Assembly (NCBI GenBank): GCA_002839825.1
Contig: PGYU01000001.1
Location: forward strand, 462,698 to 526,697
DNA: 64,000 bases
DNA from: Ignavibacteriae bacterium HGW-Ignavibacteriae-1
Lineage (GTDB): Bacteria > Bacteroidota > Ignavibacteria > Kapaibacteriales > UBA2268
Reading direction: 5' to 3'
In this document: positions 1 to 64,000 of the stretch, piece by piece
How the letters are laid out: each line of letters begins with the position of its first letter
How positions within the stretch are numbered: position 1 is the stretch's first letter
The notes under the pieces: model-generated
The model's input: only the letters and a program-made list of their open reading frames with translations
Database searches by the model: none
Told to the model about the DNA's origin: nothing
Position numbers and translations under genes: made by a program

Positions 1-52
1 TCAATAGTATGGAAGAAAATGACTAAATAAACAATTTTTGATTTTGAATTTC

Positions 53-88
53 GGCAGCTGTCTAATTTATTGGACAGCTTTTTTTTTC
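53..88 (+). terminator. Rho-independent terminator of the upstream (off-window) gene
   Basis: Hairpin gcagctgtc...gacagct followed by a T9 run. The stem sequence resembles the terminator after the sucA-like gene at 3909-3939. Confidence 0.5.
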
Positions 89-282
89 AATTATAGTCTA
101 AACAAGTGATTATTGACACATCAATCAAACTTAATGCGACCATTTTAATCGAATATGTGAATAATTTATACCATAAACAGATTTTCAAATATTATTTCAA
201 AAGTCGCATATTTACTCAAAATTAAGTATTGAATACATCGTTCCTACTTTTTATATTTGTAACATTTTTGGCATTTTTTGAG

Positions 283-3200
283 ATGATAAATCTTAACTCT
301 GCTTTTGAAGATGAATTGTATTTTAGTTTTTTAAAAGACCCTGATTCTGTCAGCAAAGAATGGAAAGAGTATTTCCAAAGTATTCACGGGAAATCAATTT
401 ATGTGATTGATGAAGGCAATAGACCAATTCCTTCGAGTAGTCGAGAAAATGTTGATAATAAAACTACTGCCTGGAATAATGGTAATTCCGGTTTTAAAAG
501 GAATGGTGGTTTCGATAAATCCGGTGGTGAACTGACTCCCTTGAATGAAATGGAGCAAAGCAATGCTTATCAAATGTTGGAAAGTTTGGAAGTTCCCACA
601 GCTTCATCAACGAGAACTATTCCTGTCAAAGCATTAGACGAAAATAGAAGAATTATAAATCGTTACTTAGTCAAACTAAAGCGTGATAGGGTTTCCTTTA
701 CACATCTACTTGCTTGGGCAACTATCAAAGCCTTGATGAAATTCCCAAATCTAAATGATACTTTCGAGGTAATTGACGGAAAACCTTACCGCGTAAAACG
801 AAATGCCATAAATGTTGGTTTGGCAATAGATGTCATTGCAAAAGATGGTGTGAGATTGCTTGTAATCCCAAATATCAAAAACGTTCAAGATATGAAATTT
901 GATGATTATATCGAAGAATTTAATAATTTGATTGAAAGGGCACGAGCTAACAAATTGGAATACAATGATTTTGTTGATACCACTTTCACTCTTACAAATC
1001 CGGGAATGATTGGGACAACTTCGTCACAGCCGAGATTATTCAAAGGGCAGGGTGTGATTATTTCCACAGGCTCAATTGATTACCCGACAGAATTGCAAGC
1101 TGTTCGCCCGGAAGTGCTGACTACTCTTGCAGTTTCCAAAGTTGTAAATATCACTAATACCTACGACCATAGAATAATTCAAGGTGCAGAATCAGCGGAA
1201 TTTTTGGCTCAAATCAACAAATTATTCCTTGGTGAAGAACAGTTCTATGATCAGATGTTCTATAGTCTGAAAATTCCATTTGAACCTATCAAATGGGCAA
1301 AAGACAGTTCAAACGGCAAATTCAGCTTCTTCAATGTCGAAAATGAAGTTGAAAAGGGTGCCCACGTTATTCAGATGCTGAATGCTTACCGAGTTCGTGG
1401 TCATTTGCTGGCTTCAGTCAATCCATTAGGGCTTGAAACATATTATTATCCCGAGTTAGACCCGGCATATTATGGTTTCACAATTTGGGACCTCGATAGA
1501 GTCTTTCATGCAGATGACAACTGGGACGAAAATAATTTACCGCTTCGAGATATTATCGAGATTTTGCGAGAGACCTATTGCGGCTCGACCGGAATAGAAT
1601 TTATGCACATCCAAAGCCCCGAAAAGAAAGATTGGATTAAGCGTAGATTGGAAACTACCCGCAATACAATCGAATACTCCCAAGACGAGAAAATCGGTAT
1701 TATGCATAAATTGATTGATGCGGAAGTTTTCGAAAATTATTTGCATACAAAATTTGTAGGTAGCAAGAGATTTTCAATCGAAGGTGGCGAAGCTGTCATA
1801 GTTATGCTTGATAAAATTTTCGAAGCCGCTGCAGAAGCCGAATTAAGCACAATTGTATTGGGTATGGCGCATCGGGGCAGACTCAACGTACTTGTAAATA
1901 ACATCGGCAAGAAATACAACAAAATTTTTAATGAATTTGAAGGTATTATTGACCCAAAATCTTACCAAGGTTCGGGCGATGTCAAGTACCATCTGGGTTC
2001 TAAAGGGACTTATACAAACGAAAATAATAAATCAATCAAAGTCATACTTTCTCCGAATCCTTCGCATCTCGAATTAGTTGACCCTGTGATTGAAGGTATG
2101 GCTCGTGCACTCGAAAACGAAATGGGGGACAGGACGTACTCCCAAGTATTGCCTGTGCTTGTTCATGGAGACGCAGCCTTTGCCGGACAAGGAATTGTAG
2201 CCGAGACTTTGAATATGTCTGAATTAGATGGTTACAAAACCGGTGGTACAATTCATGTGATTATCAATAATCAAATCGGATTCACCACTACGATTGATTC
2301 CGCAAGGTCAAGCATATATGCAACTGATATTGCAAAAATGATTCAAACTCCTATTATTCATGTTAATGGTAATGACCCCGAAGCAGTTAGTTCGGCTGCA
2401 AAATTTGCTTTTGAATATAGGACTAAATTCCGTAATGATGTGATTATTGATATACTTTGCTATAGAAAATACGGACATAACGAAGCTGACGAGCCAAGCT
2501 ACACGCAACCTTTGCTCTATAAGAAAATCAAATCTATGCAGAATGTTGCCAAACTGTATGAGCAACAACTTATACACGAAAATGTTGTCTCACGTGAGCA
2601 AATCAACGAGTACTACGACCAATTGAAAGAAAAACTGGATTCAGCTTATGCCAATAGGAAGGATATTGCTCTCAGTAGCTCTCTTCAATTATTGAGTAAG
2701 CAAGAAACGATTTTCGATGATTTTGACAGCAAAGTATCTGAAGAAATTATCAATGAAGTAACTCATGCTTTGACAAATGTGCCCGAAGGATTTAAAATTA
2801 ATCCAAAGTTGGCTACATTATTGCAAAAACGTGCTGATATGGTCAACTCAGATAAGCCGCAGATAGATTGGGCAATGGCTGAGCTTTTGGCATTTGGTAC
2901 GCTACTGCTCGAAGGGAAAGAAGTCAGATTTTCGGGTCAAGATTCAAGACGTGGCACTTTCAGCCAACGTCACGCAGTGCTGACTGATATGATTACAGAA
3001 ATTGATTATATATCGCTTAATCATATTAGAAAGCAACAAAGTGTACTACGAATATTCGATAGTCCTTTATCAGAGGTAGCCGTCTTAGGCTTCGAATACG
3101 GTTATAGTGTTATTGCAGCGAATGGTTTGACTTTATGGGAAGCCCAATTTGGTGATTTTGCAAATAATGCCCAAACCATTGTTGACCAATATATGGCATG

Positions 3201-3888
3201 TGGTGAAGTAAAATGGGGGCAAACTTCGAATTTGGTTATGTTGTTGCCTCACGGCTATGACGGACAGGGCTCGGAACATTCGAGCGCCAGACTGGAACGT
3301 TATCTTCAGTTATGTGCCGAATATAATTTGATAGTGGGTAATTTCACCACACCTTCAAATTATTTCCACGCTATACGTCGCCAAACTTTGATGCCATACA
3401 AAATGCCGATGATTTTGATGACACCAAAAGGTATGTTGAGACACCCACTAAAAGTAGCATCAATGGACGACCTGACAAAAGGCAAATTCAATCACATAAT
3501 TGACGACAACTCAATTGACAAAAATCAAGTGAGGAAAGTTTTGCTTTGCACCGGGAAAGTTTATTTTGACATTGAAACTGAAAGAATAAAACGAAATATC
3601 AGCGATATAGCGATAGTTCGGATTGAGCAACTTTATCCATTCCATCAAGTATTATTCGATGAAATCATTGCATCATTCAAAAATACCAAAGAGATTTGTT
3701 GGGTGCAAGAAGAACCTAAAAACATGGGTGCTTGGAACTATTTGCATCAGATTTTTATCGAAAGCGATTCGCTGTCAACCACCAAAGTTCAATACATAGG
3801 TAGAAAAGCCAGCGCTGCAACTGCTACCGGAATTCACCAAATTCACTTAGCCGAACAACACGAAATTGTTGAAACGGCTCTGAGCTGA
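283..3888 (+). CDS. sucA: 2-oxoglutarate dehydrogenase E1 component with an embedded E2o (succinyltransferase) catalytic domain (OdhA/Kgd-type fusion)
   Basis: The N-terminal SucA motif (FLKDPDSVSKEWKEYF) is followed by a Gly/Asn linker. Then comes a 2-oxoacid dehydrogenase acyltransferase catalytic domain (DHRIIQGAESAEFL). The E1o core follows (AYRVRGHLLASVNPLG, ThDP-binding region, C-terminal transketolase-like domain). The ORF track starts at TTG 229; the ATG at 283 gives a typical SucA N-terminus. No lipoyl domain is present. Confidence 0.9.
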   Translation: MINLNSAFEDELYFSFLKDPDSVSKEWKEYFQSIHGKSIYVIDEGNRPIPSSSRENVDNKTTAWNNGNSGFKRNGGFDKSGGELTPLNEMEQSNAYQMLESLEVPTASSTRTIPVKALDENRRIINRYLVKLKRDRVSFTHLLAWATIKALMKFPNLNDTFEVIDGKPYRVKRNAINVGLAIDVIAKDGVRLLVIPNIKNVQDMKFDDYIEEFNNLIERARANKLEYNDFVDTTFTLTNPGMIGTTSSQPRLFKGQGVIISTGSIDYPTELQAVRPEVLTTLAVSKVVNITNTYDHRIIQGAESAEFLAQINKLFLGEEQFYDQMFYSLKIPFEPIKWAKDSSNGKFSFFNVENEVEKGAHVIQMLNAYRVRGHLLASVNPLGLETYYYPELDPAYYGFTIWDLDRVFHADDNWDENNLPLRDIIEILRETYCGSTGIEFMHIQSPEKKDWIKRRLETTRNTIEYSQDEKIGIMHKLIDAEVFENYLHTKFVGSKRFSIEGGEAVIVMLDKIFEAAAEAELSTIVLGMAHRGRLNVLVNNIGKKYNKIFNEFEGIIDPKSYQGSGDVKYHLGSKGTYTNENNKSIKVILSPNPSHLELVDPVIEGMARALENEMGDRTYSQVLPVLVHGDAAFAGQGIVAETLNMSELDGYKTGGTIHVIINNQIGFTTTIDSARSSIYATDIAKMIQTPIIHVNGNDPEAVSSAAKFAFEYRTKFRNDVIIDILCYRKYGHNEADEPSYTQPLLYKKIKSMQNVAKLYEQQLIHENVVSREQINEYYDQLKEKLDSAYANRKDIALSSSLQLLSKQETIFDDFDSKVSEEIINEVTHALTNVPEGFKINPKLATLLQKRADMVNSDKPQIDWAMAELLAFGTLLLEGKEVRFSGQDSRRGTFSQRHAVLTDMITEIDYISLNHIRKQQSVLRIFDSPLSEVAVLGFEYGYSVIAANGLTLWEAQFGDFANNAQTIVDQYMACGEVKWGQTSNLVMLLPHGYDGQGSEHSSARLERYLQLCAEYNLIVGNFTTPSNYFHAIRRQTLMPYKMPMILMTPKGMLRHPLKVASMDDLTKGKFNHIIDDNSIDKNQVRKVLLCTGKVYFDIETERIKRNISDIAIVRIEQLYPFHQVLFDEIIASFKNTKEICWVQEEPKNMGAWNYLHQIFIESDSLSTTKVQYIGRKASAATATGIHQIHLAEQHEIVETALS

Positions 3889-3908
3889 AACTTACTGTAA
3901 TCATTTAT

Positions 3909-3939
3909 GAAGCTGTCCAAATGGGCAGCTTTTTTTTTG
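3909..3939 (+). terminator. Rho-independent terminator after the sucA-like gene
   Basis: Hairpin aagctgtcc-aaat-gggcagctt followed by T9, 20 nt after the stop codon. Confidence 0.7.
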
Positions 3940-3958
3940 TTGTTTGGTTATGTATGTA

Positions 3959-4158
3959 GGGACAGAACAGCGTTCTGTACGTAACATGGACCCATGAATT
4001 TATTCGAGGGAGAAAGAGAATTGACGTAGATGTGATTAATTCATCCGATGACTCCCGCTTTCTGTCCCACAGCTTTAATAAATTCAATTCATCTGAATAG
4101 TTCAAGTCATCGGATGAATAAAAAGCGTGAAAATATTGAACAGAACGCTGTCCTGTCC
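3959..4158. repeat. ~200 bp palindromic intergenic element; the outer arms gggacagaacagcgttctgt (3959-3978) and acagaacgctgtcctgtcc (4140-4158) are inverted copies
   Basis: The reverse complement of the 3' arm matches the 5' arm apart from 2 mismatches. The element encloses the 4038-4123 hairpin element. Confidence 0.6.
4038..4123. repeat. ~85 bp hairpin element, copy 1 (15 bp inverted repeat AATTCATCCGATGACTCC / AGTCATCGGATGAATAAA around a ~50 nt loop)
   Basis: The perfect inverted repeat TTCATCCGATGACT/AGTCATCGGATGAA is read directly from the sequence. A second copy sits at 5783-5866. Confidence 0.7.
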
Positions 4159-4307
4159 TTACGTCTCGGGTTTTTCTCCCTCTCCTTCGGAGAGGGTCGG
4201 GGTGAGGTGTATTTGTTTTTTTTCCAATCTGTAACTTTTTCACTTCACGATGTGTATTTAAAATATTGGAAAATGGGAAAAATTTCCTATTTTTAAAGAA
4301 ATTGATA

Positions 4308-5654
4308 ATGAGAGTACTTATGAAAATGAAATCATTCCTTGTAGCCGCTATAGCGATATTGTTGTTATGCCAATTCACACCTTTATGGACGCAGGAAGAA
4401 ATGGAGTTGGAATTAGTCTTGGAAGTTAAGTACTCAGGTCTTTTTTCGCAAGCATTTGAACAAGTTTGCAAAAAAGGGAAATTTCTTGTTAATTCATCCG
4501 ATGGAGAACGTTATCTATATGACCTTAATACAGGTGAACTAATTTATAAAACAACAAAAGGAACTGAATCTTCCCTTGTAGTTAATGATGTTGGAGATAA
4601 GTTTTATATCCGGAACATTTCAGAAAACACATTTGAAGAATATGATATTAAAACAAAAGTTTTGATACAAAAAATTCCGCATGTAATAAACGGGTATAAA
4701 TATCCGTTAAGAATATCACCTGATAATGTCTATTTTGAATTTTACGAGCATCCTCATTCAATCGTGTTTAAAGACCTATATACGGGAACAGTGTTAGATA
4801 GCTTTAAAGTGCCAAATTCTCCAGACAACGCTACATTTCGTATGGTTGATGAAGGAGAGTTCTCTTATGATGGTAGATATTTTAAGTTCGGATTAGTAAA
4901 TCAATTCAATACTGAAGCAGGAGCGAATTGGTTTGTATATGACAGACAAGCGAAGGAAATTGTATTTTTAAGATATATTGAGCCTGCACTTGGCGGTGAA
5001 TTGTATTTGGAGTTTTACAATACAAAAAATTGGATGTTCGTTTCACATAGAATGAAATTGAATGATGATGACATAGCATATAATTATTTAAGCGAATTCG
5101 ATTTAGATGTAAGAGAATTTAAAAATCACATAAAAATAAACAAATTAGCAAATTTTACAAGTGCTAGGTTGAGATTGGATGATAAAATGTATACTTACAG
5201 ATTAATATATCCTAATGGTGATTCAACTAATGTTCAAAGGTTTTACGATTATGAAAACAAGAGAGTTATTGATTACACCCTTAAACACTGGATAAACATG
5301 TTTGATTCAAACAATATTTGGTATTGGCATGTTGATGTATTACGAAAGTATCGTTTTGATTGGACTGTAGGAGTAGAAGACGAAACAAATTTGGGTGAGC
5401 AAATACTATATCCAAATCCGGCAACGGAATATATTGAAATAGCTGTAGATATCAACCCTACGGTTAACCGTAGGGTTGATGAAATTTCAGAGATTCATAT
5501 TTTCAACACGCTCGGTGAATGTGTGATTGAATTAGCAGATGTCCAACATCTTGGAGATGTTGGACATCTACAACGCATTAATGTGTCGCATCTACCCCGT
5601 GGCGTGTACTATATCCGTATCGGCAGCCGGACGCAAATGTTTGTTAAAGTCTGA
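4308..5654 (+). CDS. Secreted protein with a C-terminal T9SS (Por_Secre_tail) sorting domain
   Basis: Signal peptide MKMKSFLVAAIAILLLCQF. The C-terminus ILYPNPATEYIEIAV...GVYYIRIGSRTQMFVKV is typical of T9SS type A CTDs. The ORF track start at 4266 is probably too early; ATGs at 4308 and 4320 are better candidates. Confidence 0.75.
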   Translation: MRVLMKMKSFLVAAIAILLLCQFTPLWTQEEMELELVLEVKYSGLFSQAFEQVCKKGKFLVNSSDGERYLYDLNTGELIYKTTKGTESSLVVNDVGDKFYIRNISENTFEEYDIKTKVLIQKIPHVINGYKYPLRISPDNVYFEFYEHPHSIVFKDLYTGTVLDSFKVPNSPDNATFRMVDEGEFSYDGRYFKFGLVNQFNTEAGANWFVYDRQAKEIVFLRYIEPALGGELYLEFYNTKNWMFVSHRMKLNDDDIAYNYLSEFDLDVREFKNHIKINKLANFTSARLRLDDKMYTYRLIYPNGDSTNVQRFYDYENKRVIDYTLKHWINMFDSNNIWYWHVDVLRKYRFDWTVGVEDETNLGEQILYPNPATEYIEIAVDINPTVNRRVDEISEIHIFNTLGECVIELADVQHLGDVGHLQRINVSHLPRGVYYIRIGSRTQMFVKV

Positions 5655-5657
5655 AAT

Positions 5658-5708
5658 ATGATTTGTTTGATTTGAATGATTTGTTTGATTTGAATGATTT
5701 GTGTGATT
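5658..5708. repeat. Tandem direct repeat, 18 bp unit atgatttgtttgatttga, about 2.8 copies
   Basis: Read directly: units at 5658-5675 and 5676-5693, with a degenerate partial copy at 5694-5708. Confidence 0.7.
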
Positions 5709-5718
5709 ACGCTTTTCT

Positions 5719-5752
5719 AACCTTCCGAAGGTTCCAAACCTTCGGAAGGTTT
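5719..5752. repeat. Twin mirror-image hairpins aaccttccgaaggtt / aaaccttcggaaggttt
   Basis: Two adjacent short stem-loops with GC-rich stems. Together they form a larger palindrome. Confidence 0.6.
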
Positions 5753-5782
5753 CGTCTATATTAACAAACTGACGGGCATTTT

Positions 5783-5866
5783 AATTCATCCGATGACTCC
5801 CTAATATTTGTCACAACTTTGATCAATTCATTTATCTTAATTCTCCAAGTCATCGGATGAATAAAT
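5783..5866. repeat. ~85 bp hairpin element, copy 2 (same 15 bp inverted repeat as 4038-4123)
   Basis: aattcatccgatgactcc ... agtcatcggatgaataaa, with a ~45 nt loop that is roughly 70-75% similar to copy 1. It lies in direct orientation relative to copy 1, on the other side of the 4308-5654 gene. Confidence 0.7.
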
Positions 5867-5925
5867 GAATTTTAGAGCTTCTTAATCACCAGAATCATAC
5901 AAATCATAGTTCAGACAAGTTTGTT

Positions 5926-5948
5926 CCGTCAGTTGTAACAACTGACGG
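5926..5948. repeat. Perfect 23 bp palindrome ccgtcagttgt-a-acaactgacgg
   Basis: An 11 bp perfect inverted repeat read directly from the sequence. The related motif aactgacggg also occurs at 5766-5776. Confidence 0.7.
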
Positions 5949-5961
5949 GACAATATGCCCC

Positions 5962-5999
5962 AAAAAAAAAGACTGACTCTTTGAAAGTCAGTCTTTTTT
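5962..5999. terminator. Bidirectional rho-independent terminator
   Basis: An A9 run, then hairpin agactgactc-tttgaa-agtcagtct, then a T6 run. It is placed to terminate the minus-strand lipoprotein gene (6019-6756) and plus-strand read-through. Confidence 0.65.
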
Positions 6000-6018
6000 G
6001 TAAAATTTATAAGTAAGA

Positions 6019-6756
6019 TTATTGATTTGATTGAGCATTAACATTTTCGGATAATGTGTTTGCCACACTGATTTTTGTACCATCCGCAAAGATGATTTCC
6101 GACGGTACCCAAATTCTTCTCATTTGGTCCCATTGCGTGCGCAATGTCATGTCGTTATTATTATTAGGGTCATGAACAAATGGATAAACGATGCGTCTTG
6201 TTTCGCCGGCTTTGATAGGTTGGTTACCCAATACCACAGGAATTTTACCCATAATAAAGTTCTTTACGAGTTGGCGATTTTGAGTATAAATTTGCAAAGC
6301 ACCTTTGAAATCAACAATGTCTTTGTCAGAACGGTTCGTAAATTCAAATACAATCGAATTCAATTCTCTGTTGTTCACTGAATCTGCTTGTGGAGCTAAT
6401 CCAACCAAAAGAAATTTGTGGTTGAGTACCAATTCGGAACGTGTAGCAACATTCGCCAGATTTGCAGCCATCTGATTTCTTTCGTTTTCAATCTCTAATT
6501 CAATAACTTGGGCGAGAGTTTTACCTACGAGCGAATCAACGCTTCTTGATAATAAGGTGGTCATCCCGGTTGATAGATATCTCATTTCATCGGCGGTGAG
6601 AAGTGGGTCTTTTCCCGCTTCGGTGATAATTTGGACCAAATTATCTTTAGTAATTGACTCGTTCAAAAGCGGTGATTTCTTTGCTTTTTGTTCGCATCCG
6701 GTAAAAATTACAAAAGCAATTGCAATGATAGTAAGCAATTTAATTGTAATACGCAT
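6019..6756 (-). CDS. Hypothetical lipoprotein
   Basis: Lipobox MRITIKLLTIIAIAFVIFTGC. No domain I recognise. Confidence 0.6.
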   Translation of the reverse strand: MRITIKLLTIIAIAFVIFTGCEQKAKKSPLLNESITKDNLVQIITEAGKDPLLTADEMRYLSTGMTTLLSRSVDSLVGKTLAQVIELEIENERNQMAANLANVATRSELVLNHKFLLVGLAPQADSVNNRELNSIVFEFTNRSDKDIVDFKGALQIYTQNRQLVKNFIMGKIPVVLGNQPIKAGETRRIVYPFVHDPNNNNDMTLRTQWDQMRRIWVPSEIIFADGTKISVANTLSENVNAQSNQ

Positions 6757-6842
6757 GTTTAGACTCCAAATAGAATTTCAAAAATGTTTTATTAAGGTTA
6801 CAAAAATAACTTATATTTTAGTTAATACAAAAATTCAATTTA

Positions 6843-7754
6843 TTATAGCATTCCAAGCAAGTGACCTTGGATAACTCCGTATCTCAATCCTTTGGCACTT
6901 ACAACGCATTCCGCGATTTTGAATTCTTCAAAAATTGTTCTCAATATCAATGTGCCTGCGAGTATCAGGTTAGCTCTGCCAGGACTTACGAGATGTTTGG
7001 TAGCGATTTCTTCGACAGTTGAGCCATAGTACAAATCAAAAAGCTCATTGAGTTTTTCAATTGTCAAATTGTAGTTGTCAATTTCTCTCACTTTATAATC
7101 ATGTATCCCACAAGCTGTAGCTGCGAGAGTCGTTGCAGTTCCGGCAACTGCAAAGATTTGATCATATTTTGGCATTTCGGCTTTCACATCATCCAGCAAC
7201 TCGCGAATGTACCGGACAGTTTCATCAATTTGCGATTGAGTAGGAGGGTGGCTCATATTGAAAAATCTCTCGAAAATCCTGACTGCACCTATATCAAGGC
7301 TTTGTTTAAACAAGATTTGTTTGTCTTTGCCGATGATAATTTCTGTACTGCCGCCGCCAATGTCAATTACCAGAGATGTTTTAGGGGAATTGACAGTGCC
7401 GATAAAGCTCAAAGTTGCTTCTTTTTTGCCATCAATGATGAACACCGGGTGCTGGAGAATAGATTCGAAGGACATTTTTACTTGAGCACTATTCTTAGCG
7501 TCACGCATAGCGCTCGTTGCTACTGTTATGATGCTCTGTACATCAAACTTTTTGCAAATGTTGACACATTTTTGAAGAATTTTCTCGGCTCTTAGGATTG
7601 CCTGTTCGTTTATCAATCCGGTTTTGTCGGTATCTTCACCAAGTCTGGCGATAGCATACTCCTCGTGAAGAATTTTTATCTCATTATTTAGAGATATTTG
7701 AGCAACAAGCATCAAAATAGTGTTTGTCCCAATATCAATCGAAGCTAATCTCAT
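6843..7754 (-). CDS. ppx: Ppx/GppA family phosphatase (exopolyphosphatase / pppGpp phosphohydrolase)
   Basis: N-terminal MRLASIDIGTNT, a DIGGGSTE motif and the actin-like ASKH fold signature. The probable start is the MRLAS methionine (ORF track start 7787). Confidence 0.8.
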   Translation of the reverse strand: MRLASIDIGTNTILMLVAQISLNNEIKILHEEYAIARLGEDTDKTGLINEQAILRAEKILQKCVNICKKFDVQSIITVATSAMRDAKNSAQVKMSFESILQHPVFIIDGKKEATLSFIGTVNSPKTSLVIDIGGGSTEIIIGKDKQILFKQSLDIGAVRIFERFFNMSHPPTQSQIDETVRYIRELLDDVKAEMPKYDQIFAVAGTATTLAATACGIHDYKVREIDNYNLTIEKLNELFDLYYGSTVEEIATKHLVSPGRANLILAGTLILRTIFEEFKIAECVVSAKGLRYGVIQGHLLGML

Positions 7755-7756
7755 AC

Positions 7757-8605
7757 TTATTCCACTATAAATTGAAAAGCTACCCACTCATCGTCATACA
7801 TTGTTTCATTCAGCTTGAAACCTGCTTTGGTAGCACTTTTGACAACGGTTTCTTCGTCATATTTCAAAATCCCGGAAACTAGTAAAATTCCTTTCCTTGC
7901 CTTGAGCGAATCATACATTTTGCTGAATGAATCTATGACTAAATGAAGGAACAAATTTGCAAAAATCCCGTCAGATTCGGGCAATTCAACTTTGTAAATA
8001 TCTGCATTTTCTACTTTGATGTTAGACACGCCATTCAAGGCGATGTTTTCATTTATATTCAATGTTGACCATTCGTCATTATCGAATGCGAAAACTTCCT
8101 TGGCGCCAAGTTTGGAGGCTAAAATAGCCAATAATCCCGTGCCGGAACCAGCATCAATCCAAAAACTATCAGCTTTGACATATTTCAATGCTAATTGGGA
8201 CATCATCTTAGTAGTAGAATGGTGACCTGTGCCGAATGACATTTGTGGATTTATGATGATTTTCATGTCGGCAGCAACTTCATTTGCTTTCCATTCGGGA
8301 GTGATAACGCAATTCTCATCAATCCAAACAGGCTCAATCGAATTCTCCCAATCTTCGTTCCAGTTCTTTTCCTCGATTTCGATTGTTTCAACTAATTTTG
8401 CTTTCGGATACACACCTTTTATAATTTCAAACAGACTGTTGAATACTTCCTCATCGAATTTGTGTGAATGAAAAGTAATTTTGTAAACATCATGGACTTG
8501 TTCAACACCCACAAAGTCCATATCGCAAATCAATCCTAAAGCTAAATCGTGAAGCTCTTCGGGAAACTCAAATACTACTATTTTATAAGTGTTATTCAAT
8601 TTCAA
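7757..8605 (-). CDS. prmA: Ribosomal protein L11 methyltransferase
   Basis: FGTGHHSTTKMM and the SAM-binding motif IDAGSGTGLLAI. Length is 282 aa. Confidence 0.85.
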   Translation of the reverse strand: MKLNNTYKIVVFEFPEELHDLALGLICDMDFVGVEQVHDVYKITFHSHKFDEEVFNSLFEIIKGVYPKAKLVETIEIEEKNWNEDWENSIEPVWIDENCVITPEWKANEVAADMKIIINPQMSFGTGHHSTTKMMSQLALKYVKADSFWIDAGSGTGLLAILASKLGAKEVFAFDNDEWSTLNINENIALNGVSNIKVENADIYKVELPESDGIFANLFLHLVIDSFSKMYDSLKARKGILLVSGILKYDEETVVKSATKAGFKLNETMYDDEWVAFQFIVE

Positions 8606-8677
8606 TCCAATAATTATGTGACATATACTTTTATATTATAGTATCTTGTACAATTCAAAAATATGAATTAAAATAAC

Positions 8678-9214
8678 ATGAGTGACATAAAAGTTACTGA
8701 CGAGTTGAATCACAAGCTAAATAAAATAAAGCTTTTAGTGATGGATGTTGATGGCACACTTACAGATGGTACAATGTATTATTCCAAAACCGGGGAAGAA
8801 CTCAAAAAATTTTCAACACGCGATGGAATGGGAATTACACTACTACGAAAAAATGATATTGAGAGTGCAATCATAACTAGCGAATATTCTCAAATATCGG
8901 AACAAAGAGCTATCAAATTACGTATAGAACATGTGGTACTTGGTAGTCGGAACAAAACCGAATCACTTATTGAATTGTCAAAAAAATTGAATTTAGAATT
9001 GAATGAAATAGCCTTCATAGGCGATGATATAAATGACGAACACGTAATGAACATCGCGGGAGTTTCGGCTTGTCCGGCAGATGCAACTAAATCAATTCAA
9101 CAAATTGCCGATTACATTTGCTCATCAAATGGCGGCAATGGGGCAGTCAGAGAATTCATAGAAGCTATTTTAAAATCTCAAAATAAAAGTATTTGTTTAA
9201 CAGAAAATTGGTAG
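8678..9214 (+). CDS. kdsC: 3-deoxy-D-manno-octulosonate 8-phosphate phosphatase (HAD IIIA)
   Basis: LLVMDVDGTLTDG, GDDINDEHVM, and a 178 aa size typical of KdsC. Confidence 0.8.
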   Translation: MSDIKVTDELNHKLNKIKLLVMDVDGTLTDGTMYYSKTGEELKKFSTRDGMGITLLRKNDIESAIITSEYSQISEQRAIKLRIEHVVLGSRNKTESLIELSKKLNLELNEIAFIGDDINDEHVMNIAGVSACPADATKSIQQIADYICSSNGGNGAVREFIEAILKSQNKSICLTENW

Positions 9215-9222
9215 GAGGATTT

Positions 9223-9648
9223 ATGTCAGGTAGTAATGATTCAGGAAATTACACACGCGGGTTTATAATCGGCGCAATTGTCGGTGGAGTATCAGGAGCA
9301 ATAACGGCTCTTTTGTTAGCACCAAAATCAGGAGTAGAACTTAGAAAAGATATTTCTGACCAATCGGTAGAATATTACACGAAAGCTGCAGATTATTTCA
9401 AGACTATGGAAGGTAAGGTAGGAGATGGTATCAACGAAGGCAAATTAAAAGCCCAAGGTATCATGGATAATGCTCGACACAAAGCAGGAGATATTCTGCA
9501 CGACGCTGAAAGTGTAATTAAAGATGCACGTTTGAAAGCATCTAATGCAAAAGATCAAATTCAGGACAGAATTGAAAATATTCGCGATGCTGCTAAAGCC
9601 GGTACAGATGCATTCAAATCTGAAATGAAATCAATCGATAACAAATAA
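9223..9648 (+). CDS. YtxH-domain protein (general stress family)
   Basis: GFIIGAIVGGVSGAITALLLAPKSGVELRKD matches the YtxH pattern. The ATG at 9223 is preceded by AGGAGG; the ORF track starts at 9193. Confidence 0.7.
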   Translation: MSGSNDSGNYTRGFIIGAIVGGVSGAITALLLAPKSGVELRKDISDQSVEYYTKAADYFKTMEGKVGDGINEGKLKAQGIMDNARHKAGDILHDAESVIKDARLKASNAKDQIQDRIENIRDAAKAGTDAFKSEMKSIDNK

Positions 9649-9662
9649 AAAATGGGATTAAC

Positions 9663-10142
9663 ATGGATGACGCGCTTAAAATCACAGGTTTGGTAGCTAT
9701 TGTTTCATTCATAATTTTGTCTTGGGTCGGAATCGTTGCCGCAATCAAAGTCGGTAAACTCTTTGAAAATATATCACTTACGTTTGATACCTTAAAGGGT
9801 GATGTTGCTGATGTAAAAGCGAAGGCACTCATATTATTCGAAGATTTACATAGCTTAAAAATAAGATTAGAACGTACTTTAGACGAATTTTCCGAACTTA
9901 AAGGGAATATCGCTGTTTCGCTTGAAAGTGTGACTGATTTGAGCGAACAGATTACAAAATCTGTCGAAAACATTGAGAGACGCACTGATAAATTTATCAG
10001 TATTATCGAACCAATTGAAAAAGTTGTTGGTAAATTTGTTGATTCTATTGCGCCGACATTAAATTACACAGGTGGCGTTGTAAGCGCTTTTTCCAAAGCT
10101 ATTTCTGCATTCTCAGGCAAGTTATTAAAGGGCAAAGGTTAA
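9663..10142 (+). CDS. DUF948-family membrane/coiled-coil protein
   Basis: An N-terminal transmembrane helix followed by coiled-coil. The family typically pairs with YtxH. Confidence 0.6.
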   Translation: MDDALKITGLVAIVSFIILSWVGIVAAIKVGKLFENISLTFDTLKGDVADVKAKALILFEDLHSLKIRLERTLDEFSELKGNIAVSLESVTDLSEQITKSVENIERRTDKFISIIEPIEKVVGKFVDSIAPTLNYTGGVVSAFSKAISAFSGKLLKGKG

Positions 10143-10153
10143 ACTTCTTGCAC

Positions 10154-10198
10154 AAAAAAAATGGGCTGATTCGTAAAAAACGATTCAGCCCTTTTTTT
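10154..10198. terminator. Bidirectional rho-independent terminator
   Basis: An A-run, then gggctgattcg...cgattcagccc, then a T7 run, between convergent genes. Confidence 0.65.
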
Positions 10199-10211
10199 AT
10201 AGTTTGCTTGT

Positions 10212-10835
10212 TTACTTTTTTCCTAATTCTGCTTTTGTTGAGAAGACATACTTTTCAGCAGCTACCCAAACACCAAACATAATGCCCGAATAGAGTAGGG
10301 TCGAAGCCAAAGTATATCTAAAAAATGGAAGTGCTTCACCAAAACAATACAAAAATCCGGCTAAAGACTTTTCATAAGGAGTATTTGTAATATCCAAACC
10401 GAAAAGCCAAGAACCAATATTTGTTAGAAAGAAGAAAACCAAAGCACTTGCCAAAGATGTCAGCGTTACATTTTTGAAGTTAATAGTCTTAATTCCAAAC
10501 ATACCTATCAAAGCAATCACAACGATTGAAAAGTAAACTATCAATGTGCTGTAATGAAATCCTGCATAATATCCCAACAAACTTTCACTGAAGAAATGTA
10601 AAAGTACATCACTCAAAAACAATACCGAAACCGGGATTAAAAAAGCAAATTTTCTGTTAGAAGCAAAGATTGCTCCGGCAAATAATGCAAGTGCTGTTAC
10701 CGGCTGAAAATTTGGGAAAACCGGAAAAAGTCTCGATAAAGCCATTATTAGAATTAGCCCGATTGCAAAAAGCATTTTATTTTGCGTTGTCATAATTTTA
10801 CACTCAATTTTAGTTAACAATACTATCAGATACAA
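10212..10835 (-). CDS. Polytopic membrane protein of unknown function (possibly an ECF S-component-like or DUF membrane family)
   Basis: Five or six hydrophobic helices and no recognisable catalytic motif. The real start is probably MTTQNK at 10793. Confidence 0.55.
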   Translation of the reverse strand: MYLIVLLTKIECKIMTTQNKMLFAIGLILIMALSRLFPVFPNFQPVTALALFAGAIFASNRKFAFLIPVSVLFLSDVLLHFFSESLLGYYAGFHYSTLIVYFSIVVIALIGMFGIKTINFKNVTLTSLASALVFFFLTNIGSWLFGLDITNTPYEKSLAGFLYCFGEALPFFRYTLASTLLYSGIMFGVWVAAEKYVFSTKAELGKK

Positions 10836-11035
10836 AAATATTCAAAATAAGTCATAAACACAAATATTAAACTCAATAGGGTAGAAATCAAAAACATTAG
10901 TTCATATAATTTGAAAACTTTAGTTTACATAATGTTGATTATATTGCATAAATATTAATCTTGGTTTTTCAAAATCTTCTTAAAAAACTTCAGAAAGCTC
11001 CTGTCAATTAGTATCAATTTTGTTCAGAATGCAGT

Positions 11036-12322
11036 TTACAGATTACATTCAGTATATTGGTTGTTGTTTATCGAATAGATTGGTTTGCCTTTCAAAACTA
11101 ATTTATCAAATGGTGTATTTTGAGATTTCGATTTAAAAAGTTGTTTATTAACAGTCCATTCTAATTCAGGATTGAAAATTGTAAGATTTGCCCTTTCGCC
11201 TACTTTGATTTCAATTGATTCCAAATTCAAAATCTTTCGTGGATTAACAGACATTTTTTCGATAATTTGGTTCAAATTCAAATGTCCTGCATGATAAAGA
11301 TACGTCAGCGAGAGTCCCAATGAGGTCTCTAAGCCAATGATACCATTTGGAGAATTTTCCAATTCTACATGTTTTTCGTGCAAACTATGTGGTGCATGGT
11401 CAGTAGCTATGCAATCAATCGTGCCATCTTTCAATCCTTCGATAATTGCATCCACGTCTGATTTAGCTCTCAGTGGCGGATTCATTTTATAATTTGAATC
11501 ATATGAAGTTAGATAATCATCTGTGAGAATAAAATGGTGCGGAGCAGCTTCAGATGTTACTCTTTGCCCGTCAGCCTTGGCTTTTCTGATTAATTGGACT
11601 GTCCCGGCAGTGCTTATATGCTGCGGGTGATACCGACGGTTGCCTGTATAAAGTGCAATCATCAAATCACGAGCGACAATCATTTCTTCGGCGATACTTG
11701 GGTAACCTTTCAATCCAAGTTTATATGCTAAAGCACCGTCATTCATGGCAAAATTCTTTGTCAAAGTGTGCTCTTCGCAATGCTGAGACAAGAGATAATC
11801 AAATGGTGCGGCATATTCAAAAGCGAGTTTCATAACATCCGCACGGCTTACGGCTGATCCATCATCAGTAAAAAGCACGACCCCCGCATCGCTTAATTCA
11901 ATCATCGGTGTAATATGGTCGCCTTTGCGTTCTTTCGTTATCGCTGCAGATATATACACATCTGTTAGTAAGCCCTTGGACTTGCTTTTGATATACTCCA
12001 CAACAGTTACGTCGTCAATTGCCGGCTCGGTATTCGGCATACAAACTACGCCTGTAAACCCACCATTAGCTGCGGAATCTGTTCCGGTTTGGATTGTTTC
12101 TTTATGCTCTTGCCCGGGTTGTCTGAAATGCACGTGCATATCAAATAATCCCGGTGAGGCTACTAAATCTTTCGAATCAACAATTTGGGTTTGCGAATCT
12201 GCGTTTATCGCAGAACTTGTCATTTCTGCTATGAATCCATCTTTTACTAAGATATTAAGCCGAGTATCAAGTTTTTGACTCGGTGATATTACTCTGATGT
12301 CATTGAATAATAAATTCATCAA
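11036..12322 (-). CDS. pyrC: Dihydroorotase
   Basis: DMHVHFRQPG metal-binding motif and an amidohydrolase fold. Length is 428 aa. Confidence 0.85.
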   Translation of the reverse strand: MMNLLFNDIRVISPSQKLDTRLNILVKDGFIAEMTSSAINADSQTQIVDSKDLVASPGLFDMHVHFRQPGQEHKETIQTGTDSAANGGFTGVVCMPNTEPAIDDVTVVEYIKSKSKGLLTDVYISAAITKERKGDHITPMIELSDAGVVLFTDDGSAVSRADVMKLAFEYAAPFDYLLSQHCEEHTLTKNFAMNDGALAYKLGLKGYPSIAEEMIVARDLMIALYTGNRRYHPQHISTAGTVQLIRKAKADGQRVTSEAAPHHFILTDDYLTSYDSNYKMNPPLRAKSDVDAIIEGLKDGTIDCIATDHAPHSLHEKHVELENSPNGIIGLETSLGLSLTYLYHAGHLNLNQIIEKMSVNPRKILNLESIEIKVGERANLTIFNPELEWTVNKQLFKSKSQNTPFDKLVLKGKPIYSINNNQYTECNL

Positions 12323-12370
12323 TTTTCCGGTTCTGGTACAAAATAAGTTTACAAATTTAACATAATTATA

Positions 12371-12898
12371 TCAAAATGGCTCTGATTCGCTTTGGTTAGT
12401 GCAAATCTTATCATAAAAACGTGTTGCTTCCATGTTGCCCATATCCGAAGCCGTTTTCCAATCGTGGCAAGCCGATTCTAAATCGTTCATTTCGTAATAT
12501 GCCCTGCCACGTTCAAATATTGCATCAGTGTCATCATTATATATTGATAACAAAATCGTGTAGTCTTTGACAACATCTTTGAAATTCCCGATTTTGGAAT
12601 TCAAAGTTGCCCTACTGTGAAATGCTCGGACATAATTAGGTTTAATTTCAATAGTTTTGGTGTAACATTCAATAGCTTTTTCATAATCTTCAAGTCCTTC
12701 TTGGGCAACACCGCTATAATAATGTGCTTCAGCATTACTCGAATCTTGCGATATGATTTCGTCAAGCTTGGCAAGTGCGCTCTCGAAAGATTTTGAATTG
12801 ATTAATCCGACTGCGATTTTGATTTTTTCTTCTTTTGTTTCCGAACAGGAGAACAAAATTGTTGCTAAAAGCAACATTGGTAAAATTTTATAAAACAT
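12371..12898 (-). CDS. TPR-repeat lipoprotein
   Basis: Lipobox LFSCSE followed by TPR-like repeats. Confidence 0.6.
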   Translation of the reverse strand: MFYKILPMLLLATILFSCSETKEEKIKIAVGLINSKSFESALAKLDEIISQDSSNAEAHYYSGVAQEGLEDYEKAIECYTKTIEIKPNYVRAFHSRATLNSKIGNFKDVVKDYTILLSIYNDDTDAIFERGRAYYEMNDLESACHDWKTASDMGNMEATRFYDKICTNQSESEPF

Positions 12899-12944
12899 TT
12901 TCTCCTCGTCATAAAAATATTTGTAAAATTACGTAATTTCGGAG

Positions 12945-13523
12945 TCAAAATAAAGAGATTTGTTTGCTGAAGAATTTTTTTAGAAATGTCATTCGATGTA
13001 AAGGGCAAATTCCATACTTAGCAATAGCATCAAAATGCTCTCGAGTTGCATAGCCTTTGTGTTTTGCAAAATTATACTGAGGATATAATTCGTGAGCTAC
13101 ATTAGTCATCCAATTGTCTCGATGAACTTTTGCCATAATTGATGCTGCTGAGATTTGCGAAATGAAGGTATCCCCTTTCACAACAGCTTCAGCCTTGTAA
13201 GGCAAAGTTTTTGGGATGCTGTTTCCATCAATATAAACAAAATCTGGTTTGATTTTGAGCATTTCAACAGCCATGACCATAGCTTTATGGGTTGCTTGAA
13301 GTATGTTTATTTCATCAACAACTATATTATCCAACTCGGCTACTGCATAATTAACAGCATTTTCCTGAATTTCGCGATAAAGCTGGACACGATGAGAATG
13401 AGAAATTTGTTTAGAATCAATAATTTGGGGATTTTGATAATCATCCGGCAATATTACACAGGCGGCTACAACAGGACCTGCCAAAGGACCTCTACCCACT
13501 TCATCAACTCCGGCTATAATCAT
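12945..13523 (-). CDS. rnhB: Ribonuclease HII
   Basis: MIIAGVDEVGRGPLAGPVVAACVIL is the canonical RNase HII N-terminus. Confidence 0.9.
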   Translation of the reverse strand: MIIAGVDEVGRGPLAGPVVAACVILPDDYQNPQIIDSKQISHSHRVQLYREIQENAVNYAVAELDNIVVDEINILQATHKAMVMAVEMLKIKPDFVYIDGNSIPKTLPYKAEAVVKGDTFISQISAASIMAKVHRDNWMTNVAHELYPQYNFAKHKGYATREHFDAIAKYGICPLHRMTFLKKFFSKQISLF

Positions 13524-13607
13524 GACATTTAAATTTAATAATGTTATATTCTAATTACTTGCAATCATTCATCTAATAATATATATCAACTTTTCTTTCT
13601 ATTGTTA

Positions 13608-14243
13608 TTATTTTCCAATGAGTTTAAGGAATTCATTTCTTAAATTCAAATCATCGAGTAAATAGCCTCTTAGCACAGAAGTAGTCATATATGAGTTTTC
13701 CTCGGATGAGCTGACTCCACGTGCTATCATGCAGTAATGCTTCGCATTTATCACAACTCCGAGTGCCTTTGGTTTGAGCAAATCTTCCAAATAATCAGCA
13801 ATTTGCTCTCCCATTTCTTCCTGAATCTGTCCACGTCTGGAGAACCAATTTACAATCCTGGTAAGTTTCGACAGCCCAATGATAAATTTCCCGGGTATGT
13901 ATCCAATAGCACAATTGCCTGAAATTGTTTGCCAGTGATGCGAACAAACCGACATCACCTCTATTCCCTTGCTAATAATCAAATTATTGACATGGTTTCG
14001 GTTCGGGAATACAGTCAGTTGCGGTGGCTCGGAATATCTGCCTTCGAACAACTCGTTAACATACATTTTGGCGAGTCTTTTGGGAGTATTTGTAGAATTT
14101 GGGTCATCCGATGAAATTTTCAAAATTTCAAAAACTTCTGCGAATTTTTGTTCAAGCTGACTTATCATATGATTGAGTTCAGCTTCAGTCTGCGGTTTAT
14201 TACCATTAGAGTCAAAGGCATCTGTAGTTTGCTTTATTTCCAT
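13608..14243 (-). CDS. folE: GTP cyclohydrolase I
   Basis: CSHHWQT...GNCAIGYIPG...GLSKLTRIVNWFSRRGQIQEEMGEQIA matches the FolE CEHH/GKxHIAYIP/QVQERLT region. Confidence 0.8.
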   Translation of the reverse strand: MEIKQTTDAFDSNGNKPQTEAELNHMISQLEQKFAEVFEILKISSDDPNSTNTPKRLAKMYVNELFEGRYSEPPQLTVFPNRNHVNNLIISKGIEVMSVCSHHWQTISGNCAIGYIPGKFIIGLSKLTRIVNWFSRRGQIQEEMGEQIADYLEDLLKPKALGVVINAKHYCMIARGVSSSEENSYMTTSVLRGYLLDDLNLRNEFLKLIGK

Positions 14244-14249
14244 TGTGTT

Positions 14250-14717
14250 TTATTTTAGGTCGTAAATAGGTATTTCAATATGTTCTCCGAAGTATTCAAC
14301 CCAACTGTTTTCGGATTCGAACAATCGAATTTTAAAGAGTTTTCCTGAAGTGATTTTTGGTGAAAGGATGTTCCAAAATACAACAGCAATATTTTCAGCA
14401 CTTGGAATTATGCCCTTCAAAAAAGGTACATCATAATTGAGGTGCTTGTGGTCAACGTATTCGAAGATTTCATTTTTTAGAATTTGCTTCAATTTCTTAA
14501 GGTCAATTACGTAGCCTGTACTAGGGTCCGGAATTCCGGCAACAGTTACTTCTAATGTATAATTGTGACCATGCCCCATGATATTATTGCACTTATCAAA
14601 TATTTCTTCATTTTGAGCATCTGTAAAGGTCGGATTGAATAATCTGTGTGCAGCAGAAAATTTAATCTTTTTTGTAACATAGAGCATACGAAGCCTTAAT
14701 ATTGATGAAATCGTCAT
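14250..14717 (-). CDS. queD: 6-carboxy-5,6,7,8-tetrahydropterin synthase / 6-pyruvoyl-tetrahydropterin synthase family
   Basis: KFSAAHRL ... C..x..HGHNY motif. It is adjacent to folE. The probable start is MLYVTKK (14684). Confidence 0.75.
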   Translation of the reverse strand: MTISSILRLRMLYVTKKIKFSAAHRLFNPTFTDAQNEEIFDKCNNIMGHGHNYTLEVTVAGIPDPSTGYVIDLKKLKQILKNEIFEYVDHKHLNYDVPFLKGIIPSAENIAVVFWNILSPKITSGKLFKIRLFESENSWVEYFGEHIEIPIYDLK

Positions 14718-14797
14718 AACTAATACGCTTTAAAGACGTCATAAATTATCATATATTTAGTACTTTTGATGTTTATCCAAATGGGGAATTACAATTA

Positions 14798-15550
14798 ATG
14801 AAAAAGTTAATATACTTAATGCTTATAATGCTTATGTTTTCATGTTCAAGCGTGAAAGACAAAAGCTCAGGAACCGCTTTAGAGCTTGAAAAGTTAGCAA
14901 AATCAGATTTGAATGCCATGATTGTAACGGGAAAAATGGATGCTGCTTTTGAATCCAAAAGTTATAATTTTGCTTTCAAAATGGTGATTGGGCAAAGTGA
15001 TTCACTTGAAATGGAAGTATTTGGACCATTTGGAGTGTCTGTAGGTAAATTATTTGCAGATGAGAAAAATTTCACATTCCTTAACTCATTTGAAAATCGG
15101 ATTTACAAAGGTAAATCATCTATGGAAAATTTCAAACGAGCATTTCGGATTATGATTTCAATCAAAGAACTCATTGCATTGGTGAGAAATTCTTTGCCCT
15201 ATTCACAAATGGAATATGTAATTTCAGAATCCTCTGAAGCTGGTAATTTATATAAATACATTGCTCCCACAGGCGAATTCGCTGATTTTCTTTTTGTGAA
15301 CAACAGTGGAATTACAAAATTCCAAAGGAAAGAAACCGGAAATATACTTTCAATGAATGCCGATATGTCTAATTTTGAATTAATCGACAATTACAGTTTA
15401 GCTAAAACGATTAACTGGTCGTTTCCTTCAGCGAAAGCAGATTTGAACATCAAGATTGATAAGTTTACGATTAACCCTGAAGGCGTCAAACCGAAAATGT
15501 TTACATACAGTAGTAACATGACTGTAATTGATTTGGACACCATTGAATGA
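14798..15550 (+). CDS. Hypothetical lipoprotein (possibly LolA-like fold), translationally coupled to the LptD-like gene
   Basis: Lipobox LMFSCSS. Its stop overlaps the next start in an ATGA 4 bp overlap. Confidence 0.6.
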   Translation: MKKLIYLMLIMLMFSCSSVKDKSSGTALELEKLAKSDLNAMIVTGKMDAAFESKSYNFAFKMVIGQSDSLEMEVFGPFGVSVGKLFADEKNFTFLNSFENRIYKGKSSMENFKRAFRIMISIKELIALVRNSLPYSQMEYVISESSEAGNLYKYIAPTGEFADFLFVNNSGITKFQRKETGNILSMNADMSNFELIDNYSLAKTINWSFPSAKADLNIKIDKFTINPEGVKPKMFTYSSNMTVIDLDTIE

Positions 15551-18237
15551 TAAAATCATTTGCAATAATGATATTTTTGATACTGATTGGTAATGGTACT
15601 CTGAATGCTCAGGATACCTTACTAATCAATGATAGTGAAATACCTATTGCAATTGTTGATACTTTGAATCCACAGAATCGAGTGGATTCTATACAATACG
15701 AGTTTCTAAGAGCCCAAGCCGCGAACAAAGCTAAAAGTTCAGGTTTGGATACAACTGTATATTACAAATCTGAAGATAGCATATCATTTAACGTCAAAAC
15801 TCAGATTATGAGATTGAAAACCGAAGCTCAGATAAAATATAAAACACAAACTTTAGAATCGGACGTAATTGAACTCGAATTTAAGGAATCGCTTCTCAGG
15901 GCAAAAGGCACTATTGATACCACCGGTAGATTGAAGGGCTACCCAAAATTTGATGATGCCGGAGAAACTTTTTATGGAGAGAATATCAAATTCAACTTCC
16001 GAACAAGCCAAGGCGTAATCAATGTCGGCGAGACTCAAATCAACGAAGGATTTTATTACGGCACTAAGATAAAACGCATATCTAATGACCAGCTGTTCGT
16101 TGAAGGAGGTTATTACACTACTTGTGACAATCCTGAACCGCATTTTCATTTTGCTTCAGAGCATATGAAAATCATTACCGAAGATAGAGTTTTCTTAGAC
16201 CCTTTAGTGCTGTATATCGAAGATTTGCCTGTGTTAATGATACCATTCGGACTATTTTTCCCGAGTAAAAGTGGCAGACAAAGCGGATTGATAGTTCCAT
16301 CTTTCTTCTTTTCAAAAAGTCGTGGTGTTGTATTTCAAAATCTTGGTTTCTATTGGGCTGCATCTGATTATTGGGACTCGCAAATCACCACAGATATTTA
16401 TTCTAAGGGCGGATATATGCTCAAGAATTCTACCCGATGGGCTTTAAGGGACTACTTTACGGGTAATTTAAATGTAGAATATGGCAGAACTCGTTTCAAT
16501 GTGGAAGAAGAATATCAAACGAATTGGAAATTCATACTCAATCATAATCACACTATTACCCCGCAAGATAACTTGGTGGTCAATCTTGATTTTTCATCGC
16601 AAAATTTCAACAAAAACACGCTCATAAACAATTATGATTTCATCAAGCAATCAATCACTTCAAATGCTTCATATACCAAACAATTCGATAATAGAGCTTC
16701 TTTATCATTATCTTTCGGAAGAGACCAAAACATCATTACCGATGAATTTAATCAAAACTCAAATCTCAGACTGAATTTTCCATCATATAAGTTTTTGAAT
16801 TCAATCAAGACTGCTCCGCGATGGGTGCAAGATGTACAAGTCAACTACTCTTTTAATGCTAATTATTCTACAGACAAAAGAGCTACCACTGTCATTGATA
16901 CTGCTTTCAATGATACAACTAACTCGTTTATTTTTGACAATCGCTATAGAATTGAGCATCGTCCGGGAATAAGCATATCTCCCAAGTTAGGCTTCTTTAC
17001 TGTTAGTCCGGCAGTTTCATTTTCGATGAATAACTATTTCAGGAAAGTTGACAAAACATATAATCCTTCGGATTCGACAGTCACAGCTGATACGACAGAT
17101 GGATTTTTTACGGAATATACATACGGATTTAGCCTTTCCACGACGACGAAAATATATGGTATGATGGATGACCAAAGACCTTTCCTGGGATTGATTAAAC
17201 CTACATTGTTAGGATTCAAAGCATTGCGTCATACATACAATCCAACATTTAGCTGGCGAATCACTCCAGACCAATCTTCAGGTGACAGCCCATTTTTCGG
17301 CAAATACTATGATGAGAGAAGCGAGCGAGAAATCGTTTATTCACGGTTTGAAATTGATGGTGGCGGAATTGCCTCGAGAAATTTTTCGAGTATGATAAGT
17401 TATAGCGATTTGCATAGCTTTGAAATCAAAGTCAAACAAGGCGACACTTTGCCGGATAAAAATTTAGAGTTATTGAGGCTGAATACTTCAACATCGTGGA
17501 ATTTTACAGATAAAAAATTGAGTGATATAGGACTTCAATTCAGGTCTCCGGCATTGAATTTTGTTGAGTTTTCGGGGAATGCTCGTTTTACAGTATATGA
17601 TGAAGAAATTCAATTAGTCCAAGATACGATTACAGGCGATGTAAGCCGACGTTACGCACCGACGAAGAATTTTTTGATTAGCGAAGGCAAAGGTTTGGGC
17701 AGACTTACGAATTTGTCTCTGAGCCTCTCGACAAGTTTCTCGTCCAAAGGTATAGTAGTTGGGTCGGGTTTTGGCTCTCCTGAAACGGATACAACTCAAA
17801 TCGAAGATGTAGAATTTGGGCAACGATTCCAACAAAGACACGATTACGAATATCTGGAACCTGACATATTTGGCGATAGAAGCCCGGGATATACACCTAT
17901 AAACGTTCCTTGGAGTTTGAACTTCAGATTGAGTTATAGTTATTCACGCGCCTCAATTAATCCCGATTCACGTACCGAATCAATAAGTTTGTCTTTTGGT
18001 GCTACGGCAAGCCTTACCGAAACTTGGTCTTTAAACACTTCCGGCGGCTATGATTTCATCAATAAAGAATTTAATATACCTCAGATGAATCTTGTAAAAG
18101 ACTTGCATTGCTGGGAATTGATTTTCAATTGGACTCCAATAGGAAGAAATAACGGATTTTATCTCAAAGTCGGCATCAGAACTCCTCAGTTAAAAGATTT
18201 GAAGTATGAAATGAGAAATAACCCAATGTTGAGATAA
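15547..18237 (+). CDS. lptD: LptD/OstA-family outer membrane protein (LPS assembly), Bacteroidota-type
   Basis: Signal peptide. An N-terminal OstA/LptA-like beta-jellyroll region (…GETQINEGFYYGTKI…GGYYTTCD), followed by ~600 aa of beta-rich sequence consistent with a large barrel. Confidence 0.5.
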   Translation: MIKSFAIMIFLILIGNGTLNAQDTLLINDSEIPIAIVDTLNPQNRVDSIQYEFLRAQAANKAKSSGLDTTVYYKSEDSISFNVKTQIMRLKTEAQIKYKTQTLESDVIELEFKESLLRAKGTIDTTGRLKGYPKFDDAGETFYGENIKFNFRTSQGVINVGETQINEGFYYGTKIKRISNDQLFVEGGYYTTCDNPEPHFHFASEHMKIITEDRVFLDPLVLYIEDLPVLMIPFGLFFPSKSGRQSGLIVPSFFFSKSRGVVFQNLGFYWAASDYWDSQITTDIYSKGGYMLKNSTRWALRDYFTGNLNVEYGRTRFNVEEEYQTNWKFILNHNHTITPQDNLVVNLDFSSQNFNKNTLINNYDFIKQSITSNASYTKQFDNRASLSLSFGRDQNIITDEFNQNSNLRLNFPSYKFLNSIKTAPRWVQDVQVNYSFNANYSTDKRATTVIDTAFNDTTNSFIFDNRYRIEHRPGISISPKLGFFTVSPAVSFSMNNYFRKVDKTYNPSDSTVTADTTDGFFTEYTYGFSLSTTTKIYGMMDDQRPFLGLIKPTLLGFKALRHTYNPTFSWRITPDQSSGDSPFFGKYYDERSEREIVYSRFEIDGGGIASRNFSSMISYSDLHSFEIKVKQGDTLPDKNLELLRLNTSTSWNFTDKKLSDIGLQFRSPALNFVEFSGNARFTVYDEEIQLVQDTITGDVSRRYAPTKNFLISEGKGLGRLTNLSLSLSTSFSSKGIVVGSGFGSPETDTTQIEDVEFGQRFQQRHDYEYLEPDIFGDRSPGYTPINVPWSLNFRLSYSYSRASINPDSRTESISLSFGATASLTETWSLNTSGGYDFINKEFNIPQMNLVKDLHCWELIFNWTPIGRNNGFYLKVGIRTPQLKDLKYEMRNNPMLR

Positions 18238-18315
18238 TCTTAATATGCTTTTAACACTTTAATTTAAGCGAAAACTATTTATTTTTCGTATATTTATATT
18301 TTATAATTTATCAGA

Positions 18316-20292
18316 ATGACGGACTTTCCGAATATGAAACAAAGTTTATTTTTCTTTACAATAATCCTCCTTATAAATTCAACTATTATTGCTACCAAAG
18401 CCGCTGAATACCCTTTCACCGAAGAATTATTGGGCGTCCATCCCAAAGGTGGTTTGCTTTATAACGGATATAACGCAAATTTCCAGAGTTTCGAAGGAGC
18501 CGTTGATTGCGGCATATTTGAAACAGGAAACGGACTCGGCTGGTCCGGTGCTTTGTTCTTGGAAAAATATATCGGAAATGATTTCCTTGTTGGACTTGGA
18601 GTTGCATATACAGACCGTTCCGGGGAATTGACTGTCGAGAACAGATTCCCTTCTCGCGACCTCAGTACAAATCAAATTGTTACTATTACCACTGAAAATT
18701 TTATCACAAGCTCACTATCATATATTGAATTTCAACCCGAATTTCGATGGATTGCACTCGACAAATTGATTAACGGACCATTGAGAACTCTTGCAGCATT
18801 GAGATTTTACATTCCGATGACCAAAAATTTCGAACAAAAAGAAAGAATCGTATCGCCCGACAATGCAGTATTTATAAATGCTGGAGATGTCAGAACTCAA
18901 CAAAGAGACATTTCCGGCGGTGAGATGACAAGTATCTCCGGATTTGGGATGGGATTGACCTTTGGGGTTGAGAATATGCTCAAAATCAGCGATAAGAATT
19001 TCCTGACTCAACAATTAGCATTCGATTATAATTTTGGCAACGTCACAAATGATGCTGAATGGTCAATTTGGGCTGTAAGATTTGAGGTTGGATTGAGATT
19101 CTCAGTATTCAATGCTGAAGAAGAAGAAATTGAATACATACCAATTGAAGTTGAAGAAGAACCTGAAGTTGAAATTATTGTCGAAGAAAAGCCTGAACCA
19201 CCCACTTTGGATTTAGCCATAACATCAGTTAGGGACATGAAGTTGAATGTTGGCGAGGAACTTTTGGCAACAATTCCAATAGTAAATGCGGTATTTTTCG
19301 ACAGGAATTCATCTGAAATTCCCGATTTTTATTCTACAAAAGCTTTGCAAGATGATAATTTCTTCAGAGGAGACCCTGTTGAAAACCATAAATTCATTAT
19401 TCCGAAGATTGCTTATTTGATGAAAAAAAATCCTGATGCTACGATTATTATCGAATCAGCTACATCAGGAGCGGAAAATGAACCTGAAGGTTTGAAATTA
19501 GCTAACCAACGAGCCTCAGAGATTAAAAAAGCCTTTCTTGATTTAGGAATAGCTGAGAGTAAAATCAAAATTCAAGCTCGTTTAGCACCAATTTATCTTT
19601 CCAATCAAGAATTCCCCGAAGGCGTAATCGAAAATCAACGCGCTGATATTTTACTCATTAATGCACCTTTGCAAGAGTTTGTGGACATCAGAACCTACTC
19701 GGAATTGCAGGGTAATATTGATGTAGATGTGGATTTTGAAAATTTACCTCCTACGGACAATGTCTCAATTTTCAATGATGTTGCAGATACTATTTTTGCT
19801 GCTCCTCGCACAGGTAAATATGAAATCAAGGTTAAACAACGTGTTGATGTCGAAAATCAAAGCGTATTGCCAATAAATACAACAGCAAGAGCCGGAAAAT
19901 TGTCGAAGACTGAAACTTCGGAAGTTGATTTGAGTTCACTCCCTGTAGAAAATAAAGAATTGACTTTGGATAATTTTGAAGCGGTGCTTAGATTCAACTA
20001 CAATAGCAATGATTTGAGCTATGATACAAAAATATTGTTGAAGCAACTTACCGAGAAATTACCATCAGGAGCGACTATTTACATCATCGGCAGTACAGAT
20101 ATATTGGGAACTACTGAACGCAATATTGAACTTGCTAATGAGCGTGCTGCTTCAACTGAAAATTATTTGAAATCAGTTGCGGGTAATAAATTCACAATCA
20201 CCACATCAATTGCAACAACCGATAAATTCAGCGACGAAACGCCACAAGGTAGATTCTTGAATAGGTCTATCAAAATCCGAGTGAAGAAGTAA
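18316..20292 (+). CDS. Outer-membrane protein with two C-terminal OmpA-like peptidoglycan-binding domains and an acidic EEE-rich linker
   Basis: N-terminal signal. A beta-rich domain. The linker AEEEEIEYIPIEVEEEPEVEIIVEEKPEPP. Two OmpA_C-like segments (NQRASEIKKAFLDLG... and NIELANERAASTENYL...). The probable start is 18334. Confidence 0.65.
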   Translation: MTDFPNMKQSLFFFTIILLINSTIIATKAAEYPFTEELLGVHPKGGLLYNGYNANFQSFEGAVDCGIFETGNGLGWSGALFLEKYIGNDFLVGLGVAYTDRSGELTVENRFPSRDLSTNQIVTITTENFITSSLSYIEFQPEFRWIALDKLINGPLRTLAALRFYIPMTKNFEQKERIVSPDNAVFINAGDVRTQQRDISGGEMTSISGFGMGLTFGVENMLKISDKNFLTQQLAFDYNFGNVTNDAEWSIWAVRFEVGLRFSVFNAEEEEIEYIPIEVEEEPEVEIIVEEKPEPPTLDLAITSVRDMKLNVGEELLATIPIVNAVFFDRNSSEIPDFYSTKALQDDNFFRGDPVENHKFIIPKIAYLMKKNPDATIIIESATSGAENEPEGLKLANQRASEIKKAFLDLGIAESKIKIQARLAPIYLSNQEFPEGVIENQRADILLINAPLQEFVDIRTYSELQGNIDVDVDFENLPPTDNVSIFNDVADTIFAAPRTGKYEIKVKQRVDVENQSVLPINTTARAGKLSKTETSEVDLSSLPVENKELTLDNFEAVLRFNYNSNDLSYDTKILLKQLTEKLPSGATIYIIGSTDILGTTERNIELANERAASTENYLKSVAGNKFTITTSIATTDKFSDETPQGRFLNRSIKIRVKK

Positions 20293-20351
20293 GATTCATT
20301 TTTACTTGAGACAATGTATTAAATAAGCATATTCAAGCCCTTGATATATTA

Positions 20352-20390
20352 AAAGAAGTCATTCCTAAATGAAATGACTTCTTTTCTTTT
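20352..20390. terminator. Bidirectional rho-independent terminator
   Basis: gaagtcatt-cctaaatga-aatgacttc followed by a T-run, between convergent genes. Confidence 0.6.
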
Positions 20391-20418
20391 AAAGACCTTA
20401 GAAACATAAAAACTTGAG

Positions 20419-20904
20419 TTACGAATGATCTTGATATTCGTTGATTAATTTTCCGGCACCCATTGCTACAATTTCATCTGCATAGTGGGCAGAAATAATA
20501 GCAACAGCATTTATTGAGGTAAGCAATTCGTTAGAATCTACATTTGAACCTGCAATTGTGTATTGGAATATAATAGTATCATCGAATAATAAACCAAAAG
20601 CACCAAAATGTAATTCGGCATTTTTACGAAGTAAAAATTGCATCAATTCTGATGTGAGCTTAGATTCATAAACAACGTTAGATGCAAACTCTATACATGA
20701 TTCTGTATCGGTAAATGGTCTGATAGCTATCATAACTTGCGAATTACCGCGATTAACAGTAAAAGTGCCATTTTCAAAATTTAAGTAATCCGGAAAATGT
20801 GATTTAAGAAAATTCTCTACTCTGGTAATTGTCGCATCAATTAAAACTTGCGGAGTATCTATCATCGCTTCATCTCCTTCTTTATGAAAATTGTTTTCAT
20901 TCAT
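20419..20904 (-). CDS. YbjN-domain protein (putative sensory transduction regulator / T3SS-chaperone-like fold)
   Basis: Size and pattern match the YbjN family. It lies 2 bp downstream of pspA. Confidence 0.6.
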   Translation of the reverse strand: MNENNFHKEGDEAMIDTPQVLIDATITRVENFLKSHFPDYLNFENGTFTVNRGNSQVMIAIRPFTDTESCIEFASNVVYESKLTSELMQFLLRKNAELHFGAFGLLFDDTIIFQYTIAGSNVDSNELLTSINAVAIISAHYADEIVAMGAGKLINEYQDHS

Positions 20905-20906
20905 TG

Positions 20907-21608
20907 TTATTCTCCTTTCTTATTTTCTTCTTGTGAACCGGATTCTAAAAGTCCCATTTTAGCTTTCAAAGCTAATAAGTCTGATTCTACTGTTGTAGAA
21001 GAGCCGAGTTTCTTGAATTCGTCGTCTAGTGCTGTATTTTCACCTGCAAGTTGTTCGAAAGCTGAAGCTTCTGCTTCGAGCTTTTCGATTTTTCCTTCAA
21101 ATTTGTCGAATTTGCCAAAAGCGTCACCACCGATGCCACTCAAATTTTTGGCTATTTCTTTCTGAGCTTTGGCAGCTTGGGAACGAGCTATCAAAGTACT
21201 TTGTCTTGATTTTGCTTCATCAAGTTTTGCTTTGAGCGAATCTAATTGCTGACGCAACTTATTAGACGTTTCGCGTGCTTGAGCATGAATTGGCACCAAG
21301 TCGCCTAAATTACGCTCCGAAATAGATTTTTTTTCCAACGCAGCTCTGGCAAGGTCTTCCCTGCTAGCATTTAAAGCCTGCATCGCTTTATTTTCCCATT
21401 CATCCTTGTCTTTACGGGCTTTTTCAATTTTCCTTTCGAGACTTTTTTCGTTAGCAATTGCCTGAGCTACAGCAAGTGTGGTCTTGTTGACAGATTCTTC
21501 CATCTCGATGACCATTTGCTTTAGCATTTTCTCCGGGTCTTCTACCTTGTCGAGCATGTCATTGACATTCGCCTTGAAGACATCAGTTATCCTACTGAAT
21601 AAACTCAT
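20907..21608 (-). CDS. pspA: PspA/IM30 family protein (phage shock protein A-like)
   Basis: MSLFSRITDVFKANVNDMLDKVEDPEKMLKQMVIEMEE and a coiled-coil throughout. Confidence 0.85.
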   Translation of the reverse strand: MSLFSRITDVFKANVNDMLDKVEDPEKMLKQMVIEMEESVNKTTLAVAQAIANEKSLERKIEKARKDKDEWENKAMQALNASREDLARAALEKKSISERNLGDLVPIHAQARETSNKLRQQLDSLKAKLDEAKSRQSTLIARSQAAKAQKEIAKNLSGIGGDAFGKFDKFEGKIEKLEAEASAFEQLAGENTALDDEFKKLGSSTTVESDLLALKAKMGLLESGSQEENKKGE

Positions 21609-21754
21609 TAATTCACCTTATTTAATAATTAAACAGCACTTTGTGTTTTGAATTCGTTAGTTTTGTAATCTTATGAAAATTACATCAAATAATAAATAAA
21701 AGACTATTATTGAACGTTTTATATTTTATAATTTATAAATAATTTGAGAACAAA

Positions 21755-22081
21755 ATGAAATTCGATATTCAAAGCATTATGCAGCAAGCTCAAAAGATGC
21801 AAGAAGAAGTGGAACGCATCAAAAAAGGGCTCGAAAATATTACTATGAAGTCTGATTCCGGTGGCGGAATGGTAGTAGTGGAAATCACTGCTTCGGGCAA
21901 AATCCTTAATATTTCGATAGCTCCTGAACTAATCAAAAATGATGATATTGGAATGCTGGAAGATTTGGTAGTTGCTGCAGTCAATAAAGCACAAGAAAAT
22001 GCTTCGAGAGTAGCTGAGGAAGAAATGAAAAAAGTACGAGGGATGTTGCCAAGCATTCCCGGTATGAATATGGGATTTTGA
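21755..22081 (+). CDS. ybaB: Nucleoid-associated protein YbaB/EbfC
   Basis: QQAQKMQEEVERIKKGLENITMKSDSGGGMVVVEITASGKILNISI. Confidence 0.85.
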   Translation: MKFDIQSIMQQAQKMQEEVERIKKGLENITMKSDSGGGMVVVEITASGKILNISIAPELIKNDDIGMLEDLVVAAVNKAQENASRVAEEEMKKVRGMLPSIPGMNMGF

Positions 22082-22088
22082 GAATACT

Positions 22089-22682
22089 ATGAATTACACA
22101 TCCGAATCAATTGAAAAAGCTATCGAAATCTTTTCGTCTTTTCCTTCAATAGGCAAGAAAACTGCTCAACGGCTTACATATTTTTTACTTCGCCAAGATG
22201 ACAGCTTTGCTGAAAAAATGTCTAAAGTTATAATTGACTTAAAGCATAATGTTCGCTTTTGTTCGATATGTTTTAATTATACAGAACGCGACCCCTGCCC
22301 TATTTGCAGTTCTACTAAGCGCGATCGTTCAATCCTTTGCGTAGTCGAAGAGCCGAATGATGTCGTTTCGATTGAAAAAACGAACGATTTTTACGGGCTT
22401 TATCATGTTTTGCATGGGGTTATGAATCCATTGGAAGGGATTTCCCAAGATGATATAAAAGTTGTGGAATTGATTTCGCGATTACATGATGTAGAAGAAG
22501 TAATATTCGCTCTGAACCCATCTGTAGAAGGAGAATTGACCACACATTATATAGCAAAATTGATAAAACCTTTTGGAGTAAAAATTTCGCGAATTGCAAG
22601 CGGAGTTCCTATGGGTTCGTCGCTCGAATTTTCAGATGATGCCACAATTGCTCGAGCTTTAGAAGGAAGGATTGCGATTTGA
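22089..22682 (+). CDS. recR: Recombination protein RecR
   Basis: HhH motif FPSIGKKTAQRL, a C4 zinc finger CSICFNYTERDPCPIC and a Toprim domain. Confidence 0.9.
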   Translation: MNYTSESIEKAIEIFSSFPSIGKKTAQRLTYFLLRQDDSFAEKMSKVIIDLKHNVRFCSICFNYTERDPCPICSSTKRDRSILCVVEEPNDVVSIEKTNDFYGLYHVLHGVMNPLEGISQDDIKVVELISRLHDVEEVIFALNPSVEGELTTHYIAKLIKPFGVKISRIASGVPMGSSLEFSDDATIARALEGRIAI

Positions 22683-23281
22683 GAATTTTCGTTCAAATAT
22701 TGTTTATCGCTTATTTAGCTTTGTTAGCAGGATGCGAATTGTTCACTACGCGTGAGCCCGAAAAGCCCGACACTGGAAATTCGGGTTACATCCCTCCTAC
22801 TGAGCCTGATATTTTAATACTGAATTTTGAGAATTCGATACGAAGTTTGAATGCTGATAATTATTACAAATGTTTTTATGATGAAATTGGCGATCAGCCC
22901 TTTAAGTATAAGTTTTTCCCGGCATCTTCGGCATTAGCTTCCTATCCGTCACTTTTTGATGATTGGAATATCGAATCTGAACGCAGATTGATAAACAGAT
23001 TAGCTTCTCAATTCGGCTCTGAGCGAATTCAGATTAGTTTCCCAAATCGCAAACCGATTTTGGAAACGCCTGATTCTTCGATTTTTTCATCAGATTATGT
23101 TTTAACTTTGCCGGAAAAAAATATCAGCCAAATCACGGAATTCAGAGGTAGAATTCAGTTAACATTGATAGCAAAATCGAACGGTTTATGGTATATTTCG
23201 AGGTGGTTTGATTATCAAAATAATGAAGTTGAAAACGAAACGAATACATGGAGTATTTTGAAGGCAATTTACAGCAACTGA
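22679..23281 (+). CDS. Hypothetical lipoprotein (NTF2/SnoaL-like guess), paralogous to the next gene
   Basis: Lipobox LLAGCE. Its start overlaps the recR stop by 4 bp. The C-terminal motif GRIQLTLIAKSNGLWYISRWFD is shared with the 23283-23786 product. Confidence 0.55.
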   Translation: MRIFVQILFIAYLALLAGCELFTTREPEKPDTGNSGYIPPTEPDILILNFENSIRSLNADNYYKCFYDEIGDQPFKYKFFPASSALASYPSLFDDWNIESERRLINRLASQFGSERIQISFPNRKPILETPDSSIFSSDYVLTLPEKNISQITEFRGRIQLTLIAKSNGLWYISRWFDYQNNEVENETNTWSILKAIYSN

Positions 23282-23282
23282 G

Positions 23283-23786
23283 ATGAGAACAAATATTATA
23301 ATATCGGTACTAATTGTATTAGTCTTTGGGTGTACAAATCCTTTTGCTCCCAAGTTGGCTGATGTTGATAATCAAAATAATATTCTTGGTGACCAAACTT
23401 TGGTTGATGGTGTCTTCAAAAATTTCCGTTATGCCTATATTTTCAAAGATACACTCGTTTATGGCAATTTATTGGCTGACGATTTTAGATTTACTTTCCG
23501 TAATTACGAAAAAAGCGTTGATGAATCCTGGGGACGTCAGGACGATATGCTAACCACATCACGACTGTTTCTCTCAACCCAAAATATTGATTTGGCATGG
23601 AATGACGTTGTAGTAGAAATTGGCGATTCGTTGACGAAAGATATTTCTCGTGGATTCAATCTTTCGATAGTTTTTAGCCCCACAGATGCCGTCAATATTA
23701 GCGGTAGAGTCAATTTACGGATTACACGCAACTCCACTGCCGATATATGGAAAATAATTCAATGGCGAGACGAATCTACTTTTTGA
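23283..23786 (+). CDS. Hypothetical lipoprotein, paralog of 22679-23281
   Basis: Lipobox LVFGCT and C-terminal GRVNLRITRNSTADIWKIIQWRDE. Confidence 0.55.
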   Translation: MRTNIIISVLIVLVFGCTNPFAPKLADVDNQNNILGDQTLVDGVFKNFRYAYIFKDTLVYGNLLADDFRFTFRNYEKSVDESWGRQDDMLTTSRLFLSTQNIDLAWNDVVVEIGDSLTKDISRGFNLSIVFSPTDAVNISGRVNLRITRNSTADIWKIIQWRDESTF

Positions 23787-25044
23787 GGTTCAATGGTAAT
23801 TCGATTGCAAATGTAGTTCCTTGCCCTACGACTGATTCCTTAACATAAATCTTACCATCGTGATACTCTTCAATTATACGCTTGCACAAACTTAGACCCA
23901 ATCCCCAACCGCGCTTTTTGGTGCTAAATCCGGGTCGGAATATTTGTCTCTTGTGCTTGGGATTCATACCTTTGCCGGTATCCTTCACGAAAATGAAAAA
24001 CTTTTTATTAGGATTGATTCTCATGTAAATGAAAATTGTGCCTTGCTTCTCTTCAATTGCTTCGGCAGCATTTTTCAATAAATTTTCAATCACCCATGCG
24101 AAAAGTTCTACGTTAATATCTGCATACAGGCTGTCGTCCAAGCTACGAATTATTTCCACTTTCTTGCCGAGATGAGGCAAACGTTTATCGAAATAAGTAC
24201 ATACATTTTCAATCAATCTCGAAATATTTACATTCTCTTTTTCCGGAGTAGAACCAATCTTAGAAAATCTCGTGGCAATTGTGTTCAGCCTTTCGACATC
24301 TTTCTCCATTTCAGCAACGGTTTCTTGGATAGAAATGGTGTCATCATTATATTTTATGATTTCAAGCCATGCCAATAAACTCGACAAGGGTGTGCCCAAC
24401 TGATGGGCTGCCTCCTTGGACATACCGACCCAAACTTTTGTCTGCTCATGATTACGAGCAGAATTGAAAGAAAAATATCCAATGAAAACGAATACTCCAA
24501 TAATTATTAAAGATACAACCGGGAAATACCTCAGCTGGTCCACTAAAGCAGAATGTGTGTAGTAAACTTTGCTGATGATTTTTTCATCTTTGTCTTTGAC
24601 GAGAATCGGCGGATAGTTGCTTTCCATCTCAATTAATATAGATTTCACTTTCGCACGTTGTTCGGCAATTGACATTCCAGGTTCGAATTCAATGTTCAAA
24701 GTCCAATCCTCAAATGGTTCAGTTGGTTTGCCGTTTTCATCAGTCAAAATAATCGGGAAGTTGATAACTCTGGGAACAACAACATTCAGGAAAAAGATAT
24801 AATTATCAAGCAAGTCAACATTATTCATACCATCTTCCGAAGACATGAAATTTTCAGTTATCTCCGCATAGAGCAGTACTGCATTTTGGTCGCGTATAAT
24901 TAATTCTTTGACAATTGATTGAGTAAAGAAAATAACCGAAATAACAATCAAAAATGCAACTACAGCCAAAATCAACTTAACTTGCCATTTGGATAAATAG
25001 CGGTTGAAAAAGTCTGTGTTTGAAAGTTCCTTCGCTAGTTTCAT
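23776..25044 (-). CDS. Sensor histidine kinase (two TM helices, HisKA + HATPase_c)
   Basis: H-box EAAHQLGTPLSSL and G-boxes DTGKGM...GLGLSL. No response regulator is adjacent. Confidence 0.8.
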   Translation of the reverse strand: MKLAKELSNTDFFNRYLSKWQVKLILAVVAFLIVISVIFFTQSIVKELIIRDQNAVLLYAEITENFMSSEDGMNNVDLLDNYIFFLNVVVPRVINFPIILTDENGKPTEPFEDWTLNIEFEPGMSIAEQRAKVKSILIEMESNYPPILVKDKDEKIISKVYYTHSALVDQLRYFPVVSLIIIGVFVFIGYFSFNSARNHEQTKVWVGMSKEAAHQLGTPLSSLLAWLEIIKYNDDTISIQETVAEMEKDVERLNTIATRFSKIGSTPEKENVNISRLIENVCTYFDKRLPHLGKKVEIIRSLDDSLYADINVELFAWVIENLLKNAAEAIEEKQGTIFIYMRINPNKKFFIFVKDTGKGMNPKHKRQIFRPGFSTKKRGWGLGLSLCKRIIEEYHDGKIYVKESVVGQGTTFAIELPLNLKK

Positions 25045-25046
25045 TT

Positions 25047-26300
25047 TTATCTGAACGAAATCGTGTTCAACAAATCAATTTTGATTTCAACTTGTTCGCT
25101 TGTAATCATGTTCTTAATTGTCACGGCATTACGTTTGATTTCGTCCTCTCCGATTATTATACAATGTTTGGCGTTCAGTTTGTTTGTTTCGCGCATTTGA
25201 GCTTTCATCGAACGACGTTGCAAATCACAAAATGTTCGATAGCCTTTGGCGCGCAACATTTCGCTAATTTTGAATGCATCTTTAAGCAAATTTTCATTCA
25301 TACTTACGATAAAAACATCACAATCAGATTGCTGAATGGCTTGTACTTTCGCCGAGTTTTCAATTATCAGCAAAAGTCGCTCTACGCCCATTGCAAAACC
25401 AACTGCCGGAGTGATTTTGCCACCTAATTGGGAAAACAATCCATCATATCGCCCGCCGCCACCGAAGGCATCTTGAGCACCTAATGCACCGCTTTTGAAT
25501 TCAAATACTGTGTGGCAATAGTAATCCAAACCTCTGACTAATTTCGGGTCAATTACATACGGAACTTTTGCATCATCTAACATTGATTTTACGACATCGA
25601 AATGGCTTCTACTTTCATCATCTAAAAACTCTAATATTGAAGGAGCGGATTCGATAACGAGCTTGTCATTTTCAGATTTTGAATCTAACACCCTTAATGG
25701 ATTTGTTTCCAAACGTAACTTGCTTTCTTCGCTTAATTGTTCCTTATTAGAGGTCAGATACTTTGTCAGTTCGTTTTTGTAAAGTGCACGAGAGGCTTCA
25801 TTACCCAAAGTGTTAATATAAAGCTGGTAGTCACTTATGCCCGCTTTCCGAATTAGCTGATTAGCCAACAAAATTATTTCGACATCACTTTCCGGAAATG
25901 GAGATGCAATGCATTCTGCACCAAACTGGTGAAATTGTCTGAATCTCCCCTTTTGTGGACGCTCATATCTGAAAAAAGGTCCGAAATACCATAAGCGAAG
26001 CGACGAAACTTCTTGAGTAAGCGAATTTTGGATGACAGACCTGACCAACGCTGCGGTCATTTCCGGCCTCAAAGTTACCGATTCGCCGCCTTTATCAATG
26101 AAAGTATACATTTCCTTGTTTACAATATCGGTATTATCGCCAATACTGCGAGAAAAAACCTCAGTTTTTTCAAAAATCGGAGTTCTAAGCTCTTTATATC
26201 CGTATAAAGTTGTCACTTCGTTAAAAATGCGTTCTAAATTTTGCCATTGACCGATTTGGTCAGGCAAAATGTCTTTTGTACCTCTAATGTTTTGTATCAT
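25047..26300 (-). CDS. hisS: Histidine--tRNA ligase
   Basis: MIQNIRGTKDILP, class II motifs and length 417 aa. Confidence 0.9.
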   Translation of the reverse strand: MIQNIRGTKDILPDQIGQWQNLERIFNEVTTLYGYKELRTPIFEKTEVFSRSIGDNTDIVNKEMYTFIDKGGESVTLRPEMTAALVRSVIQNSLTQEVSSLRLWYFGPFFRYERPQKGRFRQFHQFGAECIASPFPESDVEIILLANQLIRKAGISDYQLYINTLGNEASRALYKNELTKYLTSNKEQLSEESKLRLETNPLRVLDSKSENDKLVIESAPSILEFLDDESRSHFDVVKSMLDDAKVPYVIDPKLVRGLDYYCHTVFEFKSGALGAQDAFGGGGRYDGLFSQLGGKITPAVGFAMGVERLLLIIENSAKVQAIQQSDCDVFIVSMNENLLKDAFKISEMLRAKGYRTFCDLQRRSMKAQMRETNKLNAKHCIIIGEDEIKRNAVTIKNMITSEQVEIKIDLLNTISFR

Positions 26301-26311
26301 TTTACTTTAAA

Positions 26312-29300
26312 TTAATTTTTAATTTCCATTTTTTTCATAATTGTCTGAGTTGGAGTTTCTAAAATATAAAAATAAACTCCCGAACTCAAATCACCTGTAA
26401 ATACTGAGAATTGATGTTCGCCCGGACTTAAAGAGCTTTCAATAACATTCCTAACAACTCTACCGAATATATCCGAAATATAAAGTTTCGTAACTCCGGT
26501 TTCTACTACTTCGATTGTGATATTCGTTTTTTCAACAGCAGGATTTGGTTCATTTTGCGAAAGTGAAATTCTGCCATTGGGGTCGAATAATCTTGGTCCG
26601 CCCTCGATGCAATAACCTGTCAAAGTAAATGAACCGGCTTTATCGAAAATATTTACACGCCCAAAACCAATCGGATATGTAAATTCGGTTGTCAAAGTAG
26701 TAATCGAGTCATTGCCCAATCCTACTTTGAAAGTCAAAGTTTTCAAGACTGAATCTGCACCAAATGTAGTTGGCAAATCAACATCAATGAAATTTTCACC
26801 GTTAATTATTGTAGATTTAGTAAAACCATCAAGCGGTTCAAGCATTGTAGCATTGAATTTAACTTGGGTTCTGAATCCTTCAATCGAAGGTGCAATGCCA
26901 AATTCGCCGATTCCGGTAATTTTGATAGGAACTTGTATTACATCACCGTCTTCGGCAGTATGGTCGCCAATGTAAATTGTAATAGAATCATTTCGGGCAA
27001 AAACACCTTCGCCAAATAAATTCACAATTGTAGGCGAACCAAGCCCATCGTGCTCGAAATATACTTGAGCATTTTTTCGCCCGATCAACTTTGGCGAGAA
27101 ACGAAGCGTCATCATCAAATCCGAGCCTGCAGGAATTGTTACAACTTTATCGCCTATTGCCCCAAAATCAAAACGATACGAGCCTACTAAGCCAACATTT
27201 GTAATATTCAACGGTGAACTACTTGTATTTGTTACCAGAGCAATAAATGTGGAATCCTTAATGCTTCCTACATCTATGAGCTTGAAATCAACTAAGCGAT
27301 TATTTGCCTTCAAAGTTCTTTCAATTCCGAAACCTGTTAACGTGGTTTCGATAATACGTCCGGGAATCTGGAATTCAAGATTACCGCTTCTCATGCCAAG
27401 TCCCTTGGGCATAAATCTCAATTCCAAACTTAATGTATCTCCGCTTTGAAGCAGTATAGGAAATTCTAAGTCGGAATTGATTTCAAAATCAGCAGCGTGA
27501 TTGCCACCAATGCTGATATTGCGAATATTATAAGCAAATTTAGATTCATTTACAAAAACATATTGGAATACCGAATCAATTAATTCATCAACAACGACTT
27601 CACCAAACTCGTGCTCAAATCCTTTGCCCTCGGCAAAAGCTATTGTGAAGACAGAATCAGAAACATCTTGTTGAAGTTCCTTTTGGTCAAGATTCCATAT
27701 TTTAGCAGTCGAATCCCAACTTGAAGTCATTACTCGGGAACCAAATCTGTCAAAAACTGCAGTAGTAACCGAATTTTTATGTTCTTTAAAAACGTTATCG
27801 GTGATAAAATCATTGATACGTTCGGGGCTACCGTCGCTTGCATCCCACAAACGAGCCGTTTGGTCTGTACTTGTAGTCAACAAAACTTCCCTACCCAAGT
27901 CAGGGTGCATAAAGAAGCTTGAGAAATTGATTGAATTATTATCTCCGGGCTCAATGTTGTGCGTGATTGAATATAATGGTGGGTCTGTAGTATTAACATC
28001 CCATACATATAAGACTTTTGGTTCGCCCGAACTTGTTGCAGCAGCTACTTTAGTGGCATCGGTGTTATAGGTCACATGTGTACACTCTATGCTCTTTGTA
28101 TCATATACAACCAAAGGCATATCTCCCAATGTGTAATTAACCCAATTAAATACCTTGACTTTACCCCCCTGGTTGGCAGTAATAATTAGGTTTTCGTCAA
28201 TAGGATTGAAGTCTGCAAACCATGTAACCCCTTTATTTGACTGAACTTTTTTTTCAATTTCCCAGTTTGTGTTCCATACTATAACATTTCCCAGATAATC
28301 TGAGGATACTAAGTAATCACCGGTACTTGACCAGTTAACCGATTCGACTCTTGTTGCATGGTCTTCTAAGACTTTTACAAGTGAACCGTCTTCTAAGCTC
28401 CAAATCATAACCATAGAGTCTGTACTTGAAGTTGCAACGTATTTGTCATTTGGGTCAAATGTTGCCCATGTCAAGGGTCTTGTATGACCCCTCAGAATAA
28501 ATTTCTTAGCTCCTGTATTTGCTACCCAAACGACGGCAGTCGTATCGCTACTTGCTGTTACTACTAAATCACCTTCACGATTGAAAAATCCTGAATTGAC
28601 CCGCCCATTATGTTTCAAATCAAGTGTAAATCCAACATTATTGGGCCATAATTGTAAAATTTTGACTAGACATGAATCACTCGGCTTATTTGGAATTACC
28701 CAATCTTTTCTAAGTCCTGTAACGTTAGTAGCTAAGGTATCCCATTTTCGTCCGTTATCAATAGAGTATTGCAATTGAATTACATCTTTAGGCAATAAGC
28801 CAATCCATTCAACAAATGAGGTATCTCCGATAATCAAGTATTCACCACCGTTGGGATGCACAATTTTTACAGTTTTTTCGATAGGTTTTGTATTTGGGAA
28901 TCCACCGGTGATATAAATTGGAACTATATCGCAAGCATCTGAAATTACTTTTATTTCCGTAAAAACGATTGCTTCATGTTGTGGTTCATATTCGATTGTC
29001 AGGTTTAGAAAATCATTTTGAGCTAAAAGATAATTTGTGACATTACCTTCAACGATGGAAAATGGTTCGTCAATTTGAAGTTCTTGAATCAAAATATCTC
29101 GATTGCGAGCTGTTATAGTCAAACTCAATCGCTTTTTGTTCCCTACTTCTACCGAACTGAATCCAATAAATTGAGGTTCAGACACGATTGATGCTTTTTG
29201 AGCATTTTGAAAACTGAAATTGAAACTATCGCGTAAGTTGAGTGATGGTAATACAATTTCTGCTGTATGTTCATCATCGCAAGATACAAAATTATCCCAT

Positions 29301-30100
29301 TGCAAGACGCATGGCTTATGATTTTGAGCCAATGCCATCATTACATTTATCGAAACATCAATTTTATCGGCTTCAATATTATCTAAATACCATCCACCGG
29401 TTTCTATGCTAACGTTCTTAAGCTTTTCAGGGATTTTTCGACCAATGCAAAGTGTATAAACTTGAATATCGTTTGCTTTGCTCAAATTGATGATTTCAGT
29501 GTCGTTTATAGCTCCGGCACCGTCAGTAATGAAAAATATGACTTTTTTATTCGTTCCCCTATTGATGATTTTGATACCATTTGCAGGTTCGCTCAGGAAA
29601 GCAATATCGAAAAGTGAGCCTCGTGACGGCTGCAAAAGATCAATCTCGTTCAATAAGTTGCTTCTTGAAGTGTCAATTTCACGATTCAAATAGCTTCTTA
29701 TGTCATAAGTAGAAATCGCACATTCATCTCCGGGAAACTTCAGCCTATTGACGATTTTTGTCGCGAGCTGCTTTCCGAGATTAAATGGGTTGTCGGGATT
29801 CTCGTTATGATTGAGAGCCAAATCAAATAATATATTGACAGACAAGAAAGTTGTATCAGGAATCGCGCTGCAAACGTAGGAATTTGTAGTCGGTACGTTC
29901 AATCCATTATCACGAACAACGAAATTATTCTTATTCAGATTATAAACGGGATTGCCGTTTGCATCAAACACGAATACAGATGCACTCATTGCCGGATATT
30001 TTGAAAAATCCTTTGTGACTATGCTCATAGTACCTTGAGCGTTAGCACAAACATTATAAAAAATCAGAAAGACCGAGAATATTAGAATTTTACCTAACAT
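26312..30100 (-). CDS. Large secreted protein: N-terminal vWA domain, WD40 beta-propeller repeats, C-terminal T9SS sorting domain
   Basis: Signal peptide. A vWA-like region with VIFFITDGAG. WD40 repeats (GHTRPLTWATFDPNDKYVATSSTDSMVMIWSL, SWDSTAKIWNL). The T9SS CTD GVYFYILETPTQTIMKKMEIKN. Confidence 0.7.
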   Translation of the reverse strand: MLGKILIFSVFLIFYNVCANAQGTMSIVTKDFSKYPAMSASVFVFDANGNPVYNLNKNNFVVRDNGLNVPTTNSYVCSAIPDTTFLSVNILFDLALNHNENPDNPFNLGKQLATKIVNRLKFPGDECAISTYDIRSYLNREIDTSRSNLLNEIDLLQPSRGSLFDIAFLSEPANGIKIINRGTNKKVIFFITDGAGAINDTEIINLSKANDIQVYTLCIGRKIPEKLKNVSIETGGWYLDNIEADKIDVSINVMMALAQNHKPCVLQWDNFVSCDDEHTAEIVLPSLNLRDSFNFSFQNAQKASIVSEPQFIGFSSVEVGNKKRLSLTITARNRDILIQELQIDEPFSIVEGNVTNYLLAQNDFLNLTIEYEPQHEAIVFTEIKVISDACDIVPIYITGGFPNTKPIEKTVKIVHPNGGEYLIIGDTSFVEWIGLLPKDVIQLQYSIDNGRKWDTLATNVTGLRKDWVIPNKPSDSCLVKILQLWPNNVGFTLDLKHNGRVNSGFFNREGDLVVTASSDTTAVVWVANTGAKKFILRGHTRPLTWATFDPNDKYVATSSTDSMVMIWSLEDGSLVKVLEDHATRVESVNWSSTGDYLVSSDYLGNVIVWNTNWEIEKKVQSNKGVTWFADFNPIDENLIITANQGGKVKVFNWVNYTLGDMPLVVYDTKSIECTHVTYNTDATKVAAATSSGEPKVLYVWDVNTTDPPLYSITHNIEPGDNNSINFSSFFMHPDLGREVLLTTSTDQTARLWDASDGSPERINDFITDNVFKEHKNSVTTAVFDRFGSRVMTSSWDSTAKIWNLDQKELQQDVSDSVFTIAFAEGKGFEHEFGEVVVDELIDSVFQYVFVNESKFAYNIRNISIGGNHAADFEINSDLEFPILLQSGDTLSLELRFMPKGLGMRSGNLEFQIPGRIIETTLTGFGIERTLKANNRLVDFKLIDVGSIKDSTFIALVTNTSSSPLNITNVGLVGSYRFDFGAIGDKVVTIPAGSDLMMTLRFSPKLIGRKNAQVYFEHDGLGSPTIVNLFGEGVFARNDSITIYIGDHTAEDGDVIQVPIKITGIGEFGIAPSIEGFRTQVKFNATMLEPLDGFTKSTIINGENFIDVDLPTTFGADSVLKTLTFKVGLGNDSITTLTTEFTYPIGFGRVNIFDKAGSFTLTGYCIEGGPRLFDPNGRISLSQNEPNPAVEKTNITIEVVETGVTKLYISDIFGRVVRNVIESSLSPGEHQFSVFTGDLSSGVYFYILETPTQTIMKKMEIKN

Positions 30101-30255
30101 ATATAAAAATCCCCCCTAATGTCCCAAAAACATCTACAAATTTATACATTTATAATGACTTAACGCACAAATTATGTTCCAATTTTTCAACTCGAACGTC
30201 TTAAAATAAAAAGATGCTTCAATAGTGTACTTATAAATATTTATTATGAAAAAAA

Positions 30256-31218
30256 GTGATTTATATGCTAAAATTTCTCATGACTCTAACTTTGCTTCTG
30301 ACACTATCAATACAATTAACGTTTAGCCAAATCTTTTATGATGAAAGCGATGTTGATGAAAATTACGACCCAAAGCAAGATATGATTATAAAGGAGCTTC
30401 AAGAGTTCAAACTCAAGTTCTTCAAAGGAGACACAATAAGATACAGAGTCTCATCTCACGACAGCATAATTGTGGATTACGATGAAGCCATTGTCAAAAC
30501 TCGATTTGAATTATATGAAGTTATATGCGATTCAGTTTCCAAGAATAACAAATTTCATCTAAGAATGAGGCTCAAAAGCTATATCGCGGATGAGCGAAAA
30601 GGTAAAATGGCGCCTGTTCGGAGAGAAACGCATACTTGGATTGGTCGTGAAGTATTTCTAACCTTAGATTCTCTTGGGAGAAGACATGGCGTAGGGATGG
30701 ATGATTCAACTTTGTATTCAATGTCTCCGGGTGGTGCATTTCAACCCTCGCTTTTTGTCCCATTTGGCGATACCTATAAATTCATAAATGAATCATGGTC
30801 AATCAAAAGTTTAGATACATTAGTCGAAAACGGTTGTCCGTCTCCCCTTGTCAGTCAAGCTTTCCTTTTCAGAGCCGAACATCCGATTGACACTTTAGAC
30901 CATGAATCAGTTAGATTTAGATTTATTCGGACTGCCCAGGGCGCCGTTACAGTTATATCCGATGATACAAAAATTAGAATTGATGCTGTTTTGAACGGTT
31001 CAGGGAATATGATAATTTCAACTATTGATTTTTTGCCTATACATCAATTTGCCAACATTGAACAAAAAATGAAATTGAAATACCCCGACGATACCGAACT
31101 TCCGATTTGGCATTTTAATTCTACTGATTTTGTCATAGATGACATAAAACCGGGTCCCGGCAGGTTAGCTTTCCGCGAACAAAATAAGAAAGCCAAAGTT
31201 GATTTGGAAAACAAGTAG
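30256..31218 (+). CDS. Hypothetical secreted protein
   Basis: Signal peptide. No domain I recognise. Confidence 0.5.
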   Translation: MIYMLKFLMTLTLLLTLSIQLTFSQIFYDESDVDENYDPKQDMIIKELQEFKLKFFKGDTIRYRVSSHDSIIVDYDEAIVKTRFELYEVICDSVSKNNKFHLRMRLKSYIADERKGKMAPVRRETHTWIGREVFLTLDSLGRRHGVGMDDSTLYSMSPGGAFQPSLFVPFGDTYKFINESWSIKSLDTLVENGCPSPLVSQAFLFRAEHPIDTLDHESVRFRFIRTAQGAVTVISDDTKIRIDAVLNGSGNMIISTIDFLPIHQFANIEQKMKLKYPDDTELPIWHFNSTDFVIDDIKPGPGRLAFREQNKKAKVDLENK

Positions 31219-31222
31219 AAAG

Positions 31223-32710
31223 TTATTTTTCTGAATCTGCTACAGCAACAGCAACTGCAGCATCGCCTGAAACATTGCTTATGGTCCGTGCCATATCCAA
31301 GATTCTGTCCACGCCTATTATCAGTGCGATTCCTTGCGGAGGTATATGCACAGCTTGAAGTATCATCACGAGCATTATGATGCCAACGCCCGGCACAGGT
31401 GCTGTACCTATAGATGCCAAAACTGCAGTTATAACAATCGTTAATTGGTCAGTAATTGACAAATCAATTCCATAAACTTGTGCGATAAAAACAGCCGCGA
31501 CGCCTTGGTATAATGCAGTGCCGTCCATGTTAATAGTTGCTCCGAGCGGAAGGACGAAACCTGAAATTCGTTTCGGTACTTTCAAATTCTCTTCTACACA
31601 TTCCATAGTAATCGGCAGCGTGGCAGCGCTTGAGCTTGTTGAAAATGCAATTATCTGAGCCTCACGAATCCCGACAAAGAAATCTTTTATTTTTCGTTTT
31701 GTGAATATTTTTAAAATTGAAGGATAGATTATCAAAGTTTGAAGAGATAAACCAAGCAAAACTGCGAAAATGTACCATACGAGTGTGGAGATGATTTCAA
31801 ATCCAAAATCGGCTACTGTGGCGGCAATTAATGCAAAAACACCATATGGTGCCATAATCATTATGAAATCAACCATTTTAACCATCACATCACTCATCCC
31901 CGCAAAAAATCCAATCACCGGTTGGGCATTCTCCTTTTTGATGAATGTCAGCATCAATCCAAAGAAAACTGCGAAAAACACTATCTGAAGCATATTTCCA
32001 CTTGCTATCGCTTCAAATGGATTCTTTGGGACAATATTGACTAAGAAATCAATAATATCAACATCAAGATTTGAAACGATTTTCTCGGAGGATTCCTCGC
32101 TATATGCAGCCATGAGCCTATTTTTAGTCTCCTCATGAATCCTTTCGCCGGGCTGAATCACATTTGCCAAGACTAAACCAATTGTAATCGCTATGGCTGT
32201 TGTAGTTAAATAGAGAGCAAAAGTTTTAGTTCCAATTCTGCCAAGCTTTTTGATATCCTCCAGACTTGATGCACCAATTATCAGCGATGAGATTACAAGA
32301 GGAATAGCCAAAAAACTCAGAAGTCGGATAAACAAATCACCAAGTGGCTTCAGTCGAGTGGCTATTGTGGGTTTCTTTTTGATGCTGTGGATAGAGCTAA
32401 TTGTGCTTTGCTTGCCGTCAATATGCTCAACTTTGATTGAAAGATTTGATTGGTTTGAATACTTTTTGAAAAATCGAATGATTGCTTGTTGGTTGATTTT
32501 GTCAAATTTAACCAAAACACTGTCGGGGTTTGAACTATCTACAAATGAAATACTACTCCAATCTTCTACTATGGATTCAATTTCATTTTTTTCGTGGGAA
32601 TAATTGACAATCAGAGCACTTTGATCAACCTTGAAAAATGCACCGAAAATTGCTCCGAGTAGGAGTGCCACAAGAATTTGATAATGTAGAGCAATTTTGG
32701 GAAATTTCAT
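31223..32710 (-). CDS. Dicarboxylate/amino acid:cation symporter (DAACS/SDF family, GltP-like) with a ~100 aa extracytoplasmic insertion after TM1
   Basis: Conserved SDF region GIDLSITDQLTIVITAVLASIGTAPVPGVG and eight or more TM segments. There is a long hydrophilic insert between the first and second helices. Confidence 0.8.
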   Translation of the reverse strand: MKFPKIALHYQILVALLLGAIFGAFFKVDQSALIVNYSHEKNEIESIVEDWSSISFVDSSNPDSVLVKFDKINQQAIIRFFKKYSNQSNLSIKVEHIDGKQSTISSIHSIKKKPTIATRLKPLGDLFIRLLSFLAIPLVISSLIIGASSLEDIKKLGRIGTKTFALYLTTTAIAITIGLVLANVIQPGERIHEETKNRLMAAYSEESSEKIVSNLDVDIIDFLVNIVPKNPFEAIASGNMLQIVFFAVFFGLMLTFIKKENAQPVIGFFAGMSDVMVKMVDFIMIMAPYGVFALIAATVADFGFEIISTLVWYIFAVLLGLSLQTLIIYPSILKIFTKRKIKDFFVGIREAQIIAFSTSSSAATLPITMECVEENLKVPKRISGFVLPLGATINMDGTALYQGVAAVFIAQVYGIDLSITDQLTIVITAVLASIGTAPVPGVGIIMLVMILQAVHIPPQGIALIIGVDRILDMARTISNVSGDAAVAVAVADSEK

Positions 32711-33996
32711 TTTTGATTAGAGATTTTATCCGCAATTTTAAGTTCAAGATTTTTAATTTCAATTTCGACCGACGGAACAAAAGTTACTAACTTATTATCG
32801 TATCTTGCCAAATCAAGGAATTGCCTGAAATCTTCGATAGCATTTTCGTAATCGTTGATTTGCTTATAGGCATTTGCGCGATTGAAATATAATTCTGCAT
32901 TTTTCTTGTCCAAATTGATTGCCAAGGAATAATCACCAATCGCTTTGTCATATTTACTCAGATTAAACAAGGCATTCGCACGATTCTGGTAATAGCTTGA
33001 ATTATTTGGGCTTAAATCAATCAACTTATTATACATCATTATAGCATCATCATAATTCTTTGATTCATAATAGATTATCGCAACATTACCTAAAGCGTCC
33101 TGTTCATTCGGTTCTATTTTTAAGACAGCATTGTAATCTTCTAAAGCTCTATCAAATTGTCCCAAATTGTAATAAATAACTGCACGATTGAAGTATGATA
33201 GTTTGGGGTTGAACCCAATATTAATCAAATGCGAAAAATCTTGGATAGCCAAATCATGATGTTCTAATTCGGAATTAGCAATGGCTCGATTGAACATAGT
33301 GTTATTTTCATGTTCTCGCTCCAAAACTCTGTTGTAGTCATTAATTGCAGCCGGAAGATTGCCGAGTTTGTGAAAGATTGGACCACGAAGTTGGTATGCT
33401 TCAACAAATTGCGAATTAAGTTCAATTGTTTTGTTCAAATCAATCAGTGCTTTTTCCAATTCGTTAGTTTCATAAAACACTGTCGCTCTGGTATAATATG
33501 CTTTATAATCATCAGCTTGAATTGAAATAACTTTGTCCAAATCACTAAGAGCTAAATCAAATTTACCCATTTCAGCATAAAAATTTGCTCTGCTGTAATA
33601 CAAATTATGATTGCCGGGCTCGATTTCTATAGCTTTTGCCAAATCTGATTGTGCCTTATCGGCAATCTTCAATTCACGATAAGTTGAAGCCCGATTATGA
33701 TATGCACCGGAAAATGAGCGTTTAAGTTCGATTGCAATAGTAAAATCATTCAAGGCATCTTCGTACTTTTTGATGTTGAAAAGTGCCGAACCACGTGCAT
33801 TATAAGCTTCTGCAAAAGTTGAATCTATAGCGATAGATTTATCCAAAAATTCGATAGCTTTTTCATTGTTACCATCTTGCAAATAGCCCAAGCCCTCGTT
33901 GTAAAACTCAATAGCTTGATTGTCATATTGACTGTACAATTTTGGTAATATGAACAAGGATAACAAAAAGGCATATATTATGATATTAGTTTTCAT
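32707..33996 (-). CDS. TPR-repeat protein (about 10 TPRs), secreted
   Basis: Repeated A..Y..rg......a..D... TPR pattern and an N-terminal signal. Confidence 0.65.
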   Translation of the reverse strand: MKTNIIIYAFLLSLFILPKLYSQYDNQAIEFYNEGLGYLQDGNNEKAIEFLDKSIAIDSTFAEAYNARGSALFNIKKYEDALNDFTIAIELKRSFSGAYHNRASTYRELKIADKAQSDLAKAIEIEPGNHNLYYSRANFYAEMGKFDLALSDLDKVISIQADDYKAYYTRATVFYETNELEKALIDLNKTIELNSQFVEAYQLRGPIFHKLGNLPAAINDYNRVLEREHENNTMFNRAIANSELEHHDLAIQDFSHLINIGFNPKLSYFNRAVIYYNLGQFDRALEDYNAVLKIEPNEQDALGNVAIIYYESKNYDDAIMMYNKLIDLSPNNSSYYQNRANALFNLSKYDKAIGDYSLAINLDKKNAELYFNRANAYKQINDYENAIEDFRQFLDLARYDNKLVTFVPSVEIEIKNLELKIADKISNQK

Positions 33997-34402
33997 TTGG
34001 GAAACTGAAAATTGGTTCGAAAATAACTTTGGGGTCTAAACTTCTGGTAACGGGACAAATCTTGACAACATTGTTCAAGATTTCTTGTGTTTTCGGGTCG
34101 AATCTGCGAGGATATTGAATTTCTAATGTTAATTTGCCTACACGACGATGAGGGTCATGTACCATTTCTTTAGTTACATCAATCTTCAAGCCTCCTAAAT
34201 CAACGCCCAAATCACGAGCTTTAATACCCATGATAGTTGCGATGCAAGAGCCAATAGATGCAGCCAGTAAGTCCGTAGGCGAAATGTACTCGGCTTTACC
34301 TTGATTATCAAGTGGTGCGTCTGTCAAAAAACTCTGTCCAGATGGACCATGAGTTACTTGGCAGTGCAAATCATTTAAGTATTCTACATGTATCTTAACC
34401 AT
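33986..34402 (-). CDS. OsmC/Ohr family protein
   Basis: GSCIATIMGIKARDLGVDL, the OsmC-like fold pattern. Length is 138 aa. Confidence 0.65.
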   Translation of the reverse strand: MVKIHVEYLNDLHCQVTHGPSGQSFLTDAPLDNQGKAEYISPTDLLAASIGSCIATIMGIKARDLGVDLGGLKIDVTKEMVHDPHRRVGKLTLEIQYPRRFDPKTQEILNNVVKICPVTRSLDPKVIFEPIFSFPNEN

Positions 34403-34526
34403 AGCCTACTAATATAGTAAATATTTTTAATAAAAACAAAACTCATGCCACCATAATGAACGAATATGTGTGGACATTGTTAAATTTGTATTAATAAATA
34501 CTATTATTTATAGAAAATATTGGTTT

Positions 34527-35489
34527 TTAAGTGCGGATTTCTACTTTGACATGTTCATGAGCATGGTATGAACTACGGACAAGAGGACCTGATTCGACAT
34601 GACCAATGCCATTTTCTTCACCAACTCTTTTGAACTCTCTGAATTGGTCAGGAGTTACGAAACGGTCAACAGGCGTATGGTTGACTGATGGTTGAAGATA
34701 TTGCCCGATAGTCATAATGTCAAGTTTGATATTTATTAAATCTTTCATCAGTTCATAGACTTCATCATCAATTTCGCCGATTCCCACCATTATACCTGAT
34801 TTGGTTCTAAGTCCTGCAGCTTTGCAATAGCTTAAAACATCGAGTGATTGTTGATATTTGGCTTGTGGTCTGATTTTTTTGTAAAGTCTTGGGACTGTTT
34901 CCATATTATGATTCAAAATATCGGGAGCAGCTTGGATTACTCTATCCAAGCATTTGGTATCGCCTTTGAAATCGGGAATCAAAACCTCGATGGTAGTTTC
35001 GGGATTTAATTCGCGAATTCTGTAAATTGTTTCAGCCCAAATTGTGGAACCTTGGTCTTTAAGTTCGTCTCGATTGACAGAAGTAACTACGGCATGTTTG
35101 ACGCCCATCTTTCTGACAGACATTGCAACATCATAAGGTTCGTTTTTATTGATTGTGTGAGGAATGCCGGTTTTAATGGCGCAAAAACTACATGCACGGG
35201 TGCAAGTGTCACCAAGAATCATGAAAGTAGCTGTTCCATGCGCCCAACATTCGCCGATATTTGGGCAATGTGCTTCTTCGCAAACAGTATGCAAAGACTT
35301 GCTTCGCATCAAATTTTGGATAAACGCATACGAGTCGCCGCCGGGTGCTTTAACCTTGAGCCATTCAGGGCGTTGTCCGACAGTAGTTTTTAATTCCGGG
35401 TTGTTGCGCTTTGCTTTTACGGGGATATTGAACTTTGGCTTTTCAATTATTTCATCTCTGTGTGGCAACAAATCTATTTTATCATTCAT
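34527..35489 (-). CDS. lipA: Lipoyl synthase
   Basis: CEEAHCPNIGECW and radical-SAM CTRACSFCAI motifs. Confidence 0.9.
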   Translation of the reverse strand: MNDKIDLLPHRDEIIEKPKFNIPVKAKRNNPELKTTVGQRPEWLKVKAPGGDSYAFIQNLMRSKSLHTVCEEAHCPNIGECWAHGTATFMILGDTCTRACSFCAIKTGIPHTINKNEPYDVAMSVRKMGVKHAVVTSVNRDELKDQGSTIWAETIYRIRELNPETTIEVLIPDFKGDTKCLDRVIQAAPDILNHNMETVPRLYKKIRPQAKYQQSLDVLSYCKAAGLRTKSGIMVGIGEIDDEVYELMKDLINIKLDIMTIGQYLQPSVNHTPVDRFVTPDQFREFKRVGEENGIGHVESGPLVRSSYHAHEHVKVEIRT

Positions 35490-35495
35490 TAAATA

Positions 35496-36356
35496 TTAGC
35501 CTAAATATGACCTTAAAGTTTTTGAGCGTGAGGCGTGTCTGAGCCTTCTGATAGCTTTTTCTTTTATTTGGCGAACTCTTTCACGAGTAAGATTGAATTT
35601 TTCGCCGATTTCTTCGAGCGTTAAGCATTGTCCGTCTAAGCCGAAATAATATTTGATTACGTCTGCTTCGCGTAATGACAATGTTGTCAATACTTGTTGT
35701 ACTTCTACTCTGAGTGATTCTCTTATAAGTTCGGAATCAGGTGGTGGTTGTTGCTCATTTGGCAATACATCTAGTAAGCGATTATCTTCGCCTTGTACAA
35801 ATGGAGCATCTACTGAAAGGTGTCTTCCGGAAATTTTGATTGTTTCGGAAATTTCGTTCACACTCATATTGAGCTGTTCTGCCAATTCCGCAGCAGTTGG
35901 TTCACGTTCAAATTCTTGCTCTAATTCGGAGAATTTCTTCCCGATTTTATTTAGTGCCCCAACACGGTTAAGTGGCAATCTTACGATACGAGATTGCTCC
36001 GCCAGAGCTTGCAAAATTGATTGGCGAATCCACCAAACAGCATATGAAATAAATCTGAATCCTCGAGTTTCGTCGAAACGTTTAGCTGCTTTAATCAAAC
36101 CCAAGTTGCCTTCGTTGATTAAATCGCCCAAACTCAAACCTTGATTTTGATATTGTTTTGCAACAGAAACAACAAATCGCAAATTCGCTTTTACAAGTCT
36201 TTCAAGTGCAAAGTACCCTTCGCTCCCACCCTTTTTGATGAGCTGAGCAAGTGTAATTTCATTATCGGTAGTTAATAAATCAACTCTGCCGATTTCTTGC
36301 AAATATTTGTCTAATGACTGACTTTCACGATTTGTATATTGTTTTGTGATTCTCAT
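35496..36356 (-). CDS. rpoD: RNA polymerase primary sigma factor (short Bacteroidota-type SigA)
   Basis: Region 2 [35 protein letters not shown], plus regions 3 and 4. Length is 286 aa. Confidence 0.85.
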
Positions 36357-36421
36357 TTTTTCAGATATCCAATTATATAATGAAGAATGGACGCTTAATG
36401 TCTATGTATATTTTGCACGTT

Positions 36422-38071
36422 TTAGTCGTTTTCTCTTCTTAACAAAGTTTTGTAAGTATTGTTGCTCATCAAACTAACAGCCGATTTGACATAATTATCT
36501 CTGCTCATGATGAAGGAATAAAATTCTTCTTCATTCATAGAGCGACGATAAATCTCATATTCCAGAATTTCTGTCAAATCTTCTCGCAAATTTTTTATCA
36601 ACTGTTCATCTTTTTTTGCTAATTCAGCTTTCAATTGTTCAATAATTTTTGTTGAAGATGCAGATTTCAAACCTTGTTTGTCAAGTTCGGAATTGATTTC
36701 GTCCAAATCTTCTTCATATCGGAACTTGAAATCATATTTTACCTCTTTCAAATATTTCAAAAAGCTTTCGTAAGACTTTTCGGGAACAAATTCAGTTTTG
36801 TTTAATCTTAATGATGTAGCATATTGATTAGCAAAATCGAAGAAAACTTGTTTCATATTCATATCATAAATTAAATCTTGGGATTCTCGCGGTGTAACGG
36901 TGCTATCAGGCTTGATACCGGTAGACTCGAAAACGATTCTACCGTTTTTTGTCTGGAATTGAGTCGAATCAACGATTGCTTGAATTTTCAATTCTGAATC
37001 GGCGTATTGTTCAGCAAAACCGATTCTCTGGATACATCTTCCTGATGGAGTATAGTATTTTGCCGTGGTAATTTTAAGATTTCCGCCATATGGTAAGCTC
37101 ACAACCGATTGGACCAGACCTTTGCCGAATGACTGCTGACCTATTACCAATCCTCGGTCATGGTCCTGAATTGCTCCGGCGACAACTTCGCTGGCACTTG
37201 CTGACGATTGATTGATGAGTACTGCTAATCTGACATTTGTATCAAGTGGGATCTGGCGAGAAATGTACTCGTAGAGTACTTCATTTTCACGCGATTTCGT
37301 TGTCACAATCAAGCTATTCGAAGGTAAAAACAATTCACATATTGAAACTGCTTCTTCGAGTAATCCACCGGGATTATTTCGCAAATCAATCACTAAATTT
37401 TTTAGTTTTTTTGAACTGCTAAGTTTGTTGAAAGCATCTCTGAAGTCTTTATATGAATCCTTGGTGAATCGTTCGAGTATGATAATGCCGGTCGAATCGT
37501 TTACAAATCCTGAGTATGGAACATTTGGCAGCTTGATATTTTCGATGACAACATTGACTTGGAGAGTATCATTTGTATTTAATGATTTGCGAATCACGGT
37601 CAAAAAAAGCTCAGTCCCGGGTTCGCCTTTGGTAAACTCCCTTAATTCAGTCGAATTTTTGTTGATTACGACATTTGAATCAGCTTTGTAAATGTAATCA
37701 CCAATTTTCAAACCACTTTTCTGTGCAGGATAGCCATGCCGTACGTCAACAATTATCAACATACTGTCATGCACACCTACTGTTATTCCAAGTCCCGAAT
37801 AAGTTCCGGATGAAAGGAAATCAACGTCTTGTAATTGTTTTTCGCTGAAGTATTCTGTATATGGGTCAAGAGAAGAAATCATGCCTTCAATTCCGGCGCG
37901 CATAAGTATTTCGGGATCTAAATCAACGACATAGCCATTGAGTAACTCGTTAAATACTGCTCCCTGAATATTGAACGACTTGTTGATTTTATAATATACG
38001 TCTTCATTCGCAAGTAAACTATTGGCAAATAGAATGGTTACGACAAAGACATAAGATATGTATCTTAACAT
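36422..38071 (-). CDS. ctpA: C-terminal processing peptidase, S41 family
   Basis: A PDZ domain, the S41 catalytic region SASASEVVAGAIQD...GKGLVQ and an N-terminal signal. Confidence 0.85.
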   Translation of the reverse strand: MLRYISYVFVVTILFANSLLANEDVYYKINKSFNIQGAVFNELLNGYVVDLDPEILMRAGIEGMISSLDPYTEYFSEKQLQDVDFLSSGTYSGLGITVGVHDSMLIIVDVRHGYPAQKSGLKIGDYIYKADSNVVINKNSTELREFTKGEPGTELFLTVIRKSLNTNDTLQVNVVIENIKLPNVPYSGFVNDSTGIIILERFTKDSYKDFRDAFNKLSSSKKLKNLVIDLRNNPGGLLEEAVSICELFLPSNSLIVTTKSRENEVLYEYISRQIPLDTNVRLAVLINQSSASASEVVAGAIQDHDRGLVIGQQSFGKGLVQSVVSLPYGGNLKITTAKYYTPSGRCIQRIGFAEQYADSELKIQAIVDSTQFQTKNGRIVFESTGIKPDSTVTPRESQDLIYDMNMKQVFFDFANQYATSLRLNKTEFVPEKSYESFLKYLKEVKYDFKFRYEEDLDEINSELDKQGLKSASSTKIIEQLKAELAKKDEQLIKNLREDLTEILEYEIYRRSMNEEEFYSFIMSRDNYVKSAVSLMSNNTYKTLLRREND

Positions 38072-38155
38072 TTGATATAAACTATATATAAATAAGAAAA
38101 TTAGTCAAAAACCATTGAAAATTTCATGATTCACACTTTATGGACTAATTATCAA

Positions 38156-39574
38156 TTAGTATATTTTATCGTTAATGTAGTTTTTGATTTTATCAATTGA
38201 TATTCTTTCCTGCTTCATCGAATCTCTTTCGCGAATGGTTACAGTATTTTCAGTCAAAGACTCACCATCAATTGTAATGCAAAAGGGTGTACCGATTTCG
38301 TCTTGACGGCGATAGCGTCTGCCAATAGCTCCTGAAGAATCATACTGAACTTTCATGGATTTTTGCAAATCTTGATAGACTGATTGCGCCAATTCCGGCA
38401 TTCCATCTTTGTTTACAAGCGGGAAAACAGCAGCAGTAATCGGAGCCAATTTTGGACTGAATCTCAAAACTGTCCGTACATCGGTTTTGCCATTATCGTC
38501 AGTTACGTGTTCTTCGCTATAAGCATTACACAAGAACGCCATTAAGCCACGCGAAACTCCACCGGAAGTTTCAACCACAAATGGAAGATAGCGTTCATTG
38601 TTGACCGCATCAACATATTCCATTTTTTTACCGGAGAATTCTTGATGATTTCTTAAATCAAAATCAGTTCGCGAATGTATTCCTTCGATTTCTCCCCAAC
38701 CGAATGGAAATTCAAACTCGATGTCAACAGCATGATTAGCGTAGTGAGCTAATTTGTCATGATTTTTCCAACGCATTTTCGATTCGTCCATTCCCAAATC
38801 AATGTACCATTGCCATCTTTGCTTTTTCCAATAATCGAACCAATCAAGCTCAGCACCGGGTTTTACAAAGTATTGCATCTCCATTTGCTCAAATTCTCTT
38901 GTTCTGAAGAGAAAATTCTTAGTGTTGATTTCATTTCTAAACGCTTTCCCGATTTGAGCTATTCCAAAAGGAACTTTTTGGCGTGCAGTTTCGGCAATAT
39001 TCTTAAAATTCACAAATATGCCTTGTGCTGATTCAGGGCGAAGGTAAACCACGCTGCTTGCTTCTTCCAATGGACCTATGAATGTTTTGAACATCAGATT
39101 GAAATTTCGCACTTCAGTCCATTCCGTAGTCCCCGAAACAGGGTCTTTGATGCCGTGGTCAAGAATTATAGTCAAGTAGTCGTTATTTTCTTTGATATTC
39201 GCAAGTTTTTGTTCAATTGTATCAGCTTCATCATTTTTATTTTTAGAACGTAATTTGATGATGTGCTCTTCAATCAAATTATCCGCACGAAAACGAGCTT
39301 TACTGACTTTGTTGTCAATCATCGGGTCGCTGAATTGCTTCGTATGTCCGCTTGCGTCCCAAGTTCTTGGGTGCATTAAAATTGAAGCATCAACGCCTTC
39401 GATATCGTCTCTGAATGTCATTGATTTCCACCATGAATCTTTGATTTTGAGCAGCAATTCAACACCCAGCGGACCGTAATCCCAACAACCGTTCAAGCCA
39501 CCATAAATTTCGGATGACTGGAATACGAAGCCACGTCTTTTGGCTAATGATATTATTGTTTCTAACTTGTACAT
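38156..39574 (-). CDS. glyQS: Glycine--tRNA ligase (dimeric GlyQS type)
   Basis: MYKLETIISLAKRRGFVFQSSEIYGGLNGCWDYGPLG. Confidence 0.9.
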   Translation of the reverse strand: MYKLETIISLAKRRGFVFQSSEIYGGLNGCWDYGPLGVELLLKIKDSWWKSMTFRDDIEGVDASILMHPRTWDASGHTKQFSDPMIDNKVSKARFRADNLIEEHIIKLRSKNKNDEADTIEQKLANIKENNDYLTIILDHGIKDPVSGTTEWTEVRNFNLMFKTFIGPLEEASSVVYLRPESAQGIFVNFKNIAETARQKVPFGIAQIGKAFRNEINTKNFLFRTREFEQMEMQYFVKPGAELDWFDYWKKQRWQWYIDLGMDESKMRWKNHDKLAHYANHAVDIEFEFPFGWGEIEGIHSRTDFDLRNHQEFSGKKMEYVDAVNNERYLPFVVETSGGVSRGLMAFLCNAYSEEHVTDDNGKTDVRTVLRFSPKLAPITAAVFPLVNKDGMPELAQSVYQDLQKSMKVQYDSSGAIGRRYRRQDEIGTPFCITIDGESLTENTVTIRERDSMKQERISIDKIKNYINDKIY

Positions 39575-39717
39575 ATTTTTCCCTAAATTTTAGTTTCTTC
39601 TACAATCTTACAAAAATACGACATTCTATTAAACTGATGTTTGCCGATTATCAATTATCTTTGTAAGATTTGCTTTTACACACATGAAAATAATATCCAA
39701 AGAATTAGGAGTGAAAT

Positions 39718-40797
39718 ATGACTAACTTTTATAACATTACTATCAATCGAATTATACTGCATCAGATCGTTGCCAAAAATGATGGACTCGAGCATGCAAC
39801 GGTCATTACAGACGAAAATTTATTTCGTTTTTCAGACCAAGTGCTGAAGGTAATCATCGAAAGACTTGCCAAAGCTTCGCAAAAGAAGGGCAAATCATTT
39901 GAATTGCTCATAAGCGACTCCTACCCTGATTCTTTTTTCGGATTGGTAAGCGAAGTTAACGAACATTCGGACGAAAGATTTATTCATGCTTCAATCAAAG
40001 TGGCAATGAAACTTGCTCAAGCCCAAACGGTGAATACAATTCCAGGTGGCTATCTGATTATGATTGACGCTAAGGATGAAAACGGCTATCCTTTGCCGAT
40101 TGTCATAAAAGCAGAATTGCTCTCGGCGCTGAGATATGAAATTCACAACCGCGAATCAACAATCAAATATCTGGATGATATTTTTCTCGACCCATCGTCT
40201 AAGAAGTTCAAATTTGCCCTAATGCAAAGGCGAGTTGAAGATGAGATGGAACTCGATTATCCGAATAGCCAATGGAAGGCATTCATTTATGATGAGCAGT
40301 TCTCGGTTGATTCCAAACCGGCGGAATATTTTTACAAAGATTTTCTAGGCTTCTCGGTTGAAACTAACAGCAAAATTCAATCAAAGCGATTTTACGATGC
40401 AACGGATGATTTCATAATGAAATTCGTAGAAAATTCGAGCGAAAAGGATGATTTGATCAAACTCTTGAAGCAAGAATTTACTGTAAATGATGAACCGGAA
40501 GTCAAACCCGACGAATTTGCAAATGCTTATTTGCATGACGACGCCATTCGCGAAATTTATATGAACGAAATTGTGCCCTATTTGCCGACAACGATTGAAA
40601 AAGATGCTTCATTATTCAAAGCAAAGTTAGAAAAAAAGCAAATCCATTTTCCGAATGATATTTTGCTCACAGGACCTAATAAAACTTTTGAATATAGTGT
40701 CGAAATAGTGAATTCATCAGATAAATTGGAAAAATTAGACACAAGCAGCCTCGATTACACAATATTGAAAATTAAGGGCAAACCTTACAACAAGTAA
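39718..40797 (+). CDS. ndpA: Nucleoid-associated protein NdpA/YejK-like (NA37 family)
   Basis: The N-terminal IILHQI aligns with E. coli YejK INQIALHQL. AEYFYKDFLGFSVETNSKIQSKRFYDATDDFI aligns with [32 protein letters not shown]. Length is 359 aa. Confidence 0.55.
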   Translation: MTNFYNITINRIILHQIVAKNDGLEHATVITDENLFRFSDQVLKVIIERLAKASQKKGKSFELLISDSYPDSFFGLVSEVNEHSDERFIHASIKVAMKLAQAQTVNTIPGGYLIMIDAKDENGYPLPIVIKAELLSALRYEIHNRESTIKYLDDIFLDPSSKKFKFALMQRRVEDEMELDYPNSQWKAFIYDEQFSVDSKPAEYFYKDFLGFSVETNSKIQSKRFYDATDDFIMKFVENSSEKDDLIKLLKQEFTVNDEPEVKPDEFANAYLHDDAIREIYMNEIVPYLPTTIEKDASLFKAKLEKKQIHFPNDILLTGPNKTFEYSVEIVNSSDKLEKLDTSSLDYTILKIKGKPYNK

Positions 40798-40857
40798 AAG
40801 TTTTGGACAGAATTTATAAAAATCACTTTTAATAGCATTTCATTCAAACAAAAATTT

Positions 40858-43761
40858 ATGATTAACGAATCTGATTCAAATATTTCCGAATTTGGCGATT
40901 ATGCTGACGAAATCACCGAAATAACCATTAAAGGTGGACGTGAGCATAATCTTAAAAATATAGATTTAATCATTCCACGCGATTCTCTGACTGTCGTAAC
41001 CGGATTATCCGGCTCAGGCAAATCTACTTTAGCGTTCGATACATTGTACGCTGAAGCTAACAGGCGATACGTCGAATGTTTGAGCCCATACGCAAAGCAA
41101 TTTTTGGGTATGATGCAAAAACCCGAAGTTGATATTATCGAGGGGCTTTCTCCGGCAATTTCAATCGAACAAAAGTCAATCAGTCACAATCCACGTTCAA
41201 CAGTCGGTACAGCTACCGAAATTTATGATTATATGCGGCTACTATTTTCAAAAATTGGAGTGCAGCACTGCGTCCGTTGCGATATTCCGGCAATCAAACG
41301 TACAGTTGAAGACATAATCCAAACAATTTTGACTGAATATAGTGATAAACGAATTCAAATCCTGGCGCCGATTATCAAAAGCCGTAAAGGTCATTATCGC
41401 GAACTATTTGAATTGCTCACCAAACAAGGATTCACAAAGGTAAGAGTTGATAAGAAAATTCGCGATTTAGTAGTGGGAATGAAGCTCGAACGCTACAATA
41501 TTCATGATATTGAACTTGTAATTGACCGATGCCTTGTTAATTCAAATCATACAAATAGAATCCGAGAATCAATTGATTTGGCGCTAAATCGCGGGGAAGG
41601 AAATCTCATAATTTTAGCCGAAACAAATACTGATGAATTTATAGAAGTGTTGTATAGCACAAAATACTCCTGCCCGAATTGTGGTGATTCATATGAAGAG
41701 CCCGCCCCGAATATGTTCTCGTTTAACTCGCCAAATGGTGCATGTGCCACATGCCAAGGGCTTGGTGAAATTAAAGATTTCAATTTGGCGGCAATTCTCG
41801 AGAATTCAAAACTTTCGATTTATGATGGTGCTATTGCCCCATTGGGTAAAAAGAGTTTGAGTTGGCTTTGGACGCAATTAGATGTTTATGCAGAAAAGCA
41901 CGGGATTGATTTGAGCGTCCCAATGGAACATTTGGAACAAAATAAATTGCATATGATACTCTACGGCAATGAAGATTCTATCGAATTGGACCATGATTTC
42001 GAGAGAACCGGACTGAAATATAAGCACAAATTCCTTGGTGTATTGCCTACTTTGAAGCATATTTATGAAAATCCTACAACATACAACCAGAAAAAAAATA
42101 TTGAACCATATTTGACAGACATCAAATGTCCCACATGCGCAGGTGGAAGACTCAAAAAAGAAACTTTGCAAATCAAATTATACGGCACAAATATCAAAGA
42201 GCTTTGTGATTTGGATTTGTCAGATTTGAGAGTTTCGATTAAAGCAATTGAAAAAAAACTGAACAAGCGGGAAGTTTTAATTTCACATCTAATTTTCAAG
42301 GAAATTAATAATAGATTGAGCTTTCTCGAAAATGTTGGGCTTGCATATATTCACCTGAACCGCCCACTCCGCACTTTATCGGGCGGTGAATCACAGCGCA
42401 TAAGATTGGCATCGCAAATCGGCTCGCAACTTGTGGGTGTATTGTATGTACTCGATGAGCCAAGTATAGGATTGCACCAGCATGACAATAATCGGCTTAT
42501 AAATTCTCTGAAAGAATTGCGTGATTTGGGTAATTCTGTGATTGTGGTTGAGCATGATAAAGCGATGATTGAAAGTGGCGACCACATTGTTGATATTGGT
42601 CCCGGAGCAGGTATTCATGGAGGCGAAATAATTTTTTCCGGTACGATGAAGCAAATGAGCAAACTGAGCGCTAAAGAACTTAAAAATTCTCTTACAGCAC
42701 AGTATTTGTTAAATGTCAAATCTATAACAATACCGGCTGAACGTCGCAAAGGCAACGGAAAATATATCATTTTGCAGGGCGCAACCGGTAATAATTTGAA
42801 AAGCGTAACGCTGAAAATTCCTTTAGGTACATTTGTGTGCATCACAGGAATGAGTGGTTCAGGCAAAAGTTCATTGATTAATGATACACTGTACCCAATA
42901 CTCTCACGATATTTGAACAAAAATAGCAGTTCGGTGCCTCTGCCCTATAGCTCTGTTGATGGTATTGACAATATTGATAAAATTATCGAAATTGACCAAT
43001 CACCAATTGGGAGGACTCCTCGCTCAAATCCCGCTACTTACACGGGTTTATTCACGATAATTCGAGACCATTTTGCGGAGTTGCGAGAAGCCAAAATCAG
43101 AGGCTACAAATCCGGGAGATTTTCATTCAATGTCGAAGGTGGCAGATGTGAAGAATGTCAGGGTGCAGGAATCAAAAAAATCGAAATGAACTTCCTGCCC
43201 GATGTCTATGTTACTTGCGTCGAATGCAAAGGACAGCGATATAATTCGGAAACTTTGCAAGTCAAATTCAAAGGCAAATCAATCGCAGATGTGCTGAATA
43301 TGACAGTTGAAGAGGCGAACGAATTTTTCACCGATATTCCGAAATTGAAAAAGAAAATCAAAACTATGTTTGAAGTTGGACTTGGGTATATTAAATTAGG
43401 GCAACAAGCTCCTACCCTATCCGGCGGCGAAGCGCAAAGAGTCAAACTTTCGGCGGAATTATCAAAAGTTTCGACAGGTAAAACGCTGTATTTATTAGAT
43501 GAACCCACAACAGGACTGCATTTTGAAGATATAAATATGCTATTGGCAATGTTGCACAAATTAGCCGACAAAGGCAATACAGTTGTTGTTATCGAACATA
43601 ACCTCGATGTGGTTAAAAATGCTGATTGGATAATTGATTTAGGTCCAGAAGGTGGTAAATTTGGCGGACAAATTATTGCCGAAGGCACTCCCGAAAGTAT
43701 TATCAAAAAGAGAAAAAGTTTGACTGCAAAATACCTGAAGGAGGAAATGAAGCAAAAATGA
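40858..43761 (+). CDS. uvrA: Excinuclease ABC subunit A
   Basis: Two ABC ATPase modules (GLSGSGKSTL; GMSGSGKSSL), zinc-finger Cys clusters and length 967 aa. Confidence 0.95.
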   Translation: MINESDSNISEFGDYADEITEITIKGGREHNLKNIDLIIPRDSLTVVTGLSGSGKSTLAFDTLYAEANRRYVECLSPYAKQFLGMMQKPEVDIIEGLSPAISIEQKSISHNPRSTVGTATEIYDYMRLLFSKIGVQHCVRCDIPAIKRTVEDIIQTILTEYSDKRIQILAPIIKSRKGHYRELFELLTKQGFTKVRVDKKIRDLVVGMKLERYNIHDIELVIDRCLVNSNHTNRIRESIDLALNRGEGNLIILAETNTDEFIEVLYSTKYSCPNCGDSYEEPAPNMFSFNSPNGACATCQGLGEIKDFNLAAILENSKLSIYDGAIAPLGKKSLSWLWTQLDVYAEKHGIDLSVPMEHLEQNKLHMILYGNEDSIELDHDFERTGLKYKHKFLGVLPTLKHIYENPTTYNQKKNIEPYLTDIKCPTCAGGRLKKETLQIKLYGTNIKELCDLDLSDLRVSIKAIEKKLNKREVLISHLIFKEINNRLSFLENVGLAYIHLNRPLRTLSGGESQRIRLASQIGSQLVGVLYVLDEPSIGLHQHDNNRLINSLKELRDLGNSVIVVEHDKAMIESGDHIVDIGPGAGIHGGEIIFSGTMKQMSKLSAKELKNSLTAQYLLNVKSITIPAERRKGNGKYIILQGATGNNLKSVTLKIPLGTFVCITGMSGSGKSSLINDTLYPILSRYLNKNSSSVPLPYSSVDGIDNIDKIIEIDQSPIGRTPRSNPATYTGLFTIIRDHFAELREAKIRGYKSGRFSFNVEGGRCEECQGAGIKKIEMNFLPDVYVTCVECKGQRYNSETLQVKFKGKSIADVLNMTVEEANEFFTDIPKLKKKIKTMFEVGLGYIKLGQQAPTLSGGEAQRVKLSAELSKVSTGKTLYLLDEPTTGLHFEDINMLLAMLHKLADKGNTVVVIEHNLDVVKNADWIIDLGPEGGKFGGQIIAEGTPESIIKKRKSLTAKYLKEEMKQK

Positions 43762-43878
43762 AGCAAAGCAAATTACATCGAACTATAATTTACCCTTCAA
43801 ATTAAAATATCTTACTTTAAATACGTTTTTACCTTTTATAAAATTTTAGAAATGATATTTGATTTAGATGGAGAAAAA

Positions 43879-44625
43879 ATGAACTTACTCGTATGTGTAT
43901 CACGTGTACCTGACACAGCTACTAAGATTTTTGTCGGTCCTGACGGAAAGACAATTGATAGTAAAGGCGTTAAGTACATACTTAACCCTTATGATGAATT
44001 TGCATTAGAAGAAGCTATTAGATTGAAAGAAAAAAACGGTGGTGAAGTAACTGCATTAACAGTATCCGCAGACGATGCGACTGATATATTGCGGAATGCT
44101 TTGGCAATGGGCGCCGATTCGGCAATTTTCATCAAAGCCCCAGCAGAGCCTGATTCATACCAAGTAGCTCACAATATTGCTAATAGCGTAAAAGATAAAA
44201 ATTTCGATTTGATATTTTTCGGTCGCCAGAGCGTTGATTTCGATTCCTTCCAAATTCCCTCTATGGTCGCTGAGTTATTGAACATTCCATCTGTATCTGT
44301 AGTTTCCAAACTCGAAGTTAACGGCTCGAAAGTCATAGCCGAACGTGATATCGAAGGTGGCAAAGAAACAGTTGAGCTATCAACTCCATGTGCAATTAGC
44401 GCCCAAAAGGGATTGAATGAACCCCGATACCCAAAATTACCCGATATTATGAAAGCTAAAAAGAAACCAATAGAAGAAGTTGCATTTTTCCAAGTTGATG
44501 CTGCTGTTGAAGTCATTTCAATTGCATTGCCCGTAAACAAACGCGTTGGCAAAATCCTTGGAGATTCGGATTCAGACATTAATGAAATAGTTCGCTCTTT
44601 GCACGAAGATGCGAAAGTAATTTAA
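43879..44625 (+). CDS. etfB: Electron transfer flavoprotein beta subunit
   Basis: MNLLVCVSRVPDT..., the classic EtfB N-terminus. The ORF track starts at 43852. Confidence 0.85.
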   Translation: MNLLVCVSRVPDTATKIFVGPDGKTIDSKGVKYILNPYDEFALEEAIRLKEKNGGEVTALTVSADDATDILRNALAMGADSAIFIKAPAEPDSYQVAHNIANSVKDKNFDLIFFGRQSVDFDSFQIPSMVAELLNIPSVSVVSKLEVNGSKVIAERDIEGGKETVELSTPCAISAQKGLNEPRYPKLPDIMKAKKKPIEEVAFFQVDAAVEVISIALPVNKRVGKILGDSDSDINEIVRSLHEDAKVI

Positions 44626-44633
44626 TATAAGGA

Positions 44634-45605
44634 ATGAAAATGAAAAAAATATTAGTATATCTCGAGCCACAAAATAACAGTTTCAAAAGAGTTTCGAATG
44701 AATTGATAACTGCAGCCAATAATTTAGCTCAATCAAGCAGCGCAGAAATAGTTGGATTATGCATCGGTGGCAATTCTTCAATATATCCATCGGCAGGACA
44801 ATTCGGATTGAAAAAATTAGTTTCAGTAGAATTTAGCGGAGCATATTCATCTACTGCATATGCCGAAATAGTTAGTCAAGTGGCAAAAGCAGAATCTGCA
44901 GATGTATTGCTTTTCGCATCAAATGCCACCGGAATGGAAATTGCCCCCAGAATTTCTGCAAAACTTGATGCAGGTTACGTAGCTGATTGTGTTGGATTGG
45001 AAATAGTTGATGGCAATATCGTTGCTACTAAGCCCGTTTACGCAGGCAAAGCATTGATTAAGACAAAAATCAACAAATCAACTAAAGTATTCTCTTTGCG
45101 CCCTAACGTTTTTACAGCAGTTAAAAATGATGTTGGAAGCCCTGAAGTCACTAATTTCAGTGCAAATATTTCTGATAATGATAAGAAAGCATCTGTTACC
45201 AATGTCTCTACAAATGCAGGCAAACTCGACGTCTCAGAAGCTGACATCATAGTTAGCGGTGGTCGTGGATTCAAAGAAGCCGGAAATTTTGCGATGGTTG
45301 AAAATTTAGCAGCAGCCTTAGGTGGTGCCGTCGGTGCATCGCGTGCCGTTGTTGATGCCGGATGGAGACCACACGCTGAACAAGTCGGTCAAACAGGAAA
45401 AACTGTATCACCAAATTTATATGTTGCAGCCGCTATTTCCGGAGCAGTTCAGCACCTTGCAGGTATGTCAAGTTCGAAAGTGATTTTGGCAATCAACAAG
45501 GACAAGGATGCGCCAATTTTCAAAGTTGCCGATTATGGTATAGTTGGTGACGTTTTTGAAATTATGCCAAAACTAACTGAAAAAATAAAAGCTGTCAAAG
45601 GCTGA
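44634..45605 (+). CDS. etfA: Electron transfer flavoprotein alpha subunit
   Basis: FAD-binding region VSGGRGFK...AISGAVQHLAGM. Confidence 0.85.
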   Translation: MKMKKILVYLEPQNNSFKRVSNELITAANNLAQSSSAEIVGLCIGGNSSIYPSAGQFGLKKLVSVEFSGAYSSTAYAEIVSQVAKAESADVLLFASNATGMEIAPRISAKLDAGYVADCVGLEIVDGNIVATKPVYAGKALIKTKINKSTKVFSLRPNVFTAVKNDVGSPEVTNFSANISDNDKKASVTNVSTNAGKLDVSEADIIVSGGRGFKEAGNFAMVENLAAALGGAVGASRAVVDAGWRPHAEQVGQTGKTVSPNLYVAAAISGAVQHLAGMSSSKVILAINKDKDAPIFKVADYGIVGDVFEIMPKLTEKIKAVKG

Positions 45606-45628
45606 TAATCGTTAAAATTAATTCAATA

Positions 45629-45657
45629 AGGTGGAAATCAAACTCCACCTTTTTTTA
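45629..45657 (+). terminator. Rho-independent terminator after etfA
   Basis: aggtgga-aatcaaac-tccacct followed by T7. Confidence 0.65.
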
Positions 45658-45733
45658 CAATCACTAACAATATCAAAAATCAAATAAAACGCAAGATTGA
45701 CAGTCTTTTTATATTTGAAAATGAATAAGAATT

Positions 45734-46324
45734 ATGGATAAAGTACAATTAGTAGTTTTAGGACTATCGGCAAGCCCGGCAAGCAACAATGCCTACGCTT
45801 TGATTATGAAAGAAGTGGACGGCGAAAGAAGATTACCGATAATAATCGGTGCTTTTGAAGCACAAGCTATTGCTTTGGAAATGGAAGGTGTAATACCGCC
45901 GCGTCCTATGACTCACGACCTGATTAAAGCTATAGTGGACAGTTTTGACTCCACTCTTACAGAAGTGCACATAAATGATTTGGTTGACGGTACTTTTTAT
46001 GCAAAATTGATATTCGATAACGATATTGAAATTGATTCACGTCCTTCTGATGCTGTTGCATTGGCTGTCCGATATGGAATTCCGGTTTTCGTGAACGCTG
46101 ATATATTGGATATGACAGGCGTAGTACCACAAGATGAAGAATTGCCGAATCATGATGATGATGATTTGAAATTTATGAAAGAACCTGACAAGAAAACAAA
46201 AACACAACCCAAAAGCAAAGTTGAGCAGCTCCAAATCGAATTAGACAAAGCAATAAAAGAAGAAAATTACGAAAAAGCAGCAAATCTTCGCGATGAATTA
46301 AAAAGACTTTTGGAAAGTTCGTAA
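45734..46324 (+). CDS. Bifunctional nuclease family protein (DUF151) with a C-terminal UVR motif
   Basis: The DUF151 core, then a C-terminal ENYEKAANLRDELKRLL UvrB/UvrC-type UVR motif. Confidence 0.6.
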   Translation: MDKVQLVVLGLSASPASNNAYALIMKEVDGERRLPIIIGAFEAQAIALEMEGVIPPRPMTHDLIKAIVDSFDSTLTEVHINDLVDGTFYAKLIFDNDIEIDSRPSDAVALAVRYGIPVFVNADILDMTGVVPQDEELPNHDDDDLKFMKEPDKKTKTQPKSKVEQLQIELDKAIKEENYEKAANLRDELKRLLESS

Positions 46325-46353
46325 AAAACGCTTATTTTTGTAGTCTATTATGC

Positions 46354-46427
46354 GCCGGAGTAGCTCAGTTGGTTAGAGCATCAGAATCATAATCTGGGTG
46401 TCGGGGGTTCAACTCCCTCCTCCGGTA
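46354..46427 (+). tRNA. tRNA with CAT anticodon (tRNA-Met elongator, or tRNA-Ile2 if C34 is lysidinylated)
   Basis: Hand-folded cloverleaf: acceptor GCCGGAG/CTCCGGT (G1-U72), D-arm GCTC-AGTTGGTTA-GAGC, anticodon arm TCAGA-ATCATAA-TCTGG, T-arm GGGGG-TTCAACT-CCCTC, discriminator A. CCA is not encoded. Confidence 0.8.
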
Positions 46428-46442
46428 CAAATAGAATTAGAA

Positions 46443-46471
46443 GAAGACAGAATACTGTCTTCTTTTTTTTT
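46443..46471 (+). terminator. Rho-independent terminator after the tRNA
   Basis: gaagacag-aatac-tgtcttc followed by T9. Confidence 0.65.
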
Positions 46472-46576
46472 GTGGAAAATTGCTAAAAATAAATTGTGTT
46501 TTCAAATAATATTGTTATTTTATGATATAAATTTAACAAATTTTACATTTTCCCATAACTATTGAGGCTGAAAATA

Positions 46577-48739
46577 ATGAAAACGCCCATCAATTCTACA
46601 TTTATGAGTTTTGCAATCGTGGTATTAGCTATCTTTGTGTTTCCATTCAATTCCCTTAAGAGCGAAAACGGTAAATTTATAAGATTCACAGGAGCGTGGC
46701 AACAAATTTTAAGTATGGCTGATCGGGGTGACTATCTACTAATAGGGACTTCCTCGGAAGGAATCATGAAATTCAACAAACAAACGGGAAAAACAGTTAA
46801 AGTAGCCGGTTCCGATTCTGTAATCAAAAATTTAAATGTTGACATGCAAGTTGACAAGAATAATAAAGTTTGGGGTCTTTCAAATTCCTCATCACTAATT
46901 GAATACAATGGAGAAGGGTTTAATATCTATAATATTTCAGATATAGATTATGGGTCTTTTGCATTTAGTTGTTTGATGATTGATGACCATGATAATAAGT
47001 GGGTTGGTACAGGCAATAAAGGTTTGTTCAAGTTTGATGGAACTCAGTGGAAAAATTATAATAAAGCTAATTCAAAGCTACTAAGTGATAATATATTATG
47101 TCTTGACAAGGATGTAAATGGTAACATTTGGATTGGTACTGATGTGGGTTTGTTTAAGTTCGACGGCACCGACTTTACCCTTTATCAAAAGGTCAATACC
47201 GGACTAATCTCGAATATAATCAAATCAATTGCAATTGATTCTAAAAATCAGGTTTGGATAGGAACTGACAGAGGTATGGTTAAATATGACGGAACTGAAT
47301 GGACAACATTCAAGGATAGTAACATAACTGTACTTGTTAATGACATTATCGAACTCTATATTGACAACAATGATAATCTTTATGTGGGTACCCGCGTTGG
47401 ATTTGCGATTTATGATCACACAAATTGGATTGAATATAATCGTTCAAATTCAGGATTGACTGATAATTTTGTGTCTGAAATCATTACGGATGCATCAGGC
47501 AATATGTGGCTTTCTGCTTATCTTGATGGTTTGATTAAATTTGATGGTACAAATTGGTCAAATTATCAATTTTTAAAACAAAATTATCAGTTTTATAGAG
47601 ATTCTCACGTTGTTGAAGATAAAAATGGAATAATATGGGTGCAAGGAACCAAAGCTATTCAAAGTTTTGATGGATATAATTGGAGAAGGTATGGTTATAC
47701 AAATTCTGATTTACCTGTAAATGTATTAGACTACTATGACCAATTATTAACCTGTATTGCAGTAGATAGTAATAATAATATTTGGGTTGGTTCATTAAAG
47801 TTCGGAGTGATAAAATTTGACGGTTCTACTTGGACAACTTACAATACTAGTAATTCAGGGCTTCAGGATAATGGTATTCGTAGCCTTCATGTTACAAAAG
47901 ATAATAAATTAATTGTCAATGCAGGTATTACGACAACTATATATGATGGTGTTTCATGGCAATCAACTAATAGACTGGCTACGAGTATGGCATTCGACAA
48001 AGCTGGTGTAATATGGAATGTTTCAACAAAACCTAATGTATTATGGTATTGGGAAAATATAGATGGCAAGGCTGTACAGGTACATTTCTATCCTCCCGTC
48101 TATCAAGACACTAATTTAGCTTTTATTGGTTTAGTGATTGATTCCGAGGATAATAAATGGATTTCATCTACTTCAGGATTACTTAAATATGATGGAACAA
48201 ATTGGACAAGATATGATTTCACTAACTTGGGTTATAATTTCCCTTACAAAGGTGTAGCAGCAATTACGATAGACAAGAATGATGAATTATGGATGTTTGT
48301 ATCATACGGGTATCTGGTACGATTTGACGGCGGAGAAAACTGGAAAGTTGATGAGACATTTATACCTGCGATGGGTGCACCGAATTACATTACGTCAATA
48401 ACAGTAGATATGAATGGCAATTTATGGGCTGGCACAAGTTGGAATGGTGTTTACGTATTCAATGAAGATGAAATTATTCTTAATCCGGCTGATGTAATCG
48501 AAACTTTTATCCAAAACGATTACAAAATCTTCCCAAATCCGGTTGAAGATTTCATTAATATTAACGGATTAGAAAGCAATAACTTCGAATACCATATCTT
48601 TGATTTGAGCATGAAACAAGTAGCACATTCATTCGGAGTTTCGAACCAACTGGATGTTTCAAGTCTTAATACCGGTATATATTACTTAGTGATTAAGGAA
48701 AAATCTAAACTACAAGCAATGAAATTTATAAAGAAGTAG
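46577..48739 (+). CDS. Beta-propeller protein with two-component-regulator propeller (Reg_prop-type) repeats and a C-terminal T9SS sorting domain
   Basis: About 12 repeats of the W.GT..GL.KFDGT.WT.Y pattern. The CTD is KIFPNPVEDFINING...GIYYLVIKEK...MKFIKK. The probable start is MKTPIN at 46577 (ORF track 46562). Confidence 0.7.
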   Translation: MKTPINSTFMSFAIVVLAIFVFPFNSLKSENGKFIRFTGAWQQILSMADRGDYLLIGTSSEGIMKFNKQTGKTVKVAGSDSVIKNLNVDMQVDKNNKVWGLSNSSSLIEYNGEGFNIYNISDIDYGSFAFSCLMIDDHDNKWVGTGNKGLFKFDGTQWKNYNKANSKLLSDNILCLDKDVNGNIWIGTDVGLFKFDGTDFTLYQKVNTGLISNIIKSIAIDSKNQVWIGTDRGMVKYDGTEWTTFKDSNITVLVNDIIELYIDNNDNLYVGTRVGFAIYDHTNWIEYNRSNSGLTDNFVSEIITDASGNMWLSAYLDGLIKFDGTNWSNYQFLKQNYQFYRDSHVVEDKNGIIWVQGTKAIQSFDGYNWRRYGYTNSDLPVNVLDYYDQLLTCIAVDSNNNIWVGSLKFGVIKFDGSTWTTYNTSNSGLQDNGIRSLHVTKDNKLIVNAGITTTIYDGVSWQSTNRLATSMAFDKAGVIWNVSTKPNVLWYWENIDGKAVQVHFYPPVYQDTNLAFIGLVIDSEDNKWISSTSGLLKYDGTNWTRYDFTNLGYNFPYKGVAAITIDKNDELWMFVSYGYLVRFDGGENWKVDETFIPAMGAPNYITSITVDMNGNLWAGTSWNGVYVFNEDEIILNPADVIETFIQNDYKIFPNPVEDFININGLESNNFEYHIFDLSMKQVAHSFGVSNQLDVSSLNTGIYYLVIKEKSKLQAMKFIKK

Positions 48740-48758
48740 TTAAAATATTTTCCAATCT

Positions 48759-49760
48759 CTATACATCCAAAGATTTTACAGCATCTTTGAGCTGCTTAAT
48801 GACTTCATCCTTTAGCTTTTTGGGTTCAATGTCAGCAATTGCATTGCACCAACGTGACAACCACGATATGAAATCGGATGAAATCGGCACCATCATTTCG
48901 ATATTTAGATTGCCCAATTTGCTTTTGCTGACTTTTTGCGAAATGTGGATATGGCGATTCTCGAAATATTTTACATATGCCTTCTTGATTACAATTTTCA
49001 CTATTTCTACATCGCCATCTATTACCGCAAATCTTTCAGTTCTGAATTTGTCATAGTCAAATTTTGGCTCTGTTTTCCTTGTGTTATAGATTTCTTCAAT
49101 GGATTTAATGTTTTGGATAGCGAAATTGGTGGACCTTTTGTGCGATGGGTTATAAGCTATAAGATAGATTGTACCCAGATAGGTATATAAAAATTGAGGG
49201 AAAATCGTATAATCTTTGACCATGTCGTCAGTCAAGCGTTCATATTTAATCTTAATCCAATTTTTCTCGTTTATGTGCTTGATGCAAAGCCTTAAGATTT
49301 CATGTTTGTTAGAGTAATCGTAAGCACCGATGTTTTGGTCACCATAGAAAGGGTCTTCCAGAAAAACTGAGCCGGGAACCATTGATTCTAACTTATTAGC
49401 CAATTCATTCAAATCTGTTTCAATAGTAGTGCCTCGGAAAGTGCTGATATACGCTTTCAAAATATAGAATGAAATCATTTCACTCTCGCGAATATTCTTG
49501 GGGCTGAAATCAATGTTGGAGTGCTTCTTAAGTTTCCAAAACGTAACCTTGCCCGATTTACGTTTATCCAAATACCCGTCATCAAGCAACACCTTCAAAT
49601 CTCGTTGGATACTCCGAATCGAAACCTCTTTACAATCTTCAATCAAATGGTCGAAAATTTCAGTAGAAGTCATATTATTATTTGATGACAAAAGTCTCAA
49701 TATTCGTAGAATTCGCCTAACTTGTTGGCTACTATCCAAAATTTTCTTGCTCATATTCAT
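48759..49760 (-). CDS. WYL-domain transcriptional regulator (N-terminal wHTH + WYL, BrxR/CapW/PafBC-like architecture)
   Basis: HTH region TSTEIFDHLIEDCKEVSIRSIQRDLKVLLDDGYL. The WYL core is in the region KIKYERLTDDMVKDYTIFPQFLYTYLGTIYLIAY. Confidence 0.65.
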   Translation of the reverse strand: MNMSKKILDSSQQVRRILRILRLLSSNNNMTSTEIFDHLIEDCKEVSIRSIQRDLKVLLDDGYLDKRKSGKVTFWKLKKHSNIDFSPKNIRESEMISFYILKAYISTFRGTTIETDLNELANKLESMVPGSVFLEDPFYGDQNIGAYDYSNKHEILRLCIKHINEKNWIKIKYERLTDDMVKDYTIFPQFLYTYLGTIYLIAYNPSHKRSTNFAIQNIKSIEEIYNTRKTEPKFDYDKFRTERFAVIDGDVEIVKIVIKKAYVKYFENRHIHISQKVSKSKLGNLNIEMMVPISSDFISWLSRWCNAIADIEPKKLKDEVIKQLKDAVKSLDV

Positions 49761-49857
49761 ACCCGATTAAATCATAGCACATTGAAAAAGCAAAAATACA
49801 GATATTTGCGATTAAACAATCAGTTTATGCAATAAAGCACGAAAAAATGATGAACAA

Positions 49858-50820
49858 ATGAAATTGTTGTCGAATTTGCTTATTTTAGTAAGATGTTCAA
49901 AATATGATTTGAGAAAAATGTCTTTCAAAAATAAAATTGCAGATTCAAACTCAGCTTTGCTCACACCTGTAAAGTTGTTTTATTACCGCTTTTTCAACAA
50001 ATACTACCAAGTAAACGATATAATTTCCCGCAGCCAAATTACCGATGACGGCAGTTTGAAAGTAACGCTGAAAAGTGGGATAATCTTAGAGTCTCCCCCA
50101 TCTCAGATTCCGGCTGAAATCAACTTCACCGAGCGTTACAACTACGGCACAAAATCAAAAATGGACAAAATCCTTGATGTCAACAAATACTACTTCCTAT
50201 ACGAAATACTCAGCGAGCTCTTCATCCACAGCGAGTACTTCACCTATTTCGACATCAACGAAGGCGACACTGTAATAGATGCCGGAGCAAACATCGGCGG
50301 ATTCACGGTCCAAGCGGCAAAAAAAGTCGGCTCCAAAGGCAAAGTAATCGCAATCGAACCCGACGAGCAAAACCGCATCACACTCCAACGAAATCTAGAC
50401 AACAACAATCTGCAAAATGTCGAAATCATACCATTAGCGCTATGGTCGGAAAAATGCACCAAAGAATTCCACATCAGCAACCGCCCTGGCGAGCACACCT
50501 TGATAGACTATGACAACGAATTATTCACCAACAAGCAAGTAGTCACAATCCACTGCGAAACATTAGACGAAATCATCGAACGACAAGGCTACGACAATGT
50601 CAGCTACCTAAAAATGGACATCGAAGGTGCAGAAATAGAAGCCATCAAAGGAGCGACAAAATTCCTCACCACCCAATCACCCAAACTACTCATCGAAGCC
50701 CTCCACGAAGTCAATGGCGAAGCAGCATTCAAATCCATAGTCCCACCCCTTCAATCCCTCGGCTACAAATTACTAAGAGAGGTGGATGGATATAGAGGCA
50801 CAATAATAGCAAGAAAATAA
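49858..50820 (+). CDS. FkbM-family SAM-dependent methyltransferase
   Basis: VIDAGANIGGFTVQAAKKVGSKGKVIAIEPDEQN is the FkbM-domain signature. From about 50040 onward the codon usage is strongly C-ending, unlike neighbouring genes. An alternative start is 49918. Confidence 0.7.
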   Translation: MKLLSNLLILVRCSKYDLRKMSFKNKIADSNSALLTPVKLFYYRFFNKYYQVNDIISRSQITDDGSLKVTLKSGIILESPPSQIPAEINFTERYNYGTKSKMDKILDVNKYYFLYEILSELFIHSEYFTYFDINEGDTVIDAGANIGGFTVQAAKKVGSKGKVIAIEPDEQNRITLQRNLDNNNLQNVEIIPLALWSEKCTKEFHISNRPGEHTLIDYDNELFTNKQVVTIHCETLDEIIERQGYDNVSYLKMDIEGAEIEAIKGATKFLTTQSPKLLIEALHEVNGEAAFKSIVPPLQSLGYKLLREVDGYRGTIIARK

Positions 50821-50897
50821 AAAAACACTTCAAATCTTTTGCTAATTGACATAATTTTCTTAAATTGGCACTAATTCATTAATCACTGGATAAAATT

Positions 50898-52160
50898 ATG
50901 AAAAATTTTCTGCTGCTCTTGATTTTGACTACTTTGATTATTTCTTGTGATAGCACTTCAGATTCTAATAATAATGATAGTCAATTTGGACGAATCAATG
51001 GTAAGGTGATTACAAAGAACCTTTATCCAATACAAGGAGCTGAAATTTATACAATTCCCCCTACTGAAGTATTGGTTTCGAAATCAAACGGAGAATTTAT
51101 TTTCGTTCAAGTGCCAATTGGATTATATAGAGTATATGCAAAAAAGGAAGGTTATTCACCAAAGTATGTTAACATTAGCATTTTGGGAAATAAAACCTCA
51201 GAAGCCACGATAGTCCTTGATAATTTTGATATTGACAATGATCCTCCAAATAAACCAATACTAATTTCTCCAACTGATGATATTACTTTAAACACACAAC
51301 CAACATTGGAGTGGAGGTGCACAGATCCGGAAAATGATATTTTGTTATATGATGTATATTTTGGTCTTTCAGCTAATAGTCTTCAAATTATCGAATCGGG
51401 TATTGATATAACTGAATATCAGCTATCCGGACTTAGTGCTAACACGAAATATTTTTGGAAAATTGGAGCTTTTGACGATTTTGGTGGTTATTCTGAAAGT
51501 GATTTGTGGAGTTTCAATTATAAAGAAATCGAGCCAACAAATGCTCTAATTTTGAATTTAAGTTTTGATAATAATGTCAACGATATGTCGAATTATGCTC
51601 ATTTTTGTCAACAAACTAACTTAACCTACACAAAAAACAGATTTGGGAATGATAATTCTGCTGCCTACCTCAATGGTTCAGCTTACGTTGAAGTTATCAA
51701 ATCTACATTCATGGATTTCACACAACCTTTTACAATTGCTTTGTGGATCAAACCGGATCCGGGCTATGGAAATACATTTGAAGGTGAAGTTGATTTAGTA
51801 AGTAGATACGGTACGACTACATCAAATATGTCAAGTTTTGCATTTTTATTAAAAAATGGTTACTTATCCTCAGAAGTATTCAAATCACAGAGTGGAAGAA
51901 GTTACTGCCCATCTGATGTTTTAATCCAAACAAATATCTGGACACACGTAACTCTTGTTTATAATGGAACGAGTCTAATATTATTTGCTAATGGCGTTGA
52001 AGTTGCCCAAAGCATAGTTCCTAAACCGGATTCATCAAATTTGAATTTATACATAGGAAAACGATCATTAAACAATAGAATCTTCAAGGGTGCAATTGAC
52101 GATGTGAAGGTTTATAACAAAGCACTAACCAAGGCAGAAATTTCGCAATTAGCAAAATAA
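50898..52160 (+). CDS. Lipoprotein with CarboxypepD_reg-like, fibronectin type III and LamG/concanavalin-A-like lectin domains
   Basis: Lipobox LIISCDS. INGKVITKN...GLYRVYAKKEGY (CarbopepD_reg). PPNKPILISPTDD...LEWRCTDPEND (FN3). The LamG tail ...GAIDDVKVYNKALTKAEISQLAK. Confidence 0.65.
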   Translation: MKNFLLLLILTTLIISCDSTSDSNNNDSQFGRINGKVITKNLYPIQGAEIYTIPPTEVLVSKSNGEFIFVQVPIGLYRVYAKKEGYSPKYVNISILGNKTSEATIVLDNFDIDNDPPNKPILISPTDDITLNTQPTLEWRCTDPENDILLYDVYFGLSANSLQIIESGIDITEYQLSGLSANTKYFWKIGAFDDFGGYSESDLWSFNYKEIEPTNALILNLSFDNNVNDMSNYAHFCQQTNLTYTKNRFGNDNSAAYLNGSAYVEVIKSTFMDFTQPFTIALWIKPDPGYGNTFEGEVDLVSRYGTTTSNMSSFAFLLKNGYLSSEVFKSQSGRSYCPSDVLIQTNIWTHVTLVYNGTSLILFANGVEVAQSIVPKPDSSNLNLYIGKRSLNNRIFKGAIDDVKVYNKALTKAEISQLAK

Positions 52161-52175
52161 TATATCGAGGCTCAT

Positions 52176-55100
52176 ATGAAAATTTTCATTTTTATCATTT
52201 TGATTTTTTTTGCTTCAATAATCCATTTGTTAAGCCAAAAAGAGACTACAAATTGGAATTTTGGTCAATATGGAGCCATTACATTCAATACTCATAATAA
52301 TGAACCTATTTTTGTCAATGGTTCAAAACTCGATTCATGGGAAGGTTGTGCTTCAATTTCAGATAAAAATGGAAATCTTTTGTTTTATACCAATGGGGTC
52401 ACCGTTTGGAACAAAAATAATATTGTGATGGATGGTGGAAGCGGTTTATTAGGACACTACTCTGCAACGCAATCATCAATAGCTTTTCGACGACCTTTAC
52501 ATGCAAATCAATATTATATTTTTACTGTTGATGCTGTAGAATCAAATAGTCGTGGGTTAAACATGTCTATTGTGGATATGAGTCAGAATGATGGTTTAGG
52601 TAAGGTCACCACCAAAAACATTAATATTCATCCTAAACCGATTGAACGGGTTTTGGCAATTCCACATGCAAATCGAAAGGACTTCTGGGTTATTGTTCAC
52701 ATATCTCAAACAACAAATTATTTAGCATATAAAGTTGATGAAAATGGAGTTGTAGGTGATCCGGTAATAAGTAATGGCATAAATACTGCCAATAGACCTA
52801 CCGGGCATACATTGAAGTCAACTATTGACGGCAAACGTATAGCATCAACTCACTCATTTGCCGGTGTCATCGAGTTGTTTGATTTTGATAATTATTCAGG
52901 TAAGATGACATTAACAAATAATTTACAACATCCATACTTCTCATGGCCCTATGGAGTTGAGTTTTCTCCAGATGGTAAATACTTATATGCTTCATTGTTT
53001 AAACCTTGTAGATTAATTCAGATGGATGTCTCAAAACAATCAGAACAAGAAATCCTTAATAGCATGATTATTTTAGCTGAGAACCAAACTGCAACATTTT
53101 ATTATGGTTCATTGCAGTTAGGAATCAATGGTAAAATCTATGTAGCTCAAGACGAAGATCAATATTTGGGCGTAATTAAAAAACCAAATGAACTTGGAAA
53201 GGACTGTGGTTTTGTTAGTAAAGGTTTGGCAATGCTGAATGGTGCATCCAGTAGATTAGGATTGCCAACATTTGTACAAAATTATATTGCACAAGTTAGT
53301 CATTGTGATCCTAAAGGCGATGAATTGGTTACCTATGGAGATTTTGAAAGCAAAGAAGTGTTCTTTTCAAGTAGTTTAAATGAAATCAGTTTAGATAATA
53401 TTAATGAATTTCAAAATCCCGGTTCATTTGCGATTACAAATGTGAATCCTATCAATCAAAATGACAGTTGTGTACAATTTGGAAAAGACAATAATTTTGT
53501 ATTTTGTCACACATTAACGGGTTTAAATGACGTAATAACGTATGAGACGACAGTCGAACCAAATTCTGAATATTTGTTTTCATTTGATTTTATCCCTGTA
53601 TCAGACAAATCATTCTCTAACCTATCTATTTTTATGAATGGCGTAGAAATTCAAAATCCCTTTTTACATGCTGAGGGTCCTTGCGTTTTAAAGAATTATG
53701 TATATGAATGGACTTCTGGCGCTAATCAAAATCTTCAAATCATAATTAGTGTCAATTCCGAATCTCCCGAAATTTTCGCTTTGGATAACATTTCATTGAG
53801 AAGCTGTGATTGTCCAACTTTACAACTTAAGAAATTGAGTCATGATCTATGTTATGGTGGAATAATTCAATTATTTGGATATAATGAAGATGTTTATTCC
53901 CATAGTTGGAAACCAAATATTGATATTGATGATATAACTGCACCAAACCCAAATGTTAAACCAAAGAAATCCACTGTTTATTCATTAACTTTGACTAACA
54001 AAATTACAGGTTGTGTTTATTATGATTCTGTTTGGGTAAATGTATTGCCAATTAAAGACATTGAAATTAGTGGGGACAATTATCTTTGCTCAGGTGATAG
54101 TACCGAAGTTTTCATTCAAGGGGATTTTGAAAATATAGAATGGTCAACAGGACAGTCTTCAAAAAGTATTATTATCAAATCGCCGGGAACCTATTTAGTA
54201 AAATGTTTTGATTCTAATGGCTGCGAATACAATGGAAGTATTGATGTATATTGGATTGATGTTCCTGATATTCAAATTATAGGACCCAATTCGGTTTGCA
54301 AAGATGAATCCTTTGAATTGGAAGTAGATTATAAAGATGCTAAACGATACTTGTGGTCGACAGGCGAAAGTACTCCCAAAATAACAAAATTAGTACCTGG
54401 TACCTATACTGTCGAAATTATATTGAGTGACGGATGTTCAACTACATTAACTAAGACCGTTAATGAAATAAGCCCTGCAAAGCTGGAACCTCAACATATT
54501 GATATAGGTGAAGTTTGCTTGCAGGAAATAAGTCAAATTGATAAAAGCATATTGAATTCGAATGATTTCAATGTTCTTATTGACAAGATTATTTTGAAAT
54601 CTGCTTTGATTGGTTTAACTCTTTCTTATGAGTCACCCTTGCCTTATAATTTAAAACCAAAAGGAAATTTTAAATTGAATTTTGAATATTCAACTATGGT
54701 TTATGACAATGTTTTAGTAGATACTTTATTAGTTATTTTAACAGAGCCATGTTATTCTGAAATTAGTATACCAATTACAGGCAAAATATCTGAAACGAAG
54801 TCAAAAGTTTGGATAGCTGATACAACTGTTATTGCCGGTGATTACATATGTATTCCAATTTATGCAACAATGTTTTGTGAAGAATTTATTACCGGTAAAT
54901 TTAAATATAGATTAATGTGTGACATGAGTAAATCTTTTTTCGAACCTGATTCAGTAGCTTCAGGGACAATGGTTGTTGATGACAAGCATCTCAGATATTA
55001 TATTATTGAAATTGAGGACACGGCGATCCTCGAAGAAAACAACAATATTGTAAATTATATTTGTGGAACTGTTTTATCCCCTGATTCATCAAAATATTCA

Positions 55101-55481
55101 GTTAATATAAGCGATTTCGAATGGTCTGATATTCAAACGGAAACTGATATAGACAATGGATTATTCGATGTTGATTATTGTGTTTATACTATCCGACAGC
55201 TAATTTCTATCAAACTTTCTTCAATTACATTAAAGCCAAATGTAACTGATGGTGCATTTGCCGCAAACATTGTTAGTTCCGAAGTTGGTAATTTCAATAT
55301 TATCATTACAAATTCGATTGGTAACGAAATATATAGAAGTTCTTGGGTCAGAAATTCTAAGTCTGAACCTGATGAAAATGAGATGTTGATTGACTTATCT
55401 GAATTTCCTTCGGGTGTTTATAACGTCATTATGATTTCACCTTGGAGTACTAACAGAGAGAAAGTGCTATTAGTTAAATAG
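52176..55481 (+). CDS. Giant T9SS cargo protein (paralog A): beta-propeller (YVTN-like) + CBM-like beta-sandwich + 3 Ig-like Cys repeats + cohesin-like domain + T9SS CTD
   Basis: Signal peptide. GVEFSPDGKYLYASLF propeller blades. WSTG[DQE][ST]T-containing ~75 aa repeats. The C-terminus FNIIITNSIGNEIYRSSW...GVYNVIMISPWSTNREKVLLVK. Confidence 0.7.
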   Translation: MKIFIFIILIFFASIIHLLSQKETTNWNFGQYGAITFNTHNNEPIFVNGSKLDSWEGCASISDKNGNLLFYTNGVTVWNKNNIVMDGGSGLLGHYSATQSSIAFRRPLHANQYYIFTVDAVESNSRGLNMSIVDMSQNDGLGKVTTKNINIHPKPIERVLAIPHANRKDFWVIVHISQTTNYLAYKVDENGVVGDPVISNGINTANRPTGHTLKSTIDGKRIASTHSFAGVIELFDFDNYSGKMTLTNNLQHPYFSWPYGVEFSPDGKYLYASLFKPCRLIQMDVSKQSEQEILNSMIILAENQTATFYYGSLQLGINGKIYVAQDEDQYLGVIKKPNELGKDCGFVSKGLAMLNGASSRLGLPTFVQNYIAQVSHCDPKGDELVTYGDFESKEVFFSSSLNEISLDNINEFQNPGSFAITNVNPINQNDSCVQFGKDNNFVFCHTLTGLNDVITYETTVEPNSEYLFSFDFIPVSDKSFSNLSIFMNGVEIQNPFLHAEGPCVLKNYVYEWTSGANQNLQIIISVNSESPEIFALDNISLRSCDCPTLQLKKLSHDLCYGGIIQLFGYNEDVYSHSWKPNIDIDDITAPNPNVKPKKSTVYSLTLTNKITGCVYYDSVWVNVLPIKDIEISGDNYLCSGDSTEVFIQGDFENIEWSTGQSSKSIIIKSPGTYLVKCFDSNGCEYNGSIDVYWIDVPDIQIIGPNSVCKDESFELEVDYKDAKRYLWSTGESTPKITKLVPGTYTVEIILSDGCSTTLTKTVNEISPAKLEPQHIDIGEVCLQEISQIDKSILNSNDFNVLIDKIILKSALIGLTLSYESPLPYNLKPKGNFKLNFEYSTMVYDNVLVDTLLVILTEPCYSEISIPITGKISETKSKVWIADTTVIAGDYICIPIYATMFCEEFITGKFKYRLMCDMSKSFFEPDSVASGTMVVDDKHLRYYIIEIEDTAILEENNNIVNYICGTVLSPDSSKYSVNISDFEWSDIQTETDIDNGLFDVDYCVYTIRQLISIKLSSITLKPNVTDGAFAANIVSSEVGNFNIIITNSIGNEIYRSSWVRNSKSEPDENEMLIDLSEFPSGVYNVIMISPWSTNREKVLLVK

Positions 55482-55606
55482 TGTGTTCTGAGCTTAAATT
55501 TGTAGAAAGATTGAATAGAATTTTGTATTCTTGAATTATATAAATTTTCTGTGATTCTTTAGAGTCACCAAATATGGAATTTTCTTAATTATGAATCGGA
55601 GTCTTT

Positions 55607-58600
55607 ATGAAAAAGCTCTTAGTTTTAATAGTGGGTCTAATAATAATACATCACTATGCTTTATGCCAAAAAGAAGCAAGTAACTGGAACTTTGGCAGAA
55701 ATGCAGCAATGACATTCAATACCCCTGATAAAGAACCTGTTTTTGTAAATGGGTCACAACTAAATTCATGGGAAGGGTGCGCAACAATATCAGATTCAGA
55801 AGGTAATTTACTATTCTATACCAACGGAGTCACTGTTTGGAATAAAAACAATGCCATTATGGATGGTGGTACAGGATTGCTTGGTGATAACTCAGCAACT
55901 CAATCTTCAGTCGCTTTTCAACATCCTACTCAGGCAAAAATGTATTATATTTTCACTGTCGGTTCAGTAGAGTCAAATACAAAAGGTTTTAATTATTCAT
56001 TTGTTGACATGAACGCAAATGGAGGATTAGGTAAAGTTATTACTAAAAATGTCAAAATTCATGATAAACCAATTGAAAGAATAGCTGTTATTCCACATGC
56101 GAACAAAAAAGCTTATTGGGTAATTGTCCATATCACAGGGACTACTGAATATTTAGCATACAAAGTTGATGAGTTTGGTGTAGCTACAGTACCGATTGTA
56201 AGTAATGGTACTCTTAAAAGTACTAAATTGACCGGACATACGCTAAAGGCATCTTTAGATGGTACAAGAATAGCCTCCACACATTCTTTTGCAAGCGTTA
56301 TCGAATTGTTTGATTTTGATGCTTTTTCAGGTAAAATGACTTTAACTCATAATCTATTGCACCCAAGTTTTACATGGCCATATGGAGTAGAATTTTCTCC
56401 GGACGGGAAACTTTTATATGCGTCTTTGTTTTTCACATGTCGTTTAGTCCAATTTGACGTTACTCTAAAAACAGCGGAACAAATATTAAATAGCATGGTA
56501 GTTTTAGGTGAAAACAAAAGCGCAACATTCTATTTTGGTACTATACAACTTGGTATAAATGGAAAAATTTATGTTGCACAAGACGACAATACGTATTTAG
56601 GGGTAATTAGTAAACCAAACCAAAAGGGAGAAGCTTGTGATTTTGTAGAGTATGGCTTTCGATTGTTATCCGGTTCTAGAAGTGGATTAGGATTACCATC
56701 TTTTGTACAGGCTTTTTTTGCTCCCAAAGAATATTGTGAACCCAAGGGAGATGACTTAATCATAAATGGAGATTTTGAAGTAAGTCCCTCCAATTTTACA
56801 TCTACATTAAGTTTGGTAGATGCTAATGCACAATTTCAAACACCTTCAACATATATTATAACAAAAGTGAATCCAATCAATACTAATGATCCATGCTCAC
56901 TCTATGGTACTATTAATAAATTCATGTTTGTACATACCAAAACTGGATTGAATGAAATAATGAAATTTGATTTGAAAGTTGAAAAGAACATAGAATATAT
57001 TCTCTCATTTGATTTTGTACCTATTGATGACAAAGTGTTTTCAAACTTAAGAATAGATATTGATGGTGAAGAAATTGCATCAGATTTTATTCATTCTGAT
57101 GGTTTGTGTCAATTAATAAATTATAAATTTACATGGAATTCTAAAGAAAAGGAAGATGTTGAATTAACATTCAAGATGATTTCATCATCCCCTGAAAAAT
57201 TTGCACTTGATAACATTTCATTTAGAAGTTGTGAATGTTCTAAAAGAGAATTTGAATCTTCAGAGCATCAAATCTGTTATGGTAAAAGTGTAAAATTAGA
57301 GGGAAATGACAATCAAAAATATATCCATAAATGGGAGCCCAATTTTTGGATTGATAATCCAAATTCACCTACACCTACAGTTTCTCCAACAAAAAGTACG
57401 ATTTACCTTTTAAAATTGACGGATAGAATAACTGGATGTGAATATTTTGATACAGTAAAGGTTGAAGTAATCCCGGCGGTTGAAATTGAAATTTTGGGAG
57501 ATAATCTTATCTGTGTGGGTGATAGTACAGAACTGTCAATTGAAGGAAATTTAAATTCTATCATTTGGAGTACGGGCGATACAACACTGAGTATTATAGT
57601 CTCAACTCCGGGTACCTATGAAGTATCAGGTATTGATTCAAATGGTTGTGAACATAAAGGACAAATTCAAGTTAAATTAATTGAATCTCCGGGTTTAGCA
57701 ATTCTCGGACCTGTATTGGTTTGTTTCGAAGAAGAATATGAATTAGAGGTTAATTTAGATGCTTTCGGATATTTATGGTCAACCGGTGATACCACTAAAA
57801 AGATAAAAAGAGTAGGTGCTGGATTTTTCACTGTCCTTGTAACAATTGAAGGTGGTTGTATTGTCGAATTATCTATTGATGTTGGTTTGAAGGAGGATGG
57901 AGAGGTTAGAATAAGAGGTCCTTTCGAGGTTTGTATTGAGGAAAATTTTGAACTTGAAGCCCTAATTTTGGCTGATAAATACATTTGGTCAACTGGTGAC
58001 TCAACAAAAATCATAAAACATAAAGGTCCCGGAGTTGTTAACTTAGAAGTCGTTACTAAAGACGGTTGTAGAAGTATAGGTTCATACGAAATTAAGTTAA
58101 AACCTGATGGTGCTCTAAATATAATTGGAAAAACCGAAGCATGTTTGAACGAGGATGTAACTTTGATGACTGATTTTGAAGGTGTAAAATATAATTGGTC
58201 AACAGGCGATACCACCAAACAGATTATTCACCGAGGTCCGGGAACTATAAGTGTCGAAGTAATAGATTCAAACGGATGCCGAAGTATTGGTTCGTTTGTA
58301 ATTGAACTTATCCCTGATGGAATTGTAGAAATTATCGGACCAAAGAGAGTTTGTATATATGAAGAGTTCGAACTGATTGCTGATATTGATGGAGAAAAGT
58401 ACATTTGGTCAACCGGTGATACCACCAAAAAGATAAAACACATTGGTCCAGGTAAAATAACTGTGGAAGTCATAACATCTGAAGGATGTGTAAGTAGAGG
58501 AGGAATTGAGATAGAATTGATTCCTGATGCCGATATAGATATTTTTGGTCCAACTTCAATTTGTGAAGGCGAAAATTCTATAATTTCCATATCCGGTAAT

Positions 58601-59746
58601 TTTCAAAAAATCACATGGAGCACCGGTGATACTACCGAAATTGTCACGATTACAAAAGGTGGTACTTACAACGTACAAGCTATTGATATTTACGGTTGTA
58701 GATGGATTGGTTCGATAAAAATAACTGAAATTCCAAAAATTCATTTTGAGGAAATGAAAATTGATTTAGGTGAATTATGTATTTTTGAAACCAATCAGTC
58801 TAATTATGAAATTGTAAATTCAAACGATTTTGCTTTTACAATCAGTAAAATAATGCTTCAAAATTCATCGAGCGGACAAATTGAACTTCAATATAATCAG
58901 TCATTGCCTTTGGTTTTAAACAATCTCCAAACTCTTGAATTCTCGTTGAAGTTCTCACCTTTAGTTTCGGCTGGTAAAATTTATGATACAATAACAGTTT
59001 TTATTTCCGAACCATGTTATACAGAATTCCGAATACCAATAACAGGAACTGTAATCAAAACGGAAACAAAGGTTTGGATAGCCGATACAACTGTTGCTGC
59101 CGGCGAATACATATGTATTCCAATTCATGCAACTATGTTTTGTGAAGAGTTCATTACAGGTGAATTCAAATATAGATTAGTGTGTGACCTGAGCAAATCT
59201 TTCTTCGAACCTGATTCAGTAGCTTCTGGGACAATGGTTGTTGATGACAAGAATCTCAGATATTATATAATTGAAATAGAGGACATCGCCATACTTGAAG
59301 AAAGTAACAATATTGTTAATTATATCTGTGGAACCGTATTATCTCCTGATTCAACAAAGTTTTCCGTTAATATAAACGATTTTGAATGGACTGGTTTTGA
59401 AACAGAAACTAAGATGGACAATGGCTTATTCGATGTGGAATATTGTGTTTATACAATCCGACAGCTAATTTATATCAAACTTACTTCAATTACTTTAAAG
59501 CCAAATGTAACGGAAGGTGCTTTTACTGCAAACGTTGTTAGTTCCGAAGTTGGAAATTTCAATATTATCATTACTAATTCTATTGGAAACGAAGTTTATA
59601 GACGTTCTTGGGTCAGAAATTCCAAGTCTGAACCTGAAGAAAATGAAATGTTGATTGACTTATCCGAATATCCATCCGGCATTTACAACGTTATTATGAT
59701 TTCGCCGTGGAGTACTAAGACGGAGAAAGTGATGTTAGTAAAATAG
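55607..59746 (+). CDS. Giant T9SS cargo protein (paralog B): same architecture with about 7-8 Ig-like Cys repeats
   Basis: The N-terminal ~380 aa and C-terminal ~240 aa are highly similar to paralog A. The tandem repeats have motif G..C.....L......Y.WSTGDTT..I....PG.Y.V.V....GC. The T9SS CTD is ...GIYNVIMISPWSTKTEKVMLVK. Confidence 0.7.
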   Translation: MKKLLVLIVGLIIIHHYALCQKEASNWNFGRNAAMTFNTPDKEPVFVNGSQLNSWEGCATISDSEGNLLFYTNGVTVWNKNNAIMDGGTGLLGDNSATQSSVAFQHPTQAKMYYIFTVGSVESNTKGFNYSFVDMNANGGLGKVITKNVKIHDKPIERIAVIPHANKKAYWVIVHITGTTEYLAYKVDEFGVATVPIVSNGTLKSTKLTGHTLKASLDGTRIASTHSFASVIELFDFDAFSGKMTLTHNLLHPSFTWPYGVEFSPDGKLLYASLFFTCRLVQFDVTLKTAEQILNSMVVLGENKSATFYFGTIQLGINGKIYVAQDDNTYLGVISKPNQKGEACDFVEYGFRLLSGSRSGLGLPSFVQAFFAPKEYCEPKGDDLIINGDFEVSPSNFTSTLSLVDANAQFQTPSTYIITKVNPINTNDPCSLYGTINKFMFVHTKTGLNEIMKFDLKVEKNIEYILSFDFVPIDDKVFSNLRIDIDGEEIASDFIHSDGLCQLINYKFTWNSKEKEDVELTFKMISSSPEKFALDNISFRSCECSKREFESSEHQICYGKSVKLEGNDNQKYIHKWEPNFWIDNPNSPTPTVSPTKSTIYLLKLTDRITGCEYFDTVKVEVIPAVEIEILGDNLICVGDSTELSIEGNLNSIIWSTGDTTLSIIVSTPGTYEVSGIDSNGCEHKGQIQVKLIESPGLAILGPVLVCFEEEYELEVNLDAFGYLWSTGDTTKKIKRVGAGFFTVLVTIEGGCIVELSIDVGLKEDGEVRIRGPFEVCIEENFELEALILADKYIWSTGDSTKIIKHKGPGVVNLEVVTKDGCRSIGSYEIKLKPDGALNIIGKTEACLNEDVTLMTDFEGVKYNWSTGDTTKQIIHRGPGTISVEVIDSNGCRSIGSFVIELIPDGIVEIIGPKRVCIYEEFELIADIDGEKYIWSTGDTTKKIKHIGPGKITVEVITSEGCVSRGGIEIELIPDADIDIFGPTSICEGENSIISISGNFQKITWSTGDTTEIVTITKGGTYNVQAIDIYGCRWIGSIKITEIPKIHFEEMKIDLGELCIFETNQSNYEIVNSNDFAFTISKIMLQNSSSGQIELQYNQSLPLVLNNLQTLEFSLKFSPLVSAGKIYDTITVFISEPCYTEFRIPITGTVIKTETKVWIADTTVAAGEYICIPIHATMFCEEFITGEFKYRLVCDLSKSFFEPDSVASGTMVVDDKNLRYYIIEIEDIAILEESNNIVNYICGTVLSPDSTKFSVNINDFEWTGFETETKMDNGLFDVEYCVYTIRQLIYIKLTSITLKPNVTEGAFTANVVSSEVGNFNIIITNSIGNEVYRRSWVRNSKSEPEENEMLIDLSEYPSGIYNVIMISPWSTKTEKVMLVK

Positions 59747-59773
59747 TGGGTTTTGAGCATAAAATTAAGAGAA

Positions 59774-59807
59774 AGATTGATTGATAGTCAATCTTTTTCT
59801 TTTTTTT
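59774..59807 (+). terminator. Rho-independent terminator after paralog B
   Basis: agattga-ttgatag-tcaatct followed by a T-rich run. Confidence 0.6.
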
Positions 59808-59847
59808 GGGCATGATGCTGATGTCCACATGCTAAGAATTACTATTT

Positions 59848-61095
59848 TTGAATTATGTTTCAATGGGGATGTGCAAAATGATTGAATTTCGGGATTATAA
59901 GGTTGCCGGACGCGACGTTTTGGCTGTGGATGGCAGAATTGACGGCGTTACTTCGTCGGAGCTCGCAAATAAATTGTCGCAAATTATTGCTTCCGGCGAA
60001 CGCATTATTGTGATGGATTGCGATGGTGTGAATTTTGTGAGTTCAGCGGGGTTACGGGTTTTGCTTGTAAGCCAGCAAAAACTCGCAGGAGCGGGCGGTA
60101 TGATGGTGATGTATCGTATGAACGAGAGCATCTTTAAAATCTTCAAGATGAGCGGCTTTGATAGGGTATTTAAGATTGTGGCGAACGAGGCAGAGCTTCT
60201 CCACTTGATTTCGACACAAAAAGTTGAATCCGAACTTATCAGCTCTACTCGTGACGGAATTAAGTTTGAGTATCAGCAATTTGACACTCCGAGCGGAAAG
60301 TTCGCAAAATTCACAAATAACGATAATATCCGAAATTCCGCGATTACTTCGGCTGATGTTAGGTCTTTCTCGCCGAATGAAATTCAATATGGTGTTGGCA
60401 ATGCTGCATTGGGCGATAATTTTGAAGATTATAAAAATTATTTCGGCGAGGCACTGGTCCTCCAAAACTCACTTTTCTACTATCCAGCGGTGAATCGCCC
60501 GGCGGTTGATTTTATGCAATATGACCCTGATGCTGATGATATTAAATATAACTTTGCTGACGGATTCTCGTTTTCTGGTGATTTTTACGCAAAAGTTTCT
60601 TTCGATGCAACTACTGATGGTGCTGATTTTGAAGAAATTTTAGCCGGAGTTAGCGAACTTTCAGGTTTGAAATCATTTGGTGTCGTATTTTTGGCTGAAA
60701 GCAAAGGTATTCGTGGAATAAGCATCAAAAAAGTCCCCACAAACGAGAACAAACCTGCAAATTCGCAAGATATTTTCCATCCTGATAATTTTTCAAATTG
60801 GTTCAATTACCCTATCGAAGCTGAAGATGTGAATTTGATTGCAGCAGGTGTAGGAATTTATGCTGATAAGGGAAGTAAATTTTACACTGAAAATTTGTCG
60901 GCTTTCCCGGCAGAGCTTAATTATCACTTGCATGTCGGAATTTTTGACAGAGATGTTTTGAGTTATAAGATTCACTTTTTCGACGATGAACTCAAAAAAG
61001 TGCGACAAGAATTGAATCCGCTCCGACTTAAACATTTGTTGGGCAAATCGCGTTTCAGCTTTGGATGTTTGGGTATAATTAAGTTGGAGGCATAA
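59848..61095 (+). CDS. STAS-domain (anti-sigma-antagonist fold) protein with an uncharacterised ~300 aa C-terminal domain
   Basis: The N-terminal ~110 aa (MIEFRDYKVAGRDVLAVDGRIDGVTSSELANKL...VMDCDGVNFVSSAGLRVLLV...) matches STAS/SpoIIAA. The remainder is unrecognised. Its stop is 1 bp before the ABC permease start. An alternative start is 59878. Confidence 0.6.
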   Translation: MNYVSMGMCKMIEFRDYKVAGRDVLAVDGRIDGVTSSELANKLSQIIASGERIIVMDCDGVNFVSSAGLRVLLVSQQKLAGAGGMMVMYRMNESIFKIFKMSGFDRVFKIVANEAELLHLISTQKVESELISSTRDGIKFEYQQFDTPSGKFAKFTNNDNIRNSAITSADVRSFSPNEIQYGVGNAALGDNFEDYKNYFGEALVLQNSLFYYPAVNRPAVDFMQYDPDADDIKYNFADGFSFSGDFYAKVSFDATTDGADFEEILAGVSELSGLKSFGVVFLAESKGIRGISIKKVPTNENKPANSQDIFHPDNFSNWFNYPIEAEDVNLIAAGVGIYADKGSKFYTENLSAFPAELNYHLHVGIFDRDVLSYKIHFFDDELKKVRQELNPLRLKHLLGKSRFSFGCLGIIKLEA

Positions 61096-61096
61096 A

Positions 61097-63931
61097 ATGG
61101 AACTATGGATAGGTGCGATTAATTTAGGCTTGATTTACGGATTTATGACAATTGGGATTTACCTGACGTATAAGTTTCTCGATTTCCCTGATATAACCGT
61201 TGACGGTAGTTTTACTTTTGGGGCTGCAATTACATCGGTGTTGATTGTAGGAGGAACAAATCCGGTGCTAGCATTGATAATAGCTTCATTCGGAGGTATG
61301 TTTGCAGGTTCGGTAACGGGGATAATTCATACAAAAATGCGAGTGAACGGGCTTCTTTCGGGTATTTTAGTGATGATTGGGCTTTATTCAATCAATTTGC
61401 ATATCATGGGACGAAGCAACGTACCTTTGTTGAACAGCCCGAGCTTTACAAATATTTTGGACAGCTTCAATCCGGGAATTGGTATTGAATTTTGGTTAGC
61501 AATATGTATGATAGTCATTGTTGGGCTCTTTTCGATAAAAGTGGCATTATTTTTCAAATCGGATTTGGGAATGTCATTGATAGCAACGGGAAATAACCCT
61601 ATTATGAGTTCAGCGTTGGGCGTGAATGTTGATTCGATGAAAATATTCGGGATTGCACTATCAAACGGGATGATTGCATTTTCGGGTGGTATGATAGCCC
61701 AATATCAGGGTTTTGCAGATATTGGGATGGGCATCGGTATGATAATTAATGGGCTGGCAGCTGTGATTATTGGCGAATCAATTTTCAAATCAAGGTCGAT
61801 TTTTGTGAAAATCGCAAGCGCGGTGGTTGGTTCGATTATTTTCAGGTTGATGATTGCTCTCGCCTTATATGCCGGAATGAATCCGATTGATTTGAAATTG
61901 CTGACTTCACTCTTTGTACTTGGAACATTATATATCGGGCTTAAAATTTCGAAAAATGAAAAAAATCGCAAAAAGCCATTGAGCATAAAAGTAAATAAAA
62001 AAGTTGCTTATGCAGTGGTAGTGTCTTTGCTTGGAATAGCGACTATATATGGTTTGAACAAATTGATTGATTCGCAAGGCGGAAGTTCCGATGGTAAGCA
62101 TGTAGTCGGAATTGTCCAAATTGACAGCAACCCGATTTTGGATATGACTCGAGAGGGCTTTTTGGAAGAAATGAAAAAGCTCGGATATGAGGATGGTCAA
62201 AATATTGAATTTAAAATTCAAGATGCAAATGGCGATTTGGCAACACTAAATTCGATTATTGATAATTTTGTTATGAGCGAAGTGTGTTTGATTGTAACCA
62301 TTTCCACTCCTGCTACACAAGTGGCAATCACCAAAGTGAAGGACATTCCGGTAGTGTTTGCTACTGTTGCGAATCCATTCATAATTAATGCCGGAACGTC
62401 GGATTCAAACCATTTACCAAACGTCACAGGCGTTTATGGATGGGCTCCGATGGATAAAACTCTTGAATTAGTTCGAGAAATCTTCCCTCGTGAATTGAAA
62501 ATCGGCACAATTTGGAACGCCGGACAGGCAAACTCGGAATTTAATGTTGATAATTTGAAACATGAAATATCTAAATATCCTGATATGAGCTTTGAAGGTG
62601 CAACTATCACTTCTACTTCTGAAGTTCGCGAAGCTGCCACATCTTTAGTGCAGAAAAAAATTGATGCTTTTGTTCTGGTACCCGAAAATACTGTTTTTGC
62701 GGCATTTGACGCAGTCGCCAAAGTTGCGGAGATGAACAAAATCCCGATTTTCATAAATGACGTTGAAAGGCTTAACGATGGTGCATTAGCTGCTTTGGGA
62801 TATGATTACAAATCAAGTGGTCAAGACGCGGCTCACATTGTTAATCGTGTGCTAAATGGTGAAAAACCGGCTGATATCCCATTCAGCCGATATACTAAAT
62901 TAACTTTCGGATTGAATAATGACGTTGCCGAAAAATTAAAAATATCTTTCTCAGATGAATTGAAATTCAAAGCGAATAAATTTGTCGGAAAAAAAGATGT
63001 CAAAAAAATGATGAAAATCGGAATGGTTCAATTCGCAATGGAACCGAATGTTGAACTTGCAAAAGAAGGTTTCATCAAAGCTTTGAACAGCAACGGATAT
63101 TTCGATGGCGAAAATGTTGAAATCATTTATCGAAATGCGAACGCAGATTTTTCGATGATAAATTCGATTATGCAGGATTTGATTTCGCGTGATGTTGATA
63201 TCATCGTGCCCTTGTCAACGCCGGTTGTCCAAGCGGCTGTCCAAATGGTTGGCAATAGAGCCAAACCGATTGTGGTATTTACTTACATTTACGACCCGTA
63301 TAAAATCGGAGCTGCAAAATCTCCAACTGACCACCTGCCGAATTTCACCGGATATGCGTGCTTCCCTCCTATCGAACGGATGTTGGATTTGATTAAGGAG
63401 ATGTTGCCCAACCGCACGAAATTAGGATTGGTTTGGAATTCGTCCGAAGCAAATTCTGAATCAGTCGTTAGTAAGATTAGGCAATATGCTCCTAAGATAG
63501 GTCTTGAGGTGATTGAGTCAACAGTGACCAATCCATCTGAAGTCTTGGATGCATCAAATGCGTTGGTGAATAAAGGTGCTCAAATATTTATGAATGGCGG
63601 CGACAACACTTTGAACGTGAGTTATGACAGTTTTGTCAAAGTGGCTGAAGCTAAGAACATTCCGGTATTTTCGGTTGACGCCGAATTTATCACAAATAAA
63701 ACTATTGCGATTTTAGGACCAAATTATCACCGAACAGGTTTTGACGGTGGCACTTATGCAGTCAGAGTTTTGAATGGCGAAAGTCCTGCAAAAATGCCAA
63801 TAATGCAAACGACAATGACGAGTTTCTTCTTGAATTTGGATGTTGCTGAAAAATTGGGAATTAAGCTGAGCGATGGTTTGATAAATCGAGCCGAAATGGT
63901 CATAAAAGATTCGAAGGAGATAAAAAAATGA
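61097..63931 (+). CDS. ABC transporter permease (COG4120/BPD_transp_2-like) fused to two tandem periplasmic substrate-binding domains (PF04392/COG2984 ABC_sub_bind)
   Basis: About 290 aa with ~8 TM helices. Then two ~300 aa segments each starting with a ...IG.VQ....p.ld...eGF...l...Gy.dG.N.e...... pattern typical of PF04392. Confidence 0.65.
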   Translation: MELWIGAINLGLIYGFMTIGIYLTYKFLDFPDITVDGSFTFGAAITSVLIVGGTNPVLALIIASFGGMFAGSVTGIIHTKMRVNGLLSGILVMIGLYSINLHIMGRSNVPLLNSPSFTNILDSFNPGIGIEFWLAICMIVIVGLFSIKVALFFKSDLGMSLIATGNNPIMSSALGVNVDSMKIFGIALSNGMIAFSGGMIAQYQGFADIGMGIGMIINGLAAVIIGESIFKSRSIFVKIASAVVGSIIFRLMIALALYAGMNPIDLKLLTSLFVLGTLYIGLKISKNEKNRKKPLSIKVNKKVAYAVVVSLLGIATIYGLNKLIDSQGGSSDGKHVVGIVQIDSNPILDMTREGFLEEMKKLGYEDGQNIEFKIQDANGDLATLNSIIDNFVMSEVCLIVTISTPATQVAITKVKDIPVVFATVANPFIINAGTSDSNHLPNVTGVYGWAPMDKTLELVREIFPRELKIGTIWNAGQANSEFNVDNLKHEISKYPDMSFEGATITSTSEVREAATSLVQKKIDAFVLVPENTVFAAFDAVAKVAEMNKIPIFINDVERLNDGALAALGYDYKSSGQDAAHIVNRVLNGEKPADIPFSRYTKLTFGLNNDVAEKLKISFSDELKFKANKFVGKKDVKKMMKIGMVQFAMEPNVELAKEGFIKALNSNGYFDGENVEIIYRNANADFSMINSIMQDLISRDVDIIVPLSTPVVQAAVQMVGNRAKPIVVFTYIYDPYKIGAAKSPTDHLPNFTGYACFPPIERMLDLIKEMLPNRTKLGLVWNSSEANSESVVSKIRQYAPKIGLEVIESTVTNPSEVLDASNALVNKGAQIFMNGGDNTLNVSYDSFVKVAEAKNIPVFSVDAEFITNKTIAILGPNYHRTGFDGGTYAVRVLNGESPAKMPIMQTTMTSFFLNLDVAEKLGIKLSDGLINRAEMVIKDSKEIKK

Positions 63932-64000
63932 TACAAATCAAGGATTTTCATAAAGTTTTCAATCGTGGTACTATAAACGAAGTTTATGCACTGAAAAATA
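63928..64000 (+). CDS. ABC transporter ATP-binding protein (5' fragment; continues beyond the window)
   Basis: The ATG overlaps the preceding TGA. MIQIKDFHKVFNRGTINEVYALKN is a typical ABC ATPase N-terminus. Confidence 0.55.
   Translation, partial: MIQIKDFHKVFNRGTINEVYALKN

What the first reader, a model, noticed from the sequence alone, without database searches (positions are those of the whole stretch)
283..3888. OdhA/Kgd-type fused E2o-E1o 2-oxoglutarate dehydrogenase in a T9SS-bearing (FCB-group-like) genome
One polypeptide carries the SucA N-terminal motif, a complete E2 acyltransferase catalytic domain (DHRIIQG active-site motif) and the E1o core. It has no lipoyl domain, and no separate sucB lies nearby. 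This architecture is the hallmark of actinobacterial OdhA/KGD. Those enzymes borrow lipoyl domains from the PDH E2 and are regulated by FHA-domain proteins. Finding it here implies either an unusual hybrid 2-oxoglutarate dehydrogenase/PDH supercomplex or lateral acquisition.
Basis: partly seen in the sequence, partly recalled or inferred. Interest (0 to 1): 0.5.

Follow-up and report, generated by a model that had tools for sequence, protein, structure and literature searches.

The report
OdhA-type fused oxoglutarate dehydrogenase in Kapabacteria

Summary
Window 283-3888 (+) is one uninterrupted 1201-aa ORF. It carries the E1o N-terminal motif, a linker, an E2 acyltransferase catalytic domain and a complete E1o. 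It has no lipoyl or E3-binding domain. It scores 1586 bits on NCBIfam NF008907 (cut-off 878) and aligns end to end with the M. smegmatis KGD and C. glutamicum OdhA structures. All OdhA E2o active-site residues, the OdhA-specific helix insertion, the ThDP motif and 93/93 invariant E1o columns are kept.

The source is the MAG 'Ignavibacteriae bacterium HGW-Ignavibacteriae-1', whose relatives are labelled Candidatus Kapabacteria. GenBank already names this protein (PKL86879.1) a multifunctional oxoglutarate decarboxylase/dehydrogenase.

It is neither an assembly artefact nor a recent transfer:
- More than 200 homologue clusters share the architecture.
- They form a 100%-bootstrap clade separate from the actinobacterial clade.
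- GC content is native and local gene order is conserved.

The hybrid PDH/ODH complex remains an inference. No E2, E3, lipoyl or FHA gene lies in the 64 kb window, the 10 kb upstream, or about 1.3 Mb around 90 related loci. The OdhI/GarA docking aspartate is not conserved. A stand-alone PtsN-like EIIA gene directly upstream is an untested regulatory lead.

Verdict: a new member of a known kind, of moderate interest.

The parts
1..26 (+). 3' end (last 8 codons plus the TAA stop at 24-26) of a stand-alone PTS_EIIA_2 (PtsN-like) gene. The rest of the gene lies upstream of the window (full gene: L008 9283-9744, 153 aa).
   Evidence: PF00359 on the gene directly upstream of odhA. (Fru/Ntr-type EIIA, below the equivalog cut-offs). 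(conserved GxxIAxPH histidine). (this adjacency in 19 of 44 clade loci).
56..88 (+). Terminator-like hairpin (AGCTGTC...GACAGCT) followed by a T-run, after the EIIA gene.
229..257 (+). Promoter-like element (TTGAAT-17-TATATT). It overlaps a TAtaTTTG motif at 252-259, 24 nt before the ATG.
   Evidence: 9/12 consensus match only; a weak indication. Sequence read.
283..3888 (+). odhA/kgd-type gene: 1201-aa fused E2o-E1o 2-oxoglutarate dehydrogenase (GenBank PKL86879.1).
295..387 (+). Residues 5-35: E1o N-terminal helical motif (PF16078). In OdhA and E1o this is the presumed docking segment for an E2 core.
   Evidence: Aligned to CgOdhA residues 12-46. Role taken from 10.1101/2020.07.24.212647 and PMC10415282.
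388..534 (+). Residues 36-84: low-complexity flexible linker (Gly/Asn/Ser-rich).
   Evidence: sequence. No Pfam hit.
535..1317 (+). Residues 85-345: E2o succinyltransferase catalytic domain with no lipoyl or PSBD domain. It includes S109, T238, S248, Y294, H296 and Q300, and the OdhA-specific helix at 276-282.
1165..1185 (+). DHRIIQG active-site motif (His296/Gln300 dyad), identical to MsKGD.
1318..1350 (+). Residues 346-356: E2-E1 linker. The conserved FYDQ.F..L.IPFEP..W segment just before it aligns with the actinobacterial enzymes.
1351..3885 (+). Residues 357-1201: E1o (ThDP-dependent 2-oxoglutarate dehydrogenase) part, comprising a small helical domain, E1_dh, Transket_pyr and OxoGdeHyase_C.
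   Evidence: All 93 invariant family columns are retained.
2167..2271 (+). ThDP-binding motif GDAAFAGQG...NN (residues 629-663).
3909..3942 (+). Terminator-like hairpin plus T-run, 21 nt after the odhA stop codon.
34527..35489 (-). Lipoyl synthase (lipA). It shows that the organism makes lipoylated proteins, which is context for a lipoyl donor acting in trans.
   Evidence: Radical_SAM plus LIAS_N.

Best explanation
The gene encodes a functional OdhA/Kgd-type bifunctional enzyme.

Proposed mechanism:
1. The C-terminal E1o part (ThDP/Mg2+) decarboxylates 2-oxoglutarate.
2. It reductively succinylates a lipoyl-lysine.
3. The N-terminal E2o domain (His296/Gln300 dyad, with Ser109/Tyr294 holding the succinyl carboxylate) passes the succinyl group to CoA, giving succinyl-CoA.

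The polypeptide has no lipoyl domain. The lipoyl arm, and the E3 that reoxidises it, must therefore come in trans from another 2-oxoacid dehydrogenase E2 encoded elsewhere in the genome (E2p or E2b). The retained N-terminal helical motif probably serves as the docking element. By homology it should assemble as a trimer-of-dimers hexamer.

Shown here: architecture, family membership, intact catalytic residues, clade-wide conservation, stand-alone gene organisation and vertical inheritance in Kapabacteria/Ignavibacteria.

Inferred only: the identity of the lipoyl donor, the oligomeric state and the mode of regulation.
For: - Domain order and absence of lipoyl/PSBD domains.
- NF008907 at 1586 bits against a cut-off of 878.
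- Full-length alignment to MsKGD 8P5R (1050 bits) and CgOdhA 8P5T (1030 bits).
- The E2 domain is 44-46% identical to the OdhA/KGD E2o domains. It is only 26-31% identical to E. coli SucB/AceF and C. glutamicum AceF.
- It shares indels with OdhA/KGD (KDGxR insert, helix insert) and the D-to-Q change in DHRxxDG.
- All CgOdhA active-site residues listed in PMC10415282 (S129, T258, S268, Y314, H316, Q320) are conserved. Y-D-H-R-x-I-Q-G is invariant in 12 diverse clade members.
- The AF2 model of the E2 domain (pLDDT 80) has a helix at 276-281. It matches CgOdhA best (Foldseek E 8e-34, TMq 0.86, against about 1e-18 for canonical E2 cores).
- The ThDP motif and 93/93 invariant E1o columns are retained.
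- The PF16078 N-terminal motif is kept in nearly all homologues.
- lipA is in the window.
- No E2 or E3 lies next to odhA in any of 90 loci, as for actinobacterial odhA.
Against: - No lipoyl-bearing E2 or E3 from this or any related genome could be examined, so supply of the lipoyl arm in trans is not demonstrated.
- A separate sucB elsewhere in the genome is not excluded.
- The salt-bridge residues of the OdhA three-fold helix (Cg R298/E301) are Val278/Thr281 here. Hexamer packing may therefore differ.
- In the E1 domain the protein is no closer to MsKGD (46%) than to E. coli SucA (44%). The NJ tree does not resolve a common node for the FCB and actinobacterial fused enzymes (33% bootstrap).
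Confidence: 0.8

Rival explanations
1. Recent horizontal acquisition of an actinobacterial odhA by this particular genome.
For: [quoted passage not shown] The E2 domain is clearly of the OdhA type.
Against: - GC content of the gene (0.36-0.39) equals that of the window.
- There is 83% nucleotide identity and shared flanks with a congeneric MAG.
- The upstream block penicillin amidase - epimerase - NTP-transferase/PGM - EIIA - odhA is conserved in genomes whose OdhA is only 64-69% identical and partly at about 50%.
- More than 240 fused homologue clusters exist in low-GC FCB-type contigs.
- The FCB clade has 100% bootstrap support and the actinobacterial-like clade 99%, and neither is nested in the other.
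- Identity to MsKGD is only about 46%.
Confidence: 0.03
2. Assembly or frameshift artefact that merges a sucB-like gene with sucA.
For: None, beyond the a priori rarity of the architecture outside Actinobacteria.
Against: - It is a single frame.
- The identical protein occurs on 5 independently assembled contigs.
- Hundreds of full-length homologues exist.
- There is no lipoyl or PSBD region, which a merged sucB would carry.
- The linker aligns with the crystal structures.
Confidence: 0.01
3. The enzyme works mainly without lipoate. It would act as a 2-oxoglutarate decarboxylase yielding succinic semialdehyde, or as a 2-hydroxy-3-oxoadipate synthase. These activities have been reported for mycobacterial Kgd (my own knowledge: Tian 2005; de Carvalho 2010; Wagner 2011). 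On this view the E2 domain would be mostly structural.
For: - The ThDP chemistry is the same, and CgOdhA shows decarboxylase activity alone (PMC10415282).
- No lipoyl donor was found near the gene.
- The organism comes from anoxic groundwater, and relatives also carry 2-oxoglutarate:ferredoxin oxidoreductase (I. album, PMC3362086).
Against: The E2o catalytic dyad and the succinyl-specific Ser/Tyr are strictly conserved across the clade. That argues for selection on succinyl transfer. The N-terminal E2-docking motif is retained. lipA is present.
Confidence: 0.1
4. A canonical ODH complex with a separate, lipoylated SucB encoded elsewhere. The fused E2 domain would be redundant, and there would be no sharing with PDH.
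For: The rest of the genome could not be searched. The E1 part scores above the cut-off for canonical SucA models (TIGR00239 at 1063 bits against 770).
Against: - In Actinobacteria, OdhA presence goes with loss of E2o (PMC8740704).
- sucB normally follows sucA, as in E. coli. It is absent from all 90 loci.
- The catalytic residues of the fused E2 are conserved.
Confidence: 0.1

Closest known systems
Corynebacterium glutamicum OdhA (PDB 8P5S-8P5X) and Mycobacterium smegmatis/tuberculosis KGD (8P5R, 2XT6; Rv1248c)
   Same: - Same domain order and no lipoyl or PSBD domain.
- 44-46% identity in both domains.
- DHR(I/V)IQG His/Gln dyad.
- Ser/Tyr succinyl-binding pair.
- KDGxR and helix insertions.
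- Conserved linker and N-terminal PF16078 motif.
- Stand-alone gene.

   Different: - The host is a Kapabacteria/Ignavibacteriae bacterium, not an actinobacterium.
- It forms a separate, well-supported clade.
- The N-terminal region is shorter: about 84 residues before the E2 domain, against about 100-120.
- The three-fold-helix salt bridge R298/E301 is replaced by V/T.
- The OdhI/GarA docking Asp (Cg D795) is Gln and is variable in the clade.
- The partner E2p with its three-residue insertion, and PknG/OdhI control, are unknown here.
Canonical E1o/E2o pair (E. coli SucA plus SucB)
   Same: The E1o part is 44% identical to SucA, with all invariant residues and the ThDP motif. The E2 domain has the CAT-like fold and the catalytic His.
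   Different: - Here the E2 catalytic domain is fused in front of E1o and lacks its lipoyl and PSBD domains.
- The Asp of DHRxxDG is Gln.
- There are extra insertions.
- No sucB follows the gene.
Full fusions lipoyl-(PSBD)-E2-E1o (Thermoleophilia type, noted by Bruch et al.)
   Same: E2-E1o fusions of the same family. Examples in metagenomes are P0143, P0144, P0147 and P0181.
   Different: Those carry one or two N-terminal lipoyl domains and need no donor in trans. The window protein and its whole clade carry none.

Membership tests
OdhA/Kgd-type multifunctional E2o-E1o (NCBIfam NF008907 / PRK12270) | Whole-protein score above the curated cut-off of the equivalog model. | tested here: met
   1586 bits against a cut-off of 878, covering model positions 121-1239 of 1241.
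OdhA/Kgd-type multifunctional E2o-E1o | One polypeptide with PF16078, then PF00198, then PF00676, PF02779 and PF16870 (the architecture rule used by Bruch et al.). | tested here: met
   The rule is quoted from 10.1101/2020.07.24.212647.
OdhA/Kgd-type multifunctional E2o-E1o | No lipoyl (PF00364) and no E3-binding (PF02817) domain. | tested here: met
   No Pfam hit. The lipoyl HMM was negative on this protein and positive on control full fusions.
OdhA/Kgd-type multifunctional E2o-E1o | E2o active site: His316/Gln320 dyad, Thr258, Ser268, and the succinyl-binding Ser129/Tyr314 (CgOdhA numbering). | tested here: met
   H296, Q300, T238, S248, S109 and Y294. These are invariant in 12 clade members.
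OdhA/Kgd-type multifunctional E2o-E1o | OdhA-specific short alpha-helix (Cg 296-302) replacing the beta-hairpin at the three-fold axis. | tested here: met
   The insert has the same length as in Cg and Ms and is absent from SucB/AceF. AF2 predicts a helix at window residues 276-281. The R298/E301 salt-bridge residues are not conserved.
OdhA/Kgd-type multifunctional E2o-E1o | Intact ThDP-dependent E1o core. | tested here: met
   GDAAF...NN motif at 629-663, and 93/93 invariant columns retained.
OdhA/Kgd-type multifunctional E2o-E1o | Homohexamer (E2o trimers plus E1o dimers). | not testable with these tools
   Inferred only from about 45% identity to 8P5R/8P5T.
OdhA/Kgd-type multifunctional E2o-E1o | Uses lipoyl domains of the PDH E2p in trans; no separate E1o/E2o genes in the genome. 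| not testable with these tools
   Only the 64 kb window, 10 kb upstream and about 1.3 Mb around related loci could be read. None holds an E2, E3 or lipoyl gene.
OdhA/Kgd-type multifunctional E2o-E1o | [quoted passage not shown] | not tested
   No E2p of this lineage could be retrieved.
OdhA/Kgd-type multifunctional E2o-E1o | Inhibition by an FHA protein (OdhI/GarA) docking on helix alphaE through a phosphomimetic Asp. | tested here: inconclusive
   The Asp (Cg D795; D/E in the four actinobacterial-like sequences aligned: MsKGD, P0137, P0138, P0139) is Gln780 here. In the clade it varies (Q/D/E/H/L/R/K/G/N). No FHA gene is in the window. The rest of the genome was not searched.
Canonical SucA (E1o, TIGR00239/NF006914) | E1o alone, about 900-950 aa, with the N-terminus directly followed by the E1o helical domain. 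| tested here: not met
   The E1o part scores above the cut-offs (1063 and 1180 bits). However, those matches start at residue 339, and a 260-residue E2 domain precedes them.
Full lipoyl-E2-E1o fusion (Thermoleophilia type) | N-terminal lipoyl domain(s). | tested here: not met

The most novel reading that the evidence does not exclude
Kapabacteria/Ignavibacteria would be an independent, non-actinobacterial lineage in which an OdhA-type enzyme shares the lipoyl arms of another complex. This would happen without the actinobacterial accessories (FHA protein OdhI/GarA, and possibly the trimer-only E2p). Control of the 2-oxoglutarate node might instead involve the stand-alone PtsN-like EIIA encoded directly upstream of odhA. 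That adjacency is seen in 19 of 44 clade loci. It would parallel unphosphorylated PtsN binding and inhibiting pyruvate dehydrogenase in Pseudomonas putida, and PtsP sensing of glutamine/2-oxoglutarate (PMC13104625).
Probability: 0.15. Interest if true: 0.65.

Novelty: new member of a known kind. Interest (0 to 1): 0.38.

Why it matters
The current literature treats OdhA as an essentially actinobacterial hallmark. It explains the dismantled, trimeric actinobacterial PDH core as a co-adaptation to OdhA. A large, deep clade of OdhA-type enzymes in a Bacteroidota-related lineage offers an independent natural test of that idea. Do these organisms also lack sucB? Do they also have a reduced E2p core? 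How is the 2-oxoglutarate node regulated without OdhI? For metabolic reconstruction of Kapabacteria/Ignavibacteria MAGs there is a practical consequence. A 'missing sucB' should not be read as an incomplete TCA cycle.

Tried and rejected
- **GTDB genome scan with the protein.** It gave only two loci. Their record titles ('Desulfobulbaceae', 'Hyphomicrobiales') are contradicted by the gene content. Identical proteins are labelled Kapabacteria.
- **Cluster names.** Most are truncated before the organism name. The taxonomy of the other fused clusters (P0135, P0140, P0141, P0145, P0146, P0168, P0262) stays unknown.
- **Search for the partner E2/E3.** I looked in the window, in 10 kb upstream, and in 90 odhA loci from genomes and JGI metagenomes (about 1.3 Mb). 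There was no lipoyl, E2 or Lpd hit. No seed E2 from this lineage was available, so the protein database could not be searched usefully.
- **The genomic neighbourhood** says nothing about the partner.
- **HPr/NPr near the EIIA gene.** None found.
- **OdhI/GarA docking residues.** Not conserved, but not decisive.
- **EIIA-odhA adjacency as evidence of function.** This was weakened because it mostly travels with the neighbouring NTP-transferase/PGM gene (11 of 13), so it may be plain synteny.
- **E1-domain NJ tree.** Deep nodes joining the FCB and actinobacterial fusions are unresolved (33% bootstrap). The case for a single origin of the fusion rests on the E2 domain and shared indels instead.
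- **Literature search.** No open-access paper mentions OdhA together with Bacteroidota, Ignavibacteria or Chlorobi. The I. album genome paper mentions only that '2-oxoglutarate dehydrogenase' genes are present. The PNAS version of Bruch et al. is not held.
Full report
**1. What is there**

The window holds one uninterrupted ORF at 229..3888 on the + strand. The first ATG is at 283 and gives a 1201-aa protein beginning MINLNSAFEDELYFSF.

Pfam places five domains:
- the E1o N-terminal motif PF16078 at residues 5-35;
- the E2 acyltransferase catalytic domain PF00198 at 85-314 (E 4e-42);
- E1_dh at 484-792;
- Transket_pyr at 860-1053;
- OxoGdeHyase_C at 1059-1200.

There is no lipoyl or E3-binding domain. 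A lipoyl HMM built from the four E. coli lipoyl domains is also negative on this protein. The same HMM detects lipoyl domains in control 'full fusions'.

NCBIfam's equivalog model for the actinobacterial multifunctional enzyme (NF008907) scores 1586 bits against a cut-off of 878.

**2. Not an artefact**

- The identical protein is encoded on five independently assembled contigs from ENA, Logan, JGI and NCBI.
- More than 240 homologue clusters cover the full length with the same five Pfam domains.
- The alignment with the crystal and cryo-EM structures of M. smegmatis KGD (8P5R, 1050 bits) and C. glutamicum OdhA (8P5T, 1030 bits) runs continuously through the E2-E1 linker.

**3. Whose genome**

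Exact look-ups of window proteins identify the source as the MAG 'Ignavibacteriae bacterium HGW-Ignavibacteriae-1' (GenBank PKL868xx). Its closest relatives are labelled Candidatus Kapabacteria.

The gene content fits. There are four T9SS C-terminal sorting-domain proteins, LptD_2, DUF4292 and DUF6580.

GenBank already names this very protein (PKL86879.1) 'multifunctional oxoglutarate decarboxylase/oxoglutarate dehydrogenase thiamine pyrophosphate-binding subunit/...'.

**4. Is it an OdhA by its details, or only by its outline?**

*E2 domain.*
- It is 44-46% identical to the E2o domains of CgOdhA and MsKGD. It is only 26-31% identical to E. coli SucB, E. coli AceF or C. glutamicum AceF.
- It shares derived characters with the actinobacterial enzymes that canonical E2s lack: a KDGxR insertion, the insertion that forms the OdhA-specific helix at the three-fold axis, Gln in place of Asp in DHRxxDG, and the conserved FYDQ.F..L.IPFEP..W tail.
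- Every residue that Yang et al. (PMC10415282) assign to the OdhA succinyltransferase site is present: S109, T238, S248, Y294, H296 and Q300. The motif is invariant in twelve diverse clade members.
- An AlphaFold model of residues 85-360 (pLDDT 80) predicts a helix at 276-281. Its best structural matches are CgOdhA (Foldseek E 8e-34, TMq 0.86) and MsKGD. Canonical E2 cores follow at about 1e-18.

*E1o part.* It keeps the ThDP motif. It keeps all 93 columns that are at least 97% invariant in 57 canonical and fused relatives.

*Differences from the actinobacterial enzymes.* The salt-bridge pair of the three-fold helix (Cg R298/E301) is V278/T281. The segment before the E2 domain is shorter.

**5. 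Distribution and history**

[quoted passage not shown] The data here show a large non-actinobacterial population.

- The 120 best hits to the window protein are all fused proteins at 56-92% identity. Where a label is visible, it reads Kapabacteria, Ignavibacteria, Ignavibacteriota or Bacteroidota.
- A sister group around P0134 adds at least another 120 clusters. Its loci carry the same neighbours or T9SS cargo genes.
- In an NJ tree of the E1 domain, the FCB clade has 100% bootstrap support. FCB plus P0134 has 93%. The actinobacterial-like clade (MsKGD, P0137-P0139) has 99%. Neither is nested in the other, and deeper nodes are unresolved.
- The gene's GC content is that of the window.
- The congeneric MAG shares the flanks at 83% nucleotide identity.
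- The upstream block penicillin amidase - epimerase - NTP-transferase/PGM - EIIA - odhA is kept in genomes whose OdhA is only 64-69% identical.
- FCB-clade loci are low-GC (median 0.35). The more distant fused loci recovered from metagenomes are high-GC (median 0.65).

So the fusion most likely arose once, given the shared E2-domain characters. It has been inherited vertically in Kapabacteria/Ignavibacteria for a long time. Any transfer to or from Actinobacteria is ancient, and its direction is unknown.

**6. How it most likely works**

By homology the enzyme would work as follows.
1. It decarboxylates 2-oxoglutarate on ThDP.
2. It succinylates a lipoyl-lysine.
3. It transfers the succinyl group to CoA in its own E2o site.

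It has no lipoyl domain, so the swinging arm and E3 must be supplied in trans. The retained N-terminal helical motif is the likely docking element, a role proposed for OdhA and KGD. lipA in the window (34527-35489) shows that lipoylation exists in this organism.

The donor could not be identified. No E2, E3, lipoyl or GcvH-like gene lies in any of the following:
- the fully annotated window;
- the 10 kb upstream;
- the roughly 1.3 Mb around 90 odhA loci.

The gene looks monocistronic here. A promoter-like element lies at 229-257, and terminator-like hairpins lie at 56-88 and 3909-3942. The hybrid PDH/ODH supercomplex is thus a reasonable inference, not a finding.

**7. Regulation**

FHA control is not supported. 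No FHA gene is in the window. The phosphomimetic Asp that docks OdhI/GarA (Cg D795) is D or E in the four actinobacterial-like sequences compared. It is Gln780 here and is highly variable in the clade. This is not decisive, because only one contact was examined.

One thing stood out in passing. A stand-alone, PtsN-like EIIA gene (PF00359, with a conserved phosphorylatable His) ends at window position 26. It lies directly upstream of odhA, on the same strand. This arrangement is seen in 19 of 44 unique clade loci and in none of 30 loci from more distant fused clades.

PtsP senses glutamine and 2-oxoglutarate, and unphosphorylated PtsN inhibits pyruvate dehydrogenase in P. putida (PMC13104625). 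A regulatory link is therefore conceivable. The adjacency mostly travels with the next gene upstream (11 of 13), so plain synteny explains it equally well. No HPr-like gene is nearby.

**8. Verdict**

This is a genuine, intact OdhA/Kgd-type E2o-E1o enzyme. It is ordinary for its lineage rather than an oddity of this genome.

Its value is comparative. A second, large, independent lineage now exists in which the proposed coupling between OdhA, loss of E2o and a dismantled E2p core can be tested.

I rate it a new member of a known kind. Interest is about 0.4.

Noticed in passing
window 1-26 (gene continues upstream; full gene L008 9283-9744): A stand-alone PtsN-like PTS EIIA gene (PF00359, conserved GxxIAxPH histidine) lies directly upstream of odhA on the same strand. 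The arrangement is found in 19 of 44 unique Kapabacteria/Ignavibacteria odhA loci and in 0 of 30 more distant fused loci. It mostly co-occurs with an NTP-transferase/PGM gene, so it may be synteny rather than function.
   Followed up: partly
window 56-88 and 3909-3942: Terminator-like GC hairpins with T-runs bracket odhA. A promoter-like TTGAAT-17-TATATT lies at 229-257. Together they suggest a monocistronic unit in this genome, whereas in many relatives the EIIA-odhA gap is only 14-80 nt.
   Followed up: partly
window 3885-10212 versus L001 13602-13696: About 6.3 kb is present here but absent at this position in the congeneric CROMO MAG. It carries a T9SS cargo protein, an unknown 245-aa ORF, Ppx/GppA, PrmA, a HAD hydrolase, YtxH and a DUF948-like gene. 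In that MAG odhA is followed directly by the DUF6580 gene.
   Followed up: no
L001 (JAGXRP010000033.1) and L002 (CAZWXI010000011.1): The public record titles 'Desulfobulbaceae bacterium CROMO_A_116' and 'uncultured Hyphomicrobiales bacterium' look like taxonomic mislabels. The loci are syntenic with this Kapabacteria-type window, and identical proteins carry Kapabacteria labels.
   Followed up: partly
proteins P0143, P0144, P0147, P0181 (metagenomic representatives): These are E2-E1o fusions of 1288-1443 aa that do carry one or two N-terminal lipoyl domains. This is the 'full fusion' seen by Bruch et al. only in Thermoleophilia. Their taxonomy here is unknown.
   Followed up: partly
window 61097-63931 (+): A 944-aa ORF fuses a branched-chain-type ABC permease domain (BPD_transp_2) with two ABC_sub_bind/periplasmic-binding domains. 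This is an unusual permease plus binding-protein fusion. A STAS-domain protein (59848-61095) lies just upstream.
   Followed up: no
window 52176-55481 and 55607-59746 (+); 26312-30100 (-): These are very large secreted proteins. A 1101-aa ORF has no Pfam match at all. A 1379-aa ORF has only a weak T9SS sorting tail. A 1262-aa WD40/beta-propeller protein has a T9SS tail.
   Followed up: no
window 34527-35489 (-): A lipoyl synthase (lipA) sits next to a sigma-70 gene. It is the only lipoate-related gene in the window.
   Followed up: no

Follow-up and report, generated by a model that had tools for sequence, protein, structure and literature searches.

Most REPs are located 3′ of genes; they form inverted dimers, some are intragenic, and a GTAG-REP class has been described among them (PMC3733652). 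Bacteroidetes have RAYTs of subclasses 2.4 and 2.6, whose hairpins are long or atypical (PMC6006769). MITEs are ~97% genus-specific (PMC11602168).

The locus considered here lies in a 64-kb window (the whole stretch of DNA that was analysed) from a Kapabacteria-like genome, where two copies of a hairpin, referred to as the TTCATCC element, flank a gene for a T9SS cargo protein. The finding itself is ordinary, a small mobile palindrome and not a new RNA or cassette system; the two hairpins are probably long-loop copies of a non-autonomous mobile palindromic DNA repeat of REP/MITE-like type, and not the edges of a cassette. In the full-text literature the arm sequence gave a single match, in an unrelated crustacean paper, and no description of the element was found in the literature on T9SS and palindromes or on REPIN/RAYT in Bacteroidota.

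The hairpin pair and its gene

The hairpins, the gene between them and the two conserved features of its flanks are listed below. Two relatives serve for comparison, an 80%-identical ortholog (locus L020) and a 62% homolog (locus L022).

4036..4122, + strand: TTCATCC palindromic element copy 1; arms 4036-4053/4105-4122, 51-nt loop; covariance model 105.9 bits
4205..4319, + strand: conserved non-coding block, 94% identical in the 80% ortholog and 89% in L022
4320..5654, + strand: T9SS cargo gene, 444 aa, with a Por_Secre_tail C-terminal sorting domain (E=2e-11); database protein at 100% identity
5781..5865, + strand: TTCATCC palindromic element copy 2; arms 5781-5798/5848-5865, 49-nt loop; covariance model 99.9 bits
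5965..5999, no strand: hairpin of A-run, 8-bp GC-containing stem and T-run, kept in the ortholog

Each element is 85–87 bp long, and its 18-nt arms are 94% complementary, with one mismatch (TTAATTCATCCGATGACT / AGTCATCGGATGAATAAA) in the inverted-repeat search. The perfect core of the arms is 15 bp, ATTCATCCGATGACT, and the arms are identical between the two copies. The ends of the element are AATTCATCC...GGATGAATA, with no GTAG or CGTC tag. Read in the same orientation the two loops are 69% identical, against ~44% with one of them reverse-complemented, and the copies are therefore direct. A pair of direct hairpin copies flanking a T9SS cargo gene, as reported in the preliminary description, is accordingly real, being confirmed by the inverted repeats, the loop identity and the Por_Secre_tail domain. 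Some of its particulars have been revised. The copies, placed there at 4038-4123 and 5783-5866, extend over 4036-4122 and 5781-5865; the perfect 15-bp inverted repeat holds for the core, but the string quoted for it has 14 nt; the loops, given as ~45-50 nt of related sequence, are related and measure 51 and 49 nt; and the gene, given as 4308-5654, ends at 5654 but likely starts at 4320, since the database protein has 444 aa.

The arm 14-mer occurs at exactly four sites in the window, which are the four arms, and only one further site lies within two mismatches of it; in a shuffled-sequence control the mean was 0.82 matches, and 0 of 100 shuffles reached five. When a covariance model of six family members was run on the 64 kb, it retrieved only copies 1 and 2 (next match E=0.2), and this model of the window-type element found no diverged additional copies in the window. 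Folded as long hairpins, the two copies reach -27.5 and -23.9 kcal/mol (z -5.3 and -4.7), and no consistent structure was found within their loops; no covariation was found in the hairpins. The ORFs that overlap the two elements have no Pfam match. Rfam, which had been proposed as a check, gave no relevant family: at gathering thresholds its sole hit in the window was a tRNA, while at E up to 10 nothing lay over copy 2 and copy 1 drew only the sub-threshold plant MIR2617, MIR1919 and SNOR75, at 17-21 bits against gathering thresholds of 46.5-85. A further suggested check, for target-site duplications, found none in six oriented copies, which share no direct repeat beyond AA-TTCATCC...GGATGAA-TA and whose flanks are merely A/T-rich. 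No clean empty site that would define the ends of the long form was found.

The cargo gene has flanks of 377 and 364 nt, and no other intergenic gap in the window is as long. The block at 4205..4319 probably comprises the promoter of the gene and its 5′ leader; directly upstream of this block the repeat mosaic begins. The hairpin at 5965..5999 appears to be a bidirectional terminator-like structure common to the cargo gene and the convergent gene at 6019-6756. Because copy 2 is situated between the cargo stop codon and this conserved hairpin, it probably belongs to the 3′ UTR of the gene. Copy 1 probably lies outside the cargo mRNA, since it comes after the terminator of the upstream gene (3909-3932 in a promoter/terminator scan) and upstream of the promoter/leader block. 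The same scan placed no site inside either hairpin and no promoter-like site in the loops.

Neighbouring palindromes and the wider family

Eight palindrome families, that of TTCATCC included, are within the 64 kb all confined to the surroundings of the cargo gene. The further palindromes and repeats of the locus are as follows.

3956..3979, + strand: GTAG-tagged REP (GTAG GGACAGAAC AGC GTTCTGT), left member of the inverted pair around copy 1
3991..4010, no strand: CCCATGAATTTATTCGAGGG palindrome, a separate repeat family, also in L020 and L022
4138..4162, - strand: inverted partner REP (reverse complement GTAAGGACAGGACAGCGTTCTGTTC), right member of the pair around copy 1
4176..4209, + strand: CTCCCTCTCCTTCGGAGAGGGTCGGGGTGAGGTG repeat, in L009 at 97.5% identity and tandemly expanded in L022
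4489..4503, + strand: 15-nt exact arm match TTAATTCATCCGATG inside the cargo coding sequence, encoding VNSSD
5451..5480, + strand: perfect 30-bp palindrome, in-frame, sorting-domain slot 1 (INPTVNRRVD)
5537..5569, + strand: perfect 15+3+15 palindrome, in-frame, sorting-domain slot 2 (DVQHLGDVGHL)
5649..5916, no strand: MITE-like element with terminal inverted repeats GTCTGAAMTATGATTT...AAATCATAGTTCAGAC, enclosing copy 2
5719..5751, no strand: AACCTTCCGAAGGTT cca AACCTTCGGAAGGTT palindrome
5921..5953, no strand: TTGTTCCGTCAGTTGT a ACAACTGACGGGACAA palindrome, kept in the ortholog and repeated in L009 and L022

Both TTCATCC copies are nested, copy 1 between the two inverted GTAG-REPs and copy 2 within the MITE-like element of ~270 bp, where it lies together with the CCTTCGGAAGG palindrome inside GTCTGAAC...GTTCAGAC. 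The left REP unit is also present in L020 and L022. An ‘empty’ version of the MITE-like element, of ~105 bp, is found downstream of the L022 homolog, while the filled composite recurs at L005 with 89.7% identity over 175 nt. The CTD-plus-composite block common to L005 could, however, have spread by recombination between paralogous T9SS genes and not by transposition. The palindrome sequence of 5719..5751 is found in-frame in the sorting domains of L020 and L022 (KPSEGFEPSEG), and also within the TTCATCC loops of L013.

Comparison of the locus in relatives, as the preliminary description had advised, found the gene present and syntenic in the 80% ortholog, with the same downstream neighbours, and neither long hairpin. 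In the ortholog a short-form TTCATCC element occupies, in-frame, slot 2 of the C-terminal sorting domain (IHPMTTSHQMN). In the 62% homolog, copy 1 stands beside the same right flank and is exactly reverse-complemented over the whole element, asymmetric end bases included. As this inversion takes in bases outside the arms, it fits re-insertion of the whole element and not a crossover within the arms.

The family is defined by the arms ATTCATCCGATGACT/AGTCATCGGATGAAT. Hairpins with exact arms were found at 17 loci in species-representative genomes and at 10 in metagenomes, from Ignavibacteria, Chlorobiota, Pedobacter, Draconibacterium, Bacteroidales and Balneolaceae; the number of exact-arm matches expected by chance in the genome collection, calculated from its size, is ~3e-4. 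Since the collection scans demanded exact arms, the arm invariance of the scanned copies is partly an artefact. The arms of the L022 copy, which was fetched via its protein homolog and not by DNA pattern, are exact, and the L020 short form, from a mismatch-tolerant search, has one arm mismatch. Loop length varies from 3 nt to ~65 nt, and most loops are unrelated in sequence. The window-type loop is found in six copies only, all in Kapabacteria-like genomes (76-106 bits, against <=49 bits for the others). Among the five close members of this group loop identity is 69-78%, and 56-58% to the divergent sixth copy, L009, while the arms are invariant. The two window copies are the least similar pair of the five, at 69% against 74-78% to the other loci.

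Single hairpins, head-to-head or tail-to-tail pairs and tandem arrays all occur in the family. A short form of 31-35 bp (F-NNN-R) is present in L001, L012, L015, L023 and L027, and R-linker-F dimers and arrays in L003, L008 and L013. The R...F arrangement, seen in Pedobacter and L013, was considered as the ‘true’ unit and rejected as a general rule, both arrangements and the form with a 3-nt loop being present. A CRISPR-like array was likewise rejected for L013 and L027, where the ‘spacers’ are themselves repeated. Of the 31 intergenic clusters, 30 have at least one gene ending towards them, frequently with 2-25 nt between stop codon and cluster. Two of the three reading frames of the element are open on both strands, which would account for its in-frame survival inside genes; in an Ignavibacteria hybrid kinase two 45-nt copies are found in-frame in a linker, as residues missing from its homologs. 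A related MAG contains three exact long-form copies/loci, and this 64 kb contains two copies. The copy number appears low, unlike that of classical REPs, which have hundreds of copies.

Beside the copies at 26 loci there are 147 ORFs, among which the most frequent family is Por_Secre_tail (six ORFs). No recurrent transposase (Y1 type included), integrase, recombinase or regulator was present among the families found in at least two of these ORFs (best 25 of 165 families); around the cargo gene, from -5.7 to +7.6 kb, there is no transposase either, and no cognate autonomous insertion sequence with the same ends was seen in 32 loci. Viral contigs gave no match to the short-loop or long-loop pattern and blastn against PLSDB plasmids and INPHARED phages gave chance partial matches only; there is, therefore, no evidence of a phage or plasmid origin.

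Proposed origin and movement of the repeat

The family behaves like a REP/REPIN or a MITE, in that it appears to be non-coding and to lie mostly just 3′ of genes. The sole constrained part of the repeat would be its arm pair, (A)ATTCATCCGATGACT / AGTCATCGGATGAAT(A). An enzyme encoded elsewhere would copy or move it, most likely a transposase of the single-strand-DNA type (HUH/Y1, RAYT-like) that recognises the arms in their folded form, and its preferred landing sites may be the extruded hairpins of other repeats. Landing on such hairpins would explain both the nesting of each window copy and the replacement of one palindrome by another at the same ‘slots’. The hairpins would not carry the cargo gene; rather, the sorting-domain loops of the gene and the two long intergenic gaps beside it would form a local hot spot for at least eight small palindrome families, in which the two TTCATCC copies arrived, or were inherited, separately. 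The MITE or REP-like mobile repeat that the preliminary description offered as one explanation is supported by the recurrence of the arms in many genomes, by the absence of the long copies from the syntenic ortholog, by the reversed L022 copy at the same flank and by the copies found in-frame inside genes. Counting against it are the lack of target-site duplications, of a clean empty site and of a transposase in the neighbourhoods covered, the apparently low copy number and the untagged arms. As side effects, copy 2 may provide a stable stem-loop in the 3′ UTR, copy 1 may be a cruciform-prone site upstream of the promoter, and the short direct repeats may occasionally lead to deletion or exchange of the gene.

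Other explanations start from the arrangement of the two copies. A gene between direct copies has the topology expected of recombination sites (attC-, pdif- or NIME/dRS3-like) at the borders of an exchangeable module, the cargo gene being inserted, deletable or swappable; the att-like scars of a cassette insertion raised in the preliminary description belong here. Elsewhere, Pedobacter sp. CFBP9032 has a 1.2-kb segment with a PKD-domain gene bounded by R-19nt-F units, whereas this mraZ/mraW-pgk locus in P. psychrotolerans contains a single unit and lacks the gene; L013 has arrays of the unit between several same-strand genes whose products are of secreted type. The Pedobacter pair suggests that repeat-mediated gain or loss of genes is possible in principle, but RecA-type deletion between direct repeats explains the difference equally well. 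At the cargo gene itself, gene and downstream synteny persist in the ortholog while both long hairpins are missing, the two copies are the least similar pair (69%) and sit in different older repeats, attC core sites (GTTRRRY) and extrahelical bases are lacking, and no integrase, recombinase or invertase is found among the called genes from -5.7 to +7.6 kb; recombination sites are thus an unlikely explanation. Copy 1 taken singly, an 18-bp inverted repeat around a 51-bp segment ~200 bp upstream of the start codon, has some resemblance to a miniature invertible switch (inverton) for phase-variable expression of a surface or secreted protein, and the homologous element of L022 has the opposite orientation beside the same right flank. 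Such a switch is nevertheless extremely improbable. Its 51-bp segment is far shorter than known invertons, the L022 inversion spans asymmetric bases outside the arms, neither loop has a promoter-like site, an invertase gene is missing nearby, and copy 2 lies downstream of the gene, inside another repeat.

The folding of the hairpins raises a different possibility, that they are RNA or DNA structures selected by the host, serving as mRNA 3′-end stabilisers or terminators for secreted-protein genes and kept for that function. In its favour are the strong stems (-24 to -27 kcal/mol, z about -5), the position of copy 2 past the stop codon and ahead of the terminator-like hairpin, the usual location of the element across loci a few nucleotides past a stop codon, and the known stabilisation of upstream mRNA by REPs (PMC3733652). 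The high expression that the preliminary description ascribed to the secreted protein is an assumption. A role of this kind is improbable: copy 1 is probably not in the cargo mRNA, the ortholog manages without both copies, and copies within coding sequences cannot be terminators. Moreover, no T-run follows either hairpin, the loops vary in orientation and have no shared fold, and there is no Rfam family match; the lack of any scan site, including a terminator call, within the hairpins weakens both this explanation and the inverton. Finally, exact arms across classes and phyla are unusual for MITEs, which makes a host protein-binding role for the arms possible. They might serve a conserved DNA-binding protein of the FCB group as operator-like sites, with the hairpin geometry incidental, since each arm is itself a near-perfect 11-bp palindrome (TCATC-N-GATGA) and remains identical despite free variation in loops, spacing and arrangement (F...R, R...F, arrays), a degree of conservation atypical of MITEs (PMC11602168). 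Operators are, however, very unlikely at positions that are overwhelmingly 3′ of genes and not in promoter regions; in-frame intragenic copies and long tandem arrays also speak against them, as do the lack of a regulator gene common to the neighbourhoods and an orthologous locus without the sites.

Beyond a mobile REP/MITE-like repeat at this one gene, it is conceivable, though doubtful, that an undescribed guild of small palindromes exists in FCB-group bacteria, moved by a conserved single-strand-DNA enzyme that targets extruded hairpins. If so, palindromes would nest in and replace one another at fixed ‘slots’, among them two in-frame ones in the C-terminal sorting domain of T9SS cargo proteins. 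The flanks and signal-domain loops of secreted-protein genes would be continually remodelled, and genes would occasionally be bracketed by direct repeats, allowing their loss or exchange.

The repeats also have practical consequences. They create spurious ORFs, add 10-15 residues to real proteins and probably break assemblies (three independent assemblies of a relative stop ~440 bp upstream of the gene), and the annotation of Kapabacteria/Ignavibacteria genomes and of T9SS sorting domains should allow for them. Identical arms across classes and phyla, unusual for MITE-like repeats, and the systematic nesting in other palindromes are of interest to specialists in mobile DNA. So is the alternation of different palindromes at the same in-frame positions of the sorting domain, which constitutes a natural test of which parts of the T9SS C-terminal domain tolerate insertions.

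Comparison with known systems

Integron attC sites resemble the hairpins in being imperfect hairpin palindromes with conserved ends and a variable centre, placed in direct orientation either side of a gene. Unlike attC sites, the hairpins are devoid of R/L core sites (RYYYAAC / GTTRRRY) and of extrahelical bases, and 15 bp of their stem pair perfectly; IntI is not encoded nearby, and the ortholog has the gene without the sites. The dRS3/NIME arrays and minimal mobile elements of Neisseria likewise consist of inverted-repeat units with 50-150-bp spacers beside surface-protein genes, and the genes between repeats differ between relatives, as they do in L003/L008 and L013. The sequences are, however, unrelated, and dRS3 is a phage integration target whereas the TTCATCC element has no viral-contig, phage or plasmid matches.

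The Rickettsia palindromic elements (RPE, ‘selfish DNA in protein-coding genes’) are similar in their in-frame insertion, which is tolerated in loops and linkers; the corresponding sites here are the sorting-domain slots and the kinase linker. RPEs are 100-150 bp long and occur only in Rickettsia, whereas the intragenic elements here are 30-45 bp, and several unrelated palindromes alternate at the same slot. With bacterial MITEs (Correia/NEMIS of Neisseria, Nezha of cyanobacteria, RUP) the element shares a size of ~85 bp, perfect terminal inverted repeats, a non-coding and variable interior, presence or absence between relatives and nesting in other elements. It differs from them in having a 31-35-bp short form, no target-site duplication and no known parent insertion sequence with matching ends, and in its taxonomic range, MITE families being normally genus-specific (PMC11602168).

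In comparison with the REP/REPIN-RAYT system, the TTCATCC arms have neither the GTAG nor the CGTC tag of the described REP superfamilies, and no RAYT gene has so far been linked to them. The stem is 15-18 bp long, against 6-13 bp in REPs, with loops of up to ~65 nt, and copy number is low in the sampled genomes while the same arms are found across classes and phyla. The likenesses to this system are that both comprise short non-coding palindromes located mainly 3′ of genes and occasionally within them, which occur as singlets, as inverted dimers in both arrangements and in clusters. In both, the sequence of the stem is conserved and the length of the loop variable, and at this locus genuine GTAG-tagged REPs adjoin copy 1 itself.

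Two direct hairpin copies and the gene between them

A repeat search of the window recovers two inverted repeats of hairpin type, 4036-4053/4105-4122 (copy 1) and 5781-5798/5848-5865 (copy 2), on either side of a gene for a T9SS secreted protein (4320-5654). Their 18-nt arms, TTAATTCATCCGATGACT and AGTCATCGGATGAATAAA, are 94% complementary in both copies and are spaced 51 nt apart in copy 1 and 49 nt in copy 2. The preliminary description had the arm repeat right and miscounted the string it quoted, which is a 14-mer and not 15 bp; it occurs at exactly four sites in the 64 kb, the four arms. Within two mismatches five sites are observed (shuffled mean 0.82; five or more in 0 of 100 shuffles). 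Loop identity is 69% with both copies read the same way and about 44% with one of them reverse-complemented, which shows that the copies are direct. The ORF between them carries a Por_Secre_tail domain (E=2e-11) and corresponds to a 444-aa database protein, making a start at 4320 likely. The original observation of two direct hairpins bracketing a T9SS cargo gene is thus borne out, apart from the miscount and from the label 'highly expressed', which was an assumption.

Both hairpins have long stems, with folding energies of -27.5 (copy 1) and -23.9 kcal/mol (copy 2) and z values of -5.3 and -4.7; no fold common to the two copies was found inside their loops. At gathering thresholds Rfam matched only a tRNA in the whole window, and at E up to 10 copy 1 is overlapped by weak chance matches to plant miRNA/snoRNA families only and copy 2 by none, so the Rfam check proposed earlier returned no relevant family; no description of the TTCATCC element was found in Rfam or the searchable literature. 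A covariance model from six family members detects no third copy in the window (next match E=0.2). Inside the cargo gene, a 15-nt exact arm match (TTAATTCATCCGATG, 4489-4503) encodes VNSSD, and its DNA is also kept in L022, the 62% homolog; the match could be the relic of an in-frame half-element, or a coincidence.

Elsewhere in the window, the 2-oxoglutarate dehydrogenase E1 ORF at 229-3888 (1219 aa) begins with the catalytic domain of a 2-oxoacid_dh acyltransferase (E2) at its N-terminus, which makes it an OdhA/Kgd-like fusion of a type more familiar from Actinobacteria. At 52800-59284 two very large ORFs (1101 and 1379 aa) lie next to each other and share 300-nt stretches of 71-84% identity; a 210-nt periodic repeat (57764-58452) is present in one of them, and the two probably encode paralogous surface proteins.

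The locus in relatives and the nesting of repeats

The cargo protein has matches at 100% (444 aa), 80% (ortholog P0002) and 62% (homolog P0003), and its named relatives are Candidatus Kapabacteria. Comparison with relatives, as the preliminary description had advised, shows that the 80% ortholog loci (L019-L021) keep the gene and the downstream genes of the window (a 245-aa protein, Ppx/GppA, PrmA and others), with no long hairpin on the upstream or downstream side. Similarity resumes only at two anchors, between which other palindromes fill the ortholog locus:

4205-4309: conserved leader block, 94% to the 80% ortholog
5893-5998: right end of the downstream repeat plus terminator-like hairpin, 96% to the 80% ortholog

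The three independent assemblies of this relative all end (position 1) within the palindrome-rich region, ~410-470 bp before the start of the cargo gene; palindromic repeats at this locus may break assemblies.

At L022 the gene neighbourhood differs from that of the window. Its upstream mosaic is the window's, with an element copy at the same right flank (aaaagcgtgaaaatattg...), and that copy is the exact reverse complement of the window's. The ends of the six oriented copies are asymmetric (AA-TTCATCC...GGATGAA-TA), and in L022 these end bases are inverted together with the rest of the element, a pattern that fits better with insertion of the whole element either way than with a crossover within the arms.

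Several further repeats surround the two copies:

3956-3979: GTAG-tagged REP, left of copy 1
4138-4162: inverted partner REP, right of copy 1
5649-5916: MITE-like element of ~270 bp enclosing copy 2, ends GTCTGAAMTATGATTT (or GTCTGAACTATGATTT) and AAATCATAGTTCAGAC

The inverted GTAG-type REPs form a REPIN-like doublet enclosing copy 1, and the ~160 nt between them also hold a CCCATGAATTTATTCGAGGG palindrome; the same REP adjoins the homologous genes in L020 and L022. The MITE-like element additionally encloses a AACCTTCGGAAGGTT palindrome and has an 18-nt tandem duplication at 5658-5693. With nested palindromes it occurs in the window and in two loci from other assemblies, L005 and L017 (3711-3935), the filled composite at L005 being 89.7% identical over 175 nt and preceded by a sorting-domain pseudogene remnant; an 'empty' version of ~105 bp lies downstream of the L022 homolog (7312-7416). 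At a further locus, L013, a CCTTCGGAAGG palindrome lies inside the TTCATCC loop. Within the 64 kb, all eight defined palindrome families are confined to the surroundings of the cargo gene, whose flanks, of 377 and 364 nt, exceed every other intergenic gap in the window. A CTCCCTCTCCTTCGGAGAGGGTCGGGGTGAGGTG repeat is common to genomes at 97% identity (window 4176-4209, L022 5790-5880, L009 2714-2753), and in L022 its GGGGTGAGGTGATTGTTTTCGGTC tail has expanded in tandem.

Conserved arms, variable loops and palindromes inside genes

The number of occurrences beyond the window, one of the checks suggested, was obtained with the pattern TTCATCCGATGACT-N35-65-AGTCATCGGATGAA (exact arms). A set of representative genomes, one for each species, yielded 17 loci, distributed over Ignavibacteria, Chlorobiota, two Pedobacter isolates, Draconibacterium, Bacteroidales and Balneolaceae; hits also fell in two MAGs labelled Desulfobulbaceae and Hyphomicrobiales. 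Metagenomes gave another 10, and the viral contigs, plasmids and phages searched gave none. The 'Desulfobulbaceae bacterium CROMO_A_116' and 'uncultured Hyphomicrobiales' MAGs (L005, L009, L017, L019 (GCA_018335795.1), L013) contain T9SS cargo or Fib_succ_major/Fibrobacter-type genes and have repeats in common with Kapabacteria-like genomes; their labels look wrong, or the bins contaminated.

Inter-arm distance by locus
3 nt: L001, L012, L015, L023, L027
10-11 nt: L028
35-65 nt, sequence mostly unrelated: remaining loci

Pedobacter and L013 have the conserved unit the other way round, as AGTCATCGGATGAA-linker-TTCATCCGATGACT, in many cases repeated in tandem arrays. Only six copies, all in Kapabacteria-like genomes, have the window-type loop: both from the window, those at L005, L017 and L022, and a more distant one at L009. 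They score 76-106 bits with the covariance model, against at most 49 bits for all others. Among the five close members the arms are invariant, partly through a bias of the genome and metagenome scans, which demanded exact arms, and the loops are 69-78% identical pairwise (56-58% for L009 against the others); invariant arms with divergent loops point to the stem as the constrained part of the element. The L022 copy, retrieved through its protein homolog without the DNA pattern, has exact arms, and the L020 short form, from a mismatch-tolerant search, has one arm mismatch.

The short form, as read from its sequence, has two of three frames open on both strands. At L001, from an Ignavibacteria MAG, two tandem 45-nt short-form copies (7077-7152) lie in frame in a hybrid histidine kinase, in the linker between kinase and receiver domains, and encode MINSSDDWESSDESQ twice; extra linker residues are confined to this kinase among eight aligned sequences. 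In the sorting domain of the cargo gene, orthologs and paralogs have different palindromes at the same site, with conserved surrounding codons:

Slot 1, window 5451-5480: in-frame perfect palindrome, INPTVNRRVD; alternatively KPSEGFEPSEG, from the CCTTCGGAAGG palindrome
Slot 2, window 5537-5569: different perfect palindrome, DVQHLGDVGHL
Slots in L020, 1565-1601 and 1653-1683: slot 2 of the 80% ortholog has the short-form TTCATCC palindrome in frame, IHPMTTSHQMN
L022: an in-frame palindrome at 7108-7144; at slot 2 L022 has a GTAG REP, VETRHAVSLQ

Interpretation as a probable mobile palindromic repeat

For the TTCATCC element, a non-autonomous palindromic repeat belonging to the REP/REPIN/MITE kind is the best explanation. 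Mobility, one of the explanations first offered, is supported by the absence of the element from the orthologous locus, by one site being occupied in both orientations and by in-frame insertions not present in homologs. Bracketing of the gene would be a by-product, both flanks forming a repeat hot spot: at 69% identity the window copies resemble each other less than any other pair among the five close members do (each is 74-78% identical to copies elsewhere), and each lies inside a different older repeat.

Att-like scars of a cassette insertion, also offered at first, fail at the window locus, where attC cores and an integrase are absent and the ortholog possesses the gene but neither hairpin. 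This unlikely reading nevertheless keeps some weight from a Pedobacter pair. In Pedobacter sp. CFBP9032 (L003 5420-6724) a PKD-domain gene lies on a 1.2-kb segment between mraZ/mraW and pgk, with AGTCATCGGATGAA-19nt-TTCATCCGATGACT units at the borders of the segment, while P. psychrotolerans (L008 5241-5383), with flanks about 86.5% identical, has one unit and no gene; deletion between direct repeats accounts equally well for this. A role as RNA stabilisers or terminators would suit copy 2, probably in the 3' UTR, but is improbable to a like degree: copy 1 sits between a predicted upstream terminator and the conserved leader, a T-run follows neither hairpin, and the ortholog lacks both.

The arms might instead act as host operators, given TCATC-N-GATGA in each arm and identical arms across phyla, the latter unusual for MITEs (PMC11602168); with elements placed 3' of genes and within genes, we regard this as quite improbable. 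It is hardly credible that the hairpins are invertons, the segment being merely 51 bp, with no promoter-like site in the loops and no invertase nearby.

More interesting, if peripheral to the mobile repeat itself, are the cross-phylum arms, the nesting and the alternating in-frame palindromes of the T9SS sorting domain. As for position, 30 of 31 intergenic clusters are on the 3' side of one gene or more, in many cases 2-25 nt past the stop codon, which is the REP pattern (PMC3733652). Genes for a transposase, integrase or invertase are absent within -5.7/+7.6 kb of the window cargo gene, and none recurs among 147 neighbouring ORFs (25 most-shared of 165 matched families). Target-site duplications, which the preliminary description had proposed to look for, were not found at the ends of the six oriented copies. 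This lack, together with stem-only conservation, which is what HUH/Y1 enzymes impose, suggests that a HUH/Y1 (RAYT-like) transposase acting on folded single strands may mobilise the element. Such an enzyme would also be in keeping with the RAYT subclasses with long or atypical hairpins known in Bacteroidetes (PMC6006769).

Follow-up and report, generated by a model that had tools for sequence, protein, structure and literature searches.

A vertically inherited WYL regulator–FkbM methyltransferase gene pair with a persistent synonymous T-to-C bias in Kapaibacteria-type Bacteroidota

Introduction

Must a gene whose codons set it apart from all of its neighbours be a foreign gene? The question is raised by a locus from a little-studied Bacteroidota lineage, in which the gene of a WYL-domain regulator lies next to that of an FkbM-family methyltransferase (MTase). 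A preliminary description of this DNA regarded the MTase as horizontally acquired and the pair as a phase-regulated module. Here, we analyse the locus within a 64,000-nucleotide stretch of DNA (the window) and compare it with related loci (designated L001, L160 and so on; W is the locus of the window). The reading that we favour, with moderate confidence, is that of a chromosomal, vertically inherited WYL-MTase module of the Kapaibacteria type, in which the bias of the MTase is in a steady state and most likely selected at the level of the transcript, and in which the MTase is presumably controlled by the WYL protein. A single-gene codon outlier, even at z > 7, is no proof of horizontal transfer. 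The features of the locus are summarized in Table 1.

Table 1. Positions of genes and sequence elements at the WYL-MTase locus, numbered from the first nucleotide of the window.
Feature	Position	Strand	Basis or remark
tRNA-Met; conserved left anchor together with the BFN nuclease gene	46354..46428	+	ARAGORN
Transcription regulator of the wHTH-WYL-WCX type (wHTH putative), 333 aa	48759..49760	-	Pfam WYL, PADLOC WYL models, homologue profile
Divergent control region, 157 bp, with both putative promoters	49761..49917		seven orthologous spacers aligned
Putative -7 box of the WYL gene	49791..49798	-	TATTTTTG on the minus strand; fits Bacteroidetes-type TAnnTTTG
5' extension of the longest MTase ORF, probably untranslated	49858..49917	+	orthologue starts; frame closed in L160
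Putative -7-like box of the MTase	49880..49893	+	TTATTTTAGTAAGA; position kept in 7/7 spacers
FkbM-family SAM-dependent methyltransferase, 300 aa	49918..50820 (longest ORF 49858-50820)	+	PF05050, TIGR01444
Tract of extreme synonymous T-to-C bias	49985..50772	+	sense strand C-rich, G-poor, U-poor
CarboxypepD_reg + Laminin_G_3 protein	50898..52160	+	Pfam; co-directional with the MTase
Large protein 'big1'	52176..55481	+	sub-threshold T9SS sorting domain PF18962, 21.2 bits (cut-off 27 bits)
'big2', paralogue of big1, 1379 aa	55607..59746	+	54% identical to big1

The WYL regulator

The minus-strand gene encodes a WYL-domain regulator, as the preliminary description proposed. Its WYL domain (residues 155-222) scores 29.7 bits against PF13280 (cut-off 21.8), and the protein matches PADLOC WYL models at 1e-17 and 6e-15, with model PDLC01457 spanning residues 13-254. 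The subfamily is small, consisting of 22 detectable proteins. A profile of these 22 homologues aligns positions 197-326 with residues 211-340 of DriD (8tp8, 7u02; ~1e-11), and the C-terminal WCX extension is indicated both by this match and by PF25583, which is precomputed on most homologues. At the N-terminus (residues 18-80) the HTH matches are sub-threshold (FUR, 18.3 bits against a cut-off of 23.1; ArsR, 17.9 bits against 55), and the homologue profile matches a Fur chain at 8e-4.

In its length of ~330 aa and its apparent domain order the protein resembles DriD, PafBC, CapW, and BrxR, its profile being in register with the WYL-WCX region of DriD and its WYL domain exceeding the Pfam cut-off. 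The position of the gene, divergent from and adjoining the presumed target, is also that of wHTH-WYL-WCX factors. In contrast, the single sequence matches DriD chains marginally (E ~0.01-0.04), and the setting differs from that of DriD, PafBC, CapW, and BrxR: neither a defence system nor a DNA-damage regulon adjoins the gene, whose neighbours encode an FkbM methyltransferase and surface proteins. The locus also adds a methyltransferase associated with T9SS surface proteins to the settings of WYL-type regulators, next to defence and DNA-damage genes. No paper in the literature library that was searched combines 'WYL' and 'FkbM'.

The FkbM methyltransferase

The assignment of the plus-strand gene to the FkbM-type SAM methyltransferases holds as well, with scores of 76.1 bits for PF05050 (cut-off 22.7) and 110.9 bits for TIGR01444 (cut-off 37.7). 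In an alignment of 30 sequences the DAGANIGGF and KMDIEGAE motifs are invariant or nearly so, and the SAM loop residues D121, G123, A124, N125, and G127 are invariant. The AF2 model is one compact confident fold (pLDDT 90.6, pTM 0.89) with alternating beta/alpha elements from residue 118, and its top Foldseek matches are class I SAM methyltransferases. The protein is under strong constraint (dN/dS = 0.03-0.04). The preliminary description had also raised a frameshift or fusion at about 50040; there is none, as 29 orthologues can be aligned with the 300-aa protein over its full length and the model shows a single fold.

FkbM-family enzymes include FkbM of FK506 biosynthesis, RfbT of the Vibrio cholerae O-antigen, and NoeI of Nod factors. 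The MTase shares with the family the Methyltransf_21 domain, the SAM-binding loop and the KMDIEGAE motif, and has a sub-threshold similarity to RfbT. Unlike known members, it carries a family-specific alpha/beta domain of ~110 aa at the N-terminus and lies outside any polyketide or O-antigen cluster. Foldseek against the PDB returned generic Rossmann class I methyltransferases (TM ~0.4), and the solved FkbM structure 2py6 matches at 3e-7 in the catalytic core only; neither Foldseek against the PDB nor sequence comparison gave an informative neighbour as a clue to the substrate. Among the PADLOC models of anti-phage defence systems, the MTase matches no component over its full length; its match is confined to mad2 and to the SAM loop (residues 128-191, 7e-10).

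The divergent spacer

The WYL and MTase genes are divergently arranged as first described, but the shared promoter region is not 97 bp long. Most orthologues of the MTase begin at MSxKNKIA, which corresponds to 49918 and not to 49858, and the 20-codon extension between the two starts is interrupted by a stop in L160. The putative -7 box of the MTase lies downstream of the ATG at 49858, which likewise argues for the start at 49918, and this start makes the spacer 157 bp rather than 97.

On the WYL side, CAAAAATA is invariant in 7/7 orthologous spacers, and we take the element at 49791-49798 to be a putative promoter box, presuming that the published Bacteroides promoter consensus applies here. 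The MTase box doubles as one arm, the left, of an inverted repeat of 14 nt that is found in W, L001, L168, and L160; the other arm lies at 49921-49934. This repeat, confined to the W clade and L160, is a candidate operator, as are the TGAACA/TGTTCA half-sites; neither is kept in all seven spacers. A search of the spacer for a WYL-operator palindrome found none conserved across 7/7 spacers. The inverted repeats of the spacer largely mirror the two opposed -7 boxes.

Codon anomaly in the methyltransferase

The third-position C/(C+T) ratio (C/Y3) of the MTase is 0.78, compared with a mean of 0.336 (sd 0.059, maximum 0.43) in the other 44 ORFs of the window (z = 7.6; binomial p = 5e-33). The codon usage is thus atypical for the window and in sharp contrast to every neighbouring gene, as had been noticed earlier. 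In codons 66-285 there are 109 C and 16 T at the third position (0.87), whereas 220-codon stretches of all other window genes reach at most 0.47. Among the 500-nt segments of the whole window, 50001-50500 has both the highest GC content (0.452) and the highest AT skew (+0.307).

The shift from T to C is seen in every amino-acid family. For example, C-ending and T-ending codons number 10 and 0 for Phe, 5 and 0 for His, 17 and 1 for Ile (ATC, ATT), 8 and 0 for Val (GTC, GTT), and 9 and 1 for Gly (GGC, GGT). It extends to the synonymous first positions of Leu (TTR to CTR), while first and second codon positions as a whole are hardly shifted. Purine-ending codons are barely altered, with a slight G-to-A shift (A/R3 0.75-1.0 in the core of the gene).

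The bias is confined to the MTase ORF, and both flanks are normal. Codons 1-22 are also normal (3 C, 8 T); from ~49985 the bias climbs, and it reaches a plateau from ~50100. Of the codon switch placed by the preliminary description at about 50040, the C-ending bias stands and the sudden onset gives way to this gradual rise. The MTase is the sole gene of 45 whose sense strand has far more C than G (skew +0.21, z = 4.8), and over ~700 nt its sense RNA contains 0.26-0.40 C and 0.11-0.2 G (90-nt windows). The predicted folding of its mRNA is the weakest among window genes although its GC content is the highest, and the TC dinucleotide is over-represented (observed/expected 1.53).

Several other sources of such a bias were rejected. 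An overlapping gene constraining third positions is ruled out by 23 stops in frame +2 in L160 and by 13-24 stops in the antisense frames; the 111 codons over which frame +2 is open in W are a by-product of missing third-position T. A UV-type TT-to-TC signature does not fit, as the preference for C is independent of a preceding T. No Rfam match and no structured or known RNA was found in 48000-52000 at E <= 1.

Inheritance of the locus

Under the horizontal acquisition first proposed, a donor whose codons end in C and A would have supplied the MTase or its interior, with only partial amelioration since. In favour of this, the MTase is the strongest compositional outlier in the window, and the locus adjoins a tRNA gene amid variable surface-protein genes; in L165 a transposase fragment adjoins the WYL gene. 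However, the locus itself is conserved in relatives. The divergent pair is present in L160 (MTase 92% and WYL 75% identical to W) and in L163, L165, and L167 (MTase 65-67%, WYL 55-57%), and the BFN-tRNA-Met anchor is common to the window and L163, the tRNA itself being found by ARAGORN in the window, L001, L168, and L163. The identity of the MTase follows that of its neighbours and is always above it: W and L160 are 92, 75, 78, and 64% identical in MTase, WYL, LamG, and big proteins, and W and L169 are 66, 46, and 49% identical in MTase, LamG, and big. In every comparison, and at all divergence levels, conservation within the locus is highest in the MTase.

The nearest homologues with source-given names are all Candidatus Kapabacteria/Kapaibacterium; the family is one conserved in relatives, with orthologues across Kapabacteria. 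Elsewhere the window carries genes of the core chromosome (OGDH, LptD, RecR, HisRS, sigma-70, LipA, UvrA, ETF). No mobility gene such as an integrase and no att repeat was found in the window, and the 3' end of tRNA-Met is not repeated within it, which argues against an island integrated at this tRNA. A phage or plasmid origin was rejected because viral homologues of the MTase are at most 37% identical and there is no phage DNA match.

The pairing has limits. In L169, L171, L172, and L002 the MTase occurs without the WYL gene and beside a Pur_DNA_glyco gene instead, and no FkbM gene adjoins the WYL homologues of 36-50% identity. It follows that the pairing is restricted to a clade and confounded with phylogeny. 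The WYL ORF is intact in L163 and split in L164.

Bias among orthologues

Among the WYL-paired orthologues the bias is graded. The C/Y3 values of the MTase and of the neighbouring genes (mean) are 0.78 and 0.34 in W, 0.75 and 0.30 in L001, 0.70 and 0.32 in L168, 0.56 and 0.26 in L160, 0.57 and 0.27 in L163, 0.47 and 0.33 in L165, and 0.35 and 0.27 in L167. Orthologues without WYL pairing range from 0.26 to 0.44. A general trait of FkbM genes is ruled out by 123 distant FkbM loci, in which the difference in C/Y3 between the gene and its neighbours is -0.01±0.07 (maximum +0.13), and a mosaic or recombinant allele by the distribution of the bias along the whole gene in L160.

The paired orthologues share this graded bias although their synonymous sites have long been saturated. 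Polarised third-position changes in the W clade are balanced, with 9 T>C and 8 C>T at 128 C and 36 T sites, and since C/Y3 is higher in W than in L160 and in the more distant L163, the bias has, if anything, intensified. By these comparisons the bias is in a steady state, maintained and neither donor-derived nor decaying. Amelioration after transfer, on the other hand, predicts a large excess of C>T and an equal decay in sister lineages, yet W stands at 0.78 and L160 at 0.56. Moreover, a strand-specific T-to-C shift with unchanged G at the third position would correspond to the average composition of no genome. The proposal of transfer is already largely refuted, and we consider it highly unlikely. 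Like the 'alien' genes that ameliorate after transfer, the MTase is a lone strong compositional outlier in its genome; unlike them, it has a synteny, conservation, and taxonomic distribution that reflect vertical inheritance, and its shift affects one strand (T to C only), differs in degree among orthologues, and is in a steady state. From its synteny, its conservation, and the orthologue pattern it follows that the MTase has been inherited under a persistent pressure aligned with the sense transcript.

Cause of the bias

Because the bias is confined to the ORF, leaves codons 1-22 and the flanks normal, and is strand-specific for C over G, it follows the transcript, and it suggests a lasting force linked to the sense RNA. 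The codon usage is a wholesale substitution of C for T at free sense-strand sites in the interior of the ORF, the most likely cause being selection on the transcript. This selection may act on how NNC codons are translated, or on some property of an unstructured mRNA that is rich in C and poor in G and U.

A mutational origin would involve a local, transcript-oriented bias causing strand-specific T-to-C changes on the sense strand with no selection, for example by adenine deamination on the single-stranded template or by a predominance of antisense transcripts that start at the 3' end of the gene. Such a bias would account for the uniform change throughout the codon families, among them Leu (TTR to CTR) with its usually rare CTA, for the lack of any dependence on residue conservation, and for the fading toward the 5' end. 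The accompanying G-to-A shift recalls the sense strands of vertebrate mitochondrial genes, which are A+C-rich. On the other hand, synonymous divergence of the MTase is not raised, which speaks against hypermutation: between W and L001 its dS is 0.20, below that of all eight neighbouring genes compared (0.38-0.89), and between W and L160 it is 1.18 compared with 1.01 and 1.54. Transcription-associated asymmetry is known to run in the opposite direction, making the coding strand richer in G+T. A mutational process would have to shift the ratio of T>C to C>T rates ~20-fold across ~800 bp, for which we know of no bacterial mechanism, and to leave the flanks and the first 22 codons untouched. Inspection by eye of the 50821-50897 flank found no Bacteroidetes-type promoter motif on the minus strand. 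We regard a purely mutational origin as unlikely.

Selection on the transcript, which we prefer, may take more than one form. As in high-expression codon bias, the MTase prefers NNC over NNU and A over G, its first ~20 codons are unbiased, and its synonymous divergence is not raised. Unlike in such genes, the preference is for ACC, TAC, AAC, and CTA, opposing the weak local gradient: those window genes that are more likely to be well expressed (ETF, sigma-70, PspA, LipA) favour ACT, TAT, and AAT and avoid CTA, and the window contains no ribosomal-protein genes. Nor are methyltransferases of this class normally expressed at the level of ribosomal proteins. Selection for translational accuracy found no support, C not being over-represented at conserved residues (Akashi-type test, p = 0.4-1.0). 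A literature search found no paper combining 'Kapabacteria' and 'codon usage'.

The MTase RNA also resembles Rho-utilisation (rut) regions in being C-rich, G-poor, and the most weakly folded in the window by prediction. In contrast to rut regions, the tract is a translated ORF, and loci in which the MTase is not followed by a co-directional gene (L163, L165, L167) show the bias too. One idea, which we consider quite improbable, is that the recoded, U-poor, C-rich, G-poor, structure-free mRNA is an adaptive second layer of control above the WYL switch. It could be a long Rho-loading platform that couples transcription of the MTase and of the downstream surface genes to translation. Alternatively, it could be a message that is translated or survives under conditions that impair U-ending codons or U-rich RNAs, be it by a change in tRNA wobble modification or by a U-specific RNase during phage attack or DNA damage. 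If so, the graded bias would record how far each WYL-paired lineage has progressed along that route. If the bias is selected for a reason other than bulk expression, the MTase would be a clean natural case of regulation residing in synonymous sites.

Against the reading of selection, a blanket T-to-C shift that includes the first positions of Leu codons resembles a mutational signature as much as it does tRNA adaptation.

Regulation of the pair

Conservation of the pairing within the subclade makes control of the MTase by the WYL protein plausible. In the model that we propose, a WYL dimer would bind within the 157-bp spacer, where both -7 boxes lie, and set transcription of the MTase, and probably its own, in response to a ligand of the WYL domain. 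This ligand may be ssDNA, as the analogy with DriD, PafBC, and CapW suggests; ssDNA is sensed by WYL regulators (PMC11662680, PMC10853764).

It could instead be argued that the two genes are neighbours and nothing else, the WYL protein acting on itself or on the surface-protein genes and the MTase being a constitutive housekeeping enzyme. The relatives in which the MTase lives with a Pur_DNA_glyco gene and no WYL gene would fit this, as would L175, in which a WYL homologue adjoins and faces a big homologue with no MTase present; moreover, no operator shared by the seven spacers was found. Against it, the head-to-head layout with a short spacer has outlasted 35% divergence of the MTase and 45% of the WYL protein, and the codon bias is found in WYL-paired orthologues and little elsewhere. 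The target of characterised WYL regulators is usually the adjacent divergent or downstream operon (PMC9122601, PMC11662680). Mere adjacency is, on balance, improbable.

Phase variation, a further part of the preliminary description, found no support. The locus contains no simple-sequence tract, two trivial two-copy tandem repeats being seen, and no convincing invertible promoter, the inverted repeats being at most 17 nt long, imperfect, and AT-rich, with one arm in conserved coding sequence. No recombinase gene was found in the window.

Surface-protein neighbours

The proximity of the MTase to large surface proteins is confirmed. It heads a co-directional gene run for large, probably T9SS-exported surface proteins, namely the LamG protein, big1, and big2. 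A homologue of the Laminin_G_3 protein follows the MTase in L160, L001, and L169, and homologues of big1 adjoin the MTase in eight loci (L001, L160, L169, L171, L172, L002, L163, L165). The MTase is persistently linked to these probably T9SS-exported surface proteins, and this linkage makes a WYL-controlled role in surface modification plausible. In such a role the methyl acceptor would be a hydroxyl group of a glycan, of a lipid, or of a small molecule tied to the neighbouring surface proteins.

No Pfam family was found for big2 at E <= 1e-5. The gene is present in L168 and not in L001 or L160, and over the last ~200 aligned residues big1 and big2 are 85-87% identical.

Codon bias of the methyltransferase gene

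The codon usage of the FkbM-family methyltransferase gene (MTase) is unusual and specific to this gene and its clade. The share of C among third-position pyrimidines, C/(C+T) (C/Y3), is 0.78 over the whole gene and 0.87 in codons 66-285, as against a mean of 0.336±0.059 and a maximum of 0.43 in the other 44 ORFs of the window (z=7.6, binomial p=5e-33). Outside the MTase, the highest value over any 220-codon stretch of the window is at most 0.47. T gives way to C in all amino-acid families and also where the first position of a Leu codon is synonymous. There is little change in purine-ending codons, and hardly any in codon positions 1 and 2 or in amino-acid composition. Among the 45 window genes, the MTase alone has a sense strand in which C clearly exceeds G (skew +0.21, z=4.8), and its mRNA is predicted to fold most weakly of all though its GC content is the highest. 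The preliminary description had this gene switch to C-ending codons at about 50040; the bias is confirmed but its abrupt onset is not, as codons 1-22 are normal and the bias climbs from about 49985.

Identity and boundaries of the divergent pair

The assignment to the FkbM-type SAM methyltransferases holds (see table), and the alignment with 29 orthologues covers the protein from end to end. In its AlphaFold model the protein forms one compact fold (pLDDT 90.6, pTM 0.89), in which about 110 N-terminal residues make up a family-specific domain ahead of the Rossmann core; this excludes the fusion or frameshift suspected near 50040. A fold search yielded no clue to the substrate.

Most of the 29 orthologues begin with MSxKNKIA, corresponding to the ATG at 49918 and not to that at 49858. 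The 20-codon extension from 49858 is closed by a stop codon in L160 (L-numbers denote related loci from other genomes or contigs), and a conserved Bacteroidetes-type -7-like box lies downstream of 49858. The spacer between the WYL-domain regulator gene and the MTase is therefore 157 bp; the two genes are divergent, as first described, but do not share a 97-bp promoter region. Within the spacer, CAAAAATA (TATTTTTG on the minus strand) is invariant and sits where the putative -7 box of the WYL gene is expected. A search for the proposed WYL-operator palindrome found none common to all compared spacers; the strongest candidate, a 14-nt inverted repeat around the presumed transcription start and start codon, is present in the window with its closest loci (W clade) and in L160.

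Features of the window and of related loci
Feature	Position	Strand	Remarks
FkbM-family SAM methyltransferase	49918-50820	+	PF05050 76 bits; TIGR01444 111 bits
WYL-domain regulator, 333 aa	48759-49760	-	WYL domain above Pfam cut-off; PADLOC WYL models
-7-like box	49880-49893		
Invariant spacer motif	49791-49798	-	
Laminin_G_3 protein	50898-52160	+	travels with MTase
Large protein, first copy (big1)	52176-55481	+	
Large protein, second copy (big2)	55607-59746	+	
Internal repeats of second copy	57764-58452		four of 210 nt
Reg_prop / T9SS-tail protein	46562-48739		
tRNA-Met directly 3' of BFN nuclease gene	46354-46428; L001 6682-6756; L168 2411-2485; L163 139-213		
GTP cyclohydrolase I and QueD-like genes	13608-14717		
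Pur_DNA_glyco gene	L169 5280-5900; L171 5291-5908; L172 140-757; L002 3536-4135		
Peptidase_S74 / DUF5907 region	L160 681-3422; L163 1809-4598; L167 1600-4315		
WYL ORF, split	L164 4886-5885		172-aa and 166-aa pieces
WYL ORF, intact	L163 4887-5885		
WYL homologue with large-protein homologue	L175 847-5990		divergent; MTase absent

The WYL identity is likewise borne out. PADLOC WYL models cover nearly the full length of the protein, and a profile built on the 22 homologues that could be detected aligns in register with the WYL-WCX part of Caulobacter DriD (8tp8, 7u02) at about 1e-11; the HTH gives sub-threshold scores only. By these sequence matches, the product is a wHTH-WYL-WCX regulator. ssDNA may be the signal for its WYL domain, by analogy with DriD, PafBC and CapW (PMC10853764, PMC11662680). 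The WYL gene, which contains the 220-codon stretch with the second-highest C/Y3 of the window (0.47), also has a raised GC3 (0.42); third-position G is up as well, so the pattern differs from that of the MTase. The WYL ORF is split in L164, from the Logan SRR5650731 population, versus intact in L163, a JGI contig; the former is a natural WYL-defective variant usable for a test of regulation.

Conservation of the locus

Horizontal acquisition of the MTase, initially proposed, is not supported, nor did the gene arrive recently. Its setting in the window is that of an ordinary core chromosome (2-oxoglutarate dehydrogenase, LptD, RecR, HisRS, sigma-70, LipA, UvrA, ETF, BFN nuclease). A near-identical locus exists on the MAG contig JAGXRP010000033.1 (L001), and L168 also has the extra genes of the window. 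The divergent pair recurs in L160, L163, L165 and L167, in L163 again downstream of BFN and tRNA-Met. In every locus comparison the MTase is the best conserved gene of the neighbourhood: identities to L160 are 92% for MTase, 78% for the Laminin_G_3 protein, 75% for WYL and 64% for the large protein; to L163-L167, 65-67% for MTase and 55-57% for WYL; and to L169, 66% for MTase, 49% for the large protein and 46% for the Laminin_G_3 protein. The nearest source-named MTase homologues are all Kapabacteria or Kapaibacterium (Bacteroidota), and viral homologues are all at most 37% identical. The window has no integrase, the tRNA 3' end is not repeated in it, and no phage DNA matches the locus.

The public title of JAGXRP010000033.1, Desulfobulbaceae bacterium, is probably a mislabelling or mis-binning; its T9SS cargo genes and the names of its closest homologues point to Kapaibacteriaceae (Bacteroidota). 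The tRNA-Met is the left edge of a variable block of surface-protein genes that holds the WYL-MTase pair. The Reg_prop gene is missing from the otherwise near-identical L001 and is only 60% identical to its L168 counterpart while the flanking BFN is 99% identical; it is a hypervariable or replaced insert.

Maintenance and possible causes of the bias

Judged against the neighbour genes of each locus, the MTases of six relatives show the same type of shift, with third-position C up, T down and G unchanged.

C/Y3 of MTase orthologues and of their neighbours
Locus	MTase	Neighbour mean
L001	0.75	0.30
L168	0.70	0.32
L160	0.56	0.26
L163	0.57	0.27
L165	0.47	0.33
L167	0.35	0.27

MTases that have no WYL partner are near the neighbour level (L169 0.29, L171/L172 0.44, L173 0.26, L002 0.28, L003 0.28), and at 123 loci of distant FkbM homologues the difference between MTase and neighbours is -0.01±0.07 (maximum +0.13). 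Because synonymous sites are saturated between lineages, the shared bias is not a relic. Polarised third-position changes in the W clade number 9 T>C and 8 C>T, at 128 C sites versus 36 T sites, a balance that indicates a steady state and not amelioration. C/Y3 of the window's MTase is higher than in L160 and in L163, the more distant of the two, suggesting that the bias has intensified there. Within this clade the bias is a property of the gene, and it is being maintained.

Selection on the MTase transcript accords with a bias that is limited to the ORF interior, leaves the 5' end unbiased, persists through lineages and comes with low or normal dS. MTase dS between the window and L001 is 0.20 versus 0.38-0.89 in eight neighbours; for L168 it is 0.41 versus 0.15-0.82, and for L160 1.18 versus 1.01 and 1.54. 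Synonymous divergence is thus not elevated, which argues against a mutational hot spot; dN/dS is 0.03-0.04. A less likely alternative is a mutational bias that follows the orientation of the transcript; it would need to oppose the known transcription-associated asymmetry, and we know of no such mechanism that yields a bias of this size. Plain high-expression codon adaptation is possible, but two findings speak against it: the likelier well-expressed window genes (ETF, sigma-70, PspA, LipA) favour ACT, TAT and AAT and shun CTA, in contrast to the ACC, TAC, AAC and CTA of the MTase, and the conserved residues of the MTase show no C excess. We infer a resemblance of the MTase RNA, by its composition, to Rho-loading regions.

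Tests ruled out four other causes: an overlapping ORF, a known RNA family, a mosaic allele and a UV-type context. Elsewhere in the window, a GTP cyclohydrolase I gene adjoins a 6-pyruvoyl-tetrahydropterin synthase (QueD-like) gene; the pair would fit the synthesis of queuosine or folate precursors and is only background to ideas on NAC/NAU decoding.

Association with surface proteins

The MTase does lie next to large surface proteins, as noted at the outset: homologues of big1 and big2 adjoin it in eight loci (L001, L160, L169, L171, L172, L002, L163 and L165). Several neighbour proteins of the compared loci have a clear T9SS sorting domain; that of big1 scores below the Pfam cut-off. In relatives that have no WYL gene, the divergent partner of the MTase is a gene for an alkylpurine/hypoxanthine DNA glycosylase (Pur_DNA_glyco), which the window does not contain; masked sequence of about 3 kb separates the two in L002. 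This distribution indicates that it is the MTase and the surface protein that are persistently linked, and that one subclade has the WYL gene in addition. Other WYL homologues (36-50% identical) have unrelated neighbours. A 48% identical WYL homologue in L175 is divergent from a full-length large-protein homologue, and the WYL family may be tied primarily to large surface-protein genes. It is plausible that a WYL-controlled MTase serves surface-protein or glycan modification; the phase regulation once suggested for such a module finds no indication at this locus.

Identity between the two large proteins is 40-69% along most of their length and rises to 85-87% in the final ~200 aligned residues, a pattern suggestive of gene conversion or of a common C-terminal cassette. 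Neither L001 nor L160 has the second copy, which carries the internal repeats. In several relatives, the genes beside the WYL gene encode Peptidase_S74 / DUF5907 proteins (tail-fibre-like chaperone domain) and a T9SS-tail protein; in the window, a Reg_prop gene occupies this place beside the WYL gene.

Follow-up and report, generated by a model that had tools for sequence, protein, structure and literature searches.

Why does the operon of an ABC importer open with a STAS-domain protein, and what might such a protein do to a permease that carries its substrate-binding domains (SBDs) on its own chain? To our knowledge, post-translational control of bacterial ABC importers is limited to a few cases (MetNI, ModBC, MalK-EIIA, the CBS domains of OpuA, and MlaB for a lipid transporter). 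Here we analysed a 64,000-nucleotide stretch of DNA from Ignavibacteriae bacterium HGW-Ignavibacteriae-1 (the window), at the end of which three genes on the forward strand encode, in this order, a STAS protein (STAS-X), a permease with two PF04392 domains and an ABC ATPase. The operon and its upstream border comprise:

59767..59801, forward strand: terminator-like hairpin with a 16 bp stem and a T-run, which terminates an upstream 1379-aa gene
59878..61095, forward strand: STAS-X gene, 405 aa, with a start shared with all homologues
61097..63931, forward strand: permease-SBD fusion gene, 944 aa, an open reading frame without internal stop
63928..64000, forward strand: 5' part of the gene for the ABC ATPase, 24 codons; its ATG at 63928 overlaps the permease stop as ATGA

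Since the hairpin and T-run close the upstream gene, the operon is a separate transcription unit. The mechanical reading frame of the first gene (59848..61095, forward strand) begins at TTG 59848; however, MxE opens the protein in every homologue and in the public gene call, and the start is therefore likely ATG 59878. A single base separates STAS-X from the permease gene. Together with the ATGA overlap and the reading frames themselves, this bears out the three genes with 1 bp and overlapping junctions of a preliminary description made from the sequence alone. The ATPase gene, which that description wanted checked for completeness, is truncated by the window edge and is whole in the source contig (269 aa), where the gene that follows is convergent. 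The single 944-aa polypeptide it had read also holds, as 61097..63931 is uninterrupted by any stop or frameshift between permease and SBDs. Moreover, an identical protein is deposited for the same organism and hundreds of independent homologues have the same architecture, so that the fusion is no assembly artefact. The fusion can be divided as follows:

61097..61948, forward strand: permease core of the BPD_transp_2/COG4120 type, residues 1-284 (Pfam, hydropathy)
61949..62068, forward strand: predicted Lys/Arg-rich loop (residues 285-302, 8 K/R) and signal-anchor TM helix (residues 303-324), from hydropathy, charge count and analogy to OpuABC
62099..62986, forward strand: SBD1, complete PF04392 domain, residues 335-630, specificity positions D555/Y571
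63014..63928, forward strand: SBD2, complete PF04392 domain, residues about 640-944, specificity positions D861/Y877

Pfam matched BPD_transp_2 to residues 8-274 (E=1.6e-23) and PF04392 to two stretches (E=6.6e-112, 373.9 bits, above the cut-off). Both SBDs, which are 35% identical to each other, align end to end with the solved binding proteins (SBPs) 6hni, 3lkv and 3lft (E about 1e-43 to 1e-29), in agreement with the proposed fusion of a permease to two complete COG2984/PF04392 domains. Hydropathy analysis found no hydrophobic segment linking SBD1 to SBD2. A coupling-helix-like loop, ATGNNPIMSSALGVNV, at about residues 163-178 agrees with the cytoplasmic assignments. Residues 285-302 would also lie in the cytoplasm and helix 303-324 would carry the chain outside, which fits the positive-inside rule and the OpuABC layout. 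We infer that both SBDs lie on the periplasmic side, so that each complex would offer four binding sites.

It had been stated that fused SBDs are N-terminal in both GlnPQ and OpuA. This is wrong for OpuA (OpuABC of L. lactis), in which the fused SBD is C-terminal, behind a signal-anchor helix (PMC2861598); the geometry found here thus has precedent, and the layout predicted for our protein, a TMD followed by a signal-anchor helix and then by SBDs at the C-terminus, is also that of OpuABC. GlnPQ, whose SBDs are indeed N-terminal, has two tandem SBDs of different specificities on the same chain as the TMD, and hence four sites per dimer. OpuA has one SBD whereas the relatives here have up to three or four per chain, and unlike in OpuA and GlnPQ the TMD is of the BPD_transp_2 rather than the BPD_transp_1 superfamily, with SBDs of class PF04392, cluster B. 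OpuA is furthermore controlled via CBS domains on its ATPase, not by a separate STAS protein. Permease and SBDs share one frame in all of the best 120 homologues listed (two SBDs in 40, three in 72 and four in 8), and chains with three or four SBDs would bring six or eight to a dimer. The double-SBD fusion is therefore the short form of a widespread series of one to four domains. It had been called undescribed, and our literature search indeed found no paper on a permease-multi-PF04392 fusion, but the architecture is abundant in databases and not rare. This clade occurs widely among phyla of anaerobic sediments and digesters (Ignavibacteriota, Aminicenantes, KSB1, Omnitrophota, Cloacimonadota, Thermodesulfobacteriota and Verrucomicrobiota).

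As to what is transported, the same three families (PF04392 SBP, COG4120 permease and COG1101 ATPase) make up the TrpXYZ/CD0873-type importers, which include S. suis TrpX, C. difficile CD0873, V. cholerae VC_1101 and S. pneumoniae SP1069. Each of those importers has one SBP, made as a free lipoprotein, and lacks a STAS partner (PMC9382623, PMC6816091), whereas here the permease is followed on the same chain by two SBDs (one to four in relatives). Every PF04392 protein of solved structure has Tyr, Phe or Trp as its ligand (PMC10443332; PMC6816091). The positions of Glu263 and Tyr279 in CD0873 are occupied by D555 and Y571 in SBD1 and by D861 and Y877 in SBD2, while characterised Tyr/Phe/Trp binders have Glu or Ala at 263 and Tyr or Gln at 279. 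The Tyr is thus kept in both SBDs, as in Tyr/Phe binders, whereas the Asp in place of Glu or Ala is without precedent among characterised homologues. Because these two positions set the Tyr/Phe/Trp preference in solved homologues, the residues found at both suggest that the substrate is an aromatic amino acid or closely resembles one. However, the fusion scores 361.5 bits, as the sum of two domains, against the NCBIfam TrpX equivalog, below the cut-off of 390; taken with the unprecedented Asp, this leaves room for a substrate other than the proteinogenic aromatic amino acids.

The first gene encodes a soluble, cytoplasmic and so far undescribed protein of two domains:

59878..60216, forward strand: STAS domain of the SpoIIAA/RsbV type, residues 1-113, with the codon of the invariant S56 at 60043-60045
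60238..61092, forward strand: C-terminal domain with a predicted alpha-acetolactate decarboxylase (ALDC)/PTD012-like fold, residues 121-405, 285 aa
60448-60450, 60508-60510, 60925-60927, 60931-60933 and 61033-61035, forward strand: codons of E191, D211, H350, H352 and H386, respectively, invariant in the alignment of the C-terminal domain

The STAS call is firm, as PF01740 (residues 24-116, E=2.5e-14, 53.4 bits versus a cut-off of 22.6) and TIGR00377 (61 versus 53.45) are both exceeded. S56 is invariant among 25 diverse STAS-X members and pairs in the alignment with the phospho-serine of SpoIIAA (S58 position), the Ser of DSSGL in 1th8/1auz. To assess linkage, we used 72 full-length loci from different species, two of which ended at a contig edge. 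The permease lies directly downstream of the STAS gene in 67 of the 70 informative loci, at a gap of 4 nt or less in 54, and reciprocally a STAS gene lies upstream of all three independently chosen permeases. Even in a distant subfamily (18-25% identity), where several SBDs form a polyprotein of their own and the permease is unfused, the STAS-X gene is kept between the two. STAS-X is translationally coupled to the permease, accompanies the clade almost without exception and can be seen as a dedicated partner of the transporter; the suggestion that it is functionally part of the transporter is supported by synteny in both directions. Given how common STAS proteins are, and that three or four STAS-X genes are orphans with no transporter beside them, STAS-X might be taken for an independent anti-sigma antagonist whose only tie to an ordinary amino-acid importer is a shared promoter. 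Such a coincidence is already disfavoured and highly improbable, given that the linkage spans many phyla at gaps of 0-4 nt and outlasts rearrangement of the SBDs, and that the family architecture is fixed.

What, then, would the STAS domain bind? As here, MlaB is a STAS protein within an ABC transporter operon; it binds the helical subdomain of MlaF through the face bearing the equivalent Thr52, has Ser/Thr at the phospho-site position and is needed for stability and assembly of the NBD (PMC7367683). MlaB is, however, a minimal 97-aa STAS protein without an extra domain and serves a lipid transporter rather than an SBP-dependent importer, whereas STAS-X combines a full-length SpoIIAA-type domain, in which the loss of the fifth strand and final helix of the minimal type has not occurred, with a 285-aa putative metal-site domain. 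Since the domain is of the full-length and not the MlaB type, its partner could be a kinase instead of the ATPase. With SpoIIAA/RsbV modules STAS-X has the STAS fold and the phospho-serine in common, but it has an additional domain and is linked to a transporter, no sigma factor output is seen, and kinase and phosphatase are missing from the window.

Genes for a small STAS protein, an RsbW-like kinase and a dCache-PP2C phosphatase of the SpoIIE family do occur within 10 kb in 18 of the 72 related loci. Two of our loci, L001 and L083, have this module, and in L074 it directly follows the ATPase gene. Histidine kinases are found nearby in L083 and L085. In the 64-kb window, tblastn gave no match at 1e-4 to an RsbW/SpoIIAB-type kinase or a PP2C phosphatase, so that we infer phospho-control in this organism from its relatives only; as most related loci also lack kinase and PP2C within 10 kb, such control may be optional or absent here. 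The invariant S56 and the module of the relatives lend real support to the earlier idea of partner switching or phosphorylation. The same genes, repeatedly adjacent, could be read differently, with the multi-SBD transporter acting chiefly as an extracellular sensor whose conformational state STAS-X relays to an RsbW-like kinase/anti-sigma protein, the output being gene regulation and not nutrition. A STAS domain of the anti-sigma-antagonist type (TIGR00377) and many SBDs with diverged specificity residues, which look like a sensor array, would fit. We nevertheless regard this as improbable: in the loci with gene tables, the genes called next to the operon include neither a sigma factor nor any other transcription factor, three quarters of loci have no nearby kinase, both the ATPase and the permease are intact and of an ordinary kind, and the invariant putative metal-site domain would be left unexplained.

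This C-terminal domain, previously described as an unknown region of ~300 aa, proved to have a recognisable fold with a conserved His triad. The closest folds to its predicted model (pLDDT 89.7) are ALDC (PF03306) and human PTD012/C11orf54, both zinc proteins, the latter termed a "novel zinc-containing fold" by its structure depositors; we know of no earlier case of a fold of this type fused to STAS. The Glu, Asp and three His residues (E191, D211, H350-x-H352 and H386) are strictly invariant across the family, down to 18% identity. They resemble ALDC, in which the zinc is surrounded by Glu, HxH, His and Glu (PMC9090609), in having a Glu in the N-terminal half, an HxH pair and a third His, but the third His lies 34 residues past the pair as opposed to 11 in ALDC. 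No similarity to ALDC was detectable at the sequence level. The domain had no Pfam match at E<=10 in 16 members, being absent from Pfam, and no PDB profile match; it is found essentially only in one architecture of 400-430 aa (620 clusters at 50% identity). It is a new protein family, and its structural assignment from the model is confident.

These features raise the question of whether STAS-X is mainly an enzyme, with a zinc-dependent decarboxylase or hydrolase domain acting on the imported compound at its exit from the transporter and the STAS domain as no more than a docking or regulatory handle. The invariant residues and the two zinc-protein folds, ALDC being an enzyme, are in favour, and the translational coupling and constant 1:1 pairing of the genes point to production in stoichiometric amounts. 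On the other hand, the domain has no sequence similarity to any enzyme family, no counterparts of ALDC Arg145 and Thr58 were identified, the loci with gene tables show no conservation of other pathway genes near the operon, and the fold is also that of PPC/DUF296-type proteins (3htn, 3hwu, 2p6y, 2dt4 and 2hx0), which carry annotations as hypothetical or putative DNA-binding proteins. We therefore consider a mainly enzymatic role rather unlikely.

Instead, we think it fairly probable that the operon encodes a homodimeric importer of the TrpXYZ/COG4120-COG2984 lineage for an aromatic-amino-acid-type substrate, with a dedicated, probably phospho-regulated STAS subunit docking on the ATPase. The permease chain continues through the positively charged loop and the extra, predicted signal-anchor helix into two tandem PF04392 domains, which would lie outside. 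By analogy to MlaB on MlaF, the STAS domain may dock on the ATPase and set transporter activity or assembly. Phosphorylation of S56 by an RsbW-type kinase, reversed by a sensor PP2C phosphatase, would switch this docking; the genes for both adjoin the operon in many relatives, whereas this genome, if it has them, would carry them at another place. As for the His-triad domain, it may bind a metal and a small molecule, and would either signal how much of the transported compound the cytoplasm contains (trans-inhibition) or convert the compound chemically on arrival. A bolder version, which we regard as doubtful, is that a PP2C phosphatase with a periplasmic sensor and an RsbW-type kinase gate transport post-translationally through the phosphorylation of S56 while the His-triad domain, as a zinc enzyme, converts the substrate at the cytoplasmic exit, making this the first example of a partner-switching output acting directly on an SBP-dependent importer. 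If true, an ABC transporter with as many as eight binding domains tethered to it would take up its substrate in a vectorial manner akin to group translocation.

To conclude, the fusion described here extends the known range of tethered SBDs to a second permease superfamily, BPD_transp_2, and, with its relatives, to three or four SBDs on one chain, and its multi-SBD clade offers a natural test of the SBD-competition models built on GlnPQ. Since the probable STAS subunit is separately encoded and obligatory, and combines a conserved phospho-site with a putative metal-site domain, partner switching on non-transcriptional targets becomes directly testable in this family.

The operon and its 5' boundary consist of the following features, all on the forward strand:

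59767-59801, forward: terminator-like hairpin (16 bp plus T-run) that ends the upstream 1379-aa gene
59848-61095, forward: gene 1 (STAS-X), open reading frame as mechanically called
[quoted passage not shown]
63928 onwards, forward: gene 3, ATPase with an ATG start, overlapping the permease stop as ATGA and running beyond the window

Both the ORF table and the sequence place a single base between gene 1 and gene 2. We dropped the TTG at 59848 as the start of gene 1 in favour of the ATG at 59878 (MIEF...), which is used in all homologues and in the public gene call, so the product has 405 aa and not 415. The ATPase, whose completeness had been left as a question in the preliminary description, is complete (269 aa) on a 428-kb public contig that carries the identical STAS protein, and is followed by a convergent gene; the operon therefore comprises exactly three genes. 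This convergent gene, just outside the window (14926-16998 on the reverse strand of L081, the extended locus of this operon), encodes 690 aa with no Pfam match and confirms the 3' boundary. The upstream neighbour (55607-59746, forward) encodes a secreted-looking protein of 1379 aa with about seven tandem repeats of some 70 aa, every one with two conserved Cys and the motif WSTGDTT. It has no Pfam match in the precomputed table, and an adhesin is likely, either cell-surface or T9SS-type.

Gene 1 opens with a STAS domain in Pfam (PF01740, E=2.5e-14), to which NCBIfam adds an anti-sigma-antagonist superfamily match above cut-off, so that the earlier STAS call holds with the start moved from 59848 to 59878; the remaining ~290 residues, the C-domain, have no Pfam match. 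Gene 2 carries BPD_transp_2 at residues 8-274, then PF04392 in two stretches (E=6.6e-112), together with a TrpX-like match under the NCBIfam equivalog cut-off. SBD1 and SBD2 share 35% identity and each matches three solved PF04392 proteins end to end, while the ATPase finds only generic NBD matches in the PDB. Residues ~122-189 of SBD2 also give weak one-lobe matches (E ~2e-4) to PDB 6k1w, 8wxm, 8wgk and 5z6v, proteins of 164-189 aa named 'ABC-type uncharacterized transport system periplasmic component-like', possibly PF04392-related sensor domains made of half an SBP. ORFs, junctions and Pfam domains thus confirm as a whole what had been observed from the sequence. There is no stop or frameshift between the permease and the SBDs, and an identical (100%) 944-aa protein is deposited for Ignavibacteriae bacterium HGW-Ignavibacteriae-1. 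An assembly or frameshift artefact is ruled out by the unbroken ORF, by the identical protein in several sources and by more than 100 independent homologues with the same layout.

At E<=1e-10, gene 2 found 616 proteins in a word-indexed search, and all 120 listed matches combine the permease with PF04392. Domain segmentation of these best 120 gave two SBDs per chain in 40, three in 72 and four in 8, and fusions with one SBD occur in species genomes. The window's protein is therefore a shorter form of a widespread series, with matches in Ignavibacteria, Kapabacteria, Aminicenantes, Omnitrophota, Cloacimonadota, KSB1, Thermodesulfobacteriota and others. The preliminary description had taken the double-PF04392 fusion to be undescribed; we found no published description of a permease-PF04392 fusion, but in databases the arrangement is abundant. 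Literature searches on PF04392 fusions, multi-SBD importers, and STAS or partner-switching with ABC transporters turned up only GlnPQ, OpuA, Mla and the free TrpX/CD0873.

Hydropathy ends the permease core at residue 284, followed by a loop with eight Lys/Arg (285-302) and an extra hydrophobic helix (303-324) abutting SBD1; no hydrophobic segment was seen at the SBD1-SBD2 junction. A coupling-helix-like motif sits in the loop at about residues 163-178. Judged from sequence, both SBDs would lie outside, consistent with this loop and with the K/R-rich loops. With a single permease gene and a single ATPase gene, the transporter would be a homodimer with four SBDs. The order is that of OpuABC, namely TMD (the permease transmembrane part), signal anchor and SBD (PMC2861598). 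The earlier interpretation is partly right and can be refined. It had put the fused SBDs of known systems at the N-terminus, and for OpuA that is wrong.

Every solved PF04392 protein contains a bound aromatic amino acid (PMC10443332), and preference among Tyr, Phe and Trp is tuned at two positions (Glu263/Tyr279 in CD0873, Ala/Tyr in VC_1101 and Ala/Gln in SP1069; PMC6816091). Mapping by HMMER alignment places Asp/Tyr at both positions in both window SBDs (D555/Y571 in SBD1, D861/Y877 in SBD2). Across the family, SBD1 is nearly always Asp/Tyr, whereas the distal SBD3 and SBD4 carry Ala, Ser, Thr or Gly with Tyr; domains within one chain thus diverge at a specificity position, as the domains of one GlnPQ chain likewise differ in specificity. 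Our best guess for the substrate is an aromatic amino acid or a compound closely resembling one, the Asp variant being without characterised precedent. No metabolic neighbour gene hinting at a substrate recurs among the loci with gene tables.

STAS-X is a family of fixed length, about 405 aa. We scanned one genome per species with a pattern built on a 10-sequence alignment, a 30-sequence alignment being too diverse, and confirmed 343 loci, of which 80 were retrieved and 72 are full-length. Setting aside two ended by a contig edge, the permease lies immediately 3' of STAS-X in 67 of 70 informative loci, with a gap of <=4 nt in 54, and the ATPase comes next. Reciprocally, three of three fused permeases from other phyla have a STAS gene of 397-410 aa upstream. 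A C-domain profile searched against 1.84 billion representatives hit 620 clusters. In nearly all, the protein has 400-430 aa and the domain spans 120-400; the best 150 show no other C-domain architecture. Given this fixed pairing, a merely coincidental linkage of STAS-X is hardly credible. A distant subfamily (18-25% identity) has the order free multi-SBD polyprotein (941-1357 aa), STAS-X, unfused permease of ~310 aa and ATPase, which ties STAS-X to the transporter clade and not to the fusion as such. Such free-standing polyproteins, with three or four tandem PF04392, are seen in Verrucomicrobia-type relatives (L074 5879-9952 and L089 4732-7557). STAS-X also occurs without an adjoining transporter in L006, L028, L057 and L085 (Desulfatirhabdium butyrativorans), overlapping in L085 an ORF of 339-349 aa without a Pfam match. 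A 2.1-kb insertion separates it from the permease in L034 (9813-11902), and apparent frameshifts break the permease or an SBD in L068 (11181-12042), L002 and L070; these possible disruptions of the operon could be sequencing errors or pseudogenes.

The AlphaFold2 model of STAS-X, built on a 30-sequence alignment (pLDDT 89.7, pTM 0.82), has two domains joined at residues 114-117. By fold comparison the C-domain model matches three structure groups, and Foldseek agrees on 4bt2 and 1xcr (E about 8e-7); at sequence level, Pfam (E<=10, 16 members) and PDB profile searches gave nothing meaningful. G174, G190, E191, D211, F242, G326, H350, H352, H386 and G396 are invariant in 25 members, down to 18% identity. 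In alpha-acetolactate decarboxylase (ALDC), zinc is held by HxH and a third His, and the active centre also has Glu residues, some supplied by the N-terminal half and some by the C-terminal tail (PMC9090609). The C-domain has an analogous His/Glu pattern, but its third His lies 34 residues downstream instead of 11, and we infer a single metal site. This pattern would also suit a STAS-X with a mainly enzymatic role, which we regard as unlikely.

S56 of STAS-X is invariant in the same number of members (25). In alignment it falls on the Ser of the SpoIIAA motif DSSGL; the 1tid variant has Ala at this residue, where 1th8 has Ser. Partner-switching genes are recurrent neighbours, as in an Aminicenantes locus:

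L083 (the same as L001), 6176-9941, same-strand genes just upstream of STAS-X: 110-aa small STAS, 135-aa HATPase_c_2 kinase, NMT1 protein and dCache-HAMP-SpoIIE phosphatase

The four-gene module is also seen in L003, L013, L015, L017, L029, L033, L041, L064 and L065. Of 72 loci searched by tblastn with the L083 genes, 18 carry it, whole or in part, <=10 kb away and in varying orientation, with 44-69% identity for the phosphatase (full-length matches) and 49-64% for NMT1 across phyla. The SBP-like NMT1 protein is always accompanied by the phosphatase, which suggests a role as the periplasmic binding protein that supplies the dCache sensor. In L074 (Opitutaceae), kinase and small STAS directly follow the ATPase. 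No sigma factor stands beside the operon among called genes in the loci with gene tables, and tblastn found no kinase, phosphatase or other module gene in the 64-kb window. A sensor or transceptor role, with STAS-X feeding a kinase, would draw on the kinase-bearing loci, yet we consider it improbable.

We favour control of transport by STAS-X. The MlaB-MlaF interface is centred on Thr52, the equivalent of S56 (PMC7367683). By analogy with this pair, the ATPase would be the docking site of STAS-X, and phosphorylation of S56 would toggle the docking. The predicted metal-site domain may bind a small molecule. It would either convert the substrate or act as a reporter of it in the cytoplasm, the latter a kind of trans-inhibition like that of MetNI and ModBC.

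To conclude, the operon encodes an ABC importer whose lineage is known and whose configuration is undescribed: tandem C-terminal PF04392 domains on a BPD_transp_2 permease, an obligatory STAS/ALDC-fold subunit, and partner-switching genes as frequent neighbours. It is of relevance to transporter and signalling specialists alike, and the ideas put forward here are directly testable.
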